Below are positions 1 through 39,910 of a DNA stretch of 39,910 nucleotides, piece after piece; positions within the stretch are counted from its first letter, which is position 1, and each line of letters starts with the position of its first letter. The notes under the pieces are model-generated. The model saw only the letters and a program-made list of their open reading frames with translations, was not told the DNA's origin and made no database searches. A program made the translations under genes and the position numbers. The DNA lies in the NCBI GenBank assembly GCA_964501635.1, contig CAZCTS010000001.1, positions 2,547 to 42,456 of the forward strand, read 5' to 3'. The DNA is from an uncultured Oscillospiraceae bacterium. Lineage in GTDB: Bacteria > Bacillota > Clostridia > Peptostreptococcales > Anaerovoracaceae.

Positions 1-455
1 ACTTGTTTGATCAGGGAGTCCTGTCTGCCCGTCACAAGGATGTAAAGGGTGTAGACGATGGCCGCGCCGATGAGCAGGTTGGGCACGATGTACATAGGGA
101 CCGTCATCATCGCCACTGAGATCCCCTGTATGATGAGGATCAGCAGGACAACGGAATTGTACACCACAAGGATCTTCCGCTGCGCCTCTGTGCGCAGAAC
201 GACGCTGTGTCCCATTTGGCTCGCCACTCCAAACAGCAGCGTCAGAAAGACGATCAGTACGATCGACCCCAGAAAACTGTCCACATTGTCCAGGTTCGAG
301 GGATAGCCGAGACTGAACATGACGTTCATGAGCAGGATGCCGGCTTGCTGCACGAATAGAAAGACCACCACCGACATAAACATTGCGAAAATATTGATGG
401 TAAACTGGCCTTGCCCGGCCGCCGGAGCTTTCTTTCTGTAGTTGGCTTGTTTCAT
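1..455 (-). CDS. hypothetical integral membrane protein; C-terminus runs off the window edge
   Basis: My own minus-strand translation from ATG (455-453) reads MKQANYRKKAPAAGQGQFTINIFAMFMSVVVFLFVQQAGILLMNVMFSLGYPSNLDNVDSFLGSIVLIVFLTLLFGVASQMGHSVVLRTEAQRKILVVYNSVVLLILIIQGISVAMMTVPMYIVPNLLIGAAIVYTLYILVTGRQDSLIKQ. It stays open to position 1 and has several hydrophobic helices. The listed + ORF 58..306 is its antisense shadow. Confidence 0.55.
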   Translation of the reverse strand, partial: MKQANYRKKAPAAGQGQFTINIFAMFMSVVVFLFVQQAGILLMNVMFSLGYPSNLDNVDSFLGSIVLIVFLTLLFGVASQMGHSVVLRTEAQRKILVVYNSVVLLILIIQGISVAMMTVPMYIVPNLLIGAAIVYTLYILVTGRQDSLIKQ

Positions 456-631
456 CTGCAGATCTCCGGTCGGGTTTGCAAGCTTAATTCGTACTTGTCC
501 ATTATAGCCGCAGCGTCTGCAAAATACAAGCGCTAATGAAGGATTTTTTAGGCTGAATTGATTTGCTTTTAGCGGATCGATTTGTTAGTATTGTTGTGTT
601 GTTACCTGTACTGGATGATATGGAGGACGAT

Positions 632-2050
632 ATGAAAAAAGTTGATATGATAGTCAAAGCTCCGCATTTCTATGCCATGGACGATGCCGGAGTCGGTTAT
701 AAATCCGGCGTGGTCATGATCGTGGACGGAGGAAAGATCCTGGAATTCTGCGACGCGGCCAAGGCGGAGGGCGAATACGAGGCAGAGGAAGTTCTGGCGC
801 TGGACCACCACGCGGTCTTCCCCGGCTTCATCGACGGGCACATGCACTCGGAGGACAACATTCTCAGAGGGCTGGCTCAGGACACCAACAACTGGATGAT
901 GTACGGTCTCCAGCCCTTTGCCAACGCCATGACGGTGGAAGACGGCCAGAAGGGCAGCTGCGTGGCCATCATCGAGGCCATCAAAGCGGGGACCACCACC
1001 CTGGGCGACCAAAACTTCGAGATCGACAGCATCGCCAGCTTCATCACCAAAGTGGGCGCCCGCGGCAATCTCACCCTGATGTTCCGGGCCGCAAAGCGCA
1101 AAGTGTACAACCCCGGTGAGTTGTATGAATTCGACGACGCCATGGGCGAAGCGGGACTGGTGGAAAACATCCGCATGTACGACAAGTGGCACAACAAGGG
1201 AAACATCCGTATCCTCTTCGGACCCCAGGGTCCGGACTTTATCAGCCCGGAAATGCTCCTGAAGACCCAGAAGATCGTCAAAGAGCGAAACACCAAGCTC
1301 CACCTGCACACCCAGCAGGGCGACCGGGAGACCTACCAGATCGTCCAGCGCTACGGCAAGCGCCCCGTGGCATTCCTGCAGGACATGGGCATTCTGGACA
1401 AAAGCCTGATGGCCATCCACCTGACCGACTGCAAGGACGAGGAGGCCAGAGTCGTGGCCCGCTCCGGCGCCTCCATGGTGGTGAACCCGGGATCCATCGC
1501 CATCATCGACGGCGTGGTCTGCCCCAGCGTGGTGTTCCAGGAGGCCGGCGGCAGCGTGGCCCTGGGCTCGGACCAGGCGCCGGGGAACAACTGCCACAAC
1601 ATCATCAACGAGATGAAAAACGTTTGTCTTTTCAATAAAATCAAATATGCCAATCCGGAAGTGATGCCCGCCTGGCGCGCGCTGCGCATGGCCACTATCG
1701 AAGGGGCCAAAGCCGTAGGCGCCGACGATATCGTGGGTTCCCTGGAACCCGGCAAGCAGGCGGACTTCATTGCGGTGGATCTGAACTTCCCCTCCATGCT
1801 GCCGGTATTTACCCATCCCATGCGCAACATCGTGCCCAACCTGGTCTACAGCGCCAGAGGGGAAGAAGTGTCTCATTCCGTCGTGGCCGGGAAAGTGGTC
1901 ATGAGGGACCGGAGACTGGTCAACATCGACGAGCAGGCTTACCTGGAAGCGGTCAAGGATCGTCCGGAAGTGATCGGCAAGCGGGCGGAAAAGGAGTTCT
2001 ACGCCATCAACGGCACCAACGCGCATTTCATGAAGGAAGGAAAACTCTAG
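632..2050 (+). CDS. metal-dependent amidohydrolase (deaminase/chlorohydrolase-like, SsnA/MtaD-related)
   Basis: Taken from ORF 563..2050, with the start moved to in-frame ATG 632 preceded by GGAGGA (622-627). Motifs: GFIDGHMH (HxH metal site), KLHLHTQQ, AIHLTD and LGSDQAPGNN (C-terminal Asp ligand). Confidence 0.85.
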   Translation: MKKVDMIVKAPHFYAMDDAGVGYKSGVVMIVDGGKILEFCDAAKAEGEYEAEEVLALDHHAVFPGFIDGHMHSEDNILRGLAQDTNNWMMYGLQPFANAMTVEDGQKGSCVAIIEAIKAGTTTLGDQNFEIDSIASFITKVGARGNLTLMFRAAKRKVYNPGELYEFDDAMGEAGLVENIRMYDKWHNKGNIRILFGPQGPDFISPEMLLKTQKIVKERNTKLHLHTQQGDRETYQIVQRYGKRPVAFLQDMGILDKSLMAIHLTDCKDEEARVVARSGASMVVNPGSIAIIDGVVCPSVVFQEAGGSVALGSDQAPGNNCHNIINEMKNVCLFNKIKYANPEVMPAWRALRMATIEGAKAVGADDIVGSLEPGKQADFIAVDLNFPSMLPVFTHPMRNIVPNLVYSARGEEVSHSVVAGKVVMRDRRLVNIDEQAYLEAVKDRPEVIGKRAEKEFYAINGTNAHFMKEGKL

Positions 2051-3274
2051 GTGGGGTTCAAGGACCGGCAGCCGGGCAGCGCCATCAAAATTTTTGCCAT
2101 GGCCGTTTTTTGCTTCGCCCTGATGGAAGGCTTCAGCATCAATATCTTTTCCAATTACCTGGTGGACGCCTTCAACATCAGCGACGAGGTGAGGGGCCTG
2201 ATCGAAACGCCCCGGGAACTGCCCGGCATCCTGGGCATGTTCATCCTTTCCGCTCTGGTGCTTTATGCGGATGTGACGCTGGCTATCATGGCCCAAGCCC
2301 TTTGCATCGTGGGTCTGCTGGTGATGGGCGTGTTTTCTCCGGACTTTAAGGCGATGATCCTTTTTATGTTCGTCTATTCCATGGGCGCCCACCTCTACTA
2401 CCCGCTGGAGGCTTCCATCGGCCTGAGCCTGTCGGAGGAAGGGAAGGTGGGCGCCACGCTGGGGCGCATCAAATCCTTTTCCACCTTTGGCTATTTTATT
2501 TCGGCCATCGCCGTGTTCTTTGGGTTTCGCGGCGGGTTTTTCGATTTTAAAACGCCGGTCAAACTCTCTTTTGTTGTGGCCGCTCTTTCCTGCGCCACCG
2601 CTTCGGTGCTGCTGCTGAGCCTGCGCAAGAACCTGGCGGGGGGGCCCCGGCGGGAGAAGAGCAAGCTTCTGTTCAAAAAGGACTACCTCCCGTATTATTT
2701 GATCACCTTCGCCTATGGCTGCCAGAAAAGGATCCGCCTGGTGTTCGGCTTGTGGGTCTTCGTAAAACTGCTGGGGTACAAGGCGGACTTTACGGCGCTC
2801 CTGCTGATCGCCGCGGCAGCGGTGGGCATGTTTCTCTCTCCGCTGTTCGGCAGGCTGCTGGACATTTTGGGCCTCCGAAAAGCCATGTTCTTCGAGAGCG
2901 CATATATGATTATAATGTTCGGAGCATTTGGACTCCTGGCCCGCAGTTTTGCCCAGAGCCAGGCGCCGCCCTCGCCGATTTTGCTGGGGGCGACCGTGCT
3001 GATATTCATCGGATCCGACGCCACCCGGTTTTTCGAGATGTTCCACGCCTACACCATGCGCTGCATCGCAAAGACACCGGCGGACATCACGCCCAGCTTG
3101 TCAGTGGGCCAGGCGGTGGACCACGTGATGGCCATGTCCATCTCCCCGGTGTTCGGCATCATCTGGGCTGCCTGGGGACCCCAGTGGGTCTTCTGGCTGG
3201 CTGGGGCTTCGGCCCTGGTCCAGCTGTACGTGGGCCTTGGTTTTCCAAAGGAAAGCGTCTGCGATCAGGCATAG
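2051..3274 (+). CDS. MFS-type transporter (about 12 hydrophobic helices)
   Basis: ORF 2051..3274. The GTG start directly abuts the upstream TAG (2048-2050), and GAAGGAAGG lies at 2032-2040. The protein is hydrophobic throughout. An alternative start is ATG 2099. It is probably co-transcribed with the amidohydrolase. Confidence 0.75.
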   Translation: MGFKDRQPGSAIKIFAMAVFCFALMEGFSINIFSNYLVDAFNISDEVRGLIETPRELPGILGMFILSALVLYADVTLAIMAQALCIVGLLVMGVFSPDFKAMILFMFVYSMGAHLYYPLEASIGLSLSEEGKVGATLGRIKSFSTFGYFISAIAVFFGFRGGFFDFKTPVKLSFVVAALSCATASVLLLSLRKNLAGGPRREKSKLLFKKDYLPYYLITFAYGCQKRIRLVFGLWVFVKLLGYKADFTALLLIAAAAVGMFLSPLFGRLLDILGLRKAMFFESAYMIIMFGAFGLLARSFAQSQAPPSPILLGATVLIFIGSDATRFFEMFHAYTMRCIAKTPADITPSLSVGQAVDHVMAMSISPVFGIIWAAWGPQWVFWLAGASALVQLYVGLGFPKESVCDQA

Positions 3275-3288
3275 CTTACAAACAGGAG

Positions 3289-3333
3289 CAGCCGGCCGGA
3301 AGCCTTGTGCTTCCGGCCGGCTGTTTGTTTTTT
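3289..3333 (+). terminator. rho-independent terminator between convergent genes
   Basis: A perfect 15-bp stem, CAGCCGGCCGGAAGC (3289-3303) with GCTTCCGGCCGGCTG (3309-3323), is followed by TTTGTTTTTT. Confidence 0.8.
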
Positions 3334-3361
3334 AGAGTAACGAGCCCAGTATCTCCGCAGA

Positions 3362-3910
3362 CTATTTTGTCCGGATCGCCATCATCCAATAGTGATTGCC
3401 GTTCCAGTCGAACTTGCCGGACTCCGTCATGCCGCCCTTCCGGGTGTGCGCCGCGTAGGAGCGGGGATTGATCTGGTTGATAAAGGTGACCATATACGGA
3501 AAGCGGTCCGCCATGCTCTCCAGGGAGAAATTGAACACTTTTTCAAACAGGCCCGTTCCCCGGTAGTTTTTATCGATGCAGATGGGTCCATACTGATAAG
3601 AGTTTTCTGTCGTCATAGGCTGGCCGTCCAAGTCGTAGGATCCCAGAATGTCGATCATGTAGGCAAACAGGGGCCAGGGCTTCCAGTAATCCCAGGCGCC
3701 GGCCAGGGCAAACGCAACTACCTTGCCTTCGTCCACGGCCACGGTGACGCCGTTTTCCCGGTCGATCAAGTCACAGAGCTGCTCCTTGGAAATGTTGGTG
3801 GTGACGAATCCGTTCTTCTTTTCTTCCTCCGGCACGTTGTTGGCGTGGTTGGCCTGCAGCAAAGCCAGCAGGCCGTCCAGATCAGCAGGGGTCGCGTAGC
3901 GAATTTCCAT
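3362..3910 (-). CDS. GNAT-family N-acetyltransferase
   Basis: 182-aa ORF. It carries an acetyl-CoA-binding-type motif YRGTGLFEKVF (R-x-x-G-x-G) and has the size typical of a single GNAT domain. AGGAGG lies upstream of the ATG on the minus strand. Confidence 0.8.
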   Translation of the reverse strand: MEIRYATPADLDGLLALLQANHANNVPEEEKKNGFVTTNISKEQLCDLIDRENGVTVAVDEGKVVAFALAGAWDYWKPWPLFAYMIDILGSYDLDGQPMTTENSYQYGPICIDKNYRGTGLFEKVFNFSLESMADRFPYMVTFINQINPRSYAAHTRKGGMTESGKFDWNGNHYWMMAIRTK

Positions 3911-3963
3911 GGGTAGTACCTCCTTTAAGGGTTGAGATGGCTTCAGACGTCTTGGTTCGTTTC

Positions 3964-5187
3964 TTATAAAAATCTGGTCAGAAGCAGATAATAAGGGATC
4001 GTAAACAGGCAGAATATAGCGATGATGGGGATGGCTCTGCGGACCAGGGTCATCATAGGCACATCGAAATAGTCCGCGATGATGAAGAGGCAGATGTGGG
4101 TGGGGGACACCTGCATGGCTGCGTAGGCGAAGCTCATCAGCAGCACCATCAGGGGCATTCCGCCGCCGGGTATCGCCGCAAAGGCCATCACGGTGCAGAT
4201 GGCGATGATGGCCTGGGAGCCGGCCACCACGGTGCCGAAGAAAAAAATCAAGGCAAACACCAGAAAGGTGGGCACCGGCAGTTTCGAAAAGAAATCGGGC
4301 AGGGCTTCCACGGCGCCGGTGTACAGGATAAAATCCTTGAACACCATGATCAGGTAGGTGTTCAGGAGCATGGGCGGCTCAAAGGCGCTGCGCAGCAGCG
4401 GGGCCACGGTTTTGGGCGTATAGCGGTATACGGGCAGGCACAGGGCGGTCACCAGAAGCACCGCCATTAGAACCGTCCATTCAAAGGCGATGATCAGGAC
4501 GATAATGGCAACCAGGGTCCAGAGATGCAGGAACAGCTGCAGCAACTCCTTTGGTTTATTGTCCGACGGGGCAAGACCGGTATGTTTGGGGATCCTGCGA
4601 ATGTAAAACCAGTACCCCAGCGCGAAGAGCAGCACCTCCAGGGGCATCATGCCCAGCACGAAGTCGCCGGGACGGACGCCGGACAATTCGCACATCATGA
4701 TGATCGCGGCGTAGGTGGGCAGAAAGCTTTCGGGGATATGGCGAAAATAGCTGGTGACAAAGGCCTGCTCCTCGATGCTCAGATCCTCGCCGACGGTGTC
4801 CTTTACGATCTGTCCGCAGATGATGGCCGCCGCGGCCGAGGGCAAGAGCCCGATAAAAATCGGCGCCAGCGTGACGTTGATCCTGCGGTTGTTGAACAGA
4901 CCGTTCAGGTTCTGCTGGGCCAGCCTCAGCTGCGCCCGGTCCTCCAGCATGCGCTGCAGGAAGGTGATAAGATAAAGGATGAGGACCAGGGAAAGGGTGG
5001 TGAAGGACGTGGTGGCGCCGACCCAGAGGGTCATCACCCGGAGCGGCGGTATAGAATAGATCAGGATCGTAACCGCGATCGTGACCAGCATGGACTTTGT
5101 CAGTTTAAGCCCTGCCCGCAGGGACAGGATCAATGCCACAAATACCGCGGTGAGCTTGGCCACCTGCAGGAGAATGCCGTAATCCAT
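3964..5187 (-). CDS. polytopic membrane protein, putative transporter (possibly DUF401-like)
   Basis: 407-aa ORF that is hydrophobic along its whole length, with 10 or more helices. Its ATG (5187-5185) directly abuts the stop of the upstream CBS gene (5190-5188). The family name is only a guess. Confidence 0.7.
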   Translation of the reverse strand: MDYGILLQVAKLTAVFVALILSLRAGLKLTKSMLVTIAVTILIYSIPPLRVMTLWVGATTSFTTLSLVLILYLITFLQRMLEDRAQLRLAQQNLNGLFNNRRINVTLAPIFIGLLPSAAAAIICGQIVKDTVGEDLSIEEQAFVTSYFRHIPESFLPTYAAIIMMCELSGVRPGDFVLGMMPLEVLLFALGYWFYIRRIPKHTGLAPSDNKPKELLQLFLHLWTLVAIIVLIIAFEWTVLMAVLLVTALCLPVYRYTPKTVAPLLRSAFEPPMLLNTYLIMVFKDFILYTGAVEALPDFFSKLPVPTFLVFALIFFFGTVVAGSQAIIAICTVMAFAAIPGGGMPLMVLLMSFAYAAMQVSPTHICLFIIADYFDVPMMTLVRRAIPIIAIFCLFTIPYYLLLTRFL

Positions 5188-5625
5188 TCAGCGCTCTTTC
5201 TTATTGTCCAGGAGGTTGAGAAAATATTTTAAAATATCCCTTCGGGTGACCATGCCGATAAAGGATCCGGCATCGTCGATGACGGGGATAAAATTCTGCT
5301 CCAGAGACCGGGACAGCAGTTTCTCCGGCGAGGCGGTGATGGGCACCGGCGGATTTTTATCCCGGTCCAGGAGATCGCGGATCGACTCGGATTCCAGACT
5401 TTGCATCGGTTTTTCCGTCAGTTCCTGGGCGGAAGTTTCGTCTTTAAGGATATGCCAGAGAAAATCTCCTTCGCTGATGGTGTTTAAATATTTGCCTTCC
5501 CGGCTGATGACAGGGATCGCAGTATAGCCGTGATGTTTCATCTTCTCCAATCCCTGCCGCAACGTATAGTCCTCGTAGAGAAAGGCGACTTCGCTCTTGG
5601 GAATGAGAAAAAATGCGATATTCAT
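5188..5625 (-). CDS. stand-alone CBS-pair domain protein (CbpB/DarB-like size and layout)
   Basis: 145 aa with two CBS-like repeats (HHGYTAIPVISREGKYLNTISEGDF and NFIPVIDDAGSFIGMVTRRDILKYF). There is no other domain. Confidence 0.8.
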   Translation of the reverse strand: MNIAFFLIPKSEVAFLYEDYTLRQGLEKMKHHGYTAIPVISREGKYLNTISEGDFLWHILKDETSAQELTEKPMQSLESESIRDLLDRDKNPPVPITASPEKLLSRSLEQNFIPVIDDAGSFIGMVTRRDILKYFLNLLDNKKER

Positions 5626-5642
5626 CCGATACCTCTTTCTTC

Positions 5643-6536
5643 CTAAAACAACAGTGAAAGGCAGCCGAGTACAAAACCGATCAGGCCCCCCAGATTGACG
5701 ATCGCATTCAACTCTCTCTTCATAATGGAAAAAATGAGATCCTCCAGTTCCCTGACATCCATGCGGTTGATCCGGTCTTCCACGATGGAGGCCACATCGA
5801 GGGCCGAAAAAACATTTCCCAGATCCCGGCTTACGACCCGGTCATAGATTTTTGTAAGGGACAGTTTGATCTGTTCCTGGGAAATGCCGCTGTCTGAAAG
5901 CATGCCGTCCAGATCCAGGTCAGACAGTTCCTGAATTTCCTTCTCGACCAGGGGCTGGAGAAGACGTTCTCCGTCGGTGTCCAAAATTTCGCGGATCCTG
6001 TCGGCCGCCGCGCCGCTGATGGATTCCACCGCGTTCCCGCTCATGAACAGAACGGCCAGGGCGCCCAGGTTTTTTTCGATAAAAGGCTGGATCTCCTGCA
6101 CCAGCAAGCGGTTCAGATCCATGGAATGGATCTCGGACAGGATGCGCCGGCTGATCCATCCGGCGGTATATTCCCTGATCCGCTCTGCCTCTGAAGATCC
6201 TACGGATTCTGTCAGGACCTGTTGTATCGTAGCCCCTTTCAGCGCGGAAAAGAAAGCGGAAGAAACTTCGGCGATGATGCCGGAGCGGACACTTTCAGAA
6301 AGCAGTTTATTTTGGATCTCCTCCGAGGTGAGCAGGTGATCCTGAACCATTTTCCCCATGGACGCGCTCAGTTCTCCCTGCCTTTTGGGGATCATGCCGG
6401 GCGTGAAAGGAATGTGGAATTTTCCGATGTAGAGCGAGCGATAAGGCCGAAACAGCATCTTTACAGCCAGGGAATTGGTGATGTATCCGATCAAAGAGCC
6501 AAGCAGTGGAGTGAGCAGAAAAGTCAGTCGGTCCAT
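5643..6536 (-). CDS. DUF445/UPF0754-like membrane protein
   Basis: 297 aa. The N-terminus LLGSLIGYITNSLAVKMLFRPY and the C-terminal helix LGGLIGFVLGCLSLLF match the characteristic ends of DUF445 proteins. Confidence 0.7.
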   Translation of the reverse strand: MDRLTFLLTPLLGSLIGYITNSLAVKMLFRPYRSLYIGKFHIPFTPGMIPKRQGELSASMGKMVQDHLLTSEEIQNKLLSESVRSGIIAEVSSAFFSALKGATIQQVLTESVGSSEAERIREYTAGWISRRILSEIHSMDLNRLLVQEIQPFIEKNLGALAVLFMSGNAVESISGAAADRIREILDTDGERLLQPLVEKEIQELSDLDLDGMLSDSGISQEQIKLSLTKIYDRVVSRDLGNVFSALDVASIVEDRINRMDVRELEDLIFSIMKRELNAIVNLGGLIGFVLGCLSLLF

Positions 6537-6659
6537 AGAATGTTTCCTCCAAAAATTGAACTATAATTCATTGTACACTACGGCGGCCTACTTTGCACTT
6601 GGAAAATACGCCCGTCTGTGATACTATTTAATGGCATTTCAAAAAGGAAGGGGTATTTT

Positions 6660-7187
6660 ATGATTGAGACAGCGGTGCTGATCACGTGCCTTAAAATTTT
6701 TTCGTTTCGCATTCTGGATGTCACCTTGAGCACGGTTCGAATGGTCCTTACCGTCAAGGAAAAAGCGCTGACGTCAGCCATGGTGGGCTTCGTGGAGGTC
6801 TTCATCTGGTACTCCATCGTCAGGGAAGCCCTGACGTCCACCGGACCTTTCCTCCCTACCGCCATCGCCTATGCCGGCGGCTTTGCGACAGGCACTTTCG
6901 TGGGTGGAAAAGTGGCGAAAAAATTCATCAGGGGACATGTGGTGGTTTCGGTGGTCACGACCGGACAGAACAACCAGGTGGTGGCCGCCCTCAGAGAGGC
7001 TGGTTTTGCCGTCACGGTCATGAATGTGAACAAATCGGAATTCGCCGACGAAAAATATATGCTGATCTCCGATGTGGATAAATCCAGGCTTGCCGCTTTC
7101 CAAAGCCTGGTGGAAGAATTCGACCCGGGCGCTTTTATGGTCGTCCAGGAAACCAAGAATGTGATCGGCGGTTATTCAGCCAAATAG
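6660..7187 (+). CDS. UPF0316-family membrane protein with C-terminal DUF2179-like domain
   Basis: Taken from ORF 6618..7187, with the start moved to ATG 6660 (AAGGAAGGGG at 6644-6653). It has three N-terminal helices, then a soluble tail VVSVVTTGQNNQVVAALREAGFAVTVMNV. Confidence 0.7.
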   Translation: MIETAVLITCLKIFSFRILDVTLSTVRMVLTVKEKALTSAMVGFVEVFIWYSIVREALTSTGPFLPTAIAYAGGFATGTFVGGKVAKKFIRGHVVVSVVTTGQNNQVVAALREAGFAVTVMNVNKSEFADEKYMLISDVDKSRLAAFQSLVEEFDPGAFMVVQETKNVIGGYSAK

Positions 7188-7203
7188 TTCCGGAGGAGAC
7201 AGG

Positions 7204-8613
7204 GTGGGTCGGCTTCAATTCAGGTCCAAATTCGTACGTCATACAGCATCCGCAGCATTGATCCTTTGTTTTCTGGGCCTTTGGACCCTGCAATGCTTCG
7301 CGGAAGGCCAGCCAGCAGCGCAGCTTCTTCAGTCCGAGATCACCATTCAGGATCCGGCGGGGGTGTCCTACAATCACAAACAGCTGCTGGACGGCCGAAC
7401 CGCCACGAAGCTGGAACTCCCCGGAAGAACAGAAATGACCATCCACACCCAGGAAAAAATCCGGGGTATTTATCTGATATGGGACAAACCGCCGGGTCTC
7501 TGGGCGCTGCAGGCAGAAGAAGCGACGCGCACTTCCATGTATCTGCAGGGAGAGAACGGCTGGATCCACGAATACGTGGAGCTGTCCGAGCCCGCTTCGG
7601 ATCTGACCCTCGTCATGCCGGATTCGCCGGTCCTTCTCTGCGAGCTGAGCCTCTACGGCCAGGGCGTCCTGCCCGATTCGGTGCAGGTTTGGGAACCGCC
7701 TTACAGCGATGCGGATATGCTGCTCCTGCCCACCCATGCGGACGACGAACATCTTTTCTTCGGGGGGACCATGCCCTATTATGCCGGGGAATTGGGATAC
7801 AAAGTGCAGGTGGCCTATCTGACCAACCACTGGGCGGAGCCTTACCGTTCCCACGAACTGCTGAACGGCCTTTGGACCGTTGGGATTCGAGCCTATCCGG
7901 TGATCAGCGATTTTCCGGACTACTATTCTGACAGCCTGGAGCACGCCAAAGGCCTGTATGACCTTGATCAGATGTTCGCTTTCCAGACCGGGCTTCTCCG
8001 GCGCTTTAAGCCGGAAGTCGTGATCGGCCACGACATCCAGGGGGAATATGGACACGGGGTCCACATGCTGAATGCATGGGTCCTGCAGCAAGCCGTCACC
8101 CTGGCGGCCCAGGAATCTTATCTGCCGGAGCAGATCCGGGAATGGGGCGCTTTCCAGACAAGCAAAGTGTACCTTCATCTCTATCCGGAAAATCCGCTGC
8201 TGATGGACTGGAACATTCCGCTGAAAGCCTTCGGCGGAAGGACCGCTTTCGAAATGGCCGAAGCGGGTTTCGCGCAGCATCTGTCCCAGCAGCAGTATTT
8301 CTCCGTCCGGACTGACGGCGTTTACGATTGCAGGGCATTTGGATTGTACTATACTAACGTAGGGGAAGACTCAGCCGATCAATCCCCCGATTTCTTTCAA
8401 AACATCGAAGTCTTTTCGGATGAACCCGCGCAGGATCCCCGGACCGAGCCGGCGGAGACGGATCCGGAGCCGCTTCCGGAGGGGGATGCGGGCAATGGCA
8501 GCAGTCCTTTTTGGGCAGCGCCTGGCATCCAAAAGGCCATTGGGGTGACCGGCATCCTGGCGGCAATATTTATGGTCTTTCTGCTGTGGGGCAGGAACAG
8601 GAATCAAAGATGA
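7204..8613 (+). CDS. membrane-anchored PIG-L/LmbE-family deacetylase
   Basis: GTG 7204 follows GGAGGAGAC. The protein has an N-terminal signal or anchor (AALILCFLGLWTLQCFA), an LLLPTHADDEHLFFGG motif (the HxDDE signature of LmbE-like deacetylases), a Pro/Glu-rich linker and a C-terminal TM helix (GILAAIFMVFLLWG). Confidence 0.75.
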   Translation: MGRLQFRSKFVRHTASAALILCFLGLWTLQCFAEGQPAAQLLQSEITIQDPAGVSYNHKQLLDGRTATKLELPGRTEMTIHTQEKIRGIYLIWDKPPGLWALQAEEATRTSMYLQGENGWIHEYVELSEPASDLTLVMPDSPVLLCELSLYGQGVLPDSVQVWEPPYSDADMLLLPTHADDEHLFFGGTMPYYAGELGYKVQVAYLTNHWAEPYRSHELLNGLWTVGIRAYPVISDFPDYYSDSLEHAKGLYDLDQMFAFQTGLLRRFKPEVVIGHDIQGEYGHGVHMLNAWVLQQAVTLAAQESYLPEQIREWGAFQTSKVYLHLYPENPLLMDWNIPLKAFGGRTAFEMAEAGFAQHLSQQQYFSVRTDGVYDCRAFGLYYTNVGEDSADQSPDFFQNIEVFSDEPAQDPRTEPAETDPEPLPEGDAGNGSSPFWAAPGIQKAIGVTGILAAIFMVFLLWGRNRNQR

Positions 8614-9755
8614 CACCATTGGACCACATCGTGAATATCGAAATCTCCGACGATCGCTTTGCACAGCTGATGGTCGTAGTGCCCTCCCTGAATCCGGACG
8701 AGAAACTGCTTCAAGTGGTGGACGGGATGATCCGGGCCGGCTTTTCGCATGTCCTTTTAGTGGACGATGGCAGCGACCCGGCGCATCAGGCGCCTTTTCG
8801 GTCGGCGGAAAGCCGTCCTCAGTGCACGGTGCTGCGCCACGAAACAAACAAAGGGAAAGGGCGGGCGCTGAAGACCGCCTTTGAATACATCAACCGGGAG
8901 CGAAAGGATATCCTGGGTGTGATCACTGCGGACGGAGACAACCAGCATAAGCCGGCGGATGCGAAAAAATTGGCCGAAGGGCTCCTGCAGGAGCCCGGAA
9001 CGGTGATGCTGGGCGTCCGAAACTTCAAGGAAAAGCAGGTCCCCCTGCACAACCGCATGGGCAATACGATCACCAGCATCGTCTTCCGCCTGCTGTGCGG
9101 CATTACCCTGTCCGACACTCAGACCGGGCTGAGGGGAATCTCTGCGGAATACCTGCCCCGTTTCGCCCGAATCGGCGGGGAACGATTCGAGTACGAAACC
9201 AACATGCTCCTCTATATGAAGACCGAAGGAATCGGTTTTCGGGAGATCCCCATCGAAACGGTCTACATCCAGAACAACGCCACGTCCCACTTCAATCCTC
9301 TCACAGACTCGGCCAAGATCTACGGGCCCATCCTGCGCTTCGCCGGCGGGTCCGCCGCTTCTTCGCTCATCGATCTGGCGCTGTTCACCCTGCTGGCCTG
9401 GCTGCTGCGCGACACGGGCAGCCTGGACCGGCAGATCCTGATCGCCACAGCGGGGGCCCGGGCAATCTCCTCTCTTTTCAATTACACGTTTAACCGAAAA
9501 GCGGTTTTTGCCAGCGACGAACCCAGGCGGGTCACTTTTTTCCGATATTATCTCCTGTGCATTGTCCAAATGCTGGTCTCGTATAAAGGGGTCGCGCTCC
9601 TGGTCGGGGCCACAGGCTTCGCCGGATTGGGGAAAACCGCCATTAAACTGCTGGTAGACACAATATTGTTTATGATGACCTTTCAAATTCAACGGGAATG
9701 GGTTTTTCAAAAGAAAAAGGCAGACCATTATACCGACAAAGGAGAGCGCTTATGA
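8610..9755 (+). CDS. family-2 glycosyltransferase fused to a GtrA-like membrane domain
   Basis: Start ATG 8610 overlaps the upstream stop (ATGA). The N-terminal part has VVVPSLNPDEK...LLVDDGSD...ITADGDNQH (GT2, DxD-like). The C-terminal four helices end in NYTFNRKAVF and QREWVF (GtrA-like). Confidence 0.8.
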   Translation: MTPLDHIVNIEISDDRFAQLMVVVPSLNPDEKLLQVVDGMIRAGFSHVLLVDDGSDPAHQAPFRSAESRPQCTVLRHETNKGKGRALKTAFEYINRERKDILGVITADGDNQHKPADAKKLAEGLLQEPGTVMLGVRNFKEKQVPLHNRMGNTITSIVFRLLCGITLSDTQTGLRGISAEYLPRFARIGGERFEYETNMLLYMKTEGIGFREIPIETVYIQNNATSHFNPLTDSAKIYGPILRFAGGSAASSLIDLALFTLLAWLLRDTGSLDRQILIATAGARAISSLFNYTFNRKAVFASDEPRRVTFFRYYLLCIVQMLVSYKGVALLVGATGFAGLGKTAIKLLVDTILFMMTFQIQREWVFQKKKADHYTDKGERL

Positions 9756-10783
9756 GGAGTACTCTCCGAAGAGAAAGAGGGCGGAAAGCGCCGTTTCACA
9801 TCCTTAAGCGTACGCTTTTGTATCTGGGCACCTTCCTGGCGGCCCTGTTGCTGTGTTGCGCCGGCTTGATCTATATTTTCGTCCAGGGGCCTTCGGAATC
9901 CGCCCGCGACATCTTTGTGGCCAGCGTCACCCAAACCTCCGCGGCTAAGTTTGCGGCCTATCTGTTTCTTTCCGACGAAGAGGTGGAAAGCATTTTGGCA
10001 AAGAGCGCTGTGACGGATACCGGAGAAGTGTCCGACGGAGACCTGATCCAAATCGGCGGCGGAGACGAGGACTACGACCTGAACGGCTTGACTATCGTTG
10101 ACGTGAGCGGCTCTACTTATAAAGGCAAAATGATGATCGTCAACGATCCTTCCAGAGTCTACGTGGCGGCCATTCCCGATTTTACCGTGGCGCGGGGCCA
10201 GCAGGTGGCTCAGATGGTAGCCAAGGAAAATGCCCTGGCAGGGATCAACGGAGGCGGTTTTGAGGACATCGCAGGCCTGGGCAAGGGCGCGAAAGCGCTG
10301 GGGATCGTGGTTTCCCAGGGCGTCTGGCGAAACGGAAGCAAGACCGGGACCCATCAGGTGATCGGATTCGACGACAAGGACAGACTGCTGATCGGGACCA
10401 TGAGCGGCAGCGAGGCCATTCAGGCGGGCGTCCGCGATGCGGTGGCCTGGGGACCGGTGCTGATCGTCAACGGCCAGCCCATGGAAGTGGGGGATGCCGG
10501 GGGCGGGCTCAACCCCAGAACAGCCATCGGCCAGCGGGCAGACGGCGCTGTTTTGATGCTGGTGATCGACGGACGCCAGACGAACAGCCTGGGCGCAAGC
10601 TATGCGGACCTGATCGAGTTGATGTTGGAGTACGGCGCGGTCAACGCGGCCAACTTGGACGGCGGGACCAGCTCCAGCATGGTCTACGAAGGGGAAGTGA
10701 TCACCAACGTATGCTCCTTGTACGGCGAACGTCCTCTGCCGACCTGTTTTGTCGTAAGGAGGGTGGAAGCAGATGCCGAATAA
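9752..10783 (+). CDS. phosphodiester glycosidase-family protein (NAGPA/DUF2233-like), membrane anchored
   Basis: Start ATG 9752 overlaps the upstream stop (ATGA). The protein has an N-terminal TM helix and the motifs GINGGGFED and NLDGGTSSSMVY. Confidence 0.75.
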   Translation: MRSTLRRERGRKAPFHILKRTLLYLGTFLAALLLCCAGLIYIFVQGPSESARDIFVASVTQTSAAKFAAYLFLSDEEVESILAKSAVTDTGEVSDGDLIQIGGGDEDYDLNGLTIVDVSGSTYKGKMMIVNDPSRVYVAAIPDFTVARGQQVAQMVAKENALAGINGGGFEDIAGLGKGAKALGIVVSQGVWRNGSKTGTHQVIGFDDKDRLLIGTMSGSEAIQAGVRDAVAWGPVLIVNGQPMEVGDAGGGLNPRTAIGQRADGAVLMLVIDGRQTNSLGASYADLIELMLEYGAVNAANLDGGTSSSMVYEGEVITNVCSLYGERPLPTCFVVRRVEADAE

Positions 10784-11855
10784 AGCCTTCCGGCGCCTGC
10801 GCCGGCCCTATCCAGTATTCGCCCTTGCGCTCCTTGCCCTCACACTGGCCCTGTGGGCTTATCTTTGGACAGGACTTGCAAGCTACGAGGCGGGAATTCC
10901 AAAGAATCTGATGCAGCAGCTGGTGCGCGCCATGGAAGCGGAAGCCCTCGAGGAAGGAACTTGCGCAAAGACATTGGAAACCTACGGGAGCGATCTATCC
11001 CAGGAGACGATCCGGGAGAACGGCTTGGCGCTGGCGGATCTGATCCGGGATAAGGAACTGAGCCAACGCAAAATAGCGCCTTGGAAGGGACCAGGCGAAC
11101 TGGCCTATCACATCCTGGCCGACGGAAAGGAAGTGGCGCTTGCCGTGCTGGAAACGGATCCCCGCAAAGGGATCCTGGGACTGGCCAGATACCGTGTGGC
11201 GAATGTCCAGGGAACCCTGGATCTAACGGTCATGGCTTCCCCGGGCGTGCAGGTCTATGCGGGAGAGACGCTTCTGACCCGGGAAGATCGAAGCGAAGAA
11301 GGGCAGGTCCCCCAGGATCTGCGGAAATGGGCAGATTCAGCGCAGAACCAGCTGAAGATCCCACGCTATGATGTCTATTTGCTGAAAGGTCTGTTTCAGA
11401 TGCCCCGGATCCGGGGCGTCGACCCGTCCAAGCGAACGGTCGACGGCGTTTTTTCAGCCCCCGACCGGGTGGTGGTGGGCTTGCCCCTGGACCCGGCGCT
11501 TATGGAAGAGGTCGGGGAGAGGGCTGTAGCCATCACGCACAAGTATTCAAACTACATGAGCGACGATTTGGCTTGGAGCGGTTTTAAAGGATATCTGGTG
11601 GACACCGCGCCGGTCTACGACCGCCTGCGCACCCTGGAAGTGAACTGGTATACGCTGCACGACAGCTACCGATTCGAAAACATGGAAATTTCCGGCTGGA
11701 TCCAGTACTCGGAACAATTGATCTCCCTGCGCACAACTTACGATTATGTGATCGTGGGGCAGGGCAAAGTGACGACGTACAAGACGGACCTGACCTATTA
11801 TCTTGCCCTGGAGCCCGACGGCAAGTGGCGGGTGGCGGAAATGATCGTCAACTGA
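10773..11855 (+). CDS. hypothetical membrane-anchored protein
   Basis: 360-aa ORF that overlaps the upstream gene by 11 nt, with AGGAGGG upstream. It has one N-terminal TM helix (VFALALLALTLALWAYLW). I recognise no family. Confidence 0.65.
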   Translation: MPNKAFRRLRRPYPVFALALLALTLALWAYLWTGLASYEAGIPKNLMQQLVRAMEAEALEEGTCAKTLETYGSDLSQETIRENGLALADLIRDKELSQRKIAPWKGPGELAYHILADGKEVALAVLETDPRKGILGLARYRVANVQGTLDLTVMASPGVQVYAGETLLTREDRSEEGQVPQDLRKWADSAQNQLKIPRYDVYLLKGLFQMPRIRGVDPSKRTVDGVFSAPDRVVVGLPLDPALMEEVGERAVAITHKYSNYMSDDLAWSGFKGYLVDTAPVYDRLRTLEVNWYTLHDSYRFENMEISGWIQYSEQLISLRTTYDYVIVGQGKVTTYKTDLTYYLALEPDGKWRVAEMIVN

Positions 11856-11885
11856 CGATTCAGAAGATGTCTTGAAACGGAAGTA

Positions 11886-11920
11886 AAAAGCCTGCAATCA
11901 TTGAAATTACAGGCTTTTTT
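11886..11920. terminator. bidirectional rho-independent terminator (A-run, hairpin, T-run)
   Basis: AAAAAGCCTGCAAT...ATTACAGGCTTTTTTT. It sits between the convergent + operon (ends 11855) and the minus-strand tRNA cluster (ends 11921). Confidence 0.75.
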
Positions 11921-11995
11921 TGGAGGCGACACCCGGATTTGAACCGGGGGATCAAGGTTTTGCAGACCTGTGCCTTACCGCTTGGCTATGTCGCC
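11921..11995 (-). tRNA. tRNA-Cys (anticodon GCA), CCA encoded
   Basis: The reverse complement is GGCGACATAGCCAAGCGGTAAGGCACAGGTCTGCAAAACCTTGATCCCCCGGTTCAAATCCGGGTGTCGCCTCCA. The 7-bp acceptor GGCGACA/TGTCGCC is perfect, the discriminator is U, and the anticodon loop is CTGCAAA. Confidence 0.9.
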
Positions 11996-12028
11996 GCATA
12001 ATGCCGGCACTAGGCCGGCATTATTTCG

Positions 12029-12103
12029 TTGGCTAGGGTAGAAGGATTTGAACCTTCGCATAACGGAATCAGAATCCGTTGCCTTACCGCTTGGCTATAC
12101 CCC
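12029..12103 (-). tRNA. tRNA-Gln (anticodon CTG), CCA encoded
   Basis: The reverse complement is TGGGGTATAGCCAAGCGGTAAGGCAACGGATTCTGATTCCGTTATGCGAAGGTTCAAATCCTTCTACCCTAGCCA. The anticodon stem is ACGGA/TCCGT and the loop is TTCTGAT. Confidence 0.9.
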
Positions 12104-12124
12104 AATATTGAATTCTGTCCACTT

Positions 12125-12152
12125 ATTATATCACATTGCTCTTAAAATCCAA
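12125..12152 (-). promoter_or_regulatory. possible internal promoter upstream of tRNA-Gln
   Basis: The minus strand reads TTGGAT (12152-12147), a 16-nt spacer, then TATAAT (12130-12125). It lies in the AT-rich 72-nt spacer between tRNA-His and tRNA-Gln. Confidence 0.3.
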
Positions 12153-12175
12153 GAGGGTCCTGTGATATTTTTTGT

Positions 12176-12252
12176 TGGGGTGGGTAGTGGGAGTCGAACC
12201 CACGCATACAGGAGCCACAACCCTGGGTCTTGACCACTTGACGATACCCACC
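12176..12252 (-). tRNA. tRNA-His (anticodon GTG) with encoded G-1 and CCA
   Basis: The reverse complement is GGTGGGTATCGTCAAGTGGTCAAGACCCAGGGTTGTGGCTCCTGTATGCGTGGGTTCGACTCCCACTACCCACCCCA. An extra 5' G pairs with C73, and the anticodon loop is TTGTGGC. Confidence 0.9.
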
Positions 12253-12266
12253 ACAGCTGCATGAAT

Positions 12267-12343
12267 TGGCGACCCGGAACGGGCTCGAACCGTCGACCTC
12301 CAGCGTGACAGGCTGGCATTCTAACCAACTGAACTACCGGGCC
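12267..12343 (-). tRNA. tRNA-Asp (anticodon GTC), CCA encoded
   Basis: The reverse complement is GGCCCGGTAGTTCAGTTGGTTAGAATGCCAGCCTGTCACGCTGGAGGTCGACGGTTCGAGCCCGTTCCGGGTCGCCA. The anticodon loop is CTGTCAC. Confidence 0.9.
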
Positions 12344-12351
12344 ACTAATGG

Positions 12352-12428
12352 TGGTAGCGGCGAGTGGAGTCGAACCACCGACCTTCCGGGTATGAACCGG
12401 ACGCTCTAGCCAACTAAGCTACACCGCC
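12352..12428 (-). tRNA. elongator tRNA-Met (anticodon CAT), CCA encoded
   Basis: The reverse complement is GGCGGTGTAGCTTAGTTGGCTAGAGCGTCCGGTTCATACCCGGAAGGTCGGTGGTTCGACTCCACTCGCCGCTACCA. Positions 1:72 are paired and there is no GGG/CCC anticodon stem, so it is not an initiator. It resembles Bacillus elongator tRNA-Met. A lysidine-modified tRNA-Ile2 cannot be fully excluded by eye. Confidence 0.85.
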
Positions 12429-12461
12429 ACACTGTGGAAATAAGCCAACCACGCAAGAGAG

Positions 12462-12490
12462 ATAGTACCATTTTCGTTGCTCACTGTCAA
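12462..12490 (-). promoter_or_regulatory. sigma-A-type promoter of the tRNA cluster
   Basis: The minus strand reads TTGACA (12490-12485), a 17-nt spacer, then TACTAT (12467-12462), about 35 nt upstream of tRNA-Met. Confidence 0.6.
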
Positions 12491-12524
12491 TATCCGAAAT
12501 TGCTTTTTTAGCAAAGCTCCGGGG

Positions 12525-13919
12525 TCAGTCCATTCGAAAAGCGGACTGCAGATATTCCCGGATCCAGCTGTGCTCCGTGTCCCTGCGGCTGTCGTAGACG
12601 ACGCTGCCGTTCAAGATGGTCATCCAGGCCTGTGGCGGGCTTTCGCTTTGGATCCCGGGGTCCTGCTCAAACACGGCCAGATCCGCCCACTTCCCGGCTT
12701 CGATGGTGCCCGTTTGTCCGGAAAGGCCAAGCTGCTCAGCTCCTCGAATCGTGTGTTTTTCCAGCATAGCCTGGGCGGAGCGGTTTGAAGGATCCTCGTC
12801 GCCGGGAAAGTATTCGTAGACATCGGCGCTCAGAATGGCAGAGCGTTCTTCCTCTGAAATCTGCTCCTTGTGCGCGACGGCGAAAGAAGATTTTTTATAG
12901 GAGGCCTTCAGCTCGGACAACAGGGCCAGGGCTGAGACGGCGGCGGCGTGATCCAGGGCGGTGATCCGAATGTGGTAGCCTTTGTCCGCGGCCAGGGAGC
13001 ACAGGCTCTTCAGATAGGACTCGCTCATGAAATGGCAGCTGTCCTGGGCGCTGCTGACGTGGACGCACAGGGTGTTGAACTGTATCAGGCCTTTCAGTTC
13101 GGCGCAGGCAGTGCTTTTCTGAGCCATCTGATGGAGGACCAGGCGTTCGGGAAGGGGCGCATTCAACAGAAGAGATCCAAAATACCGCTGCTTCAGCAAG
13201 TCTTCCTGGTAAGCGTCGACCAGCAATTCCCGGTAAATACTTTCGAAGTGACCAAAGGACGGAAGGACGAATTCTCCCGTAAAGCCCCTTTGAGCCAGGC
13301 TGTACGCGTGCACGGCCAGGTTCTTTTGCAGGGCAGCCATATCTGCGGACAGCAGGACCGAAGTGACCAGGGCCGGCGTGACTGCGGGCATGTCCAGTTC
13401 TTCGGCTTCTTTGGCCACGGCCTCCGCCGCCGGCGTGTTGAGGATCATGTGGTGCCCGTCGCAGGCCACCAGGACGGCGGGCTTATCCAAAGCCGCCTCG
13501 TTCAAGGCCTGCCGGATGTCCGGAATGTCTCCTTCCGCCACAGCGGTCGGATCGTAGCCGTAGGCCAGATATCGCTCCTCCGCCGGATGGTCCGCAATAT
13601 AGGTGAGGACCGCAGAGAGGAGCGTGTCTTTCGTCATGCGCTCTGAAAGAGCCAGGTATTGATCCTCGAAGACCCAAGGGATAGGATCGCTGTGGAGATC
13701 CAGCCATCCGGGCGTCAGGAAACGTCCTTCCAAGTCCACCACCAGGGTCTGCCCTGTGATCAGAGGCTCGATCGCCGCCCGGTCTCCCACGGCCAGGATT
13801 CTTCCTTCCCCGCAGGCCACCGCCTCGGCATGCGGAAGATCCGGATCCATGGTCCGGACGAAACCGTTGACGAGAACCAGGTCCGCGGATGTTTTTTTCT
13901 TGAACAGTCCAAACCCCAT
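12525..13919 (-). CDS. amidohydrolase-3 (YtcJ-like) family protein with non-canonical first metal motif
   Basis: Taken from ORF 12525..14183, with the start moved to ATG 13919 (the minus strand reads AAAGGAGGAAGCGCTTT-ATG). The N-terminus is LVLVNGFVRTMDP...AVACGEGRILAVGD...VVDLEGRFLTPGWLDLHSD and the C-terminus is GTIEAGKWADLAVFEQD, which is the amidohydrolase-3 layout. The usual HxH reads HSD (13694-13686). Confidence 0.75.
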   Translation of the reverse strand: MGFGLFKKKTSADLVLVNGFVRTMDPDLPHAEAVACGEGRILAVGDRAAIEPLITGQTLVVDLEGRFLTPGWLDLHSDPIPWVFEDQYLALSERMTKDTLLSAVLTYIADHPAEERYLAYGYDPTAVAEGDIPDIRQALNEAALDKPAVLVACDGHHMILNTPAAEAVAKEAEELDMPAVTPALVTSVLLSADMAALQKNLAVHAYSLAQRGFTGEFVLPSFGHFESIYRELLVDAYQEDLLKQRYFGSLLLNAPLPERLVLHQMAQKSTACAELKGLIQFNTLCVHVSSAQDSCHFMSESYLKSLCSLAADKGYHIRITALDHAAAVSALALLSELKASYKKSSFAVAHKEQISEEERSAILSADVYEYFPGDEDPSNRSAQAMLEKHTIRGAEQLGLSGQTGTIEAGKWADLAVFEQDPGIQSESPPQAWMTILNGSVVYDSRRDTEHSWIREYLQSAFRMD

Positions 13920-14025
13920 AAAGCGCTTCCTCCTTTGAATGGTACATATTATGCGGTCACAAGTCCTGTTTGTCAATGTGGAAGGAGATATGTTATACTT
14001 GAAACACTTTGAGGAGGTGACTGAT

Positions 14026-14970
14026 ATGACAGACAATCGATTTGATGTGGACGCGATACCCGGCGAGAAATGGTTCCCCAAGGAATCCCGTTTCGAAGAG
14101 GATATGCCCCTGTATTGGGGCGACTGGGGCGTGTCTTCCGAAGTGGAAAAGCTGAAGGCTGTGCTGATGCGCCGGCCCGGCAAAGAAGTGGAAAGCTTCG
14201 ATGCGGCGGCGGTCCGTTTTACCGACGAGCCTTTGGATGTGGATCTGATGCGCCGTCAGCACGACGATGTGACCGCGATCTACAGGGCGCACGGGGTCGC
14301 GGTGTATTACGTGGAGGAACAAAGGGAAGACCGGCCCAACGCAGTGTATTGCAGAGATCTGATGTTTATGACGCCGGAAGGCGCCATCATCACCCGGCCG
14401 GGCATGGCCGCCCGCCGGGGGGAAGAGCGCTACATCGCCCAGGCCCTGGCCAAGATCGGGGTCCCTATCGTCCGGACGATCAACGGAGAGGGAATATTCG
14501 AGGGGGCCAACGCCATGTGGGTGGACCGGCGCACCTGCGTGCTCTCCACCGGCATCCGCTGCAACAGGAGCGGCTACGAGCAGGTGGCGGAAGAACTTCG
14601 CCGGCAGGGCGTGACGGAGATCATTCCCATGCAGCTGCCCTACAGCAATATCCACATCGACGGGCTGCTGAATCCGGCCAGCAACGACACGGTGATCGGA
14701 CATGTGTCCCAGATTCCCTACGATGTGCTGGACGCCCTTAAACGAAAGGGCTACCGGATCTTGGAGGCGCCTTCCCAAACGGAAGTCCGCGCCCTGGCCT
14801 GCAACTTCGTGGCTTTGGAGCCGGGGCACATCCTGATGGCTCCGGGAACACCCAGGACCCAGGAATTGCTGGAGAAAAGCGGCATCCGGGTCACGACCGT
14901 CAATGTGTCGGAGATCCTGAAGGGCAGAGGATCGCTGCACTGCATCACCGCCTATCTCAAGAGAGGCTGA
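14026..14970 (+). CDS. amidinotransferase/arginine deiminase/DDAH-fold (guanidino-group modifying) enzyme
   Basis: Taken from ORF 13939..14970, with the start moved to ATG 14026 (GAGGAGG 8 nt upstream). The C-terminal GRGSLHCITAYL carries the nucleophilic Cys context of this superfamily. An internal HIDG His motif is present, and the length is about 314 aa. Confidence 0.7.
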   Translation: MTDNRFDVDAIPGEKWFPKESRFEEDMPLYWGDWGVSSEVEKLKAVLMRRPGKEVESFDAAAVRFTDEPLDVDLMRRQHDDVTAIYRAHGVAVYYVEEQREDRPNAVYCRDLMFMTPEGAIITRPGMAARRGEERYIAQALAKIGVPIVRTINGEGIFEGANAMWVDRRTCVLSTGIRCNRSGYEQVAEELRRQGVTEIIPMQLPYSNIHIDGLLNPASNDTVIGHVSQIPYDVLDALKRKGYRILEAPSQTEVRALACNFVALEPGHILMAPGTPRTQELLEKSGIRVTTVNVSEILKGRGSLHCITAYLKRG

Positions 14971-15014
14971 TTCGATATTCAAGGGACCAGGCCGTCGCCT
15001 GAAAGGAGCATACT

Positions 15015-15854
15015 GTGGAATACACCTACGATTATTACAAAAAAAGCGCCGATTACATCCGGGAGGTCTCCGGCGGATTTCAACCGGAACTGGGCATTGT
15101 TTTGGGGACCGGTCTTGGGGAATACGACCGGAACGTGGAGGATCCCATACGGATTCCTTACGAAGACATCCCGAACTTCCTGATCTCCACAGCACCGGAC
15201 CATGCAGGAGAACTGATTCTGGGTACTATCGAGGGTCACAAGGTGTGCTGCATGTCCGGCCGCTTTCATTCCTACGAGGGCTACAGCTTCGAGCAGCTGG
15301 CGGCACCTGTGCGCGTAATGAAGATTTTGGGCATTCAAAGGCTGATCCTCACCAATGCGGCGGGCGCGATCAACACAGACTATCAGGTGGGGGATATCAT
15401 GGTGATCAAGGATCACATCAAGCTGATGGGGCTTTCGCCCCTGGCCGGTCCCAACATCCCTGAATTCGGGCCTCGCTTCTTCGACATGGGCCACGTGTAC
15501 GACAGCAGCATGCGGAAAATTGCTTTGGACTGCGCTTCCGCGACGCGTCTGAACATCCGCGAGGGGGTCTATTTCTTCTTTGCGGGCCCGCAGTTCGAAA
15601 GCCCTGCGGAGATCCGCGCCGCAAGGATCCTGGGCGGAGACGCCGCCGGCATGTCCACCGTCACCGAAGCCATCGTCGCAGCTCACTGCGGCATTCCGGT
15701 CCTGGGCCTGTCGGTCATGACCAACATGGCTGCCGGGGTCCTGGATGAACGTCTGACCAGCCAGAATGTGACTGTGGTCTCCCTGCGCGTAGCGGGAGAC
15801 TTTGAAGAGTACTTTACAGAGATCCTCAGGAGACTGCCGTGCGAAAGCTGCTGA
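15015..15854 (+). CDS. punA: purine nucleoside phosphorylase, trimeric PunA/PNP-I type
   Basis: GTG 15015 follows AAAGGAG. The protein is clearly alignable by eye to B. subtilis PunA (IVLGTGLG, PYEDIPNF, HAGELILGT, GRFHSYEGYS, PVRVMK, LTNAAGAIN, GPQFESPAE, GMSTVTEAIVA, SVMTNMAAG). The Asn in TNMAAG suggests 6-oxopurine specificity. Confidence 0.9.
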   Translation: MEYTYDYYKKSADYIREVSGGFQPELGIVLGTGLGEYDRNVEDPIRIPYEDIPNFLISTAPDHAGELILGTIEGHKVCCMSGRFHSYEGYSFEQLAAPVRVMKILGIQRLILTNAAGAINTDYQVGDIMVIKDHIKLMGLSPLAGPNIPEFGPRFFDMGHVYDSSMRKIALDCASATRLNIREGVYFFFAGPQFESPAEIRAARILGGDAAGMSTVTEAIVAAHCGIPVLGLSVMTNMAAGVLDERLTSQNVTVVSLRVAGDFEEYFTEILRRLPCESC

Positions 15855-17140
15855 AGAACTGCGATATTTTGTCCGGCTCGCCGGCGGAGAACCATGTGAT
15901 CCGGAACGGATACCTGGGCATCGACGGGATGACGATCGACTACATCGGCCAGGAGAAGCCCGCCCGGGATTATGACGAAGTCCGGGATATGAAAGGCTGC
16001 CTGCTGATGCCCGGTCTGATCAACTGCCACTGCCATTCGCCCATGGTGCTCCTGCGGGGCGTAGGCAGCGATCTGCCGCTGCAGGAATGGCTCTTCGACT
16101 GGATCATGCCCATCGAGGCCAACTTAAGGGAAGAGGATGTCCTCGCCGGCACCCGGCTGGCTGTCATGGAAATGCTGGCCGGCGGGACCACCTCCTTTAC
16201 GGATATGTACGACTTTCCCGCCCAGACGGCGCAAGTGGTGTCGGAATGCGGCATCAAGGCCAATCTCTGCATGCCCCTGGTATGCCAGGATCCGGAGCTA
16301 AAAGGGGAGGACTGCCGGCGCATCGCCGATTCCCTGGCCTTTTTCAAGGCCTTCCACGAGACGGCCCAGGGAAGGCTTCTGGTGGATTTCGGCATCCACT
16401 CCGAATACCTGACAACACCCCGGACCGTGGAATATTTCTCCGGGATCTGCAAGGAGGAAGGGGGGCGCGTCCATCTGCACCTCTCCGAGACGCTCCGGGA
16501 GCATACGGAGTGCAAGCAGCGCTACGGAAAGACCCCGGCGGAGTGGTTCCGGGATCTTGGCACCCTGGATTCCCCGGTGCTGGCGGCCCACTGCGTGCAC
16601 TGCGAAGACTCGGATCTGGATATTTTTGTGGAAAAGGGCACCAGCCTGATCCACAATCCCTCCAGCAACATGAAGCTGGGCAGCGGCTTTGCCCCCATTG
16701 TCAAAGCGCTGCAAAAGGGCGTGAACGTGGTCCTGGGCACCGACGGAGCAGCCAGCAACAACAATCTTAATATACTGGAGGAAATGCACCTGGCGTCCGT
16801 GATCCACAACGGCTATCACCGGGACGCCACGGTGGTGGGACCCGGGCAGGTGATGAGCATGGTCACGGTCAACGGGGCCCTTGCCCAGGGACGGCCGGAC
16901 ACGGGCGAATTGACCGTCGGCAAAAAGGCCGATATCGTGGCGCTTTCTTTCGACGGGCCCCACATGTTCCCGGCGCTTGAAGTTCTGCCGATGCTCACCT
17001 ATTCGGCCCAGGGAGCGGATGTGCGGATGACCATGGTCAACGGTAAAGTTTTATATGAAAACGGCAGCTATTTGACGCTGGACGCGGAGCAGGTGATGCA
17101 CGGCGCCCGACATTCCGTCGCCCATCTGTTGGGCAGGTAA
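15839..17140 (+). CDS. mtaD: 5'-methylthioadenosine/S-adenosylhomocysteine/adenosine deaminase-type amidohydrolase
   Basis: GTG 15839 overlaps the punA 3' end by 16 nt. Motifs: GLINCHCHSPMVLLRG, PLQEWLFDWIMP, VHLHLSET, AAHCVH and LGTDGAASNNNLN. Substrate specificity is not determinable by eye. Confidence 0.8.
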   Translation: MRKLLKNCDILSGSPAENHVIRNGYLGIDGMTIDYIGQEKPARDYDEVRDMKGCLLMPGLINCHCHSPMVLLRGVGSDLPLQEWLFDWIMPIEANLREEDVLAGTRLAVMEMLAGGTTSFTDMYDFPAQTAQVVSECGIKANLCMPLVCQDPELKGEDCRRIADSLAFFKAFHETAQGRLLVDFGIHSEYLTTPRTVEYFSGICKEEGGRVHLHLSETLREHTECKQRYGKTPAEWFRDLGTLDSPVLAAHCVHCEDSDLDIFVEKGTSLIHNPSSNMKLGSGFAPIVKALQKGVNVVLGTDGAASNNNLNILEEMHLASVIHNGYHRDATVVGPGQVMSMVTVNGALAQGRPDTGELTVGKKADIVALSFDGPHMFPALEVLPMLTYSAQGADVRMTMVNGKVLYENGSYLTLDAEQVMHGARHSVAHLLGR

Positions 17141-17154
17141 GATCCCAATAGAAA

Positions 17155-17186
17155 CTGGCAGCCCTGCGGGCTGCCAGTATTTTTTT
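17155..17186. terminator. bidirectional rho-independent terminator
   Basis: A 10-bp perfect stem, CTGGCAGCCC-TGC-GGGCTGCCAG, is followed by TATTTTTTT. It sits between convergent mtaD and the RNase gene. Confidence 0.8.
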
Positions 17187-17198
17187 ACACATCCTTCG

Positions 17199-17675
17199 TT
17201 ATTCTTCCGGGTACAGCTGGATAAAACTGTCGTAGTGGTCCTCGGTGAAGAAGATCAGGCCGTCATCGGAATAGACCAGCCGCTTGGGGCCCCGGTATTC
17301 CTTGCCCAGGGTGTCGATGTCGCATTCCCGATAGGTCCGCCCCTTGGCTTTGGGAAGGAGTCCTTCGTAGTTTCCGAAGATATCCCCTCCGATGGCGTAA
17401 CCCGGGAAGTCCGCATCCGGCGAGCCGCCGCTCCAGCCCATGGCCTCCGCCTCGTCCTTCGTGATGAAGTTCGTTGGCAATTTACCGTAGAGATGCAAAT
17501 AGAGAGACACATCCTGAGCAGTATAATACCACCCGTCTTTGTCGAGTTCCTCCTCGGCCGATTCCTGCTCGACCGGCGCCTGCCCCGGCAGGCCGGGGGG
17601 CAGGCTTTGCTGCAGCCCGGTCCAAAGGAGCAGGGCGGCCAGCAAAAGAATAACGATGATTTTTAACGCTTTCAT
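17199..17675 (-). CDS. secreted barnase-family guanyl-preferring ribonuclease
   Basis: This is the real C-terminal part of the listed 507-aa ORF, starting at ATG 17675 (158 aa). It has a signal peptide MKALKIIVILLLAALLLWTG. The mature part aligns by eye with barnase: YLHLYGKLPTNFITKDEAEAMGW, IGGDIFGNYEGLLPKAKGRTYRECDID, RLVYSDDGLIFFTEDHYDSF. The catalytic Glu (REC) and His (EDHY) are conserved. Confidence 0.85.
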   Translation of the reverse strand: MKALKIIVILLLAALLLWTGLQQSLPPGLPGQAPVEQESAEEELDKDGWYYTAQDVSLYLHLYGKLPTNFITKDEAEAMGWSGGSPDADFPGYAIGGDIFGNYEGLLPKAKGRTYRECDIDTLGKEYRGPKRLVYSDDGLIFFTEDHYDSFIQLYPEE

Positions 17676-17750
17676 GGCTTGATTATACCATGCCCTTCGA
17701 TTGAAAAACAAAGGCTTTCCCTCTATAATGGTCTTTATGGAGGGAAAACT

Positions 17751-18824
17751 ATGAGCAATAACGAACGAGCGGATCACGGCCTGGCATTTATGCTGCAGTA
17801 TGAAAATATTGCCTGGTATGAATCCGGCGCCGTCCGCATCCTGGACAGGAGAGTCTATCCCCAAAAAGTGTCTTTTGTCACCTGCGGCAGCCATACAGAA
17901 GTCGCCCGGGCCATCACCGACATGGTCACCCAGAGCGCGGGCCCTTACAGCGCCGCGGCCATGGGCATGGCCCTGGCCGCCTGGGAATGCCGGGACCGGA
18001 GCGGAAGAGCGCAAAGGGATTATTTGAAGAAGGCTGCAGCGGCCTTCGTTGAGGCAAGGCCCACGACCCGGCTTCGCATGGAGCAGATCACACAGCGCTG
18101 TCTGGCGGCAGGCCAGGCCGCCATCGACCGGGGCGCGGTGGCCGCGGAGGCGATCCGCCAGGAAGCCCTGGCGATCAACGACCGCCGCTATACCAAGGTC
18201 GCCCGGATCGCCACCTACCTGGCGGACATGTTCCCGGACAGGGGCACGGTCATGACCCAGTGCTTCGGAGAGACCATCGTGGGCATGATGCTGCGGGAAA
18301 GCCGGGCGCGGGGCAAGGAGCTTCGGATCTTCTGTCCGGAGACCCGGCCCTATTTCCAGGGCGCCCGCCTTACGGCCACGGTGGTGCGGGACATGGGTTT
18401 CGAGGCCACGGTCATCACGGACAACATGCCGGCCTATGTGATGAAAAAAGAAAAAGTGGATGTCTTTACCTCTGCGGCGGACGCCATCTGCGTGGACGGT
18501 CATATCGTCAACAAAATCGGCACTTATCAGATCGCCATCGCCGCCCATTACCATGGAGTCCCGTATTTTGTCACCGGCGCGCCGGACGTGGGGCACACCA
18601 CAGTGGATACGGTCCACATCGAAATGCGGGATCCGGAATTCGTGCTGCAGGCCATGGGGGTCCGGACGGCGGCGGAGGGGGTCAAAGGCTATTATCCGAG
18701 CTTTGATATTACCCCGCCCCATTTAGTCAGCGGCGTGGTGACGGATCTGGGCATCTTTGCGCCCCTGGATCTGCCCCGTTATTTTGAACTGGGCGGCCAG
18801 GCGTCCCAAGAACTGGTGGTATAG
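17751..18824 (+). CDS. eIF-2B alpha/beta/delta-family sugar-phosphate isomerase (MtnA / 5-deoxyribose-1-P isomerase / R15P isomerase-like)
   Basis: Taken from ORF 17679..18824, with the start moved to ATG 17751 (GGAGGGA at 17739-17745). Family landmarks: RILDRR...P, EARPTT, TQCFGE (catalytic Cys context), ETRPYFQGARLTA, SAADAICVDGHIVNKIGTY (catalytic Asp context), PSFDITPP. Confidence 0.75.
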   Translation: MSNNERADHGLAFMLQYENIAWYESGAVRILDRRVYPQKVSFVTCGSHTEVARAITDMVTQSAGPYSAAAMGMALAAWECRDRSGRAQRDYLKKAAAAFVEARPTTRLRMEQITQRCLAAGQAAIDRGAVAAEAIRQEALAINDRRYTKVARIATYLADMFPDRGTVMTQCFGETIVGMMLRESRARGKELRIFCPETRPYFQGARLTATVVRDMGFEATVITDNMPAYVMKKEKVDVFTSAADAICVDGHIVNKIGTYQIAIAAHYHGVPYFVTGAPDVGHTTVDTVHIEMRDPEFVLQAMGVRTAAEGVKGYYPSFDITPPHLVSGVVTDLGIFAPLDLPRYFELGGQASQELVV

Positions 18825-18833
18825 GAGCACAAC

Positions 18834-19715
18834 ATGAGATTATACACGATCAAGGCGGGGGCGGAAGAAAAACTGGCGGTTGGGCACGAAAGCCCCCGGA
18901 CGGTTCATTTTTTAGAGGATTGGGGCTTTTCTTTTTCCGATATGAACGATCTGATCCGCCGCCACACCCAAGAGCAGCTGTGCAGTCTGCTGACGCCTCC
19001 CCGGGATTCCCTGGCAATAAACCTGGAAGATCTGGAACTGCTGGCGCCGATCCCCCGGCCGCTTCAGGATGTGATCTGCCTGGGGGTCAACTATGCGGAC
19101 CACGCAAAGGAGTCCGGAAGATTCGACCGCAATGCCCCTTCAGAGCAAAAAACCTACCCGGTCTTTTTTTCCAAACGCGTCAACGAAGCGGTGGCCCCCT
19201 TTGGGACCGTGCCGTCTTACGAGGGCCTGGTGGACAGCCTGGATTACGAGGTGGAACTCTGCGTGGTCATCGGAAAGGACGCCAGGCGCGTTCGCCGGGA
19301 AGACGCATTGAATTATGTGTTTGGATATACGATCCTGAACGACATCAGCGCCAGGAACATCCAGACCCGCCACCATCAGTGGTACTTCGGGAAGAGCTTC
19401 GACGGGTTTACGCCCCTGGGCCCTTGCATCGTGACCGCAGACGAGATCGGGGATCCGGGACGGCTGGACCTGGAGTGCCGGGTGAACGGGGAATTGCGCC
19501 AGCGCAGCAATACCCGCATGCTGATCGCTTCCGTGCCCGAAATCATCGAAGAGCTGTCGGCCGGTATGACGCTGAAGGCAGGTACGCTGATCGCCACAGG
19601 AACCCCCGCGGGAGTGGGCTTTAGCTTTGATCCGCCCAGGTATCTGCACAAGGGCGATCGGATCGAATGCCGCATCGAAAAAATCGGCTCGCTGATAAGC
19701 TATGTAGGAGAATAG
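18834..19715 (+). CDS. fumarylacetoacetate hydrolase (FAH)-family protein
   Basis: 293 aa with LDYEVELCVVIGK, ILNDISARNIQ, QWYFGKSFDGFTPLGP and ATGTPAGVG. It starts 9 nt after the isomerase stop. Confidence 0.8.
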   Translation: MRLYTIKAGAEEKLAVGHESPRTVHFLEDWGFSFSDMNDLIRRHTQEQLCSLLTPPRDSLAINLEDLELLAPIPRPLQDVICLGVNYADHAKESGRFDRNAPSEQKTYPVFFSKRVNEAVAPFGTVPSYEGLVDSLDYEVELCVVIGKDARRVRREDALNYVFGYTILNDISARNIQTRHHQWYFGKSFDGFTPLGPCIVTADEIGDPGRLDLECRVNGELRQRSNTRMLIASVPEIIEELSAGMTLKAGTLIATGTPAGVGFSFDPPRYLHKGDRIECRIEKIGSLISYVGE

Positions 19716-19724
19716 CCGCGTTTA

Positions 19725-20888
19725 TCATTCAAATCGGTCGATGCTTGCGATGACCGACGCGAAGAGCTTCGTGCGGTCGAACAGGGTGTGCAGCAGCGCA
19801 AACTCGTTGCGGTCGTGGGAAAAATCGCCCACGATGCCGCAGGAACAGAGGACCGGGATGTCTGCGACGGCCATGTTTCCCGAATCCGCCGCCCCGCCCC
19901 GGAAGCACTTTCCGTAGGCCGGCTGGCCCAGTTCTCCGGCGATCGTATTGACAAATGCGTGGAGCTTCCGAATTTTTTCATTCTCGGTGTAGCCCTCGTA
20001 TTTTGCGGCATAACGCTTGTAAGTGGTTTTCGTCCCCGGTATGGACGCCTTCGCGCAAATTTCGTCCACCGCGCGGTAGATCCGCTCTTTTTCCTCCGGA
20101 GAGGAGACCCGCGCATCCAGGGTGACTTCGCAGGAGGAGGGGATGGCGCTGGGGTGGTCGCCGCCCCGGATGACGGTGGTGGCCACCGTGGTGCCTTTTT
20201 CCAGATCCGTCAGCCGGATGATCTCCAGGGCTTTCCCCATCGCTTCTTCCACCGCGTTGCTGGAAGTGGTGAAATCGTTCCCTGCATGCCCGCCCTGGCC
20301 TGCCACGGAAAGATCAAATATATGGCAGGATTTTCGGGCCACGGTGAACACGCCTTCCACACCGGTCTCCATGTTGAAAGCGGCCAGAGCGCCCCGGCTT
20401 TCCCGGGTGTAGAGGAGATTCGTGTCTGTGCCCAGATGATCTCCCTCCTCATCGCCGGCAAACAGAATTTTCAGCGTGCGGTCGCAGCCAAGGGCGTTCA
20501 GCGCTTTGGCGATGTAAAGGGCTTCGATGACGCCGCCTTTCATGTCGTTGACCCCGGGGCCGTAAACCTTGTCGCCCTCCACGCGCCACAGGTCCTCGCC
20601 AAAGCTCCCCTGGCGATGCACCGTGTCGATGTGGCCCGACAGGATCACCGGCGGTGCCTTGCGATCAGGGCCGGCGATGCCGATCAGCAGTCCGGCCCGG
20701 TCTGTTGTGGTCCCTTCGATCCTGCACTCGAAACCCAGGGATTCAAACTCTTTCCGCACCCAGCCCATGGCCTGGAGCACATGGTCCCTCTCTTCAAAAT
20801 GACTTTCCAGTTTCACCAGTTGCTGAAATTTTTCCAGCATCTCCTGCCTGTGGGCTTCCACAAATGCGTCGATTTCGTGATACAGCAT
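19725..20888 (-). CDS. M20-family metallopeptidase / carboxypeptidase G2-like amidohydrolase
   Basis: 387 aa with VILSGHIDTVH and GPGVNDMKGG, the His and Asp metal-ligand motifs of M20 peptidases. Confidence 0.8.
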   Translation of the reverse strand: MLYHEIDAFVEAHRQEMLEKFQQLVKLESHFEERDHVLQAMGWVRKEFESLGFECRIEGTTTDRAGLLIGIAGPDRKAPPVILSGHIDTVHRQGSFGEDLWRVEGDKVYGPGVNDMKGGVIEALYIAKALNALGCDRTLKILFAGDEEGDHLGTDTNLLYTRESRGALAAFNMETGVEGVFTVARKSCHIFDLSVAGQGGHAGNDFTTSSNAVEEAMGKALEIIRLTDLEKGTTVATTVIRGGDHPSAIPSSCEVTLDARVSSPEEKERIYRAVDEICAKASIPGTKTTYKRYAAKYEGYTENEKIRKLHAFVNTIAGELGQPAYGKCFRGGAADSGNMAVADIPVLCSCGIVGDFSHDRNEFALLHTLFDRTKLFASVIASIDRFE

Positions 20889-20967
20889 GAATCCCTCCCC
20901 TTGATCTGTGTTGGTCTGTTTGCCTAAAAGTATATCATATTACTTGGAGACCGTTAACAAAAATGGT

Positions 20968-20996
20968 TTGAAGCGGATCGCGATTTCGAGTATAAT
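20968..20996 (+). promoter_or_regulatory. sigma-A-type promoter of the decarboxylase operon
   Basis: TTGAAG (20968-20973), a 17-nt spacer, then TATAAT (20991-20996), about 85 nt upstream of the first start codon. Confidence 0.55.
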
Positions 20997-21078
20997 AAAC
21001 TTCAAATGTGATGATCCGGACACAGACAGGGTCAGCGGTTTCTTTTTGTCCGGACAGGGCAGGATGGAGGAAAACAAA

Positions 21079-22455
21079 ATGGGCACTACCTCAGCGGCGA
21101 AAAGAAGGATCCAGTCCATTCTGGACGCCGGCAGTTTTATGGAGATGGGCGAAAAGGTTCTCGCCCGAAATACGGACTTCGATCAGGAGTACGACCAAGT
21201 TTTTTCGGACGGCGTCATCACCGGCTACGGCACGGTGGAAGGCCGTCCGATTTATATTTTCAGCCAGGATCCTCAAGTGCTGGGCGGATCTCTTTCCGAG
21301 ATGCACGCCGTGAAAATTCTTCGCCTCTATGAAATGGCGCTGAAGACCGGAGCGCCGGTCGTCGCGCTGGCGGACAGCGCGGGGCTGCGCCTTGGCGAAG
21401 GGGCGGACGCACTCGATGCTTATGGAAGGATCTACAGGGGAATGACAAAAGCAAAGGGAAGGATCCCCCAGATCGCCGGCGTCTTCGGCAGTTGCGGCGG
21501 TGGAAGCGCCCTGATCCCGGCCCTCTGCGATTTTGTCTTCATGGAAAAACAGGCGAAGCTGTTCATCAATCCGCCGGCCGCCAGAACACAGGAGATCAAA
21601 AGGGCCGATGTGGCCGCCTCCCTGAGCGACTATCCCGCAGGGCGCGGCCTGAGCATGGGCAATGGAAGCGAAGAGGAGATCTGCCGGAAGATAAGGACAT
21701 TGATCTCTTATCTTCCTCTCTCCGACGAGGACCTTGTCCCCCGGGAAGTCTGCGCGGACGATCTGAACCGGCCCGCATCCAACCTTGAGGAGGGTCGGCG
21801 GGATCCCGCAGCCGTGCTGGTGGAAATAGCGGATCTGGGTTCCGTGTTCGAGCTGCAGAGGGAAGACTGTCCGGAGGTGATGATGGGATTTGCCCGTTTC
21901 AACGGTTCACCGGCGGGGGTCATCGGCAATGGGGGGAAAGGCTGTTTGACGTCGGAAGGCTGCGAAGCCATGGCGGATTTTGCGGATTTCTGCACGGCCT
22001 TCGGCATCCCCTTGCTGACGCTCACCGACACGGAAGGGTTTGCCGCGGACAGCGCCCAGGAAGCGCTCCTGCCTGCCGCCGCAGCCTATTTGCTCAGCGT
22101 CTGGGCTTCCTGCGAGGTCCCCAGAGTGAATGTGATCACCGGAAAAGCCTGGGGAAATGGGTACACCATTATGAACAGCAAGGGCTTGGGCGCCGATTTC
22201 GTCTTCGCCTGGAGCAGCGCCGACCTGCGGGTGTTTCCCGGAGAGGATGCTGTCCGGATCCTCTATGCAAGGGAACTGGCTTCCGCTGAAGATAAGAAAG
22301 CGTTCCTGAAAGAGAAGGCGGCAGCCTACGACGAAAAGGCGGGTATGGCCGCTTTTCTGGCCAGAGGCTATGTGGACAAGGTCATTGCGCCGGCGGACAC
22401 GCGAAAATATGTGATCGGCGCATTGGAAATGCTGTCCGACAAGCGGGCGTACTGA
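21079..22455 (+). CDS. acyl-CoA carboxyltransferase subunit (MmdA/GcdA/12S-like alpha subunit)
   Basis: Taken from ORF 20908..22455, with the start moved to ATG 21079 (GGAGG 8 nt upstream); ATG 21064 is an alternative. Motifs: DAGSFMEMG, DGVITGYGTVEGRPIYIFSQDPQVLGGSL, GSCGGGSALIPALCDFVFM, LLTLTDTEGF, which indicate a duplicated crotonase-like carboxyl transferase. Confidence 0.8.
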   Translation: MGTTSAAKRRIQSILDAGSFMEMGEKVLARNTDFDQEYDQVFSDGVITGYGTVEGRPIYIFSQDPQVLGGSLSEMHAVKILRLYEMALKTGAPVVALADSAGLRLGEGADALDAYGRIYRGMTKAKGRIPQIAGVFGSCGGGSALIPALCDFVFMEKQAKLFINPPAARTQEIKRADVAASLSDYPAGRGLSMGNGSEEEICRKIRTLISYLPLSDEDLVPREVCADDLNRPASNLEEGRRDPAAVLVEIADLGSVFELQREDCPEVMMGFARFNGSPAGVIGNGGKGCLTSEGCEAMADFADFCTAFGIPLLTLTDTEGFAADSAQEALLPAAAAYLLSVWASCEVPRVNVITGKAWGNGYTIMNSKGLGADFVFAWSSADLRVFPGEDAVRILYARELASAEDKKAFLKEKAAAYDEKAGMAAFLARGYVDKVIAPADTRKYVIGALEMLSDKRAY

Positions 22456-22468
22456 AGGAGAGCGAAGG

Positions 22469-22777
22469 ATGACACTCACGGAGATTTTCACCAAGGCGAT
22501 CATGAACACGATCCTGGGAATGGGCGTGGTTTTTTCGGTGCTGATTTTCATCGCGTTTATCATATCCCTGTTTAAATACCTGCCTGGCTTGCTGGAAAAG
22601 CGCAAAGGCAAAGGGAATGCCCTGATCCCCCGGGCGGAGGACCCGGTCCCTCAGGCGGACATCGGGGAAGGGGATCCGGTGCTGGCCGCGGTGATCACGG
22701 CAGCGGTCCACGCATTCATCCAGGAGGAAACCATTTCCACCGATGCCTATATCGTGCGCTCGATCCGCCGCAGCTGA
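22469..22777 (+). CDS. OadG-like small membrane subunit (gamma/delta) of Na+-translocating decarboxylases
   Basis: 102 aa. It has an N-terminal helix ILGMGVVFSVLIFIAFIISLF, then a charged linker and AAVITAAVHAFI, the typical OadG/MmdD/GcdD layout. Confidence 0.7.
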   Translation: MTLTEIFTKAIMNTILGMGVVFSVLIFIAFIISLFKYLPGLLEKRKGKGNALIPRAEDPVPQADIGEGDPVLAAVITAAVHAFIQEETISTDAYIVRSIRRS

Positions 22778-22814
22778 CCGCTCGAGCGCCAGCAATTAAT
22801 TGAAGGAGAAAACA

Positions 22815-23183
22815 ATGGAAATCTATTCGGTCACAGTCAACGGGCTCACCTACGAAGTACAGGTGGAAAAGAAAGCGAACAGTGGAATTTCCGCACCTGC
22901 GCCAAGGGCAGCCGCCGTATCGGCCCCGATCCCCGCGGAGAAGAAGATGGCGGCCCCGGCCGCGCTCCAGGGAGAAAAGATCACCGCCGGCGCAGCCGGA
23001 AAGGTCTGGAAGATCGTCACCGCCGAAGGGCAGAGCGTTGTGGCGGGCGAGCCGATCCTGATTCTGGAAGCCATGAAAATGGAGATCCCCGTGGTGGCGC
23101 CCAAGGACGGCGTACTGGGGCGGATCGTCGTCTCCGAAGGAAGCCCCGTGGAAGCGGGAGACCTGCTGGCGACCATTCATTAA
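22815..23183 (+). CDS. biotin carboxyl carrier protein (MmdC/GcdC/1.3S-like)
   Basis: ATG 22815 follows AAGGAGA (the listed ORF starts 15 nt earlier). It has an Ala/Pro-rich linker and the biotinylation motif LEAMKMEIPV. Confidence 0.85.
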   Translation: MEIYSVTVNGLTYEVQVEKKANSGISAPAPRAAAVSAPIPAEKKMAAPAALQGEKITAGAAGKVWKIVTAEGQSVVAGEPILILEAMKMEIPVVAPKDGVLGRIVVSEGSPVEAGDLLATIH

Positions 23184-23225
23184 TGGTCGCATCCCTGGAA
23201 TTGCACAAATCTACGGAGGACAACT

Positions 23226-24353
23226 GTGAGTTATATCGGTGAAACACTGGGCAATTTGCTGCGGCAGACCGCTTTTCTCAACCTGAGCCCGGGCAATCTG
23301 CTGATGGTGGCGGTCGCCTGCGGCTTCCTGTACCTGGCCATTGCCAAGGGCTATGAGCCGCTGCTGCTGGTCCCCATCGCTTTCGGCATGCTGCTGGTGA
23401 ATATCTATCCCCCGATCATGAGCGAAAGCGGCTTGCTCCACTATTTTTACTTGCTGGACGAGTGGGCGATCCTGCCGTCCCTGATATTCATGGGGGTGGG
23501 CGCCCTGACGGACTTCGGGCCGCTGATCGCCAATCCCCAAAGCTTTTTGCTGGGCGCCGCAGCCCAGTTCGGCATCTATGTGGCCTACATGGGCGCCATG
23601 CTCCTGGGCTTTGACGAAAAGGCCGCCGCGGCCATTTCCATCATCGGGGGCGCCGACGGCCCCACATCGATCTTTTTAGCCAGCAAGCTGGGCCAGGGCG
23701 CCCTGATGGGGCCCATCGCGGTGGCGGCCTACTCGTATATGGCCCTGGTGCCCATCATCCAGCCGCCCATCATGAAGGCCCTCACAACAAAGGAAGAGCG
23801 CATGATCAAGATGGCGCAGCTTCGCCACGTGAGCAAGCTGGAGCGGATCTGCTTTCCCATCGTGGTCACCATCGTAGTCTGCTCGATCCTGCCTTCCACC
23901 ACACCCTTGGTAGGCATGCTGATGCTGGGGAATCTGTTCCGGGAAAGCGGCGTCGTGCGCCAGCTGACGGAAACTGCGTCCAACGCCCTGATGTATATCG
24001 TCGTCATCCTGCTGGGCACGTCCGTGGGCGCCACCACCTCCGCGGAAGCGTTCCTGAACTGGTCCACGATCAAAATTGTGGCGCTGGGCCTTTTGGCCTT
24101 TGCTTTTGGAACCGCGGCCGGAGTGGTTTTGGGCAAGGTCATGTGCAAACTCAGCGGCGGCAAGGTGAACCCGCTCATCGGCTCGGCCGGCGTTTCCGCC
24201 GTCCCCATGGCGGCCCGGGTTTCCCAAAAGGTGGGCGCCGAAGCGGATCCGACCAACTTTTTGCTCATGCACGCCATGGGACCCAATGTGGCCGGGGTCA
24301 TCGGCACCGCCGTGGCGGCGGGCACGTTCATGGCCATGTTCGGGGTCGAGTAA
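23226..24353 (+). CDS. Na+-translocating decarboxylase beta subunit (OadB/MmdB/GcdB family)
   Basis: GTG 23226 follows GGAGGA. The 375-aa polytopic protein has typical family stretches (LLLVPIAFGMLLVN, IGGADGPTSIF, GSAGVSAVPMAARV). Confidence 0.85.
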   Translation: MSYIGETLGNLLRQTAFLNLSPGNLLMVAVACGFLYLAIAKGYEPLLLVPIAFGMLLVNIYPPIMSESGLLHYFYLLDEWAILPSLIFMGVGALTDFGPLIANPQSFLLGAAAQFGIYVAYMGAMLLGFDEKAAAAISIIGGADGPTSIFLASKLGQGALMGPIAVAAYSYMALVPIIQPPIMKALTTKEERMIKMAQLRHVSKLERICFPIVVTIVVCSILPSTTPLVGMLMLGNLFRESGVVRQLTETASNALMYIVVILLGTSVGATTSAEAFLNWSTIKIVALGLLAFAFGTAAGVVLGKVMCKLSGGKVNPLIGSAGVSAVPMAARVSQKVGAEADPTNFLLMHAMGPNVAGVIGTAVAAGTFMAMFGVE

Positions 24354-24370
24354 TGTACGAGGAGAATGGA

Positions 24371-25783
24371 ATGAAACCAATCGAAAAGAAGCCCGTCAAA
24401 ATCACCGAGACCATACTGCGGGACGCTCACCAGTCCCTGATCGCCACCCGCATGAGCACGGAGGATATGCTCCCGATCATGGAGAAAATGGATCAGGTGG
24501 GCTATTATTCCGTGGAATGCTGGGGCGGCGCCACCTTTGACACATCCCTGCGCTTCCTGAAGGAAGATCCCTGGCATCGCCTGCGGCTCCTGCGGAAAGG
24601 CTTTAAAAACACCAAGCTGCAGATGCTGTTGCGGGGGCAGAATATCCTGGGCTATCGCCATTATGCCGACGATGTGGTGGCTTATTTTGTACAAAAATCC
24701 ATCGCCAACGGCATCGACATCCTGCGGATCTTCGACGCCTTCAACGATCTTCGAAATCTGGAGACCGCGGTGCGCACCACCAAAAAAGAGGGGGCTCATG
24801 CCCAGATTGCCGTGTCCTACACCCTGGGAGACGCCTATACGCTGGCGTACTGGAAGGATCTTGTCCGGCGGATCAGCGATATGGGGGCGGATTCCATCTG
24901 CATCAAGGATATGGCCGGACTGCTGCTGCCCTATGCGGCGGAGGAGCTGGTGCGGGAGATCAAAAGCATCGTGGATATCCCCATCGATGTTCACAGCCAC
25001 TGCACCAGCGGGGTGGCGCCGATCTCCTACTTGAAAGCCATCGAGGCCGGATGCGACATCATCGACACGGCGATGTCACCCTTCGCCATGGGGACCAGTC
25101 AGCCCGCCACGGAGATCATGGTGGAAACGCTGAAGGGCAGCCCCTACGATACCGGCATGGATCAGAAGCTGCTGGCCGAGATCGCGGACTATTTTAGGCC
25201 CTTCCAGGAAAACGCGCTGGAAACCGGCCTCCTGAATCCCAGAATGATGGGCGTGGACATCAAGACTCTGCTGTATCAGGTCCCGGGCGGCATGCTGTCC
25301 AATCTGGTTTCCCAGCTGGCCGAGCAGGGCGCATCCGACAAATATTACGAAGTGCTGGCTGAGATCCCAAGGGTGCGAAGGGAACTGGGCGAACCGCCCC
25401 TGGTGACGCCTTCCTCCCAGATCGTGGGCACCCAGGCTCTATTCAATGTGCTTACAGGGGAGCGTTACAAGATGGTCACGAAGGAGACCAAGGCGGTCCT
25501 CCTGGGGGATTACGGCCAAACCGTAAAGCCCTTTGACCCGGAGATCCAGAAGAAGGTGATCGGCGAGGCCGTGCCCAAGACCTATCGCCCTGCGGACGAT
25601 CTGGCCCCGGAGCTGGACCGGCTGAAGCAGGAGATCGCCGAATGGACGCAGCAGGAGGAGGACGTATTGTCCTACGCCTTGTTTCCCCAGGTGGCCCTGG
25701 ATTTCTTCCGCTATCGAAAAGCCCAGCAGGATGGGATCGACCTGTCCCTGGCGGACACGGAAAACGGCGCCTACCCGGTATAG
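24371..25783 (+). CDS. oxaloacetate decarboxylase alpha / transcarboxylase 5S-type carboxyltransferase, without biotinyl domain
   Basis: Taken from ORF 24143..25783, with the start moved to ATG 24371 (GAGGAGA at 24359-24365). It has a TIM-barrel CT signature: ITETILRDAHQSLIATRMSTEDM, YSVECWGGATFD, LLRGQNILGYRHY, CIKDMAGLL. The protein ends at about 470 aa with no AMKM motif. Confidence 0.85.
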   Translation: MKPIEKKPVKITETILRDAHQSLIATRMSTEDMLPIMEKMDQVGYYSVECWGGATFDTSLRFLKEDPWHRLRLLRKGFKNTKLQMLLRGQNILGYRHYADDVVAYFVQKSIANGIDILRIFDAFNDLRNLETAVRTTKKEGAHAQIAVSYTLGDAYTLAYWKDLVRRISDMGADSICIKDMAGLLLPYAAEELVREIKSIVDIPIDVHSHCTSGVAPISYLKAIEAGCDIIDTAMSPFAMGTSQPATEIMVETLKGSPYDTGMDQKLLAEIADYFRPFQENALETGLLNPRMMGVDIKTLLYQVPGGMLSNLVSQLAEQGASDKYYEVLAEIPRVRRELGEPPLVTPSSQIVGTQALFNVLTGERYKMVTKETKAVLLGDYGQTVKPFDPEIQKKVIGEAVPKTYRPADDLAPELDRLKQEIAEWTQQEEDVLSYALFPQVALDFFRYRKAQQDGIDLSLADTENGAYPV

Positions 25784-25841
25784 ATCGCGGGCGTCATAAA
25801 AATCATATTCCAACAGACATTTTGAGAAGGAGCGTAGGACC

Positions 25842-26234
25842 ATGAAAAAAGAAATCATCCCCACCACCAAAGCGCCGGAACCGCTGGGCCCCTATTCGAA
25901 CGTCGTGAAATTCGGAAATCTGCTCTTCATCTCCGGCATGGCTTCGGAAGACGCAGCCACGGGCGAAATCCTCCACGGCACCGTCAGGCAGCAGACCGAA
26001 AACATCATGAAGAACATCAAGGCCATTCTGGAGGATGTGGGCAGCGGGATGGATATGGTGCTTAAATGCAGCATCCACATGACAAAACAGGAGTACTTTT
26101 CAGAAATGAACCAGGTCTACGCTTCTTACTTTAAAAAAGAAGAGGGCTATCCCGCCCGCGTGACCACCTTCAACTCGGAGATCTATGACGGACTGGACGT
26201 GGAGATCGACGTGATCGCCGGCATCGAAGCATAG
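25842..26234 (+). CDS. ridA: RidA/YjgF-family reactive intermediate (enamine/imine) deaminase
   Basis: 130 aa with APEPLGPYSNVVKFGNLLFISG and PARVTT...VEIDVIA, the canonical RidA ends. Confidence 0.85.
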   Translation: MKKEIIPTTKAPEPLGPYSNVVKFGNLLFISGMASEDAATGEILHGTVRQQTENIMKNIKAILEDVGSGMDMVLKCSIHMTKQEYFSEMNQVYASYFKKEEGYPARVTTFNSEIYDGLDVEIDVIAGIEA

Positions 26235-26257
26235 GCAACAGGAACAGGCAAGACAAT

Positions 26258-26285
26258 AAAAAGCCCGGGCAGCGCCCGGGCTTTT
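26258..26285. terminator. bidirectional rho-independent terminator
   Basis: AAAAGCCCGGGC-AGC-GCCCGGGCTTTT between convergent ridA and the glutamate synthase-like gene. Confidence 0.8.
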
Positions 26286-26297
26286 GAACGATGCGGA

Positions 26298-27689
26298 TCA
26301 AGCCGGCATCAGTTCTTCGTCGATGGCTCTGGCGGCGCATTTCCCCGCGCCCATGGCCAGAATGACCGTGGCGGCGCCGGTCACGGCGTCTCCGCCCGCA
26401 TAAATGTGGTCTCTGCTGGTCTTGCCCGAGGGCTCCTGGGCCACGATGCCGCCCCATTTCTGGGTCTCCAGACCTTTGGTGGTGGATTTGATCAAAGGGT
26501 TGGGGGAGGTGCCGATGGCGATGATCACCGTGTCCAGCGGAATGGTCCATTCGGAGCCTTCCACGGGGACCGGCCGTCTTCTGCCGGAATCGTCGGGTTC
26601 GCCAAGCTTCATTTCCAGGCACTCCATGCCGGTGACGTTCAGCTTTTCGTCACCCAGGATACGGACCGGATTGTTCAGCAGTTTGAAAATGATGCCTTCT
26701 TCTTTTGCGTGCTCCACTTCTTCGGCTCTGGCGGGCAATTCCTCTTCGGACCTGCGGTAGACGATATACACCTCTTCGGCGCCCAGACGCTTGGCGCAGC
26801 GGGCTGCGTCCATGGCCACGTTTCCGCCGCCCACCACGGCGACCTTGCTGCTGTTTTTGATCGGCGTCGCGGCGTCAGGCTGATAGGCCTTCATCAGATT
26901 GACTCGGGTCAGATACTCGTTGGCGGAGTATACGCCTTTGAGATTCTCTCCGGGAATGTGCATAAAGGTGGGAAGGCCGGCGCCGGATCCGATGAATACC
27001 GCCTCAAATCCCTGTTCATCCATCAGTTCGTCGATGCTGGTGGATTTTCCGATGACCATGTTCGTCTTGACCTCCACGCCCAGCTCTTTCAGGGCGTCGA
27101 TCTCCTTGCGGACGATCGCCTTGGGCAGCCTGAACTCGGGAATGCCGTAGACCAGCACGCCGCCGGGGGTATGCAGCGCTTCGAAAATCGTTACATGGTA
27201 GCCCTTTTTCGCCAGATCGCCGGCGCAGGTGAGGCCTGCGGGACCCGATCCGATCACAGCGACCTTGTGGCCGTTGGAGGCGGGCCGTACAGGTTTTTCT
27301 TCGGTGTTCTGGATATGCCAGTCGGCCACGAAGCGCTCCAGGCGTCCGATGCCCACGGATTCGCCTTTGATTCCCCTCACACAGCGTTCCTCGCATTGAG
27401 TCTCCTGAGGACACACTCTGCCACATACAGCGGGAAGGGAGCTGTCTTTGGCAATGATTTGGTAGGCCTCCTCGTAGGCGCCCTGGGCGGTTTTCTGGAT
27501 AAAGGCGGGGATGTCGATCTCCACCGGACAACCCGCGATGCAGGGCTTGTGCTTGCAGTTGAGGCAGCGGGCGGCCTCGTCCAGCGCTTGCTCCTCGGTG
27601 TATCCGAGGGCGACTTCCTGGAAGTTGCCGTTCCGGATGTGGGGGTCCTGGGAAGGCATTTCGTTTTTCTTCAGCGACAGGTTGGCCAT
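26298..27689 (-). CDS. nfnB: NADH-dependent reduced ferredoxin:NADP+ oxidoreductase large subunit (GltD-like, 2x[4Fe-4S] + FAD/NADPH)
   Basis: 463 aa. It has N-terminal Cys clusters (CLNCKHKPCIAGCP, CGRVCPQETQCEERC) and two Rossmann motifs (VAVIGSGPAGL, VAVVGGGNVAMD). It is paired with a PyrK-like subunit directly upstream. Confidence 0.8.
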   Translation of the reverse strand: MANLSLKKNEMPSQDPHIRNGNFQEVALGYTEEQALDEAARCLNCKHKPCIAGCPVEIDIPAFIQKTAQGAYEEAYQIIAKDSSLPAVCGRVCPQETQCEERCVRGIKGESVGIGRLERFVADWHIQNTEEKPVRPASNGHKVAVIGSGPAGLTCAGDLAKKGYHVTIFEALHTPGGVLVYGIPEFRLPKAIVRKEIDALKELGVEVKTNMVIGKSTSIDELMDEQGFEAVFIGSGAGLPTFMHIPGENLKGVYSANEYLTRVNLMKAYQPDAATPIKNSSKVAVVGGGNVAMDAARCAKRLGAEEVYIVYRRSEEELPARAEEVEHAKEEGIIFKLLNNPVRILGDEKLNVTGMECLEMKLGEPDDSGRRRPVPVEGSEWTIPLDTVIIAIGTSPNPLIKSTTKGLETQKWGGIVAQEPSGKTSRDHIYAGGDAVTGAATVILAMGAGKCAARAIDEELMPA

Positions 27690-28532
27690 TTATTTCACCT
27701 CCATCTTGTAGAGATTACAGACGTCTTCGTGGCATTTGATCTCAAAATCCCGATACATCATCCCTCTTTGCATCGCCTGGTCAAAATCCACCTGGTGACC
27801 GTCGAAATCCGGTCCGTCCACGCAGGCGAACTTCGTTTCTCCGCCCACGGTCAGGCGGCAGCAGCCGCACATGCCGGTCCCGTCGATCATGATGGAGTTC
27901 ATGCTTACCACAGTCTTTACATTATATTGCTTTGTGAGCAGGCTGACGAATTTCATCATGATGACCGGCCCGATGGCGATCACTTCGTCGTATTGCTCTC
28001 CCGCATCCAACAACGCTTTGAGCGCGTCGGTCACCAGTCCTTTTTCGCCGTAGCTGCCGTCGTCGGTCACCAGGACCATCCGCTGGCTGGCGGCCCGGAA
28101 TTCGTCTTCCAGGATGACCAGGTCCTTGGTTTTAAAGCCGACCACCGCGTGGACGATGGTCCCCTGCTGGTGGAGTTTCTTCGCCACGGGGTAGGCGATG
28201 GCGCAGCCCACGCCGCCCCCAACGACCGCGACCTTTTTAAGCCCCTCCGTGTGGGAGGGAACGCCCAAGGGGCCCACCAGGTCTTGAAGAGAATCCCCCT
28301 CCTCCAGATGGTTCAGCGCTTCGGTCGTGGCACCTACGATCTGGAATATGATGGTGATGGATCCCTTCTGCCGGTCGAAATCAGCGATGGTCAGGGGGAT
28401 CCGCTCCCCGTTCTCGTCCACGCGCAGCATGACAAACTGGCCGGGTTCGCCTTTTTTGGCGATGGGCGGCGCGTCGATCTCCATGAGGGTGACAGTGGGA
28501 TTTAAATTGACTTTCTTTAATATTGTATACAC
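27690..28532 (-). CDS. nfnA: NfnA-type small subunit (PyrK/sulfide dehydrogenase-like FAD/NAD-binding, [2Fe-2S])
   Basis: Taken from ORF 27690..28595, with the start moved to GTG 28532 (the minus strand reads AAGGAGGATCGAATC-GTG). The N-terminus is VYTILKKVNLNPTVTLMEIDAPPIAKKGEPGQFVMLR. The C-terminal Cys cluster is GTGMCGCCRLTVGGETKFACVDGP. Its stop abuts the nfnB start. Confidence 0.8.
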   Translation of the reverse strand: MYTILKKVNLNPTVTLMEIDAPPIAKKGEPGQFVMLRVDENGERIPLTIADFDRQKGSITIIFQIVGATTEALNHLEEGDSLQDLVGPLGVPSHTEGLKKVAVVGGGVGCAIAYPVAKKLHQQGTIVHAVVGFKTKDLVILEDEFRAASQRMVLVTDDGSYGEKGLVTDALKALLDAGEQYDEVIAIGPVIMMKFVSLLTKQYNVKTVVSMNSIMIDGTGMCGCCRLTVGGETKFACVDGPDFDGHQVDFDQAMQRGMMYRDFEIKCHEDVCNLYKMEVK

Positions 28533-28684
28533 GATTCGATCCTCCTTCGCGATCCTTCCCTGGCGCTTGTGTCGCAAGAATGATGTGGGGACCAAGGAAA
28601 ACTAACTAAATAATATTATCACAATGCATGAGGGATTAAAACCCCCTGTTAATGTAAATAAATTACAAATAAGGCAATATATCC

Positions 28685-28716
28685 TTGACAAATCCGCTAA
28701 ACTTGTGTAATATAAT
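28685..28716 (+). promoter_or_regulatory. sigma-A-type promoter of the Tad-like locus
   Basis: TTGACA (28685-28690), a 17-nt spacer, then TAATAT (28708-28713), which overlaps TATAAT (28711-28716). It lies in a conspicuously AT-rich 150-bp divergent intergenic region. Confidence 0.6.
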
Positions 28717-28744
28717 GTTAAATTATGGAAAATGGAGACAAGGC

Positions 28745-29383
28745 ATGAAATGGAGAACCACCCTGGGCATCTCGCTGATCGTCCTGAGTTTGGCCCTTAT
28801 GCTCTTCTGGGAATTCCGGGGCAGGGATGTCCTAACAATGACGCAGATATTGACAGCCTCCCGGGATATCCTGCCCGGGGAAAGGCTGCTGGCCCAGGAT
28901 GTGGCAAGCACTCCAGTTCCTCCGGAAAATGTGATCCAGGGCGCGTTGGCGCCAAGCGATGCAAAACTGATCCTGGGGCGCAACGCCATTTATCCGCTGT
29001 CGGCCAGGCAGCAGCTGAGCGCCTCGTATTTCAAGGAGGATCAGGATATCCTGCGGCGGAACGAATCGATATTCCCCATCCGCCCCCAATGGATCGGATC
29101 CATGAGCGGCGCGGTCCGGCCGGGGGATGTGGTCAGTCTGGTCTCTTCTTCGTCGGAGGAAGGCCTTGGGATGTATCGAGTCGCCTATGTGATGGACCAG
29201 GCGGGCGGCCTTCTGGAATGGCCGGCAGCGGACGCTGGGGATCTGCTTGGACGCAGCCGGGGCCCCGATCCGGCCGCCAGTCTGGAGATCGTCTGCACCT
29301 TGGAGGACTACCTGAATATTTTGCGAAGCCAGACAGCGGCAGCGCCCAAAGATCTCATCGTGTTTATGGAGGGCGGGTTATGA
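28745..29383 (+). CDS. CpaB/RcpC-like pilus assembly protein (TM anchor + SAF-like domain)
   Basis: Taken from ORF 28685..29383, with the start moved to ATG 28745 (GGAGA 7 nt upstream). It has an N-terminal helix TLGISLIVLSLALMLFW followed by TASRDILPGERLLAQDVASTPVP, the usual SAF-domain opening of CpaB proteins. Confidence 0.6.
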   Translation: MKWRTTLGISLIVLSLALMLFWEFRGRDVLTMTQILTASRDILPGERLLAQDVASTPVPPENVIQGALAPSDAKLILGRNAIYPLSARQQLSASYFKEDQDILRRNESIFPIRPQWIGSMSGAVRPGDVVSLVSSSSEEGLGMYRVAYVMDQAGGLLEWPAADAGDLLGRSRGPDPAASLEIVCTLEDYLNILRSQTAAAPKDLIVFMEGGL

Positions 29384-30183
29384 GCGGGATCTATACCTTT
29401 TTCGGGGTAGACAACAAATGCGGCACCTCCATGGTGTGCCAATCCGTAGCCGAATACATCGCCGGAGAAATGCCGGACTGGAATGTGCTCCTCATCCATA
29501 CCGAAGGGGATGTGGGCACCGGGTATGCAGCCTGCTCGGGTGAATCCACCGGGCGGATCCGGCCGGGATTGTCCAAAGGCTTGTTCGACCCCCAGGAGGT
29601 GGTCGCGCGATCCCAATGGCAGAAGAATCTTCATTTTATCGCCGGCGCGGACCCTCTGGAGGAAGAAGGGAAATATCACCCGGATCTGTCGAACGCGCTC
29701 CTGCGGCGTCTCAAGAACTGCTTCGATCTGATCCTCTGCGACAGCGGCAGCCAAATTGAAAACGGTTTGGCTCTGGGGTCTCTGTTTGCCGCGGACGGGA
29801 TCTTTCTGGTCATGGTCCAGGCCGAAGGAGCCGTTCGCAGATTCGAGCGACTGATCCGTTTGTACCTGAAGCTCAATGTGTCGACGATGGGTTGTTTGAT
29901 CAACCGCTTTCGCGAGAAAAGTCCCTATACACCGGCTTATCTGCGGGAACGGCTGGACCAGTTCCCCGGCGCGTTTTACACCGTGGGAGAATCCCCTATG
30001 GGCATTCTGGCCGAAACGGAGGGTCGCTCTCTCATGAATTACCGGGACCGGGCTTTTCGAAAAGATGTCTGCCGGATCGGCGACCTCATCCTGGCCGACG
30101 CGGGAGCGCAAAGGGTCCCGGAGAAAGGCAGGGCATCGTGGAACCTTTTGAAATTCAAGAATACATCAAGAATCGAAGCGTAG
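29380..30183 (+). CDS. TadZ/CpaE-like ParA/MinD-fold protein with degenerate Walker A
   Basis: This is the 3' two-thirds of listed ORF 28732..30183. ATG 29380 overlaps the upstream stop (ATGA), with GGAGGG 6 nt upstream. The P-loop position reads FFGVDNKCGTSMV instead of KGGxGK(T/S). LILCDSG is Walker-B-like. Confidence 0.6.
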   Translation: MSGIYTFFGVDNKCGTSMVCQSVAEYIAGEMPDWNVLLIHTEGDVGTGYAACSGESTGRIRPGLSKGLFDPQEVVARSQWQKNLHFIAGADPLEEEGKYHPDLSNALLRRLKNCFDLILCDSGSQIENGLALGSLFAADGIFLVMVQAEGAVRRFERLIRLYLKLNVSTMGCLINRFREKSPYTPAYLRERLDQFPGAFYTVGESPMGILAETEGRSLMNYRDRAFRKDVCRIGDLILADAGAQRVPEKGRASWNLLKFKNTSRIEA

Positions 30184-31577
30184 AAGCGGCAGAGCTCCCC
30201 CTTGAATCGAGCGCAGCGTTTGAATTCGGCGATCTCTGCGATCAGATCAAAGCCGCTTTTTTCAAGGAGTGGGAGAGAGAAGAGAATCCCAAGTCCATGC
30301 TGGACATCCAGAAGCGGGCCATCATCGGCTACGAAAAGGAGTCCGCCTATTTTAAGGATCGAATCGGAGACCTGCTTCGGAGGATGGGCGCCTGGGACAC
30401 CCCCCATCCTCCCTGGTACACGACGCTGACGGAAGGAGTCTATCAGGAAAACTGGGGGCTGGCAGGCATCAGCGAATGGTTTGGCCCGGATTTTTCCAGC
30501 AGCAGCTCGGCAAAAATTATCGGGGAGCGCATCTACTTTCTTCAAGAAGGGAAAATGGCGCTCAAGCCCCAGAAGATATCCAAGGCCAGAAAAGAGCAGC
30601 TGATCCGGGCATTTCTCCTGTTGAACCCGGAAGAGAGACTGGACAAGACCTATCACGAGACCTATCTGCTGGACGGGACCCGGGTGACGATCTACGCCGA
30701 GCCCATGGCGAAAAAGGAGCAGGCCGCCATCGTGTTTCGCAGGTATATCATTCCGATCCTGAGCTTCGAGGAACAGGCCAGGAGGAAAACGATCCCGGCG
30801 GAGGCCATCCCGTTCCTGCGGCAAATGGTGCAAATCGGATTTAATGTGGTGTTCCTGGGCGCTGTTCGAACAGCCAAAACCACTTTTCTCACCACCTGGC
30901 AGAGTTATGAGGACCCCTCGCTGGAAGGGGTCATGGTGGAGACGGATCCGGAGATCCCCTTGCATCGGATCCTTCCCCAAGCGCCTATACTTCAGCTTCT
31001 CGCCGATGGGCAGGAGTTGTCTAGGATATCCAAAAGCCTGCTTCGAAGCGACGCCGACTACTTCATCCTGGCGGAGGCAAGAGACGGCATCGCTTTGAAC
31101 ACGGCGGTCAAGATCGCCGGAAAAGGAACGAAACGGATGAAGCTGACGTTCCATTCCGGCGATCCGGATCAATTTCCCCTGGAGGCGGCAGAGGAGATCG
31201 TCCAGGCTACCGGAGGGGATCTGTCCATGACCATGAGAAGGGTGGCCTCCGGCTTCGATTATCTGTTTCATTTTATTCAACTGTCCGACAAGCGGGAGAA
31301 GCGGCTGAACAGCATTCGCGAATTGAACTGCAGCGAGGATGGCCGGATCACCGTCTCTCCGATCTGCGCCTACGACGCGCTGGACGACAGCTGGATGTTC
31401 TACGACCGGGTCGGAGCGCAGAAGCGCGGCTACGCGCTCACATCGGACCCCAAGGCGTTCCAAGATATGCAAAAGTGCCTGAGGGAGCTCGCCGCCGCTT
31501 CACCCATACGCAATGGACCGGCGCCGATAAAGGAGAAGGAAACCCATGGACCTGTTCCGCATGGATCTGTTGATTGA
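30138..31577 (+). CDS. TadA/CpaF-like secretion ATPase (GspE/VirB11 superfamily)
   Basis: In frame with ORF 29892..31577. I propose GTG 30138 as the start; ATG 30298 is the alternative. Motifs: Walker A variant FLGAVRTAKTTFL (30858-30884), ETDPEIPL (Asp-box-like), DYFILAEARD (Walker B-like), MKLTFHSGD (His-box-like). Confidence 0.65.
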   Translation: MEPFEIQEYIKNRSVEAAELPLESSAAFEFGDLCDQIKAAFFKEWEREENPKSMLDIQKRAIIGYEKESAYFKDRIGDLLRRMGAWDTPHPPWYTTLTEGVYQENWGLAGISEWFGPDFSSSSSAKIIGERIYFLQEGKMALKPQKISKARKEQLIRAFLLLNPEERLDKTYHETYLLDGTRVTIYAEPMAKKEQAAIVFRRYIIPILSFEEQARRKTIPAEAIPFLRQMVQIGFNVVFLGAVRTAKTTFLTTWQSYEDPSLEGVMVETDPEIPLHRILPQAPILQLLADGQELSRISKSLLRSDADYFILAEARDGIALNTAVKIAGKGTKRMKLTFHSGDPDQFPLEAAEEIVQATGGDLSMTMRRVASGFDYLFHFIQLSDKREKRLNSIRELNCSEDGRITVSPICAYDALDDSWMFYDRVGAQKRGYALTSDPKAFQDMQKCLRELAAASPIRNGPAPIKEKETHGPVPHGSVD

Positions 31578-32493
31578 ACTGCTGATATTTTTCGTGTTCG
31601 CCGCGGGCCTGGCCTGCCTGTTTCTGGAGCATATCCGGCTGCTGCGTCTGCACTGGCGGATGCGAAGACGGCTCCGCCGCGCGAAGAAGCGAAGCCGGCA
31701 GCTCTCTCCGCCTTTGCGCTATGCCCGAAGGCTTCTGCAGGCAAGCTTTCAGAATCCGCCGGGGGAGAATGTGTTTCTTTTGCTTCTGGCTTTGATTTTT
31801 CTGTTGGTCATGTTCCTTGCGCTTCAAAGCTTTTCGCCCGGCACAGCTCTCCTGTTTTCCGGTATCGCCACTTCGCTTCCGGTTTTTCTGCTGGCGGTCC
31901 GCCTGGAGATCCGCAGAAAGAAAGGCAGCCGGGAAGGCTTGCCTCTGGTGTCGGAGCTGCACCGTCATTACTGGGCCAATCACCGGAACATTTATTCGGC
32001 GATGGAGGCCACGCTGAACGGAAACGGGACTTTCCCGGTATTCAGGAAATTGCTCTTTCAGCTCCTTCTGAAACTGCGCAGCACCGGGAATCCCGCGGAG
32101 ATCCGGGAAGCGGTGGACCAGTTTTCCTTTTCGGCGGGCACGGTGTGGGCCAGGATGCTGGGCTTGTGCATCCGGATGGCCTCGGAAAGCGGCAGCGACA
32201 TTTCGCTGGGCCTTCAGGACATCTCCAGCCAGCTGAGCGAGGCCAACACCCGGGCCGAAGAGCGGAGCCGGATGAACAGCGAGGCGCTTCGAATGACGGT
32301 CTTTCTGGTGCCCGCTCTCTACGCCGGGACCATGGGGATCGCCATGTACTATCTGGGCCTGGAGCCGGTCCGCCTGATGCGCAACCAGTTTGCCACGCCG
32401 GAAGGACTATTGTTCTTTATGATCATTCTGCTGTTTTTCGTGATCAATCTGGCGGTCATGGAGTTGCTTCAGAATCAAAAACTGGATTACTGA
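31546..32493 (+). CDS. TadB-like (GspF/T2SSF-type) inner-membrane platform protein
   Basis: 315 aa, with AAGGAGAAGGA upstream. It overlaps the ATPase gene by 32 nt. The layout is an N-terminal TM, two central TMs, a cytoplasmic helical region and two C-terminal TMs, as in TadB. Confidence 0.6.
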   Translation: MDLFRMDLLIELLIFFVFAAGLACLFLEHIRLLRLHWRMRRRLRRAKKRSRQLSPPLRYARRLLQASFQNPPGENVFLLLLALIFLLVMFLALQSFSPGTALLFSGIATSLPVFLLAVRLEIRRKKGSREGLPLVSELHRHYWANHRNIYSAMEATLNGNGTFPVFRKLLFQLLLKLRSTGNPAEIREAVDQFSFSAGTVWARMLGLCIRMASESGSDISLGLQDISSQLSEANTRAEERSRMNSEALRMTVFLVPALYAGTMGIAMYYLGLEPVRLMRNQFATPEGLLFFMIILLFFVINLAVMELLQNQKLDY

Positions 32494-32505
32494 CAGGAGA
32501 GGGTC

Positions 32506-33153
32506 ATGAGCTTGGGCGTGTTGTTTTTAACAGATGTGTTCTTTTGGGCCGGCTGCTATTTTCTCTATCGGAGAGAATCGCTGCGCCTTGCGGAAAGGGC
32601 CGCCCGATGGGGGCGGTCGGCCGGAGCGAAAGCCCGTTCCAGCGGCGCGGCCAAAGGTCTCCGCAGTTATGCCCGCCACCGCAGAAGAAATGTCCGGGAG
32701 AGGGAGTTGAGCGAGTGTCTGGCGTATATGCAGAATATGGTGGCGCTCGGAAGAGGGAGCGCCATGAGCGGAGAATTGCTGCTGGCCGAGCTGGCGGATC
32801 TCTGCGACAGCCTGCAGAGCGTCTTCTGGGAAATGTCCCACAGGCTGCGCCTGTGCGACGGAGAAGGGGCGGAAACGATTTTTTGCCGGGCTTTCGAACA
32901 GGATTATGCGCAGGATGTGGCCAAGCTGTTCATCGAATGGGAACGCATTTCACCCCAGGAACTGGGCAGCACGGTGGGCGCCTACCGGAACCTTCTGCTG
33001 CAAAAGAGGCGGACCCGGCAAAAGAACAGGGATGAATGGATGAGCGACCTGGCCTATTTCCCCGTGGTGGTCAACGCCATGGCCGTGCTCCTCAACTTCA
33101 TTTATGTGGCCTATTTTATTGAACAGCGGAATTCGTTAATGGGTATTCTTTAA
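32506..33153 (+). CDS. TadC-like (short GspF-type) membrane protein
   Basis: 215 aa, with AGGAGAGGG upstream. The layout is an N-terminal TM, a helical cytoplasmic domain and a C-terminal TM (YFPVVVNAMAVLLNFIYVAYFI). The assignment rests mainly on position and topology. Confidence 0.5.
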   Translation: MSLGVLFLTDVFFWAGCYFLYRRESLRLAERAARWGRSAGAKARSSGAAKGLRSYARHRRRNVRERELSECLAYMQNMVALGRGSAMSGELLLAELADLCDSLQSVFWEMSHRLRLCDGEGAETIFCRAFEQDYAQDVAKLFIEWERISPQELGSTVGAYRNLLLQKRRTRQKNRDEWMSDLAYFPVVVNAMAVLLNFIYVAYFIEQRNSLMGIL

Positions 33154-33174
33154 GATACCGGGAAGGAGTGGAGC

Positions 33175-33336
33175 ATGAAACAGTTGATCGTACTGGTGGC
33201 GACCGTGATGCTGGGCATCGCCATCGGAGGGATGGTGATGGGTTTCAACGGCCAGGCAGACCAGGTCCGGGACAGCGTATCAGGTAATATTAACGACATT
33301 ATCACAGAGTACGACGCCACAGCCGCAATCGATTGA
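33175..33336 (+). CDS. 53-aa single-helix pilin-like mini-protein (no canonical Flp motif)
   Basis: Not in the ORF track because it is shorter than 60 aa. GGAAGGAG lies 6 nt upstream. My own translation: MKQLIVLVATVMLGIAIGGMVMGFNGQADQVRDSVSGNINDIITEYDATAAID. Confidence 0.55.
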   Translation: MKQLIVLVATVMLGIAIGGMVMGFNGQADQVRDSVSGNINDIITEYDATAAID

Positions 33337-33345
33337 GAAGACGCT

Positions 33346-33510
33346 ATGAAACAGTTGATCGTGATGGTCGCGGCGCTGGCCCTGGGGCTGCAGTTGTTTG
33401 CCATGATCGCCGGAAGCGGGGAGGACAGCGTGGCCTCCACGCTGCGCCAGGTTTGGGTGCATGAGATCGAAGCCAGAAGGATGGAAGAAAGTCCGGAGGG
33501 GGAGCTATGA
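33346..33510 (+). CDS. 54-aa single-helix pilin-like mini-protein, paralogue of the preceding gene
   Basis: My own translation: MKQLIVMVAALALGLQLFAMIAGSGEDSVASTLRQVWVHEIEARRMEESPEGEL. Its first 17 nt are identical to those of the previous gene. Its stop overlaps the next start (ATGA at 33507-33510). Confidence 0.5.
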   Translation: MKQLIVMVAALALGLQLFAMIAGSGEDSVASTLRQVWVHEIEARRMEESPEGEL

Positions 33511-33935
33511 AGCAGTTTCTGGTCCTGCTGGCGGCGCTGCCGCTCCTGCTGATCTTCCTCCTGCAATTCTCCCTGGATCAGATGAACCACGCCAGGATAG
33601 GGCTCTTGTCGGATTGTGTGTATGTGGCAAGAGAACAGGCCAGGCAGAAGGGCTGCTTCACCACGGAGATCTGCGAGGATCTTCGGACAAGGATCTCGTC
33701 CATCCTGGATATCGATCCGGCATTGGTGGACATCCAGGCCACGGACACGCCAAGGTATCGGCTGCTGGGGGATGCCTGGATGGACGGGGGTTTCGAAAGA
33801 GGACTTATATACTACAAGGTCTCGGTCCCGATGGGACAGATCATGGCGGGGCCCAGGCTCTTCGGCATCCGGGAGGACGACAACCGTCTGGTCTTTTCCA
33901 TCGACAGCTTTACGGCCAGCGAATTATTGCCCTGA
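33507..33935 (+). CDS. TadE-like pseudopilin-type protein
   Basis: 142 aa. The N-terminus MKQFLVLLAALPLLLIFLLQFSL resembles the hydrophobic TadE N-terminal segment (..ALVLPVLLLL..), but without the preceding leader and Glu. Confidence 0.55.
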   Translation: MKQFLVLLAALPLLLIFLLQFSLDQMNHARIGLLSDCVYVAREQARQKGCFTTEICEDLRTRISSILDIDPALVDIQATDTPRYRLLGDAWMDGGFERGLIYYKVSVPMGQIMAGPRLFGIREDDNRLVFSIDSFTASELLP

Positions 33936-33977
33936 TCCCACGCCGGGCAGGACTCAGGCTTCGGGTGGAGAACTGTC

Positions 33978-34448
33978 ATGAAGATATTTGTCGTTTTTTT
34001 GGCCATCCTGCTCCTCAATGTGAGCTATTTGAGCCAGTCGGCGGACCTGGACCGGTATTCATTGCTCCAGCGCCAACTGAAGGTCCTGGCTGAAGAAGGG
34101 GCTTGCGGAGCGGCGCTGTTCCGGGATGAGGACGAATACGCTCTCGGAAGGCTGTGCGTGGACCGGCAGGCAGCGGAGGCGTATCTAGATTTTCTGCTTG
34201 CAAACCAGAGAAGCCTGACGGAGACGGATCCCTCTGCCACGGTCGAGGGGCATATAGAAGTGTTCGACGATGCGTCAGGATACGAGGACGCAGGCCGCTA
34301 CGGCATTTCCGGCGCCAGTCCCGCAGTGGTGGTGGAACTGGAATGGAGCGGAGAGGATCTGTTCCGGCTTCCCTTTGTTTCGGTCACCCGTCTTCGGCGA
34401 AGCGCCACGTATCAATGGGCCGGAGGCTTGACAAGCGCCCTCGAATAG
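33978..34448 (+). CDS. hypothetical TadF/TadE-like N-terminally anchored protein
   Basis: 156 aa, with GGTGGAG upstream. It has an N-terminal helix MKIFVVFLAILLLNVSYL. It is the last gene of the cluster. I recognise no family. Confidence 0.5.
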   Translation: MKIFVVFLAILLLNVSYLSQSADLDRYSLLQRQLKVLAEEGACGAALFRDEDEYALGRLCVDRQAAEAYLDFLLANQRSLTETDPSATVEGHIEVFDDASGYEDAGRYGISGASPAVVVELEWSGEDLFRLPFVSVTRLRRSATYQWAGGLTSALE

Positions 34449-34455
34449 TTATAAT
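34428..34455 (+). promoter_or_regulatory. consensus sigma-A promoter for the thrS leader
   Basis: TTGACA (34428-34433), a 16-nt spacer, then TATAAT (34450-34455). It is embedded in the 3' end of the preceding ORF. Confidence 0.7.
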
Positions 34456-34461
34456 GAATCT

Positions 34462-34690
34462 GTTAAATTGAAATACAAAAAAAGCGATGACGAGAAAGGC
34501 CGCATTCGCCCTGCACAAGAGAAGGACTCCCAGGCTGGAAGGGTCCGCAGGGAAATGATTGGCTCACCCTCTCCGAGCTGCACCCGAGGAGGGCTGCCGG
34601 CAGAAACTGTCGTTAAGCAAAAGAAGTATTCCGTTTGGGTGGAACCGCATTTTTGCCCCAAACACCTGAGGGTGTCTGGGGTTTTTCATT
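34462..34690 (+). promoter_or_regulatory. T-box riboswitch (threonine-specific leader of thrS)
   Basis: The stem I opening is AGCGATGACGAGAAAGG, with an AGAGA bulge (34518-34522) and a distal CTGGAAGGG loop. The T-box sequence is GGGTGGAACCGC (34637-34648). The antiterminator pairing GTTTGGG (34633-34639) with CCCAAAC (34657-34663) competes with the terminator CCCCAAACACC (34656-34666) / GGTGTCTGGGG (34671-34681) plus TTTTT. The candidate Thr specifier is ACU (34606-34608) in GAA-ACU-G. Confidence 0.8.
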
Positions 34691-34704
34691 TCAGGAGGAA
34701 GCAA

Positions 34705-36444
34705 ATGGCAAACATTCGATTCGAAACGTTGGAAGACAAGAAGGCGCTGTGGCACACATCGTCTCACATCATGGCCCACGCGGTGCAGCGTCTCTTTCCC
34801 GAGGCAAAATTCGGCATAGGTCCCGCCATCGACAACGGGTTCTACTATGATATCGATTTGGATCACAGGTTTACCGATGAAGATCTTCTGTCAATCGAAA
34901 AAGAAATGGCCGGGATCATCAAAGAGGACCTGCCTTTGGTATGCAAGGCTATGAGCAGGGACGCGGCCTTGAAATTCATGGCGGACCGGGGAGAGCCCTA
35001 CAAGGTCGAACTGATCAACGATCTGCCCCAGGACGTGCAGATCACGTTCTATGAGCAGGGCGATTTCGTGGACCTGTGCGCCGGTCCCCATCTTCCGTCC
35101 ACGGGGGGGATCAAAGCCGTCAAGCTGCTCAGCGTTGCCGGAGCCTACTGGCGGGGCAGCGAGAAGAACAAGATGCTCCAGCGGATCTACGGGATCACCT
35201 TCCCCAAGAAGTCCATGCTGGATGAATATCTGCTGAAGCTGGAGGAAGCCAAGCGGCGGGATCACCGGAAGATCGGCAAGGAAATGGACCTGTTCGCTAT
35301 TATGGACGAAGGCCCGGGTTTTCCGTTTTTCCTGCCCAGGGGGATGATCATCCGCAACCAGCTGGAAGCCTTCTGGCGCAAAGCCCACGCCGACAGAGGC
35401 TACGACGAGATCAAGACGCCTCTGATCCTGAACGAGGAACTGTGGCATACCTCCGGACACTGGGATCACTATAAAGAGAATATGTATTTTACGAAGATCG
35501 ACGACATGGATTACGCCATCAAGCCCATGAACTGCCCGGGATCCCTGCTGGCCTACAAACGCAAGATGTACAGCTACCGGGACTTTCCCATGCGGATCGC
35601 CGAGCTGGGCCAGGTGCACCGCCACGAGCTTTCGGGCGCCCTCCACGGACTGATGCGGGTGCGGACCTTTACCCAGGACGATGCGCATATCTATATGCTC
35701 CCCGAGCAGACGAAGGACGAGCTGAAAGGGGTCATCCAATTCATCGGCTACATTTATGGGATTTTCGGCTTCCATTACCGCATTGAACTGTCCACCCGGC
35801 CGGAGAACTCCATGGGCAGCGCCCAGGAATGGGAATCGGCGGAACAGGCCTTGAAGGAAGCCATGGACGAGTTGGGCATGGCGTATAAAATCAATGAAGG
35901 GGACGGCGCGTTCTACGGGCCGAAGCTGGATTTCCATCTGGAGGACAGCATCGGCAGGACCTGGCAGTGCGGCACGATCCAGCTGGATTTCCAGATGCCC
36001 CAGCGCTTTGACATCACCTATGTGGGCGCAGACGGCGAAAAGCATCGCCCCGCCATGATCCATCGGACGATCTTCGGCAGCATGGAGCGCTTTATCGGGA
36101 TCCTGATCGAACACTTCGAAGGGAAGTTCCCCCTGTGGCTGGCCCCCACGCAAGTAAAGCTGCTCACCGTAACGGAAAAATTCAACGATTTCGCCCAGGG
36201 CTTAAAAGAACAGCTGGCGGCGGAAGGCTTCCGGGTGGAACTGGACGGCCGCAACGAAAAGATCGGCTATAAAATCCGGGAAGCCCGCAACGCCAGAGAC
36301 TCCTATCTGATCGTCATCGGCGAAAAGGAAGAGGAGTCCGGGCTCTTCCCGGTCCGCTCCAGCAAGGAGGGAGAACTGGAACCCATGACGATGGAACAGT
36401 TCATCCAACGCCTGCATCGGGAGATCAACGAAAAAGCCTATTGA
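34705..36444 (+). CDS. thrS: threonine--tRNA ligase, short form lacking the N-terminal TGS domain
   Basis: Taken from ORF 34468..36444, with the start moved to ATG 34705 (AGGAGGA 5 nt upstream, immediately after the T-box terminator). Landmarks: editing-domain HTSSHIMAHAV, class II motifs FRDFPMRIAELGQVHRHE, GLMRVRTFTQDDAHIY, GAFYGPKLDF, and a C-terminal anticodon-binding domain. Confidence 0.9.
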   Translation: MANIRFETLEDKKALWHTSSHIMAHAVQRLFPEAKFGIGPAIDNGFYYDIDLDHRFTDEDLLSIEKEMAGIIKEDLPLVCKAMSRDAALKFMADRGEPYKVELINDLPQDVQITFYEQGDFVDLCAGPHLPSTGGIKAVKLLSVAGAYWRGSEKNKMLQRIYGITFPKKSMLDEYLLKLEEAKRRDHRKIGKEMDLFAIMDEGPGFPFFLPRGMIIRNQLEAFWRKAHADRGYDEIKTPLILNEELWHTSGHWDHYKENMYFTKIDDMDYAIKPMNCPGSLLAYKRKMYSYRDFPMRIAELGQVHRHELSGALHGLMRVRTFTQDDAHIYMLPEQTKDELKGVIQFIGYIYGIFGFHYRIELSTRPENSMGSAQEWESAEQALKEAMDELGMAYKINEGDGAFYGPKLDFHLEDSIGRTWQCGTIQLDFQMPQRFDITYVGADGEKHRPAMIHRTIFGSMERFIGILIEHFEGKFPLWLAPTQVKLLTVTEKFNDFAQGLKEQLAAEGFRVELDGRNEKIGYKIREARNARDSYLIVIGEKEEESGLFPVRSSKEGELEPMTMEQFIQRLHREINEKAY

Positions 36445-36474
36445 GCAGGTACGAACAGAATGGAATGCGCTGCG

Positions 36475-36507
36475 GATCCCTCCGTCCATACGGGCGGAGG
36501 GATTTCT
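36475..36507 (+). terminator. probable thrS terminator
   Basis: A hairpin ATCCCTCCG...CGGAGGGAT is followed by a weak T tract (TTTCT). Confidence 0.5.
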
Positions 36508-36591
36508 ATGCATAAAGCAGCCGCTATTCATTTATCTATGCATAATAAACATAAAATTGCAGAAAACTGTTAAATTATTCATAAAATTGGC

Positions 36592-36620
36592 TTGACAATG
36601 TATATCTATGCGTATATATT
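36592..36620 (+). promoter_or_regulatory. sigma-A-type promoter of the amino-acid ABC operon
   Basis: TTGACA (36592-36597), a 17-nt spacer, then TATATT (36615-36620), in an AT-rich intergenic region. Confidence 0.55.
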
Positions 36621-36687
36621 GTGCTCTAGATTGAATGCTCAAAACATTTCAGTAAATGAAACAGAAAACGAAAGGAAGTAAAGGCTC

Positions 36688-37440
36688 ATGAAAAAAGGAC
36701 TGGTATTATTGATGGCGGTGGCCCTGATGATCGGCGGAGCGGCCTGCGGCGGCGGGGGAACGGAGACGGCAAAGGAAGTGTTCCATGTGGGCACATCCGC
36801 CGATTATCCGCCCTACGAGTTTATCCAAATCGACGAGAGCGGAAACGAAGTTCTGGTGGGCGCCGATATGGAGCTGGCGAAAATTTTGGCCGAAAAACTG
36901 GGCAAGGAGCTGAAGATCACCAATATGAGCTTCGACGGCTTGCTGGGCAGCCTGGCCGAGGGCCAGTTCGACTGCGTGATCGCCGGCCTGACCAACGATC
37001 CGGAGCGGGAAGTGCTTTTCTCGGACAATTATTTTTCCCGGAGCCAGGTCTGCATCATCCATGTGGATTCCGCTGACGCGATCCAGTCCGTCGAGGATCT
37101 TTCCGGAAAGAAGATCGCCGGGCAGACGGGAACAGTCCAGGAGACTCTGGCCAAGGAATACGCCGGCGAATCGGCCATCGCAGTCCAGAACTTCAACGAT
37201 ATGGTCATGATGCTGCAGGGCGGGCAGCTGGACGGCATCATCTCCGACAGCGATGTGGCGGAAGGCTTTGTGGCCACCAACAGCGATCTGGCCCTGGCGC
37301 CCTTCACCATCCCCTACGAGAACGACGCAGTCGCCATCGCATTCCAGCTGGGCAACCAGGAACTCTGCGACCAGGTCAACGCGATACTGGCCGAATTGAA
37401 GGAAGACGGCACCATCGATCAGCTGATGGCCGAACAATAG
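36688..37440 (+). CDS. polar amino acid ABC transporter substrate-binding lipoprotein (family 3 SBP)
   Basis: 250 aa with a lipobox LMIGGAAC. Family 3 motifs include TSADYPPYEF, FDGLLGSLAEGQFDCVIAGLT and GQTGTVQE. Confidence 0.85.
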   Translation: MKKGLVLLMAVALMIGGAACGGGGTETAKEVFHVGTSADYPPYEFIQIDESGNEVLVGADMELAKILAEKLGKELKITNMSFDGLLGSLAEGQFDCVIAGLTNDPEREVLFSDNYFSRSQVCIIHVDSADAIQSVEDLSGKKIAGQTGTVQETLAKEYAGESAIAVQNFNDMVMMLQGGQLDGIISDSDVAEGFVATNSDLALAPFTIPYENDAVAIAFQLGNQELCDQVNAILAELKEDGTIDQLMAEQ

Positions 37441-37482
37441 AGGGGCACCGAAGCCGACCCGCTTGGGAAAGGGAGGGATCCA

Positions 37483-38172
37483 TTGCTGAGTAAAGTCATC
37501 GATATGCTCATCACCTATGCGCCTTATTTCTGGAAGGGAACGAAAGTGACCGTCATCCTTTCCTTCAACGCAGTGGTTTTGGGCGTGGTTCTGGCCGCAA
37601 CCCTGGCGTTCATGAAAATGTCCAAAAACAAGCTGGTCAGCCGCGTCGCCTCGGTCTATATCGATGTGATCCGCGGCACCCCCCTGATCGTGCAGCTCTG
37701 GATCGTCTACCTTCAGCTGTCCAAGCTGATTGCCTTTCCCGATGTGATCATCGGCGGGGTGGACATGACCCGCTACCTGCCCTGTCTGATCGCTTTGACC
37801 ATGAACAGCGGCGCCTACGTGGCCGAGATCATACGGGGCGGCATCCAGTCCGTGGAAAAAGGCCAGACGGAAGCGGCCCGAAGCCTGGGCATGACCCACT
37901 GGCTGTCCATGCGGCTGGTCATCCTGCCCCAGGCCATCCGCACGATCCTGCCGGCCATCGGCAACGAGCTGGTGACGATGATCAAAGAGACGGCCATCAT
38001 TCAGTATTTGGGGATCGCCGACATCATGTACGCCAGAAACACCGTGGCCACCATCACCTATTCGATCCTTCCCTCGTATTACGTGGCCGCCCTCATCTAC
38101 CTGGCGCTGAACATCGTTTCCACCAGAGGGATCAGGCTGTGGGAGAGGAAGCTTCAAAAGGCTTACAACTGA
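37483..38172 (+). CDS. polar amino acid ABC transporter permease (HisM/GlnP type)
   Basis: TTG 37483 follows GGGAGGG; ATG 37504 is an alternative start. The EAA loop is GQTEAARSLGMTHWLSMRLVILPQAIR, and there are five hydrophobic helices. Confidence 0.85.
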   Translation: MLSKVIDMLITYAPYFWKGTKVTVILSFNAVVLGVVLAATLAFMKMSKNKLVSRVASVYIDVIRGTPLIVQLWIVYLQLSKLIAFPDVIIGGVDMTRYLPCLIALTMNSGAYVAEIIRGGIQSVEKGQTEAARSLGMTHWLSMRLVILPQAIRTILPAIGNELVTMIKETAIIQYLGIADIMYARNTVATITYSILPSYYVAALIYLALNIVSTRGIRLWERKLQKAYN

Positions 38173-38204
38173 GGGGGCCGCTCAAGAATCAGTGTTATAT
38201 GTTC

Positions 38205-38240
38205 AATAAGATCTCCGGTCGTCCGGGGATCTTATTTTTT
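38205..38240 (+). terminator. rho-independent terminator
   Basis: AATAAGATCTCCGG-TCGT-CCGGGGATCTTATT followed by TTTT. Confidence 0.75.
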
Positions 38241-38248
38241 ATTAGGTA

Positions 38249-38278
38249 TTGACACTGTAATAGTACACATAGTACACT
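38249..38278 (+). promoter_or_regulatory. promoter with overlapping direct-repeat operator candidate for the GntR operon
   Basis: TTGACA (38249-38254), an 18-nt spacer, then TACACT (38273-38278). AGTACAC occurs twice (38262-38268 and 38271-38277), overlapping the -10 region. Confidence 0.5.
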
Positions 38279-38305
38279 AACGGAAAAGCAAAGGAGGGGA
38301 GAGCG

Positions 38306-38686
38306 ATGTTCCAACTGGATCTCAAGAGCAGAAAGTCGATTTACGAGCAGATCGTGGACAGCTGCAAGGAACTGATCGTAGCCGGCGTGCTGGCGCCCGA
38401 CGACAAGCTGCCGTCGGTGCGCGAACTGTCTGCCACGCTGACCGTCAATCCCAATACCATTCAAAAGGCATACCGGGAGCTGGAGCAGAGCGGTTGGATC
38501 TACACGGTCTCCGGGCTGGGCTGTTTCGTAAGCGGGGCCCGGCACGAGCCGGATCCGGCTCAGGTCCGGGACATCCTGGACAAGATCCGCGCGCTGGCCA
38601 GCGAATTGCTTTTCCTTGGGGTTTCGCGGGAAAAAGTGCTGCAGGATATGGAAAAGGTGATGGAAGAAAGGAGGGAGCCCAAATGA
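38306..38686 (+). CDS. GntR-family transcriptional regulator, short YtrA-like subfamily
   Basis: 126 aa with a winged HTH, SIYEQIVDSCKELIVAGVLAPDDKLPSVRELSATLTVNPNTIQKAYRELEQSGWI. The C-terminal region is short. An ABC ATPase follows, as in ytrA-type operons. Confidence 0.85.
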   Translation: MFQLDLKSRKSIYEQIVDSCKELIVAGVLAPDDKLPSVRELSATLTVNPNTIQKAYRELEQSGWIYTVSGLGCFVSGARHEPDPAQVRDILDKIRALASELLFLGVSREKVLQDMEKVMEERREPK

Positions 38687-39579
38687 TACAAGTGAAGGGC
38701 CTCTGCAAGAATTTCGACGATTTTACCGCTCTCTCGGACCTGAACGTCCACGTGGAAACCGGATCGATCTACGGTTTGATCGGCGTAAACGGCTCGGGGA
38801 AAACCACCCTGATCAAGCATTTGACCGGCGTCTTTCTGCCCGACGCGGGGACTGTGGAGTTTGACGGCCAGAGCATCTTCGAAAACATCGGAATCAAGGA
38901 GCGGCTGGGCTATATCCCCGACGATCTCTTTTTCTTTAACTCTTACAATATCCGGGACATGGCCGGTTTTTACCGCAGGATCTATCCCCGCTGGAACGAG
39001 GAGCGCTACAAGACCATGCTGGCGGAGTTCGGGCTTTCAGAACGGCGCCGGATCAGCAAGTTTTCCAAAGGCATGCAGAAGCAGGCGGCCTTCCTGCTGA
39101 CCATGAGCGCCATGCCCGATTATCTGATCCTGGACGAGCCCATCGACGGCCTGGATCCCATCATTCGAAAGCGGGTCTGGCACTACGTGGTGTCCGATGT
39201 GGCCGAGCGGCGGATGACCGTTCTGGTGTCCTCCCACAACCTTCGGGAAATGGAAGGGATCTGCGATTTCATCGGCATCCTTTCCGGGGGCCGCATGGTG
39301 ATCGAGCGGGATCTGGAGGAACTGAAGTCGGATATCCACAAAGTGCAGGTCGCCTATCGGGACCAGCGGGAGCCCTCGTATCCGGAGTTGAACATCCTGC
39401 ACCGGGAGAGGCGGGGGAGCGTGGAGCTGCTGATCGTCCGAAACCCCGGGGAATTGGTGAAGTCGGCCATCGAAAAAGAAGGCCCTGCGGTCATGGACAT
39501 CCTGCCCCTGTCCCTGGAAGAAATATTCATTTATGAAATGGGAGGTGAAAACAGTGAGATCCAAAGCATATTATTCTAA
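38683..39579 (+). CDS. ABC transporter ATP-binding protein
   Basis: ATG 38683 overlaps the GntR stop (ATGA). Walker A is GVNGSGKTT, the signature-like motif is FSKGMQKQ, and Walker B is LILDEPIDGLD. Confidence 0.85.
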   Translation: MIQVKGLCKNFDDFTALSDLNVHVETGSIYGLIGVNGSGKTTLIKHLTGVFLPDAGTVEFDGQSIFENIGIKERLGYIPDDLFFFNSYNIRDMAGFYRRIYPRWNEERYKTMLAEFGLSERRRISKFSKGMQKQAAFLLTMSAMPDYLILDEPIDGLDPIIRKRVWHYVVSDVAERRMTVLVSSHNLREMEGICDFIGILSGGRMVIERDLEELKSDIHKVQVAYRDQREPSYPELNILHRERRGSVELLIVRNPGELVKSAIEKEGPAVMDILPLSLEEIFIYEMGGENSEIQSILF

Positions 39580-39910
39580 CTTGTTCTCTGCTCCCCTCGC
39601 ATGGGAAAACCTGAAGCGCTTCTGGACCATCGCGGTGGTGGGACTGTTGGTTTACCTCCTTTCCGGCGCTTTTCCGCTCCTCCTGTCCTACGACCGGATC
39701 CAATCCTCTCTGGTGGAAGGGATGCTGCGAAACCAAAATCCAGGCTATATGGCGGCCCATCTCTTTCTGGCCATCTCTGCGGCCCTGGCCGTGTTCCGCT
39801 ATCTGCAGAGCACCGGCAGCGCCAGCGTGATGCACGCCATGCCTTTTTCCCGGAAGGGACTGTATCTGTCCTCCTACGGGTCCGGCCTGCTGCTGGCCTA
39901 TGCCCCGGCC
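39554..39910 (+). CDS. ABC-2-type transporter permease, partial (continues beyond window)
   Basis: My own translation from GTG 39554 (GGAGGTG 6 nt upstream) reads RSKAYYSNLFSAPLAWENLKRFWTIAVVGLLVYLLSGAFPLLLSY.... It is open to the window end and overlaps the ATPase 3' end by 26 nt. Confidence 0.6.
   Translation, partial: MRSKAYYSNLFSAPLAWENLKRFWTIAVVGLLVYLLSGAFPLLLSYDRIQSSLVEGMLRNQNPGYMAAHLFLAISAALAVFRYLQSTGSASVMHAMPFSRKGLYLSSYGSGLLLAYAPA

Follow-up and report, generated by a model that had tools for sequence, protein, structure and literature searches.

A conserved nine-gene block that probably encodes a highly diverged Tad-like filament machine in an uncultured Clostridia bacterium

Organization and surroundings of the block

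Nine closely packed ORFs were found on the + strand at 28745-34448 in the ORF list of the window (the whole stretch of DNA that was analysed, 39,910 nt). The features are as follows.

28685-28713, + strand: sigma-70-like promoter, TTGACA-17-TAATAT (consensus match only, 10/12), in an AT-rich intergenic region
28745-29383, + strand: g1, 212 aa, ATG start at 28745, preceded by the Shine-Dalgarno sequence GGAGA at a distance of 7 nt; predicted SAF protein
29380-30183, + strand: g2, 267 aa; predicted MinD/ParA-fold protein
30138-31577, + strand: g3, 479 aa, GTG start; predicted secretion ATPase
31546-32493, + strand: g4, 315 aa; predicted platform protein
32506-33153, + strand: g5, 215 aa; predicted second platform protein
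33175-33336, + strand: g6, 53 aa; single-helix protein
33346-33510, + strand: g7, 54 aa; single-helix protein
33507-33935, + strand: g8, 142 aa; N-terminally anchored protein
33978-34448, + strand: g9, 156 aa; N-terminally anchored protein
34428-34455: perfect consensus promoter for thrS

The ORF of g1 opens at TTG 28685, but 28685-28713 is the promoter. The first-pass annotation had described nine same-strand ORFs behind one promoter, and the coordinates and overlaps were verified, namely ATGA overlaps at 29380 and 33507 and overlaps of 46 nt and 32 nt at 30138 and 31546, respectively; the remaining intergenic gaps in the block are 9-42 nt. A purine-rich Shine-Dalgarno-like sequence is present at all nine starts, with that of g7 being the weakest. 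Since thrS has its own promoter, the block ends there. The nfnAB and thrS flanks were established via Pfam annotation of relatives, and GC content was 0.54-0.59 over the block versus 0.51-0.61 over the window, in agreement with the core-gene setting and the lack of a compositional break noted earlier. As part of the overall reading given below, the block is probably one operon.

Predicted products of the nine genes

The product of g1 was recognized from its sequence as a membrane-anchored CpaB/RcpC-like SAF protein, with a TM helix at residues 3-25 followed by the SAF domain (Pfam SAF match, 3.5e-4). The NCBIfam model pilus_cpaB (TIGR03177) was matched by g1 at 4.9e-9 and by 15 of the 18 members of the g1 family, this value being the best and all of them being under the curated cutoff; these matches uphold the earlier CpaB-like assignment. 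The accompanying remark, that a CpaB-like gene without a secretin is unusual, had to be dropped, because the Tad-like cluster of TANB77 Clostridia also has one and a secretin-less CpaB is thus not unusual in Clostridia (PMC11680825). The product of g2 clearly has the MinD/ParA fold, as proposed before, with the g2 family profile matching ParA-family 3ea0 at 3e-11 and MinD at 1.8e-8 in the PDB, and by fold and position it appears TadZ/CpaE-like. Its P-loop is degenerate (GxDHKCGTS, no GK[ST]), with the lysine missing from the usual place, and a receiver-like N-domain was absent.

The product of g3, the N-terminus of which (MEPFEIQEYIK) is conserved among homologues, was assigned by motifs and profiles to the secretion ATPases of the TadA/CpaF lineage with intact catalytic motifs. 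All four motifs of the GspE/VirB11 superfamily are present and conserved, i.e., a variant Walker A (G241-AVRT-A246-K247-T248, GxxxxAKT), an Asp box (E268-TDPE272), a Walker B/Glu motif (D305..E313-A-R315-D) and a His box (T337-F-H339). G241, K247, E313 and H339 show little or no variation in the family, and Gly and Ala alternate before the P-loop Lys among the relatives. Direct Pfam search of g3 itself gave no match, T2SSE included, and 58 of 70 full-length relatives (18-49% identical) matched Pfam T2SSE PF00437, the best at 1.1e-22. CpaF was the top PDB match for both the narrow family profile (1.6e-5) and the broad one (1.8e-49), followed in the latter by archaeal GspE (7e-35), FlaI (4.5e-30), VirB11 (HP0525, ~5e-28) and PilT (3e-20). 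The superfamily placement given by the first-pass annotation was thereby confirmed, with CpaF/TadA as the closest. Given the Ala before Lys in g3 and the degenerate P-loop in g2, activity of both products can only be assumed.

According to the AF2 models, g4 (pLDDT 82) would be a polytopic membrane protein, GspF-like in its cytoplasmic bundle of helices and resembling TadB/C platforms, and g5 (pLDDT 84.6) a second platform-like protein with N- and C-terminal TM helices around a GspF-like bundle. The top three Foldseek matches of g4 were OutF, EpsF and SpoIIIAB (probability 0.98, 0.97 and 0.75, respectively) and the top matches of g5 were OutF (0.95) and EpsF (0.72), with weak E-values of 0.3-1.3 for the GspF-fold matches (0.3-0.9 for the best of them), helical bundles being prone to chance matches. 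Sequence profiles of Pfam, NCBIfam and PDB linked neither protein to T2SSF, homology between g4 and g5 was not detectable, and the Pfam Spore_III_AB match of g5 was weak (0.012, against a cutoff of 32.5 bits). Of the earlier claim of two GspF-like platform proteins, the predicted fold stood, and a relationship by sequence was not seen.

The four remaining products share an N-terminus, M-K-Q-(L/F)-(I/L)-V followed by a hydrophobic helix, which lies at the first possible start codon. The 53-aa g6 (MKQLIVLVATVMLGIAIGG...) is a leaderless single-helix protein and a candidate for the major fibre subunit, and the 54-aa g7 (MKQLIVMVAALALGLQLF...) is its paralogue; both match the two single-helix proteins of about 53 aa listed at first, with one TM helix each, and mature Flp pilin is of this same size. 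M1, K2, L13 and G14 are invariant in the g6 and g7 families. The conservation gradient of g6-g9 is pilin-like, with the N-terminus far above the tail (65% for the N-terminal 24 aa versus 21% for the tail in g6). The N-terminally anchored g8 (MKQFLVLLAALPLLL...) is a candidate minor subunit, and g9 (MKIFVVFLAILLL...), anchored likewise, a candidate minor subunit or wall-associated factor. No PDB match was obtained for g8 or g9 and no Pfam match for g8; the g8 and g9 families gave only faint matches, to DUF4320 (1/16 members, 0.15) and PF13400 (2/13, 0.012). The N-terminal anchor and operon position fit TadE/TadF; the anchoring proposed earlier was retained, and TadE/TadF homology was not demonstrable by these searches.

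With the criteria of PMC10191384, no class III signal peptide was found in g6-g9 (no Gly/Ala at -1 and no Glu5). Since these ORFs begin at the first possible start codon, no leader can exist. The recognisable Flp prepilin motif reported as missing was indeed missing, g6 and g7 starting with MKQLIV without a leader or a G/XXXXEY site. An A24 prepilin peptidase (TadV), likewise reported as missing, was absent from the 40-kb window, as judged by a Pfam scan of the main ORFs and a search for multi-TM proteins with GxGD, and from the Pfam annotation of the relatives' loci. Genes for a prepilin peptidase and for true pilins may lie in other parts of the genome, or the system is possibly independent of such a peptidase.

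Conservation of the block and relation to known systems

The whole block is kept in the same order in ~24 other loci, which belong to Clostridia MAGs, to several Paenibacillus and, on the plasmid pHT77, to B. thuringiensis. In 13 loci, including Clostridia MAGs and Paenibacillus tyrfis, all nine ORFs were found in order by single-pass tblastn, and the loci beyond these 13 came from iterative search or inspection of small ORFs; the block is accordingly a conserved unit, a point on which the first-pass annotation had made its reading depend. The nfnAB neighbour is retained in relatives with an ATPase identity of only 59-64%, which argues for vertical inheritance. Pfam search of the nine window proteins detected only the marginal SAF domain (plus the sub-cutoff Spore_III_AB match of g5), so that the earlier description as deeply diverged from characterised Tad systems is accurate.

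The likeness to Tad/Flp systems (type IVc; Caulobacter Cpa, Aggregatibacter Tad and Bifidobacterium breve Tad) lies in the component set and its order, i.e., a CpaB-like protein, a putatively TadZ/CpaE-like protein, a TadA/CpaF-like ATPase, two putative platforms, small helix-only subunits and two larger anchored proteins. The block differs from them in having no class III signal peptide, G/XXXXEY site or TadV in cis, in the Ala before Lys in Walker A, in a g2 without the receiver-like N-domain or usual P-loop lysine, and in the short two-TM platform protein g5; none of the window proteins is picked up by the Pfam models T2SSE, T2SSF, TadE or Flp. A secretin is lacking, as expected for a monoderm.

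Homologous, uncharacterised nine-gene modules with the architecture and gene order of the window block were found in four chromosomal Paenibacillus loci (L029, L030, L034 and L031) and on pHT77, where the annotation goes no further than SAF protein, ATPase or hypothetical. The products of g1-g4 link to all five modules, those of g5 and g8 to L031 and pHT77 only (g8 having a full-length homologue on pHT77, hhalign probability 95%), and that of g9 to all five. In pHT77 the g9 link is via the N-terminal half of an M23 peptidase, to which a g9-like domain is fused (jackhmmer 1e-31; hhalign probability only 43%). The small proteins of these modules are likewise leaderless, whereas their ATPases, unlike g3 of the window, have a canonical GKT/S P-loop and match Pfam T2SSE, and their second platform protein is ~300 aa versus 215 aa for g5; pHT77 also has an extra 176-aa gene.

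The cluster of TANB77 (uncultured Clostridia) is likewise a divergent Tad-like cluster of a monoderm that was identified largely through structure, and in it CpaB, TadZ/CpaE and TadA precede pilin-like proteins with a TM anchor, but it has a fused TadC-TadB (693 aa), a 640-aa ATPase with a TM helix and pilin-like proteins of 143-621 aa, some with their own promoters (PMC11680825); it is a different family.

Interpretation, alternatives and meaning

Taken together, the block is a real, uncharacterised and fast-evolving Tad-like type IV filament system, and we infer that it probably is one operon from which a monoderm makes a complete filament machine, Tad-like (type IVc-like) but far diverged, which would produce a fibre.

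A rather unlikely alternative is that the same parts build no external fibre and act instead as a short pseudopilus or piston, or as a membrane complex that exports proteins or takes up DNA, with g6-g9 as stationary subunits or substrates. Type II secretion and Com systems do build short or transient filaments with the same core (PMC10191384), g6-g9 are without canonical pilin signatures and g9 has a relative in the N-terminal portion of a wall hydrolase. Against this, the Tad pilus motor CpaF is the closest solved relative of the ATPase, the conservation gradient in g6-g9 is pilin-like and g6 and g7 have the size of Flp pilin.

It is about equally unlikely that the block is an accessory module of conjugation or type IV secretion, namely the VirB11-like component of the mating machinery of a Gram-positive, left over from an integrated element or still serving DNA transfer. 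This explanation draws on the Bacilli, in which the module lies in or beside conjugation-type genes. The best plasmid matches of g3 by tblastn were on 72-82 kb plasmids of B. cereus and B. thuringiensis. On pHT77, which is predicted to be conjugative, the module lies inside the transfer region, after a MobQ relaxase, a VirD4-like protein, TopB and ArdC and near an operon with TrbL-, DUF87- and NlpC/P60-type genes. In P. tyrfis the neighbours of the copy are a borderline TraG P-loop match and an M23 peptidase, a more distant relative is adjoined by a ParM-like actin gene, and for the tra region of pAW63 a VirB11-type gene has been reported, plasmid homologues having been labelled VirB11 (PMC1196294). 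VirB11 is of the same ATPase superfamily as g3, but it is outscored by CpaF, archaeal GspE and FlaI, and the partners of g3 in the block (GspF-fold platforms, CpaB and ParA- or TadZ-like proteins) are type IV filament/Tad components and not parts of type IV secretion (PMC10191384, PMC6668835). The 40-kb window contains neither a compositional break nor genes for a relaxase, VirD4, VirB4 or an integrase, none of the nine genes is disrupted and the retained nfnAB neighbour favours vertical inheritance. No VirB4, coupling protein or relaxase was found around the syntenic relatives, but such genes are present around the pHT77 module; L029 and L034 are, like the window block, bordered by housekeeping genes. 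A match to a conjugation module had been named in advance as counting against the Tad-like reading; the homologous module in the transfer region of pHT77 is such a match in its location, but it is uncharacterised and itself Tad-like and the window copy is without conjugation genes. The pHT77 match adds context and leaves the Tad-like reading standing.

That g6 and g7 give rise to small secreted peptides (signals or bacteriocin-like), with a Sec signal peptide as N-terminus and the rest of the block unrelated, is improbable. The short n-region (MK) followed by a hydrophobic h-region would suit it, as would the small residues near a possible cleavage site at ~26-28 in many g6 members, with Ala near position 28 in most of the 15 family members. 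However, conservation is highest in the hydrophobic segment, which contains the invariant L13 and G14, a pattern opposite to that of typical signal peptides, g8 and g9 have the same N-terminal motif, and the place of g6 and g7, after the platform genes and before g8/g9, is constant across most complete loci. A SpoIIIA-type sporulation channel, which also combines a secretion-type ATPase, the GspF-fold SpoIIIAB and small membrane proteins, is very improbable, because the SpoIIIAB matches of g4 and g5 are explained by the GspF fold of SpoIIIAB, no Pfam match to the SpoIIIAA, AC, AD, AE, AF, AG or AH families was found among the nine proteins, and the gene set, with its SAF, ParA-like and two platform genes, is not that of SpoIIIA and stands in another order.

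In the Tad-like filament machine, g2 would scaffold or position the g3 hexamer beneath the g4-g5 platform, and ATP-driven movements of g3 would turn the platform and lift g6/g7 from the membrane into a thin helical fibre. The fibre would be primed or capped by g8 and g9 and guided through the wall by a g1 collar on the outward-facing side of the membrane. As the subunits would start directly at the hydrophobic helix (M-K-Q...), no prepilin peptidase would be needed. The role would likely be adhesion or cell-cell contact, and in Bacilli the fibre could help to form mating pairs. To our knowledge, the general view is that pili are absent from conjugation in Gram-positives. We tentatively raise the possibility of a type IV filament machine without class III signal peptide and prepilin peptidase, in which subunits "born mature" with M-K-Q and a helix are polymerised by a CpaF-like motor, also as a mating fibre on Gram-positive conjugative plasmids, e.g., pHT77.

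Prepilins cut by a dedicated peptidase are part of the definition of type IV filaments (PMC10191384), and if the only candidate subunits of this conserved machine are uncleavable, the peptidase step would be dispensable and the system a possible exception to this defining rule. If so, genome screens should search wider, because the core proteins here all escape the standard Pfam models. On a B. cereus-group plasmid, a region that had gone unremarked as "T2SS/T4P/T4SS-family ATPase" is recast as a full Tad-like module, which raises the question of whether some Gram-positive conjugative plasmids encode a mating or adhesion fibre, and experiments are feasible in cultured carriers, namely Paenibacillus tyrfis, P. 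periandrae and B. thuringiensis HD73, the last of these with pHT77. In uncultured Clostridia, the system is probably a main surface appendage, and one that evolves fast.

Organization and setting of the nine-gene block

The nine same-strand reading frames proposed in the first-pass annotation were all present on the + strand of the window at 28745-34448, between nfnAB and thrS, as follows.

28745-29383, + strand: g1, CpaB-like protein
29380-30183, + strand: g2, protein with a MinD/ParA fold
30138-31577, + strand: g3, ATPase
31546-32493, + strand: g4, platform-like protein
32506-33153, + strand: g5, platform-like protein
33175-33336, + strand: g6, candidate subunit of 53 aa
33346-33510, + strand: g7, candidate subunit of 54 aa
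33507-33935, + strand: g8, N-terminally anchored protein
33978-34448, + strand: g9, N-terminally anchored protein

The reported ATGA overlaps at 29380 and 33507 were verified in the sequence, and so were the two longer ones, 46 nt at 30138-30183 and 32 nt at 31546-31577. The remaining intergenic gaps were 9-42 nt, and a Shine-Dalgarno-like purine-rich sequence was located upstream of all nine start codons. The promoter predicted ahead of the block was recovered as a promoter-like TTGACA-17-TAATAT site (28685-28713) in an AT-rich spacer and, because this site occupies that stretch, the start of g1 was assigned to the ATG at 28745 instead of the TTG that opens the ORF. A perfect consensus thrS promoter (TTGACA-16-TATAAT, 34428-34455) overlaps the end of g9, and thrS with a promoter of its own marks the end of the nine-gene unit. 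The promoter is followed by a thrS leader of about 250 nt (promoter and leader, window 34428-34705), in which a T-box-like GGGTGGAACCGC occurs and a hairpin resembling a strong terminator stands immediately ahead of the RBS, at about 34655-34692; no T-box or other RNA family was matched by this leader in Rfam, even at E<=1.

GC content showed no break, as had been judged by eye. An integrated element was considered as an explanation of the window copy and was rejected, with synteny, composition and the genes present all against it. Elsewhere in the window, a decarboxylase sodium-pump-type cluster (20908-25783; Carboxyl_trans, OAD_gamma, biotin-lipoyl, OAD_beta and HMGL/PYC_OADA, inferred from the Pfam annotation of syntenic relatives) sits upstream of the L-PSP gene and nfnAB, and a cluster of five tRNA genes is carried on the - strand at 11924-12428. 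An ORF of 814 aa without Pfam match (602-3046, - strand) overlaps a 407-aa ORF with about 10 TM segments (2051-3274, + strand) and is probably a shadow of this membrane-protein gene. A 360-aa ORF (10773-11855) also gave no Pfam match.

The same nine genes were found between nfnAB and thrS in the long-contig relatives. By a scan with one genome per species, 21 loci were found, all in Clostridia, Oscillospiraceae or Anaerovoracaceae MAGs apart from Paenibacillus tyrfis. The block was kept as a unit according to tblastn: 13 loci have the complete set of nine genes in the same order, and the others have most of them. Further loci came from iterating the search and from inspecting small ORFs. Metagenomes also contain many homologues of g3, none with a precomputed Pfam domain. 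nfnAB stays as the neighbour even at an ATPase identity of only 59-64%, and ThrS was 89% identical to its relatives. Between the related locus L003 and the window, the flanking NfnA, NfnB, ThrS, L-PSP and SBP were 87-91% identical, whereas the block proteins were only 49-76% identical. As judged from these sequence comparisons, the block is evolving much faster than its neighbours, yet is vertically inherited.

Core proteins and candidate subunits

Searched singly, the nine proteins yielded almost nothing in Pfam, with only a marginal SAF match, which makes the deep divergence noted earlier an accurate description; NCBIfam gave only sub-threshold CpaB, MinD and TadA/TrbB/VirB11 matches. The GspE/VirB11-superfamily assignment of g3 was upheld at the family level, with Pfam T2SSE (PF00437) matched by 58 of the 70 full-length relatives. 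When the broad profile of 70 sequences was searched against PDB, the Tad motor CpaF (1.8e-49) was obtained ahead of archaeal GspE (7e-35), FlaI (4.5e-30), VirB11 (5e-28) and PilT (3e-20), and g3 is therefore placed in the TadA/CpaF lineage as a highly divergent member. Designed Kelch repeats, the top PDB matches of a narrow ATPase profile, were judged spurious. Among 1.84 billion representative proteins, the g3 family profile matched only 572 at an E-value cutoff of 0.001 and 97 at the stricter cutoff of 1e-30; by this measure, the lineage is small and isolated.

The family-invariant motifs of g3 are a Walker A variant (G241-AVRT-A246-K247-T248), an Asp box (E268-TDPE), a Walker B with the catalytic Glu (D305-ADYFILA-E313-ARD) and a His box (TF-H339). 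In the P-loop GAVRTAKTT (residues 241-249, window 30858-30884), Ala replaces the canonical Walker A Gly before Lys. This Ala is invariant in the window's clade, and Ala and Gly alternate among relatives (AK in P. tyrfis vs GK in Paenibacillus sp. FSL H8-0034), so that it is considered to be tolerated and not a sign of decay.

The CpaB-like reading of g1 agreed with an N-terminal TM helix, a SAF domain and matches of 15 of 18 family members to TIGR03177 (CpaB), all under the curated cutoff. For g2, the ParA/MinD fold was borne out by profile matches to a ParA-family ATPase (3e-11) and to MinD, and the name TadZ rests on fold and position. Its P-loop (GxDHKCGTS) lacks GK[ST], and g2 may thus act as a scaffold that binds nucleotide, or be a pseudo-ATPase. 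The claim of two GspF-like platform proteins held at the fold level only: no sequence match to g4 or g5 was found with Pfam, NCBIfam or PDB profile searches (the last gave noise), and no paralogy between them past a TM helix was detected by hhalign. AlphaFold models from the family alignments were confident (pLDDT 82 for g4 and 85 for g5), and the only high-probability Foldseek matches, with weak E-values, were the GspF cytoplasmic domains of OutF and EpsF for both models and additionally SpoIIIAB for g4. SpoIIIAB is itself GspF-like.

The products of g6, g7, g8 and g9 each begin at the earliest possible start codon of their own ORF, with M-K-Q-L-I-V (g6 and g7), M-K-Q-F-L-V (g8) and M-K-I-F-V-V (g9) leading into a hydrophobic stretch of about 22 residues. 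Residues M1, K2, L13 and G14 are invariant in g6 and g7, which are paralogues. Conservation of the N-terminal segment vs the rest was 65% vs 21% for g6, 59% vs 34% for g7 and 65% vs 40% for g8. The same gradient is seen in type IV pilins, whose common N-terminal helix is packed in the core of the fibre, and the opposite pattern is that of ordinary signal peptides. The small proteins of distant relatives are likewise leaderless (MRNIL..., MGKLL..., MKEFII...). The proteins g6-g9 nevertheless fall outside the published definition of a type IV prepilin, which requires a leader with Gly or Ala as its last residue and cleavage by prepilin peptidase, and often includes Glu at position 5 (PMC10191384). 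As previously stated for the locus, no A24 peptidase was found in the window, nor in any Pfam-annotated related locus. For the proposed TadE/TadF-like identity of g8 and g9, homology was not demonstrable in profile searches, and those against PDB gave noise.

Module copies in Paenibacillus and on Bacillus plasmids

Four Paenibacillus chromosomal loci (L029, L030, L034 and L031) share the architecture of the window block, and their ATPases score on T2SSE and carry a canonical GKT/S P-loop. By iterative search, g1, g2, g4 and g9 were linked to all four loci, and g5 and g8 to L031; in public annotation these module proteins are described as SAF-domain protein, ATPase or hypothetical. Flanking the copy in P. 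tyrfis are an M23 peptidase, a response regulator with a GGDEF domain and a borderline match to the TraG P-loop, and large CARDB/PKD surface proteins flank that of Paenibacillus sp. FSL H8-0034 (L027). A GGDEF response regulator adjoins the copy in the Paenibacillus locus L022 (1-4905), and GGDEF, PilZ and EAL proteins adjoin that in L034 (149-2771 and 14518-15597), which hints at c-di-GMP control. Locus L032 (812-5346) encodes a more remotely related ATPase of 511 aa, accompanied by a small protein of 48 aa and an actin-like gene of the ParM/ALP type. The gene order there is different and the surroundings resemble a plasmid; a g9-like ORF lies at the contig start.

In tblastn of g3 against plasmids, the best matches (30% identity, 84% coverage, 1e-41) were in B. 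cereus and B. thuringiensis plasmids of 72-82 kb. The B. thuringiensis plasmid pHT77 (L035, NC_020239.1), which encodes a MobQ relaxase and was typed as conjugative, has a homologous Tad-like module at 6864-14606 in the order SAF, 378-aa protein, ATPase, 323-aa and 296-aa proteins, small 47-aa and 48-aa proteins, 176-aa protein, 128-aa protein and M23 peptidase, annotated as hypothetical, SAF or ATPase. Counterparts were found for g1-g5, g8 and g9, and a g9-like domain, with modest hhalign support, appears to form the N-terminal half of the M23 wall hydrolase. The module lies directly downstream of the MobQ relaxase, a VirD4-like protein, TopB and ArdC, and a second operon nearby contains TrbL-, DUF87- and NlpC/P60-type genes. 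Only a 'VirB11' homologue, in pAW63, is mentioned in the B. cereus-group conjugation papers PMC1196294 and PMC9673590, and a literature search turned up no account of Tad-like modules on conjugative plasmids of Gram-positive bacteria.

Interpretation of the locus

Taken together, an ATPase of CpaF type, two platform-like proteins with a GspF-like fold, a CpaB-like and a ParA-like protein are diagnostic of a type IV filament/Tad-type machine. The best explanation of g1-g9 is a Tad-like fibre machine in which g6/g7, with g8/g9, would be fibre subunits synthesised without a leader, so that no peptidase would be needed. A conjugation accessory, suggested by the setting on pHT77, has some support and fits less well, the component set of type IV secretion systems being different from that of g1-g5. 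A non-fibre pseudopilus also has some support and fits less well, and so does g6/g7 as small secreted peptides, for which the conservation gradient is opposite to that of signal peptides. A SpoIIIA-like channel, suggested by the SpoIIIAB match of g4, also has some support and fits less well, as SpoIIIA differs from g1-g5 in its component set, and was rejected on the Pfam search of the nine proteins. For the Tad-like machine, we infer that a fibre may actually be built and may serve in adhesion or cell-cell contact.

Generic Tad systems (PMC6668835) and divergent Tad-like clusters of uncultured Clostridia (PMC11680825) have been described, and because the latter are already known, the g1-g9 system is not categorically new. 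No description of the g1-g9 family or of leaderless pilins was found in the literature search. Three features are new in this family, and no description of them was found: class III signal peptides and a cis-encoded peptidase are absent throughout the family, the core proteins are nearly invisible to standard profiles, and the same module occurs in the conjugative transfer region of a Gram-positive plasmid. The system of the window's lineage is located on the chromosome, is core-like and evolves fast; in Bacilli the module is also found travelling with conjugation-type genes or next to them.

Follow-up and report, generated by a model that had tools for sequence, protein, structure and literature searches.

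The four small proteins encoded at the end of a nine-gene operon in an uncultured Oscillospiraceae bacterium probably constitute the "born-mature" subunits of a type IV filament machine in monoderm Firmicutes, one of Tad type but very divergent; we assign this reading a probability of about 0.58. The operon lies in a stretch of 39,910 nucleotides, here called the window, and encodes a CpaB/SAF protein, a MinD-like protein, an ATPase, two platform proteins, and the terminal proteins P1 to P4 (Table 1). In order, P1 to P4 begin with MKQLIVLVATVML, MKQLIVMVAALAL, MKQFLVLLAALPL, and MKIFVVFLAILLL, and a hydrophobic helix follows directly after MK(Q/I). Because P1 to P4 begin where ordinary pilins begin after cutting, the machine may build its fibre without a processing step. 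To our knowledge, all described type IV pilins have a leader, and its removal is regarded as a step common to every type IV filament.

Table 1. Operon features, by position in the window
Feature	Position	Strand	Description
Promoter-like site	28685..28713	+	TTGACA-17-TAATAT, 10/12; consensus match only; 32 nt ahead of CpaB-like start
CpaB/RcpC-like	28745..29383	+	N-terminal membrane anchor and SAF domain
MinD/ParA-like (TadZ/CpaE position)	29380..30183	+	Degenerate P-loop ..KCGTS, no GK[ST] lysine
TadA/CpaF/VirB11-type secretion ATPase	30138..31577	+	Exact start uncertain
Polytopic membrane protein, TadB position	31546..32493	+	Pfam: no match for window protein
T2SSF-like platform protein, TadC position	32506..33153	+	T2SSF-like family consensus
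P1	33175..33336	+	53 aa; Flp-sized leaderless pilin-like protein; candidate major subunit
P2	33346..33510	+	54 aa; leaderless P1 paralogue with conserved C-terminal motif S..S.V..VW..EI..RT
P3	33507..33935	+	142 aa; leaderless, pseudopilin-like; distant DUF4320/TadE-like relative
P4	33978..34448	+	156 aa; leaderless, pseudopilin-like; TadE/G-like N-terminus

The initial annotation had described four MK(Q/I)-helix starts that lack a leader, a Gly cleavage site, and Glu5, and its coordinates and description are exact. A longer N-terminus is impossible for P1, P2, P3, and P4 because the nearest upstream in-frame stops lie 7, 3, 14, and 14 codons before the respective ATG and the intervals contain no start codon (ATG, GTG, TTG, CTG, and ATH were checked). 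The genes are tightly packed (intergenic gaps of 21, 9, -4, and 42 nt in order along P1 to P4), and the P2 stop overlaps the P3 start (ATGA). A purine-rich SD-like sequence precedes P1, P3, and P4, and a weak one precedes P2. Orthologues of P1, P2, P3, and P4 occur in identical order at 80, 77, 80, and 79 of 80 related species loci, far above chance; the 80 syntenic species are Anaerovoracaceae and related Clostridia. Orthologues and alternative starts had been proposed as a check on miscalled start codons: the MK start is universal at the 80 loci, no upstream extension is conserved among them, and no upstream in-frame start is available in the window. Rough median dN/dS values (NG86, subsample) are 0.40, 0.33, 0.24, and 0.33 for P1 to P4, which are evidently real genes under purifying selection. 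There is a negligible probability that the mini-ORFs P1 and P2 go untranslated and that P3 and P4 owe their start positions to annotation error. The small size of P1 and P2 (both under 60 aa) and the weak SD of P2 would suit this explanation, but both are conserved at the protein level, P1 at every locus, with Lys2 and Gln3 codons that vary synonymously and dN/dS well below 1. In addition, the databases hold 251 relatives of P1 (45–64 aa), some with gene calls by NCBI and JGI, and P1 to P4 lack any alternative start.

The order of the operon (CpaB, MinD-like, ATPase, two platform genes, two small genes, two mid-sized genes) is conserved; ATPase and platform genes share the operon with P1 to P4 at most of the 80 loci, and the CpaB-like gene was found at 48. 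The CpaB-like protein reaches 21.5 bits against Pfam SAF (cut-off 21; family consensus, 38.8 bits) and matches TIGR03177 pilus_cpaB at 4.9e-9, under the cut-off. The MinD-like protein, whose family consensus P-loop is GADHKVGTT, matches TIGR01968 MinD at 4e-6, far under the cut-off. Matches of the ATPase include PDB entries 2oap (5.8e-5) and CpaF 8rkd (1.1e-4), the NCBIfam TadA family TIGR03819 (8.9e-5; 21.8 bits against a cut-off of 373), and Pfam T2SSE (window protein, E 0.13; consensus, E 0.0076; neither reaches the cut-off of 24.9 bits). Walker A (G....[A/G]KTT), the Asp box (ETDPE), Walker B (RSDADYFILAEARD), and the His box (TFHSG) are conserved in 54 orthologues, and by its motifs the ATPase retains the full catalytic set of secretion ATPases. 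The two membrane proteins are weakly paralogous (hhalign E 8.5e-4), and PDB sequence-profile searches with both gave no matches. Weak Pfam T2SSF matches occur in 2 of 25 TadB-position orthologues. In the TadC position T2SSF is the commonest Pfam family (7 of 26 orthologues, weak), and the family consensus spans the domain (5–123 of 125) at E 5.7e-4, with 20.3 bits against a cut-off of 25.2.

In gene set and order the operon resembles Tad/Flp systems (TadZ-TadA-TadB-TadC-Flp-TadE-TadF with CpaB/RcpC), above all the monoderm representatives. As in Tad, Flp-sized subunits of ~50 aa are accompanied by two pseudopilin-sized proteins of 140–156 aa, and judged by gene order P1 to P4 stand where flp, tadE, and tadF are placed in a Tad-like operon. 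Unlike Tad/Flp, the window has subunits without leader, Gly(-1), or Glu5, no TadV at the locus, and, among its nine operon proteins, a match at a curated family cut-off for the SAF domain alone. The operon is conserved in more than 100 species, yet almost invisible to Pfam and NCBIfam. A SpoIIIA-like sporulation channel was prompted by a weak Spore_III_AB match of the TadC-position protein and by the alpha-beta-beta-alpha-beta head of P3; it was rejected as the leading explanation, since the operon includes CpaB and MinD-like genes, T2SSF matches are more frequent, and the ATPase groups with TadA/VirB11/FlaI.

Flp pilins and TadE/TadF pseudopilins normally carry a class III leader. This leader is a hydrophilic stretch of 6–26 residues ending in Gly(-1) and removed by a prepilin peptidase, and the Gly before the cleavage site is absolutely critical for prepilin cleavage (PMC4471445). 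In P1 to P4 the leader, the Gly cleavage site, and the G/xxxxE motif are absent, and Met-Lys alone (two residues) precedes the helix. All four families have Ile, Val, or Leu at position 5, and the sole conserved polar residue is Gln3, found in P1 to P3. The mature N-terminus of type IV pilins consists of ~21 mostly hydrophobic residues that form alpha-1N (PMC4471445). P1 to P4 have a hydrophobic alpha-1N of this kind, the conserved hydrophobic stretch covering residues 4–24 in P1, 4–23 in P2, 4–19 in P3, and 3–19 in P4. Comparison by hhalign finds one N-terminal module common to all four proteins, as in the pilins of a single filament. Scans of the window proteins, of individual family members, and of consensus queries against Pfam and NCBIfam gave sub-threshold matches only for P1 to P4; a few family members touch N_methyl, Arch_flagellin (three P1 orthologues), or Flp1_like, all of them weak matches to pilin-class families.

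A search of the window and of ~970 kb of flanking sequence at 80 orthologous loci returned no A24-type GxGDxK motif. Likewise, a regular expression for leader-type small ORFs (G/XXXXEY Flp pilins) found none in the window or within ~8 kb at the 80 species loci; the same expression detects leader-type genes at two other loci, L086 and L087. The initial annotation had linked peptidase independence to the absence of tadV. The motif search agrees with that absence for the window and the flanks, but a missing tadV is weak evidence alone because prepilin peptidases often serve several systems and are missing from their loci (PMC6668835). The peptidase-free argument rests on there being nothing to cut in P1 to P4. 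This same habit of sharing would favour processing of P1 to P4 after all, by a prepilin peptidase encoded elsewhere or by another protease such as signal peptidase I, an explanation that we regard as highly improbable. Two residues precede the helix with neither Gly nor Ala at -1, and the Gly is critical (PMC4471445); the hydrophobic stretches of ~20 residues are not followed by an AXA-type site; and the register with processed homologues, described below, leaves nothing to remove. Sec signal peptides were rejected for P1 to P4 on the same grounds, the hydrophobic stretches being too long and lacking an AXA site after them.

The register is seen in a comparison with plasmid pMU3262 of Thermoanaerobacterium saccharolyticum, which has the same gene types (CpaB-like, AAA ATPase, T2SSF-type, ATPase, small pilin, two pseudopilins), except that one platform gene precedes the ATPase on pMU3262, whereas both follow it in the window. 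The pMU3262 subunits have leaders of 10–23 residues ending in Gly (..NPAG/MISVE, ..NEDG/VYE, ..DERG/YFN, with a slash at the cleavage site). Two of these three have Glu at +3 or +5, whereas P1 to P3 have Gln instead of Glu. P3 aligns with the DUF4320 (PF14208) protein of pMU3262 and P4 with the next protein (174 aa), residue for residue from the cleavage site, so that the window subunits begin with Met-Lys at +1 of the processed pseudopilins. The P3 HMM scores 12.1 bits against the DUF4320 protein, and none of 2000 composition-matched shuffles scores as high; HMM positions 4–88 align to residues 15–98, and the offset of 11 equals the leader length. The P4 HMM scores 15.4 bits against the 174-aa protein (0 of 2000 shuffles as high), and P4 D23, Y27, L34, and K35 coincide with +23, +27, +34, and +35 counted from its Gly(-1). 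By these alignments P3 and P4 are distantly homologous to pseudopilins that bear leaders (DUF4320/TadE-like), and their Met1 corresponds to residue +1. The pMU3262 DUF4320 protein itself touches Pfam TadE. Both similarities to leader-bearing proteins are weak (12–15 bits) and come from one plasmid locus.

The P3 family comprises 299 clusters at 50% identity, nearly all of which align starting at residue 1; neither P3 nor 20 relatives matched Pfam DUF4320 (PF14208) or TadE (PF07811). The pilin lollipop fold joins an alpha-1 of ~50 residues to a beta-sheet head (PMC4471445). In the AF2 model of P3 (pLDDT 85.5), helix 2–48 is followed by an alpha/beta head with three strands, a predicted pilin-like lollipop with an N-terminal helix of ~47 residues and a beta-sheet head. 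A Foldseek search of this model against the PDB gave nothing with E < 0.3 and neither a pilin nor a PilO, GspM, or ring-building match. The P4 family keeps M1, K2, F7, D23, and K35 without exception. PF13400 'Tad', the TadE/G-like N-terminal domain, is touched below threshold by four of 40 P4 orthologues (best E 0.012), but window P4 and the family consensus do not match it. The AF2 model of P4 has the same architecture as that of P3 and is shallow and of low confidence (59.9) because the homologue search gave 3 matches only. PDB sequence-profile searches with P3 and P4 gave nothing meaningful.

P1 and P2 are identical over their first 17 nt in the window genome, as the initial annotation observed, but its explanation by tandem duplication followed by rapid divergence is not supported. 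A recent duplication was rejected on the strength of hhalign, in which P1 and P2 are similar through the entire helix (probability 99%, E 1.7e-18, 41 columns), and by the shared lead at 73 orthologous loci, which has a median of 5 nt, with Lys and Gln codons that differ synonymously. The 17-nt identity is evidently incidental and peculiar to the window genome, and P1 and P2, both of Flp size and each retained in at least 77 of 80 species, are paralogues of ancient origin. In the P1 family, M1, K2, L13, and G14 are invariant and Q3 is present in 77 of 78 sequences; in the P2 family, G14 is found in 75 of 75 sequences and G23 in 74 of 75. Leu13-Gly14 is thus invariant across both families. A conserved, helix-breaking Gly14 is also a feature of mature type IV pilins, and since the P1/P2 Gly14, counted from Met1, falls at this position, it counts for the pilin reading. 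The C-terminal half of P1 is variable and fast-evolving beside the invariant N-terminus, a pattern expected of an exposed major subunit. In the PDB the P1-family profile matches one sequence only, an archaeal type IV pilin, over its alpha-1 helix (8fj5_A; E 0.12, sub-significant). The hydrophobic alpha-1 helix followed by G.G in archaeal type IV pilins (Pilin_N) and archaellins resembles P1, and Glu5 is often absent from archaeal pilins (PMC4471445). Archaeal pilins nevertheless keep a class III leader, which PibD/FlaK-type peptidases remove, and P1 has no leader. The P1 and P2 HMMs gave no significant match to leader-type Flp-like proteins or to the plasmid mini-proteins described next.

The same nine-gene synteny is found in the 'VirB11' region of a Bacillus cereus-group plasmid, the conjugative pHT77 of B. 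thuringiensis HD73, and on pAACI01 of Alicyclobacillus (typed as non-mobilizable). Both modules include two mini-genes of 47–54 aa along with P3- and P4-like genes, and their subunits are also leaderless (MESAISK.., MRQIII.., MRSAII.., MKWILM..). Window-family profiles against the plasmid modules (Z=1e6) gave 6e-21 for SAF, 7.9e-33 for the MinD-like protein (378 aa), and 4.9e-15 for the TadB-position protein (323 aa), these three on pHT77, and 6e-67 for the ATPase, 6e-4 for the P3-like protein, and 5e-4 for the P4-like protein. The window ATPase is 30% identical to B. thuringiensis plasmid ATPases over 84% of its length (E 4e-42). The P4 HMM matches a 163-aa Alicyclobacillus protein weakly (13 of 2000 shuffles reach the score). 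No prepilin peptidase is annotated on pHT77. The pHT77 module adjoins MobQ relaxase, VirD4, VirB4-like, and TrbL-like genes, whereas the window copy is chromosomal; the N-terminus of the pHT77 P4-like protein is fused to an M23 peptidase (a peptidoglycan hydrolase), and that of window P4 is not. On pAW63, a related plasmid of the pXO2 family, a homologous ATPase is named VirB11 and its neighbours are annotated as hypothetical (PMC1196294, PMC9673590). A pilus at the 'VirB11' region is not considered in this literature (PMC1196294, PMC9673590), and the present analysis gives a first functional reading for the 'hypothetical' genes beside 'VirB11'-type ATPases in conjugative plasmids of B. thuringiensis and B. 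cereus. Literature searches on pilins that lack a leader or need no peptidase, on DUF4320, and on Tad-like modules of Bacillus plasmids returned nothing relevant.

We infer polymerisation, peptidase independence, and individual subunit roles along the following lines. P1 would be the likely major Flp-sized subunit and P2 a conserved small paralogue, with P3 and P4 as TadE/TadF-like minor pilins bearing globular heads. All four are made without a class III leader, and translation begins at their counterpart of residue +1 in a mature type IV pilin. Lys2 would serve as a positive-inside signal that sets N-in/C-out topology, making a prepilin-peptidase cut unnecessary, and the ATPase and two platform proteins would pull the helices out of the membrane and stack them via the common N-terminal helix. 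Two features count against a filament: Glu5 is absent, and the Lys2 charge would need burial or pairing in the filament core. The family-level matches of P1 to P4, all under curated cut-offs, the weak similarity of P3 and P4 to the pMU3262 proteins, the low-confidence model of P4, and the Foldseek search of P3, which returned no pilin, count in the same direction.

The initial annotation had left two alternatives, fibre subunits that enter the machine unprocessed and small membrane accessory proteins. The pilin reading is backed by the P3/P4 homology in register, the common N-terminal module, and the P3 model, while fibre assembly without a peptidase is something we only infer. In the accessory alternative, P1 to P4 would be pilin-descended but non-polymerising bitopic membrane proteins. 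They might act as a static stub or piston, as an alignment complex resembling PilN/PilO/GspM, or as the anchor of wall-active modules, and any true fibre subunit would then come from a gene elsewhere. Lys2 and an uncleaved N-terminus favour membrane retention, and the missing Glu5 fits this as well. The P3 head in the AF2 model, alpha-beta-beta-alpha-beta after a long helix, has an order that we take also to recall ferredoxin-like or ring-building periplasmic domains, and the M23 fusion on pHT77 suits anchoring. At L086 and L087, distant P2/P3 relatives lie beside leader-bearing Flp-like and DUF4320 genes, so the MKQ-type proteins there might be non-fibre. We nevertheless judge the accessory alternative unlikely for P1 to P4. 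Other pilin candidates are absent within ~8 kb at the 80 chromosomal loci, and a common invariant extreme N-terminus, together with Gly14 of P1 and P2, is hard to explain by unrelated roles. The register of Met1 with +1 of processed homologues and the exposed-surface-like C-terminus of P1 also speak against it, as does the Foldseek search, which gave no PilO, GspM, or ring-building match for P3.

A wider form of the born-mature reading is tentative, with somewhat less than even odds: that these are the first type IV filaments whose subunits are synthesised mature and polymerise without any prepilin peptidase, in a lineage found on chromosomes of Anaerovoracaceae-like Clostridia and on Bacillus cereus-group and Alicyclobacillus plasmids. 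If true, the universal rule 'class III signal peptide plus A24 peptidase' would gain an exception. The leader and its removal would be dispensable, a single Lys could do the membrane targeting, and the operon would offer a natural system for asking about the roles of the leader, N-methylation, and Glu5. On conjugative plasmids the fibre would be a Gram-positive mating pilus whose minor pilin carries an M23 wall hydrolase.

No transfer genes were seen around the window operon, and Rfam found neither a T-box nor any other RNA family over 28000–35000. On the chromosome, glutamate-synthase-like and related genes lie upstream on the opposite strand, and thrS follows the operon. At one orthologous locus (L081) the operon comes after prkC-rsgA-rpe, with thrS ~3 kb downstream.

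Four consecutive plus-strand open reading frames, P1 to P4 (33175-34448), close a nine-gene Tad-like operon, and their N-termini are exactly those quoted in the initial annotation. An in-frame stop lies 7 (P1), 3 (P2), 14 (P3) and 14 (P4) codons before the ATG, with no ATG, GTG, TTG, CTG or ATH codon between that stop and the ATG in any of the four. The ATG is thus the earliest possible start, and the sequence itself rules out a hidden leader. Spacing between the genes is tight (gaps of 21, 9, -4 and 42 nt in gene order, the -4 being an ATGA overlap), and SD-like purine runs are clear upstream of P1, P3 and P4 and weak upstream of P2.

Features of the Tad-like operon
Feature	Coordinates	Strand	Length
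Promoter-like site	28685-28713	+	
CpaB/RcpC-like SAF protein	28745-29383	+	
MinD/ParA-like protein, degenerate P-loop	29380-30183	+	
Secretion ATPase	about 30138-31577	+	
Membrane protein, TadB position	31546-32493	+	
Membrane protein, TadC position	32506-33153	+	
P1	33175-33336	+	53 aa
P2	33346-33510	+	54 aa
P3	33507-33935	+	142 aa
P4	33978-34448	+	156 aa

A profile built from P3 relatives led to 124 species genomes, from which 80 loci were retained. In tblastn mapping the nine operon genes keep an identical order across these loci, with P1 in 80/80, P2 in 77/80, P3 in 80/80 and P4 in 79/80. The leaderless start described in the initial annotation extends to every P1-P4 orthologue, each beginning with MK and passing directly into the helix; the in-frame stretch before the start is brief, shows no conservation and is bounded by a stop. 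Invariant positions are M1, K2, L13 and G14 in P1 (Q3 in 77/78), M1, K2 and G14 in P2 (Q3 in 64/75), M1, K2, V6, L11, P12, F17 and Q25 in P3, and M1, K2 and D23 in P4. Databases contain 251 members of the P1 family (45-64 aa), which NCBI and JGI already annotate as genes; longer entries reflect gene-caller choice of upstream ATGs, and their extensions are unconserved. The P3 family (299 clusters at 50% identity) aligns from residue 1 in nearly all cases. A 958-bp metagenome contig, P0188, encodes a 106-aa head-to-tail read-through of P1-like and P2-like sequences (..SSGAFNWNWKCVRVIMKQFIVL..), which may represent a natural fusion or the loss of a stop codon.

Profile comparison with hhalign identifies P1 and P2 as clear paralogues (probability 99%, E 1.7e-18). 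P3 has its first 20-22 residues in common with both (~90%), and P3 and P4 have a common N-terminus over the first 42 residues at lower confidence (54%). P1-P4 are real, conserved, leaderless proteins with a common N-terminal module. P1 is Flp-sized, invariant in its N-terminal half and variable in its C-terminal half, and P2 has a conserved C-terminal motif; a common N-terminal helix with differing C-terminal parts is the look of one filament's pilins. The invariant Gly14 of P1 and P2, counted from Met1, lies at the position of the conserved helix-breaking Gly in mature type IV pilins. An AlphaFold2 model of P3 (pLDDT 85.5) consists of a single helix (2-48) and an alpha/beta head, a predicted architecture like the type IV pilin lollipop (PMC4471445); Foldseek found no match for it in the PDB. 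The P4 model (59.9, low confidence, three homologues only) has the same layout. Against PDB sequences, the P1 profile matches a single entry, the archaeal type IV pilin 8fj5_A, in its alpha-1 helix (E 0.12, sub-threshold). A few P1 orthologues match N_methyl, Arch_flagellin and Flp1_like, and 4/40 P4 orthologues match PF13400 'Tad', all below threshold; these matches also point, weakly, to pilins. P1-P4 lack the leader, Gly-1 and Glu5 of type IV pilins and fall outside the curated Tad, DUF4320 and TadE models.

The more canonical locus of the Thermoanaerobacterium plasmid pMU3262 encodes RcpC/CpaB, an AAA ATPase, a T2SSF protein, an ATPase and a second membrane protein, then three subunits with Gly-ending leaders: ..NPAG/MISVE.., ..NEDG/VYEIVVLIILLPF.. 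and ..DERG/YFNIF.. (slash, end of leader). The second is a DUF4320 protein that also matches TadE. In the alignment of the P3 HMM with it (12.1 bits), the offset of 11 exactly equals the length of the leader, which places Met1-Lys2-Gln3 on Val(+1)-Tyr(+2)-Glu(+3) and Pro12 on Pro(+12), +1 being the first residue after the prepilin-peptidase cut; the conserved Gln3 occupies the place of Glu. D23, Y27, L34 and K35 of P4 correspond to +23, +27, +34 and +35 of the 174-aa protein of pMU3262 (15.4 bits). Both scores exceed all 2000 block-shuffled controls. The window proteins therefore start where leader-bearing relatives start only after cleavage, and, as judged by this exact register, P3 and P4 have pseudopilin ancestry. 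P1-P4 appear to descend from and work like type IV pilin, Tad, DUF4320 and TadE proteins despite lying outside those families as defined. A class III signal peptide defines type IV filament subunits, and prepilin peptidase is listed among the conserved core proteins of these filaments (PMC4471445). Our literature search found no report of leaderless pilins, or of the P1-P4 module as a pilus in Bacillus plasmids.

The operon is apparently Tad-type and its ATPase apparently active. The nearest matches of the ATPase are the TadA-family model and archaeal GspE-like, CpaF, VirB11 and FlaI chains; Walker A, Asp box, Walker B and His box motifs are all retained across 54 orthologues. The family consensus of the TadC-position protein covers the whole T2SSF domain with a score just under the cut-off, and T2SSF is the commonest weak match among its orthologues. 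The SAF domain is the sole operon feature scoring above a curated cut-off; in L081, an orthologous operon in a public assembly, nine genes are annotated and 0/9 have a Pfam match. The MinD/ParA-like protein is without the P-loop lysine (..DNKCGTS.. in the window, ..DHKVGTT.. in the family consensus). TadZ is reported to bind ATP without hydrolysis, and by analogy the window protein may do the same. In L057, another locus (1812-9092), a ~4.4 kb insertion separates the two membrane-protein genes and P2 follows P3 rather than preceding it. In two species (L020 and L021, 7670-8885), serine dehydratase and pseudouridine-phosphate glycosidase genes flank P1-P4, and the 8 kb upstream contain no machine genes; the cluster thus acts as a separable module.

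A plasmid search with the window ATPase returned 118 records, three of them informative: pMU3262, described above, Bacillus thuringiensis pHT77 (typed as conjugative) and Alicyclobacillus pAACI01 (typed as non-mobilizable). The last two share the nine-gene synteny, with all genes annotated as 'hypothetical'. On each there are two mini-genes (47-54 aa) and P3/P4-like genes, and the subunits are likewise leaderless (MESAISKILL.., MRQIIIGLL.., MRSAIIFAL.., MKWILMALS..). Chromosomal-family profiles match the SAF, MinD-like, ATPase, first membrane, P3-like and P4-like proteins of pHT77, which also encodes MobQ relaxase, VirD4, VirB4-like and TrbL-like genes. On pHT77 (locus L088, 11689-12606), a P4-like N-terminal domain is joined to an M23 peptidoglycan hydrolase, which would make it a modular pilin with a wall-cutting enzyme if P4 is a pilin. 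On pAW63, a related pXO2-family plasmid, the ATPase is named VirB11 and its neighbours are hypothetical (PMC1196294, PMC9673590). The ATPase of a Gram-negative plasmid (Aeromonas sp. Ne-1, NZ_KP738729.1) shares 26.7% identity with the window ATPase across 87% of the latter (E 2e-31) and is nearer to it than canonical CpaF matches are.

The proposed mechanism, with a probability of about 0.58, is that P1-P4 are leaderless subunits of a Tad-type fibre assembled without a peptidase. Lys2 would set an N-in topology, the peptidase step would be unnecessary, and ATPase and platform would extract and stack the subunits. P1 would be the major subunit and P2, P3 and P4 would prime or tip the fibre, which on conjugative plasmids would aid mating and bear the wall hydrolase. 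A non-polymerising membrane role is a rather unlikely alternative. Lys2 with no Glu5 is awkward for canonical core packing; an acidic residue at 23-26, conserved in P2-P4 and with less consistency in P1, could be the partner of Lys2 from the adjacent subunit. Distant P2/P3 relatives also occur beside leader-type genes: a DUF4320 and a DUF6133 gene in L086 and, in the mobile element L087 (9001-9986 and 13815-14009; relaxase, VirD4-like ATPase), two tandem leaderless P3-like genes with a canonical Flp-like gene with leader, ..SGEQG/GPNVETIILI... Leaderless and processed subunits can thus coexist, and MKQ-type proteins might serve as something other than the bulk fibre subunit. The regex that detects these leader-type genes finds none in the 80 chromosomal loci, so P1 and P2 are the sole Flp-sized candidates there.

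Hidden processing of P1-P4 is highly improbable. Peptidase-less loci are already known and are accounted for by sharing (PMC6668835). The window and ~970 kb of flanks from the 80 orthologous loci contain no A24-type GxGDxK motif, and no prepilin peptidase is annotated on pHT77. An artefact is scarcely credible. The 17-nt start shared by P1 and P2 is present in only 2/73 loci (median 5 nt shared), and the Lys2 and Gln3 codons vary synonymously among species, which together indicate that the protein is under selection. By a rough NG86 estimate, median dN/dS is 0.40 (P1), 0.33 (P2), 0.24 (P3) and 0.33 (P4).

The operon context is housekeeping, with thrS downstream in the window; in L081, prpC-prkC-rsgA-rpe precede the operon and thrS lies ~3 kb downstream. 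A perfect sigma-70 consensus (TTGACA-16-TATAAT, 12/12; 34428-34455) overlaps the final P4 codons and presumably drives thrS. Downstream of it, the leader (34456-34700) has a T-box-like GGGTGGAACCGC and a hairpin plus T-run resembling a terminator; Rfam gave no T-box match there even at E 0.1. On the other side (23226-28595), translations judged by eye resemble oxaloacetate decarboxylase beta and alpha subunits (plus strand) and a glutamate-synthase-small-chain-like/ferredoxin-NADP-reductase-like pair (minus strand), genes unrelated to the operon.
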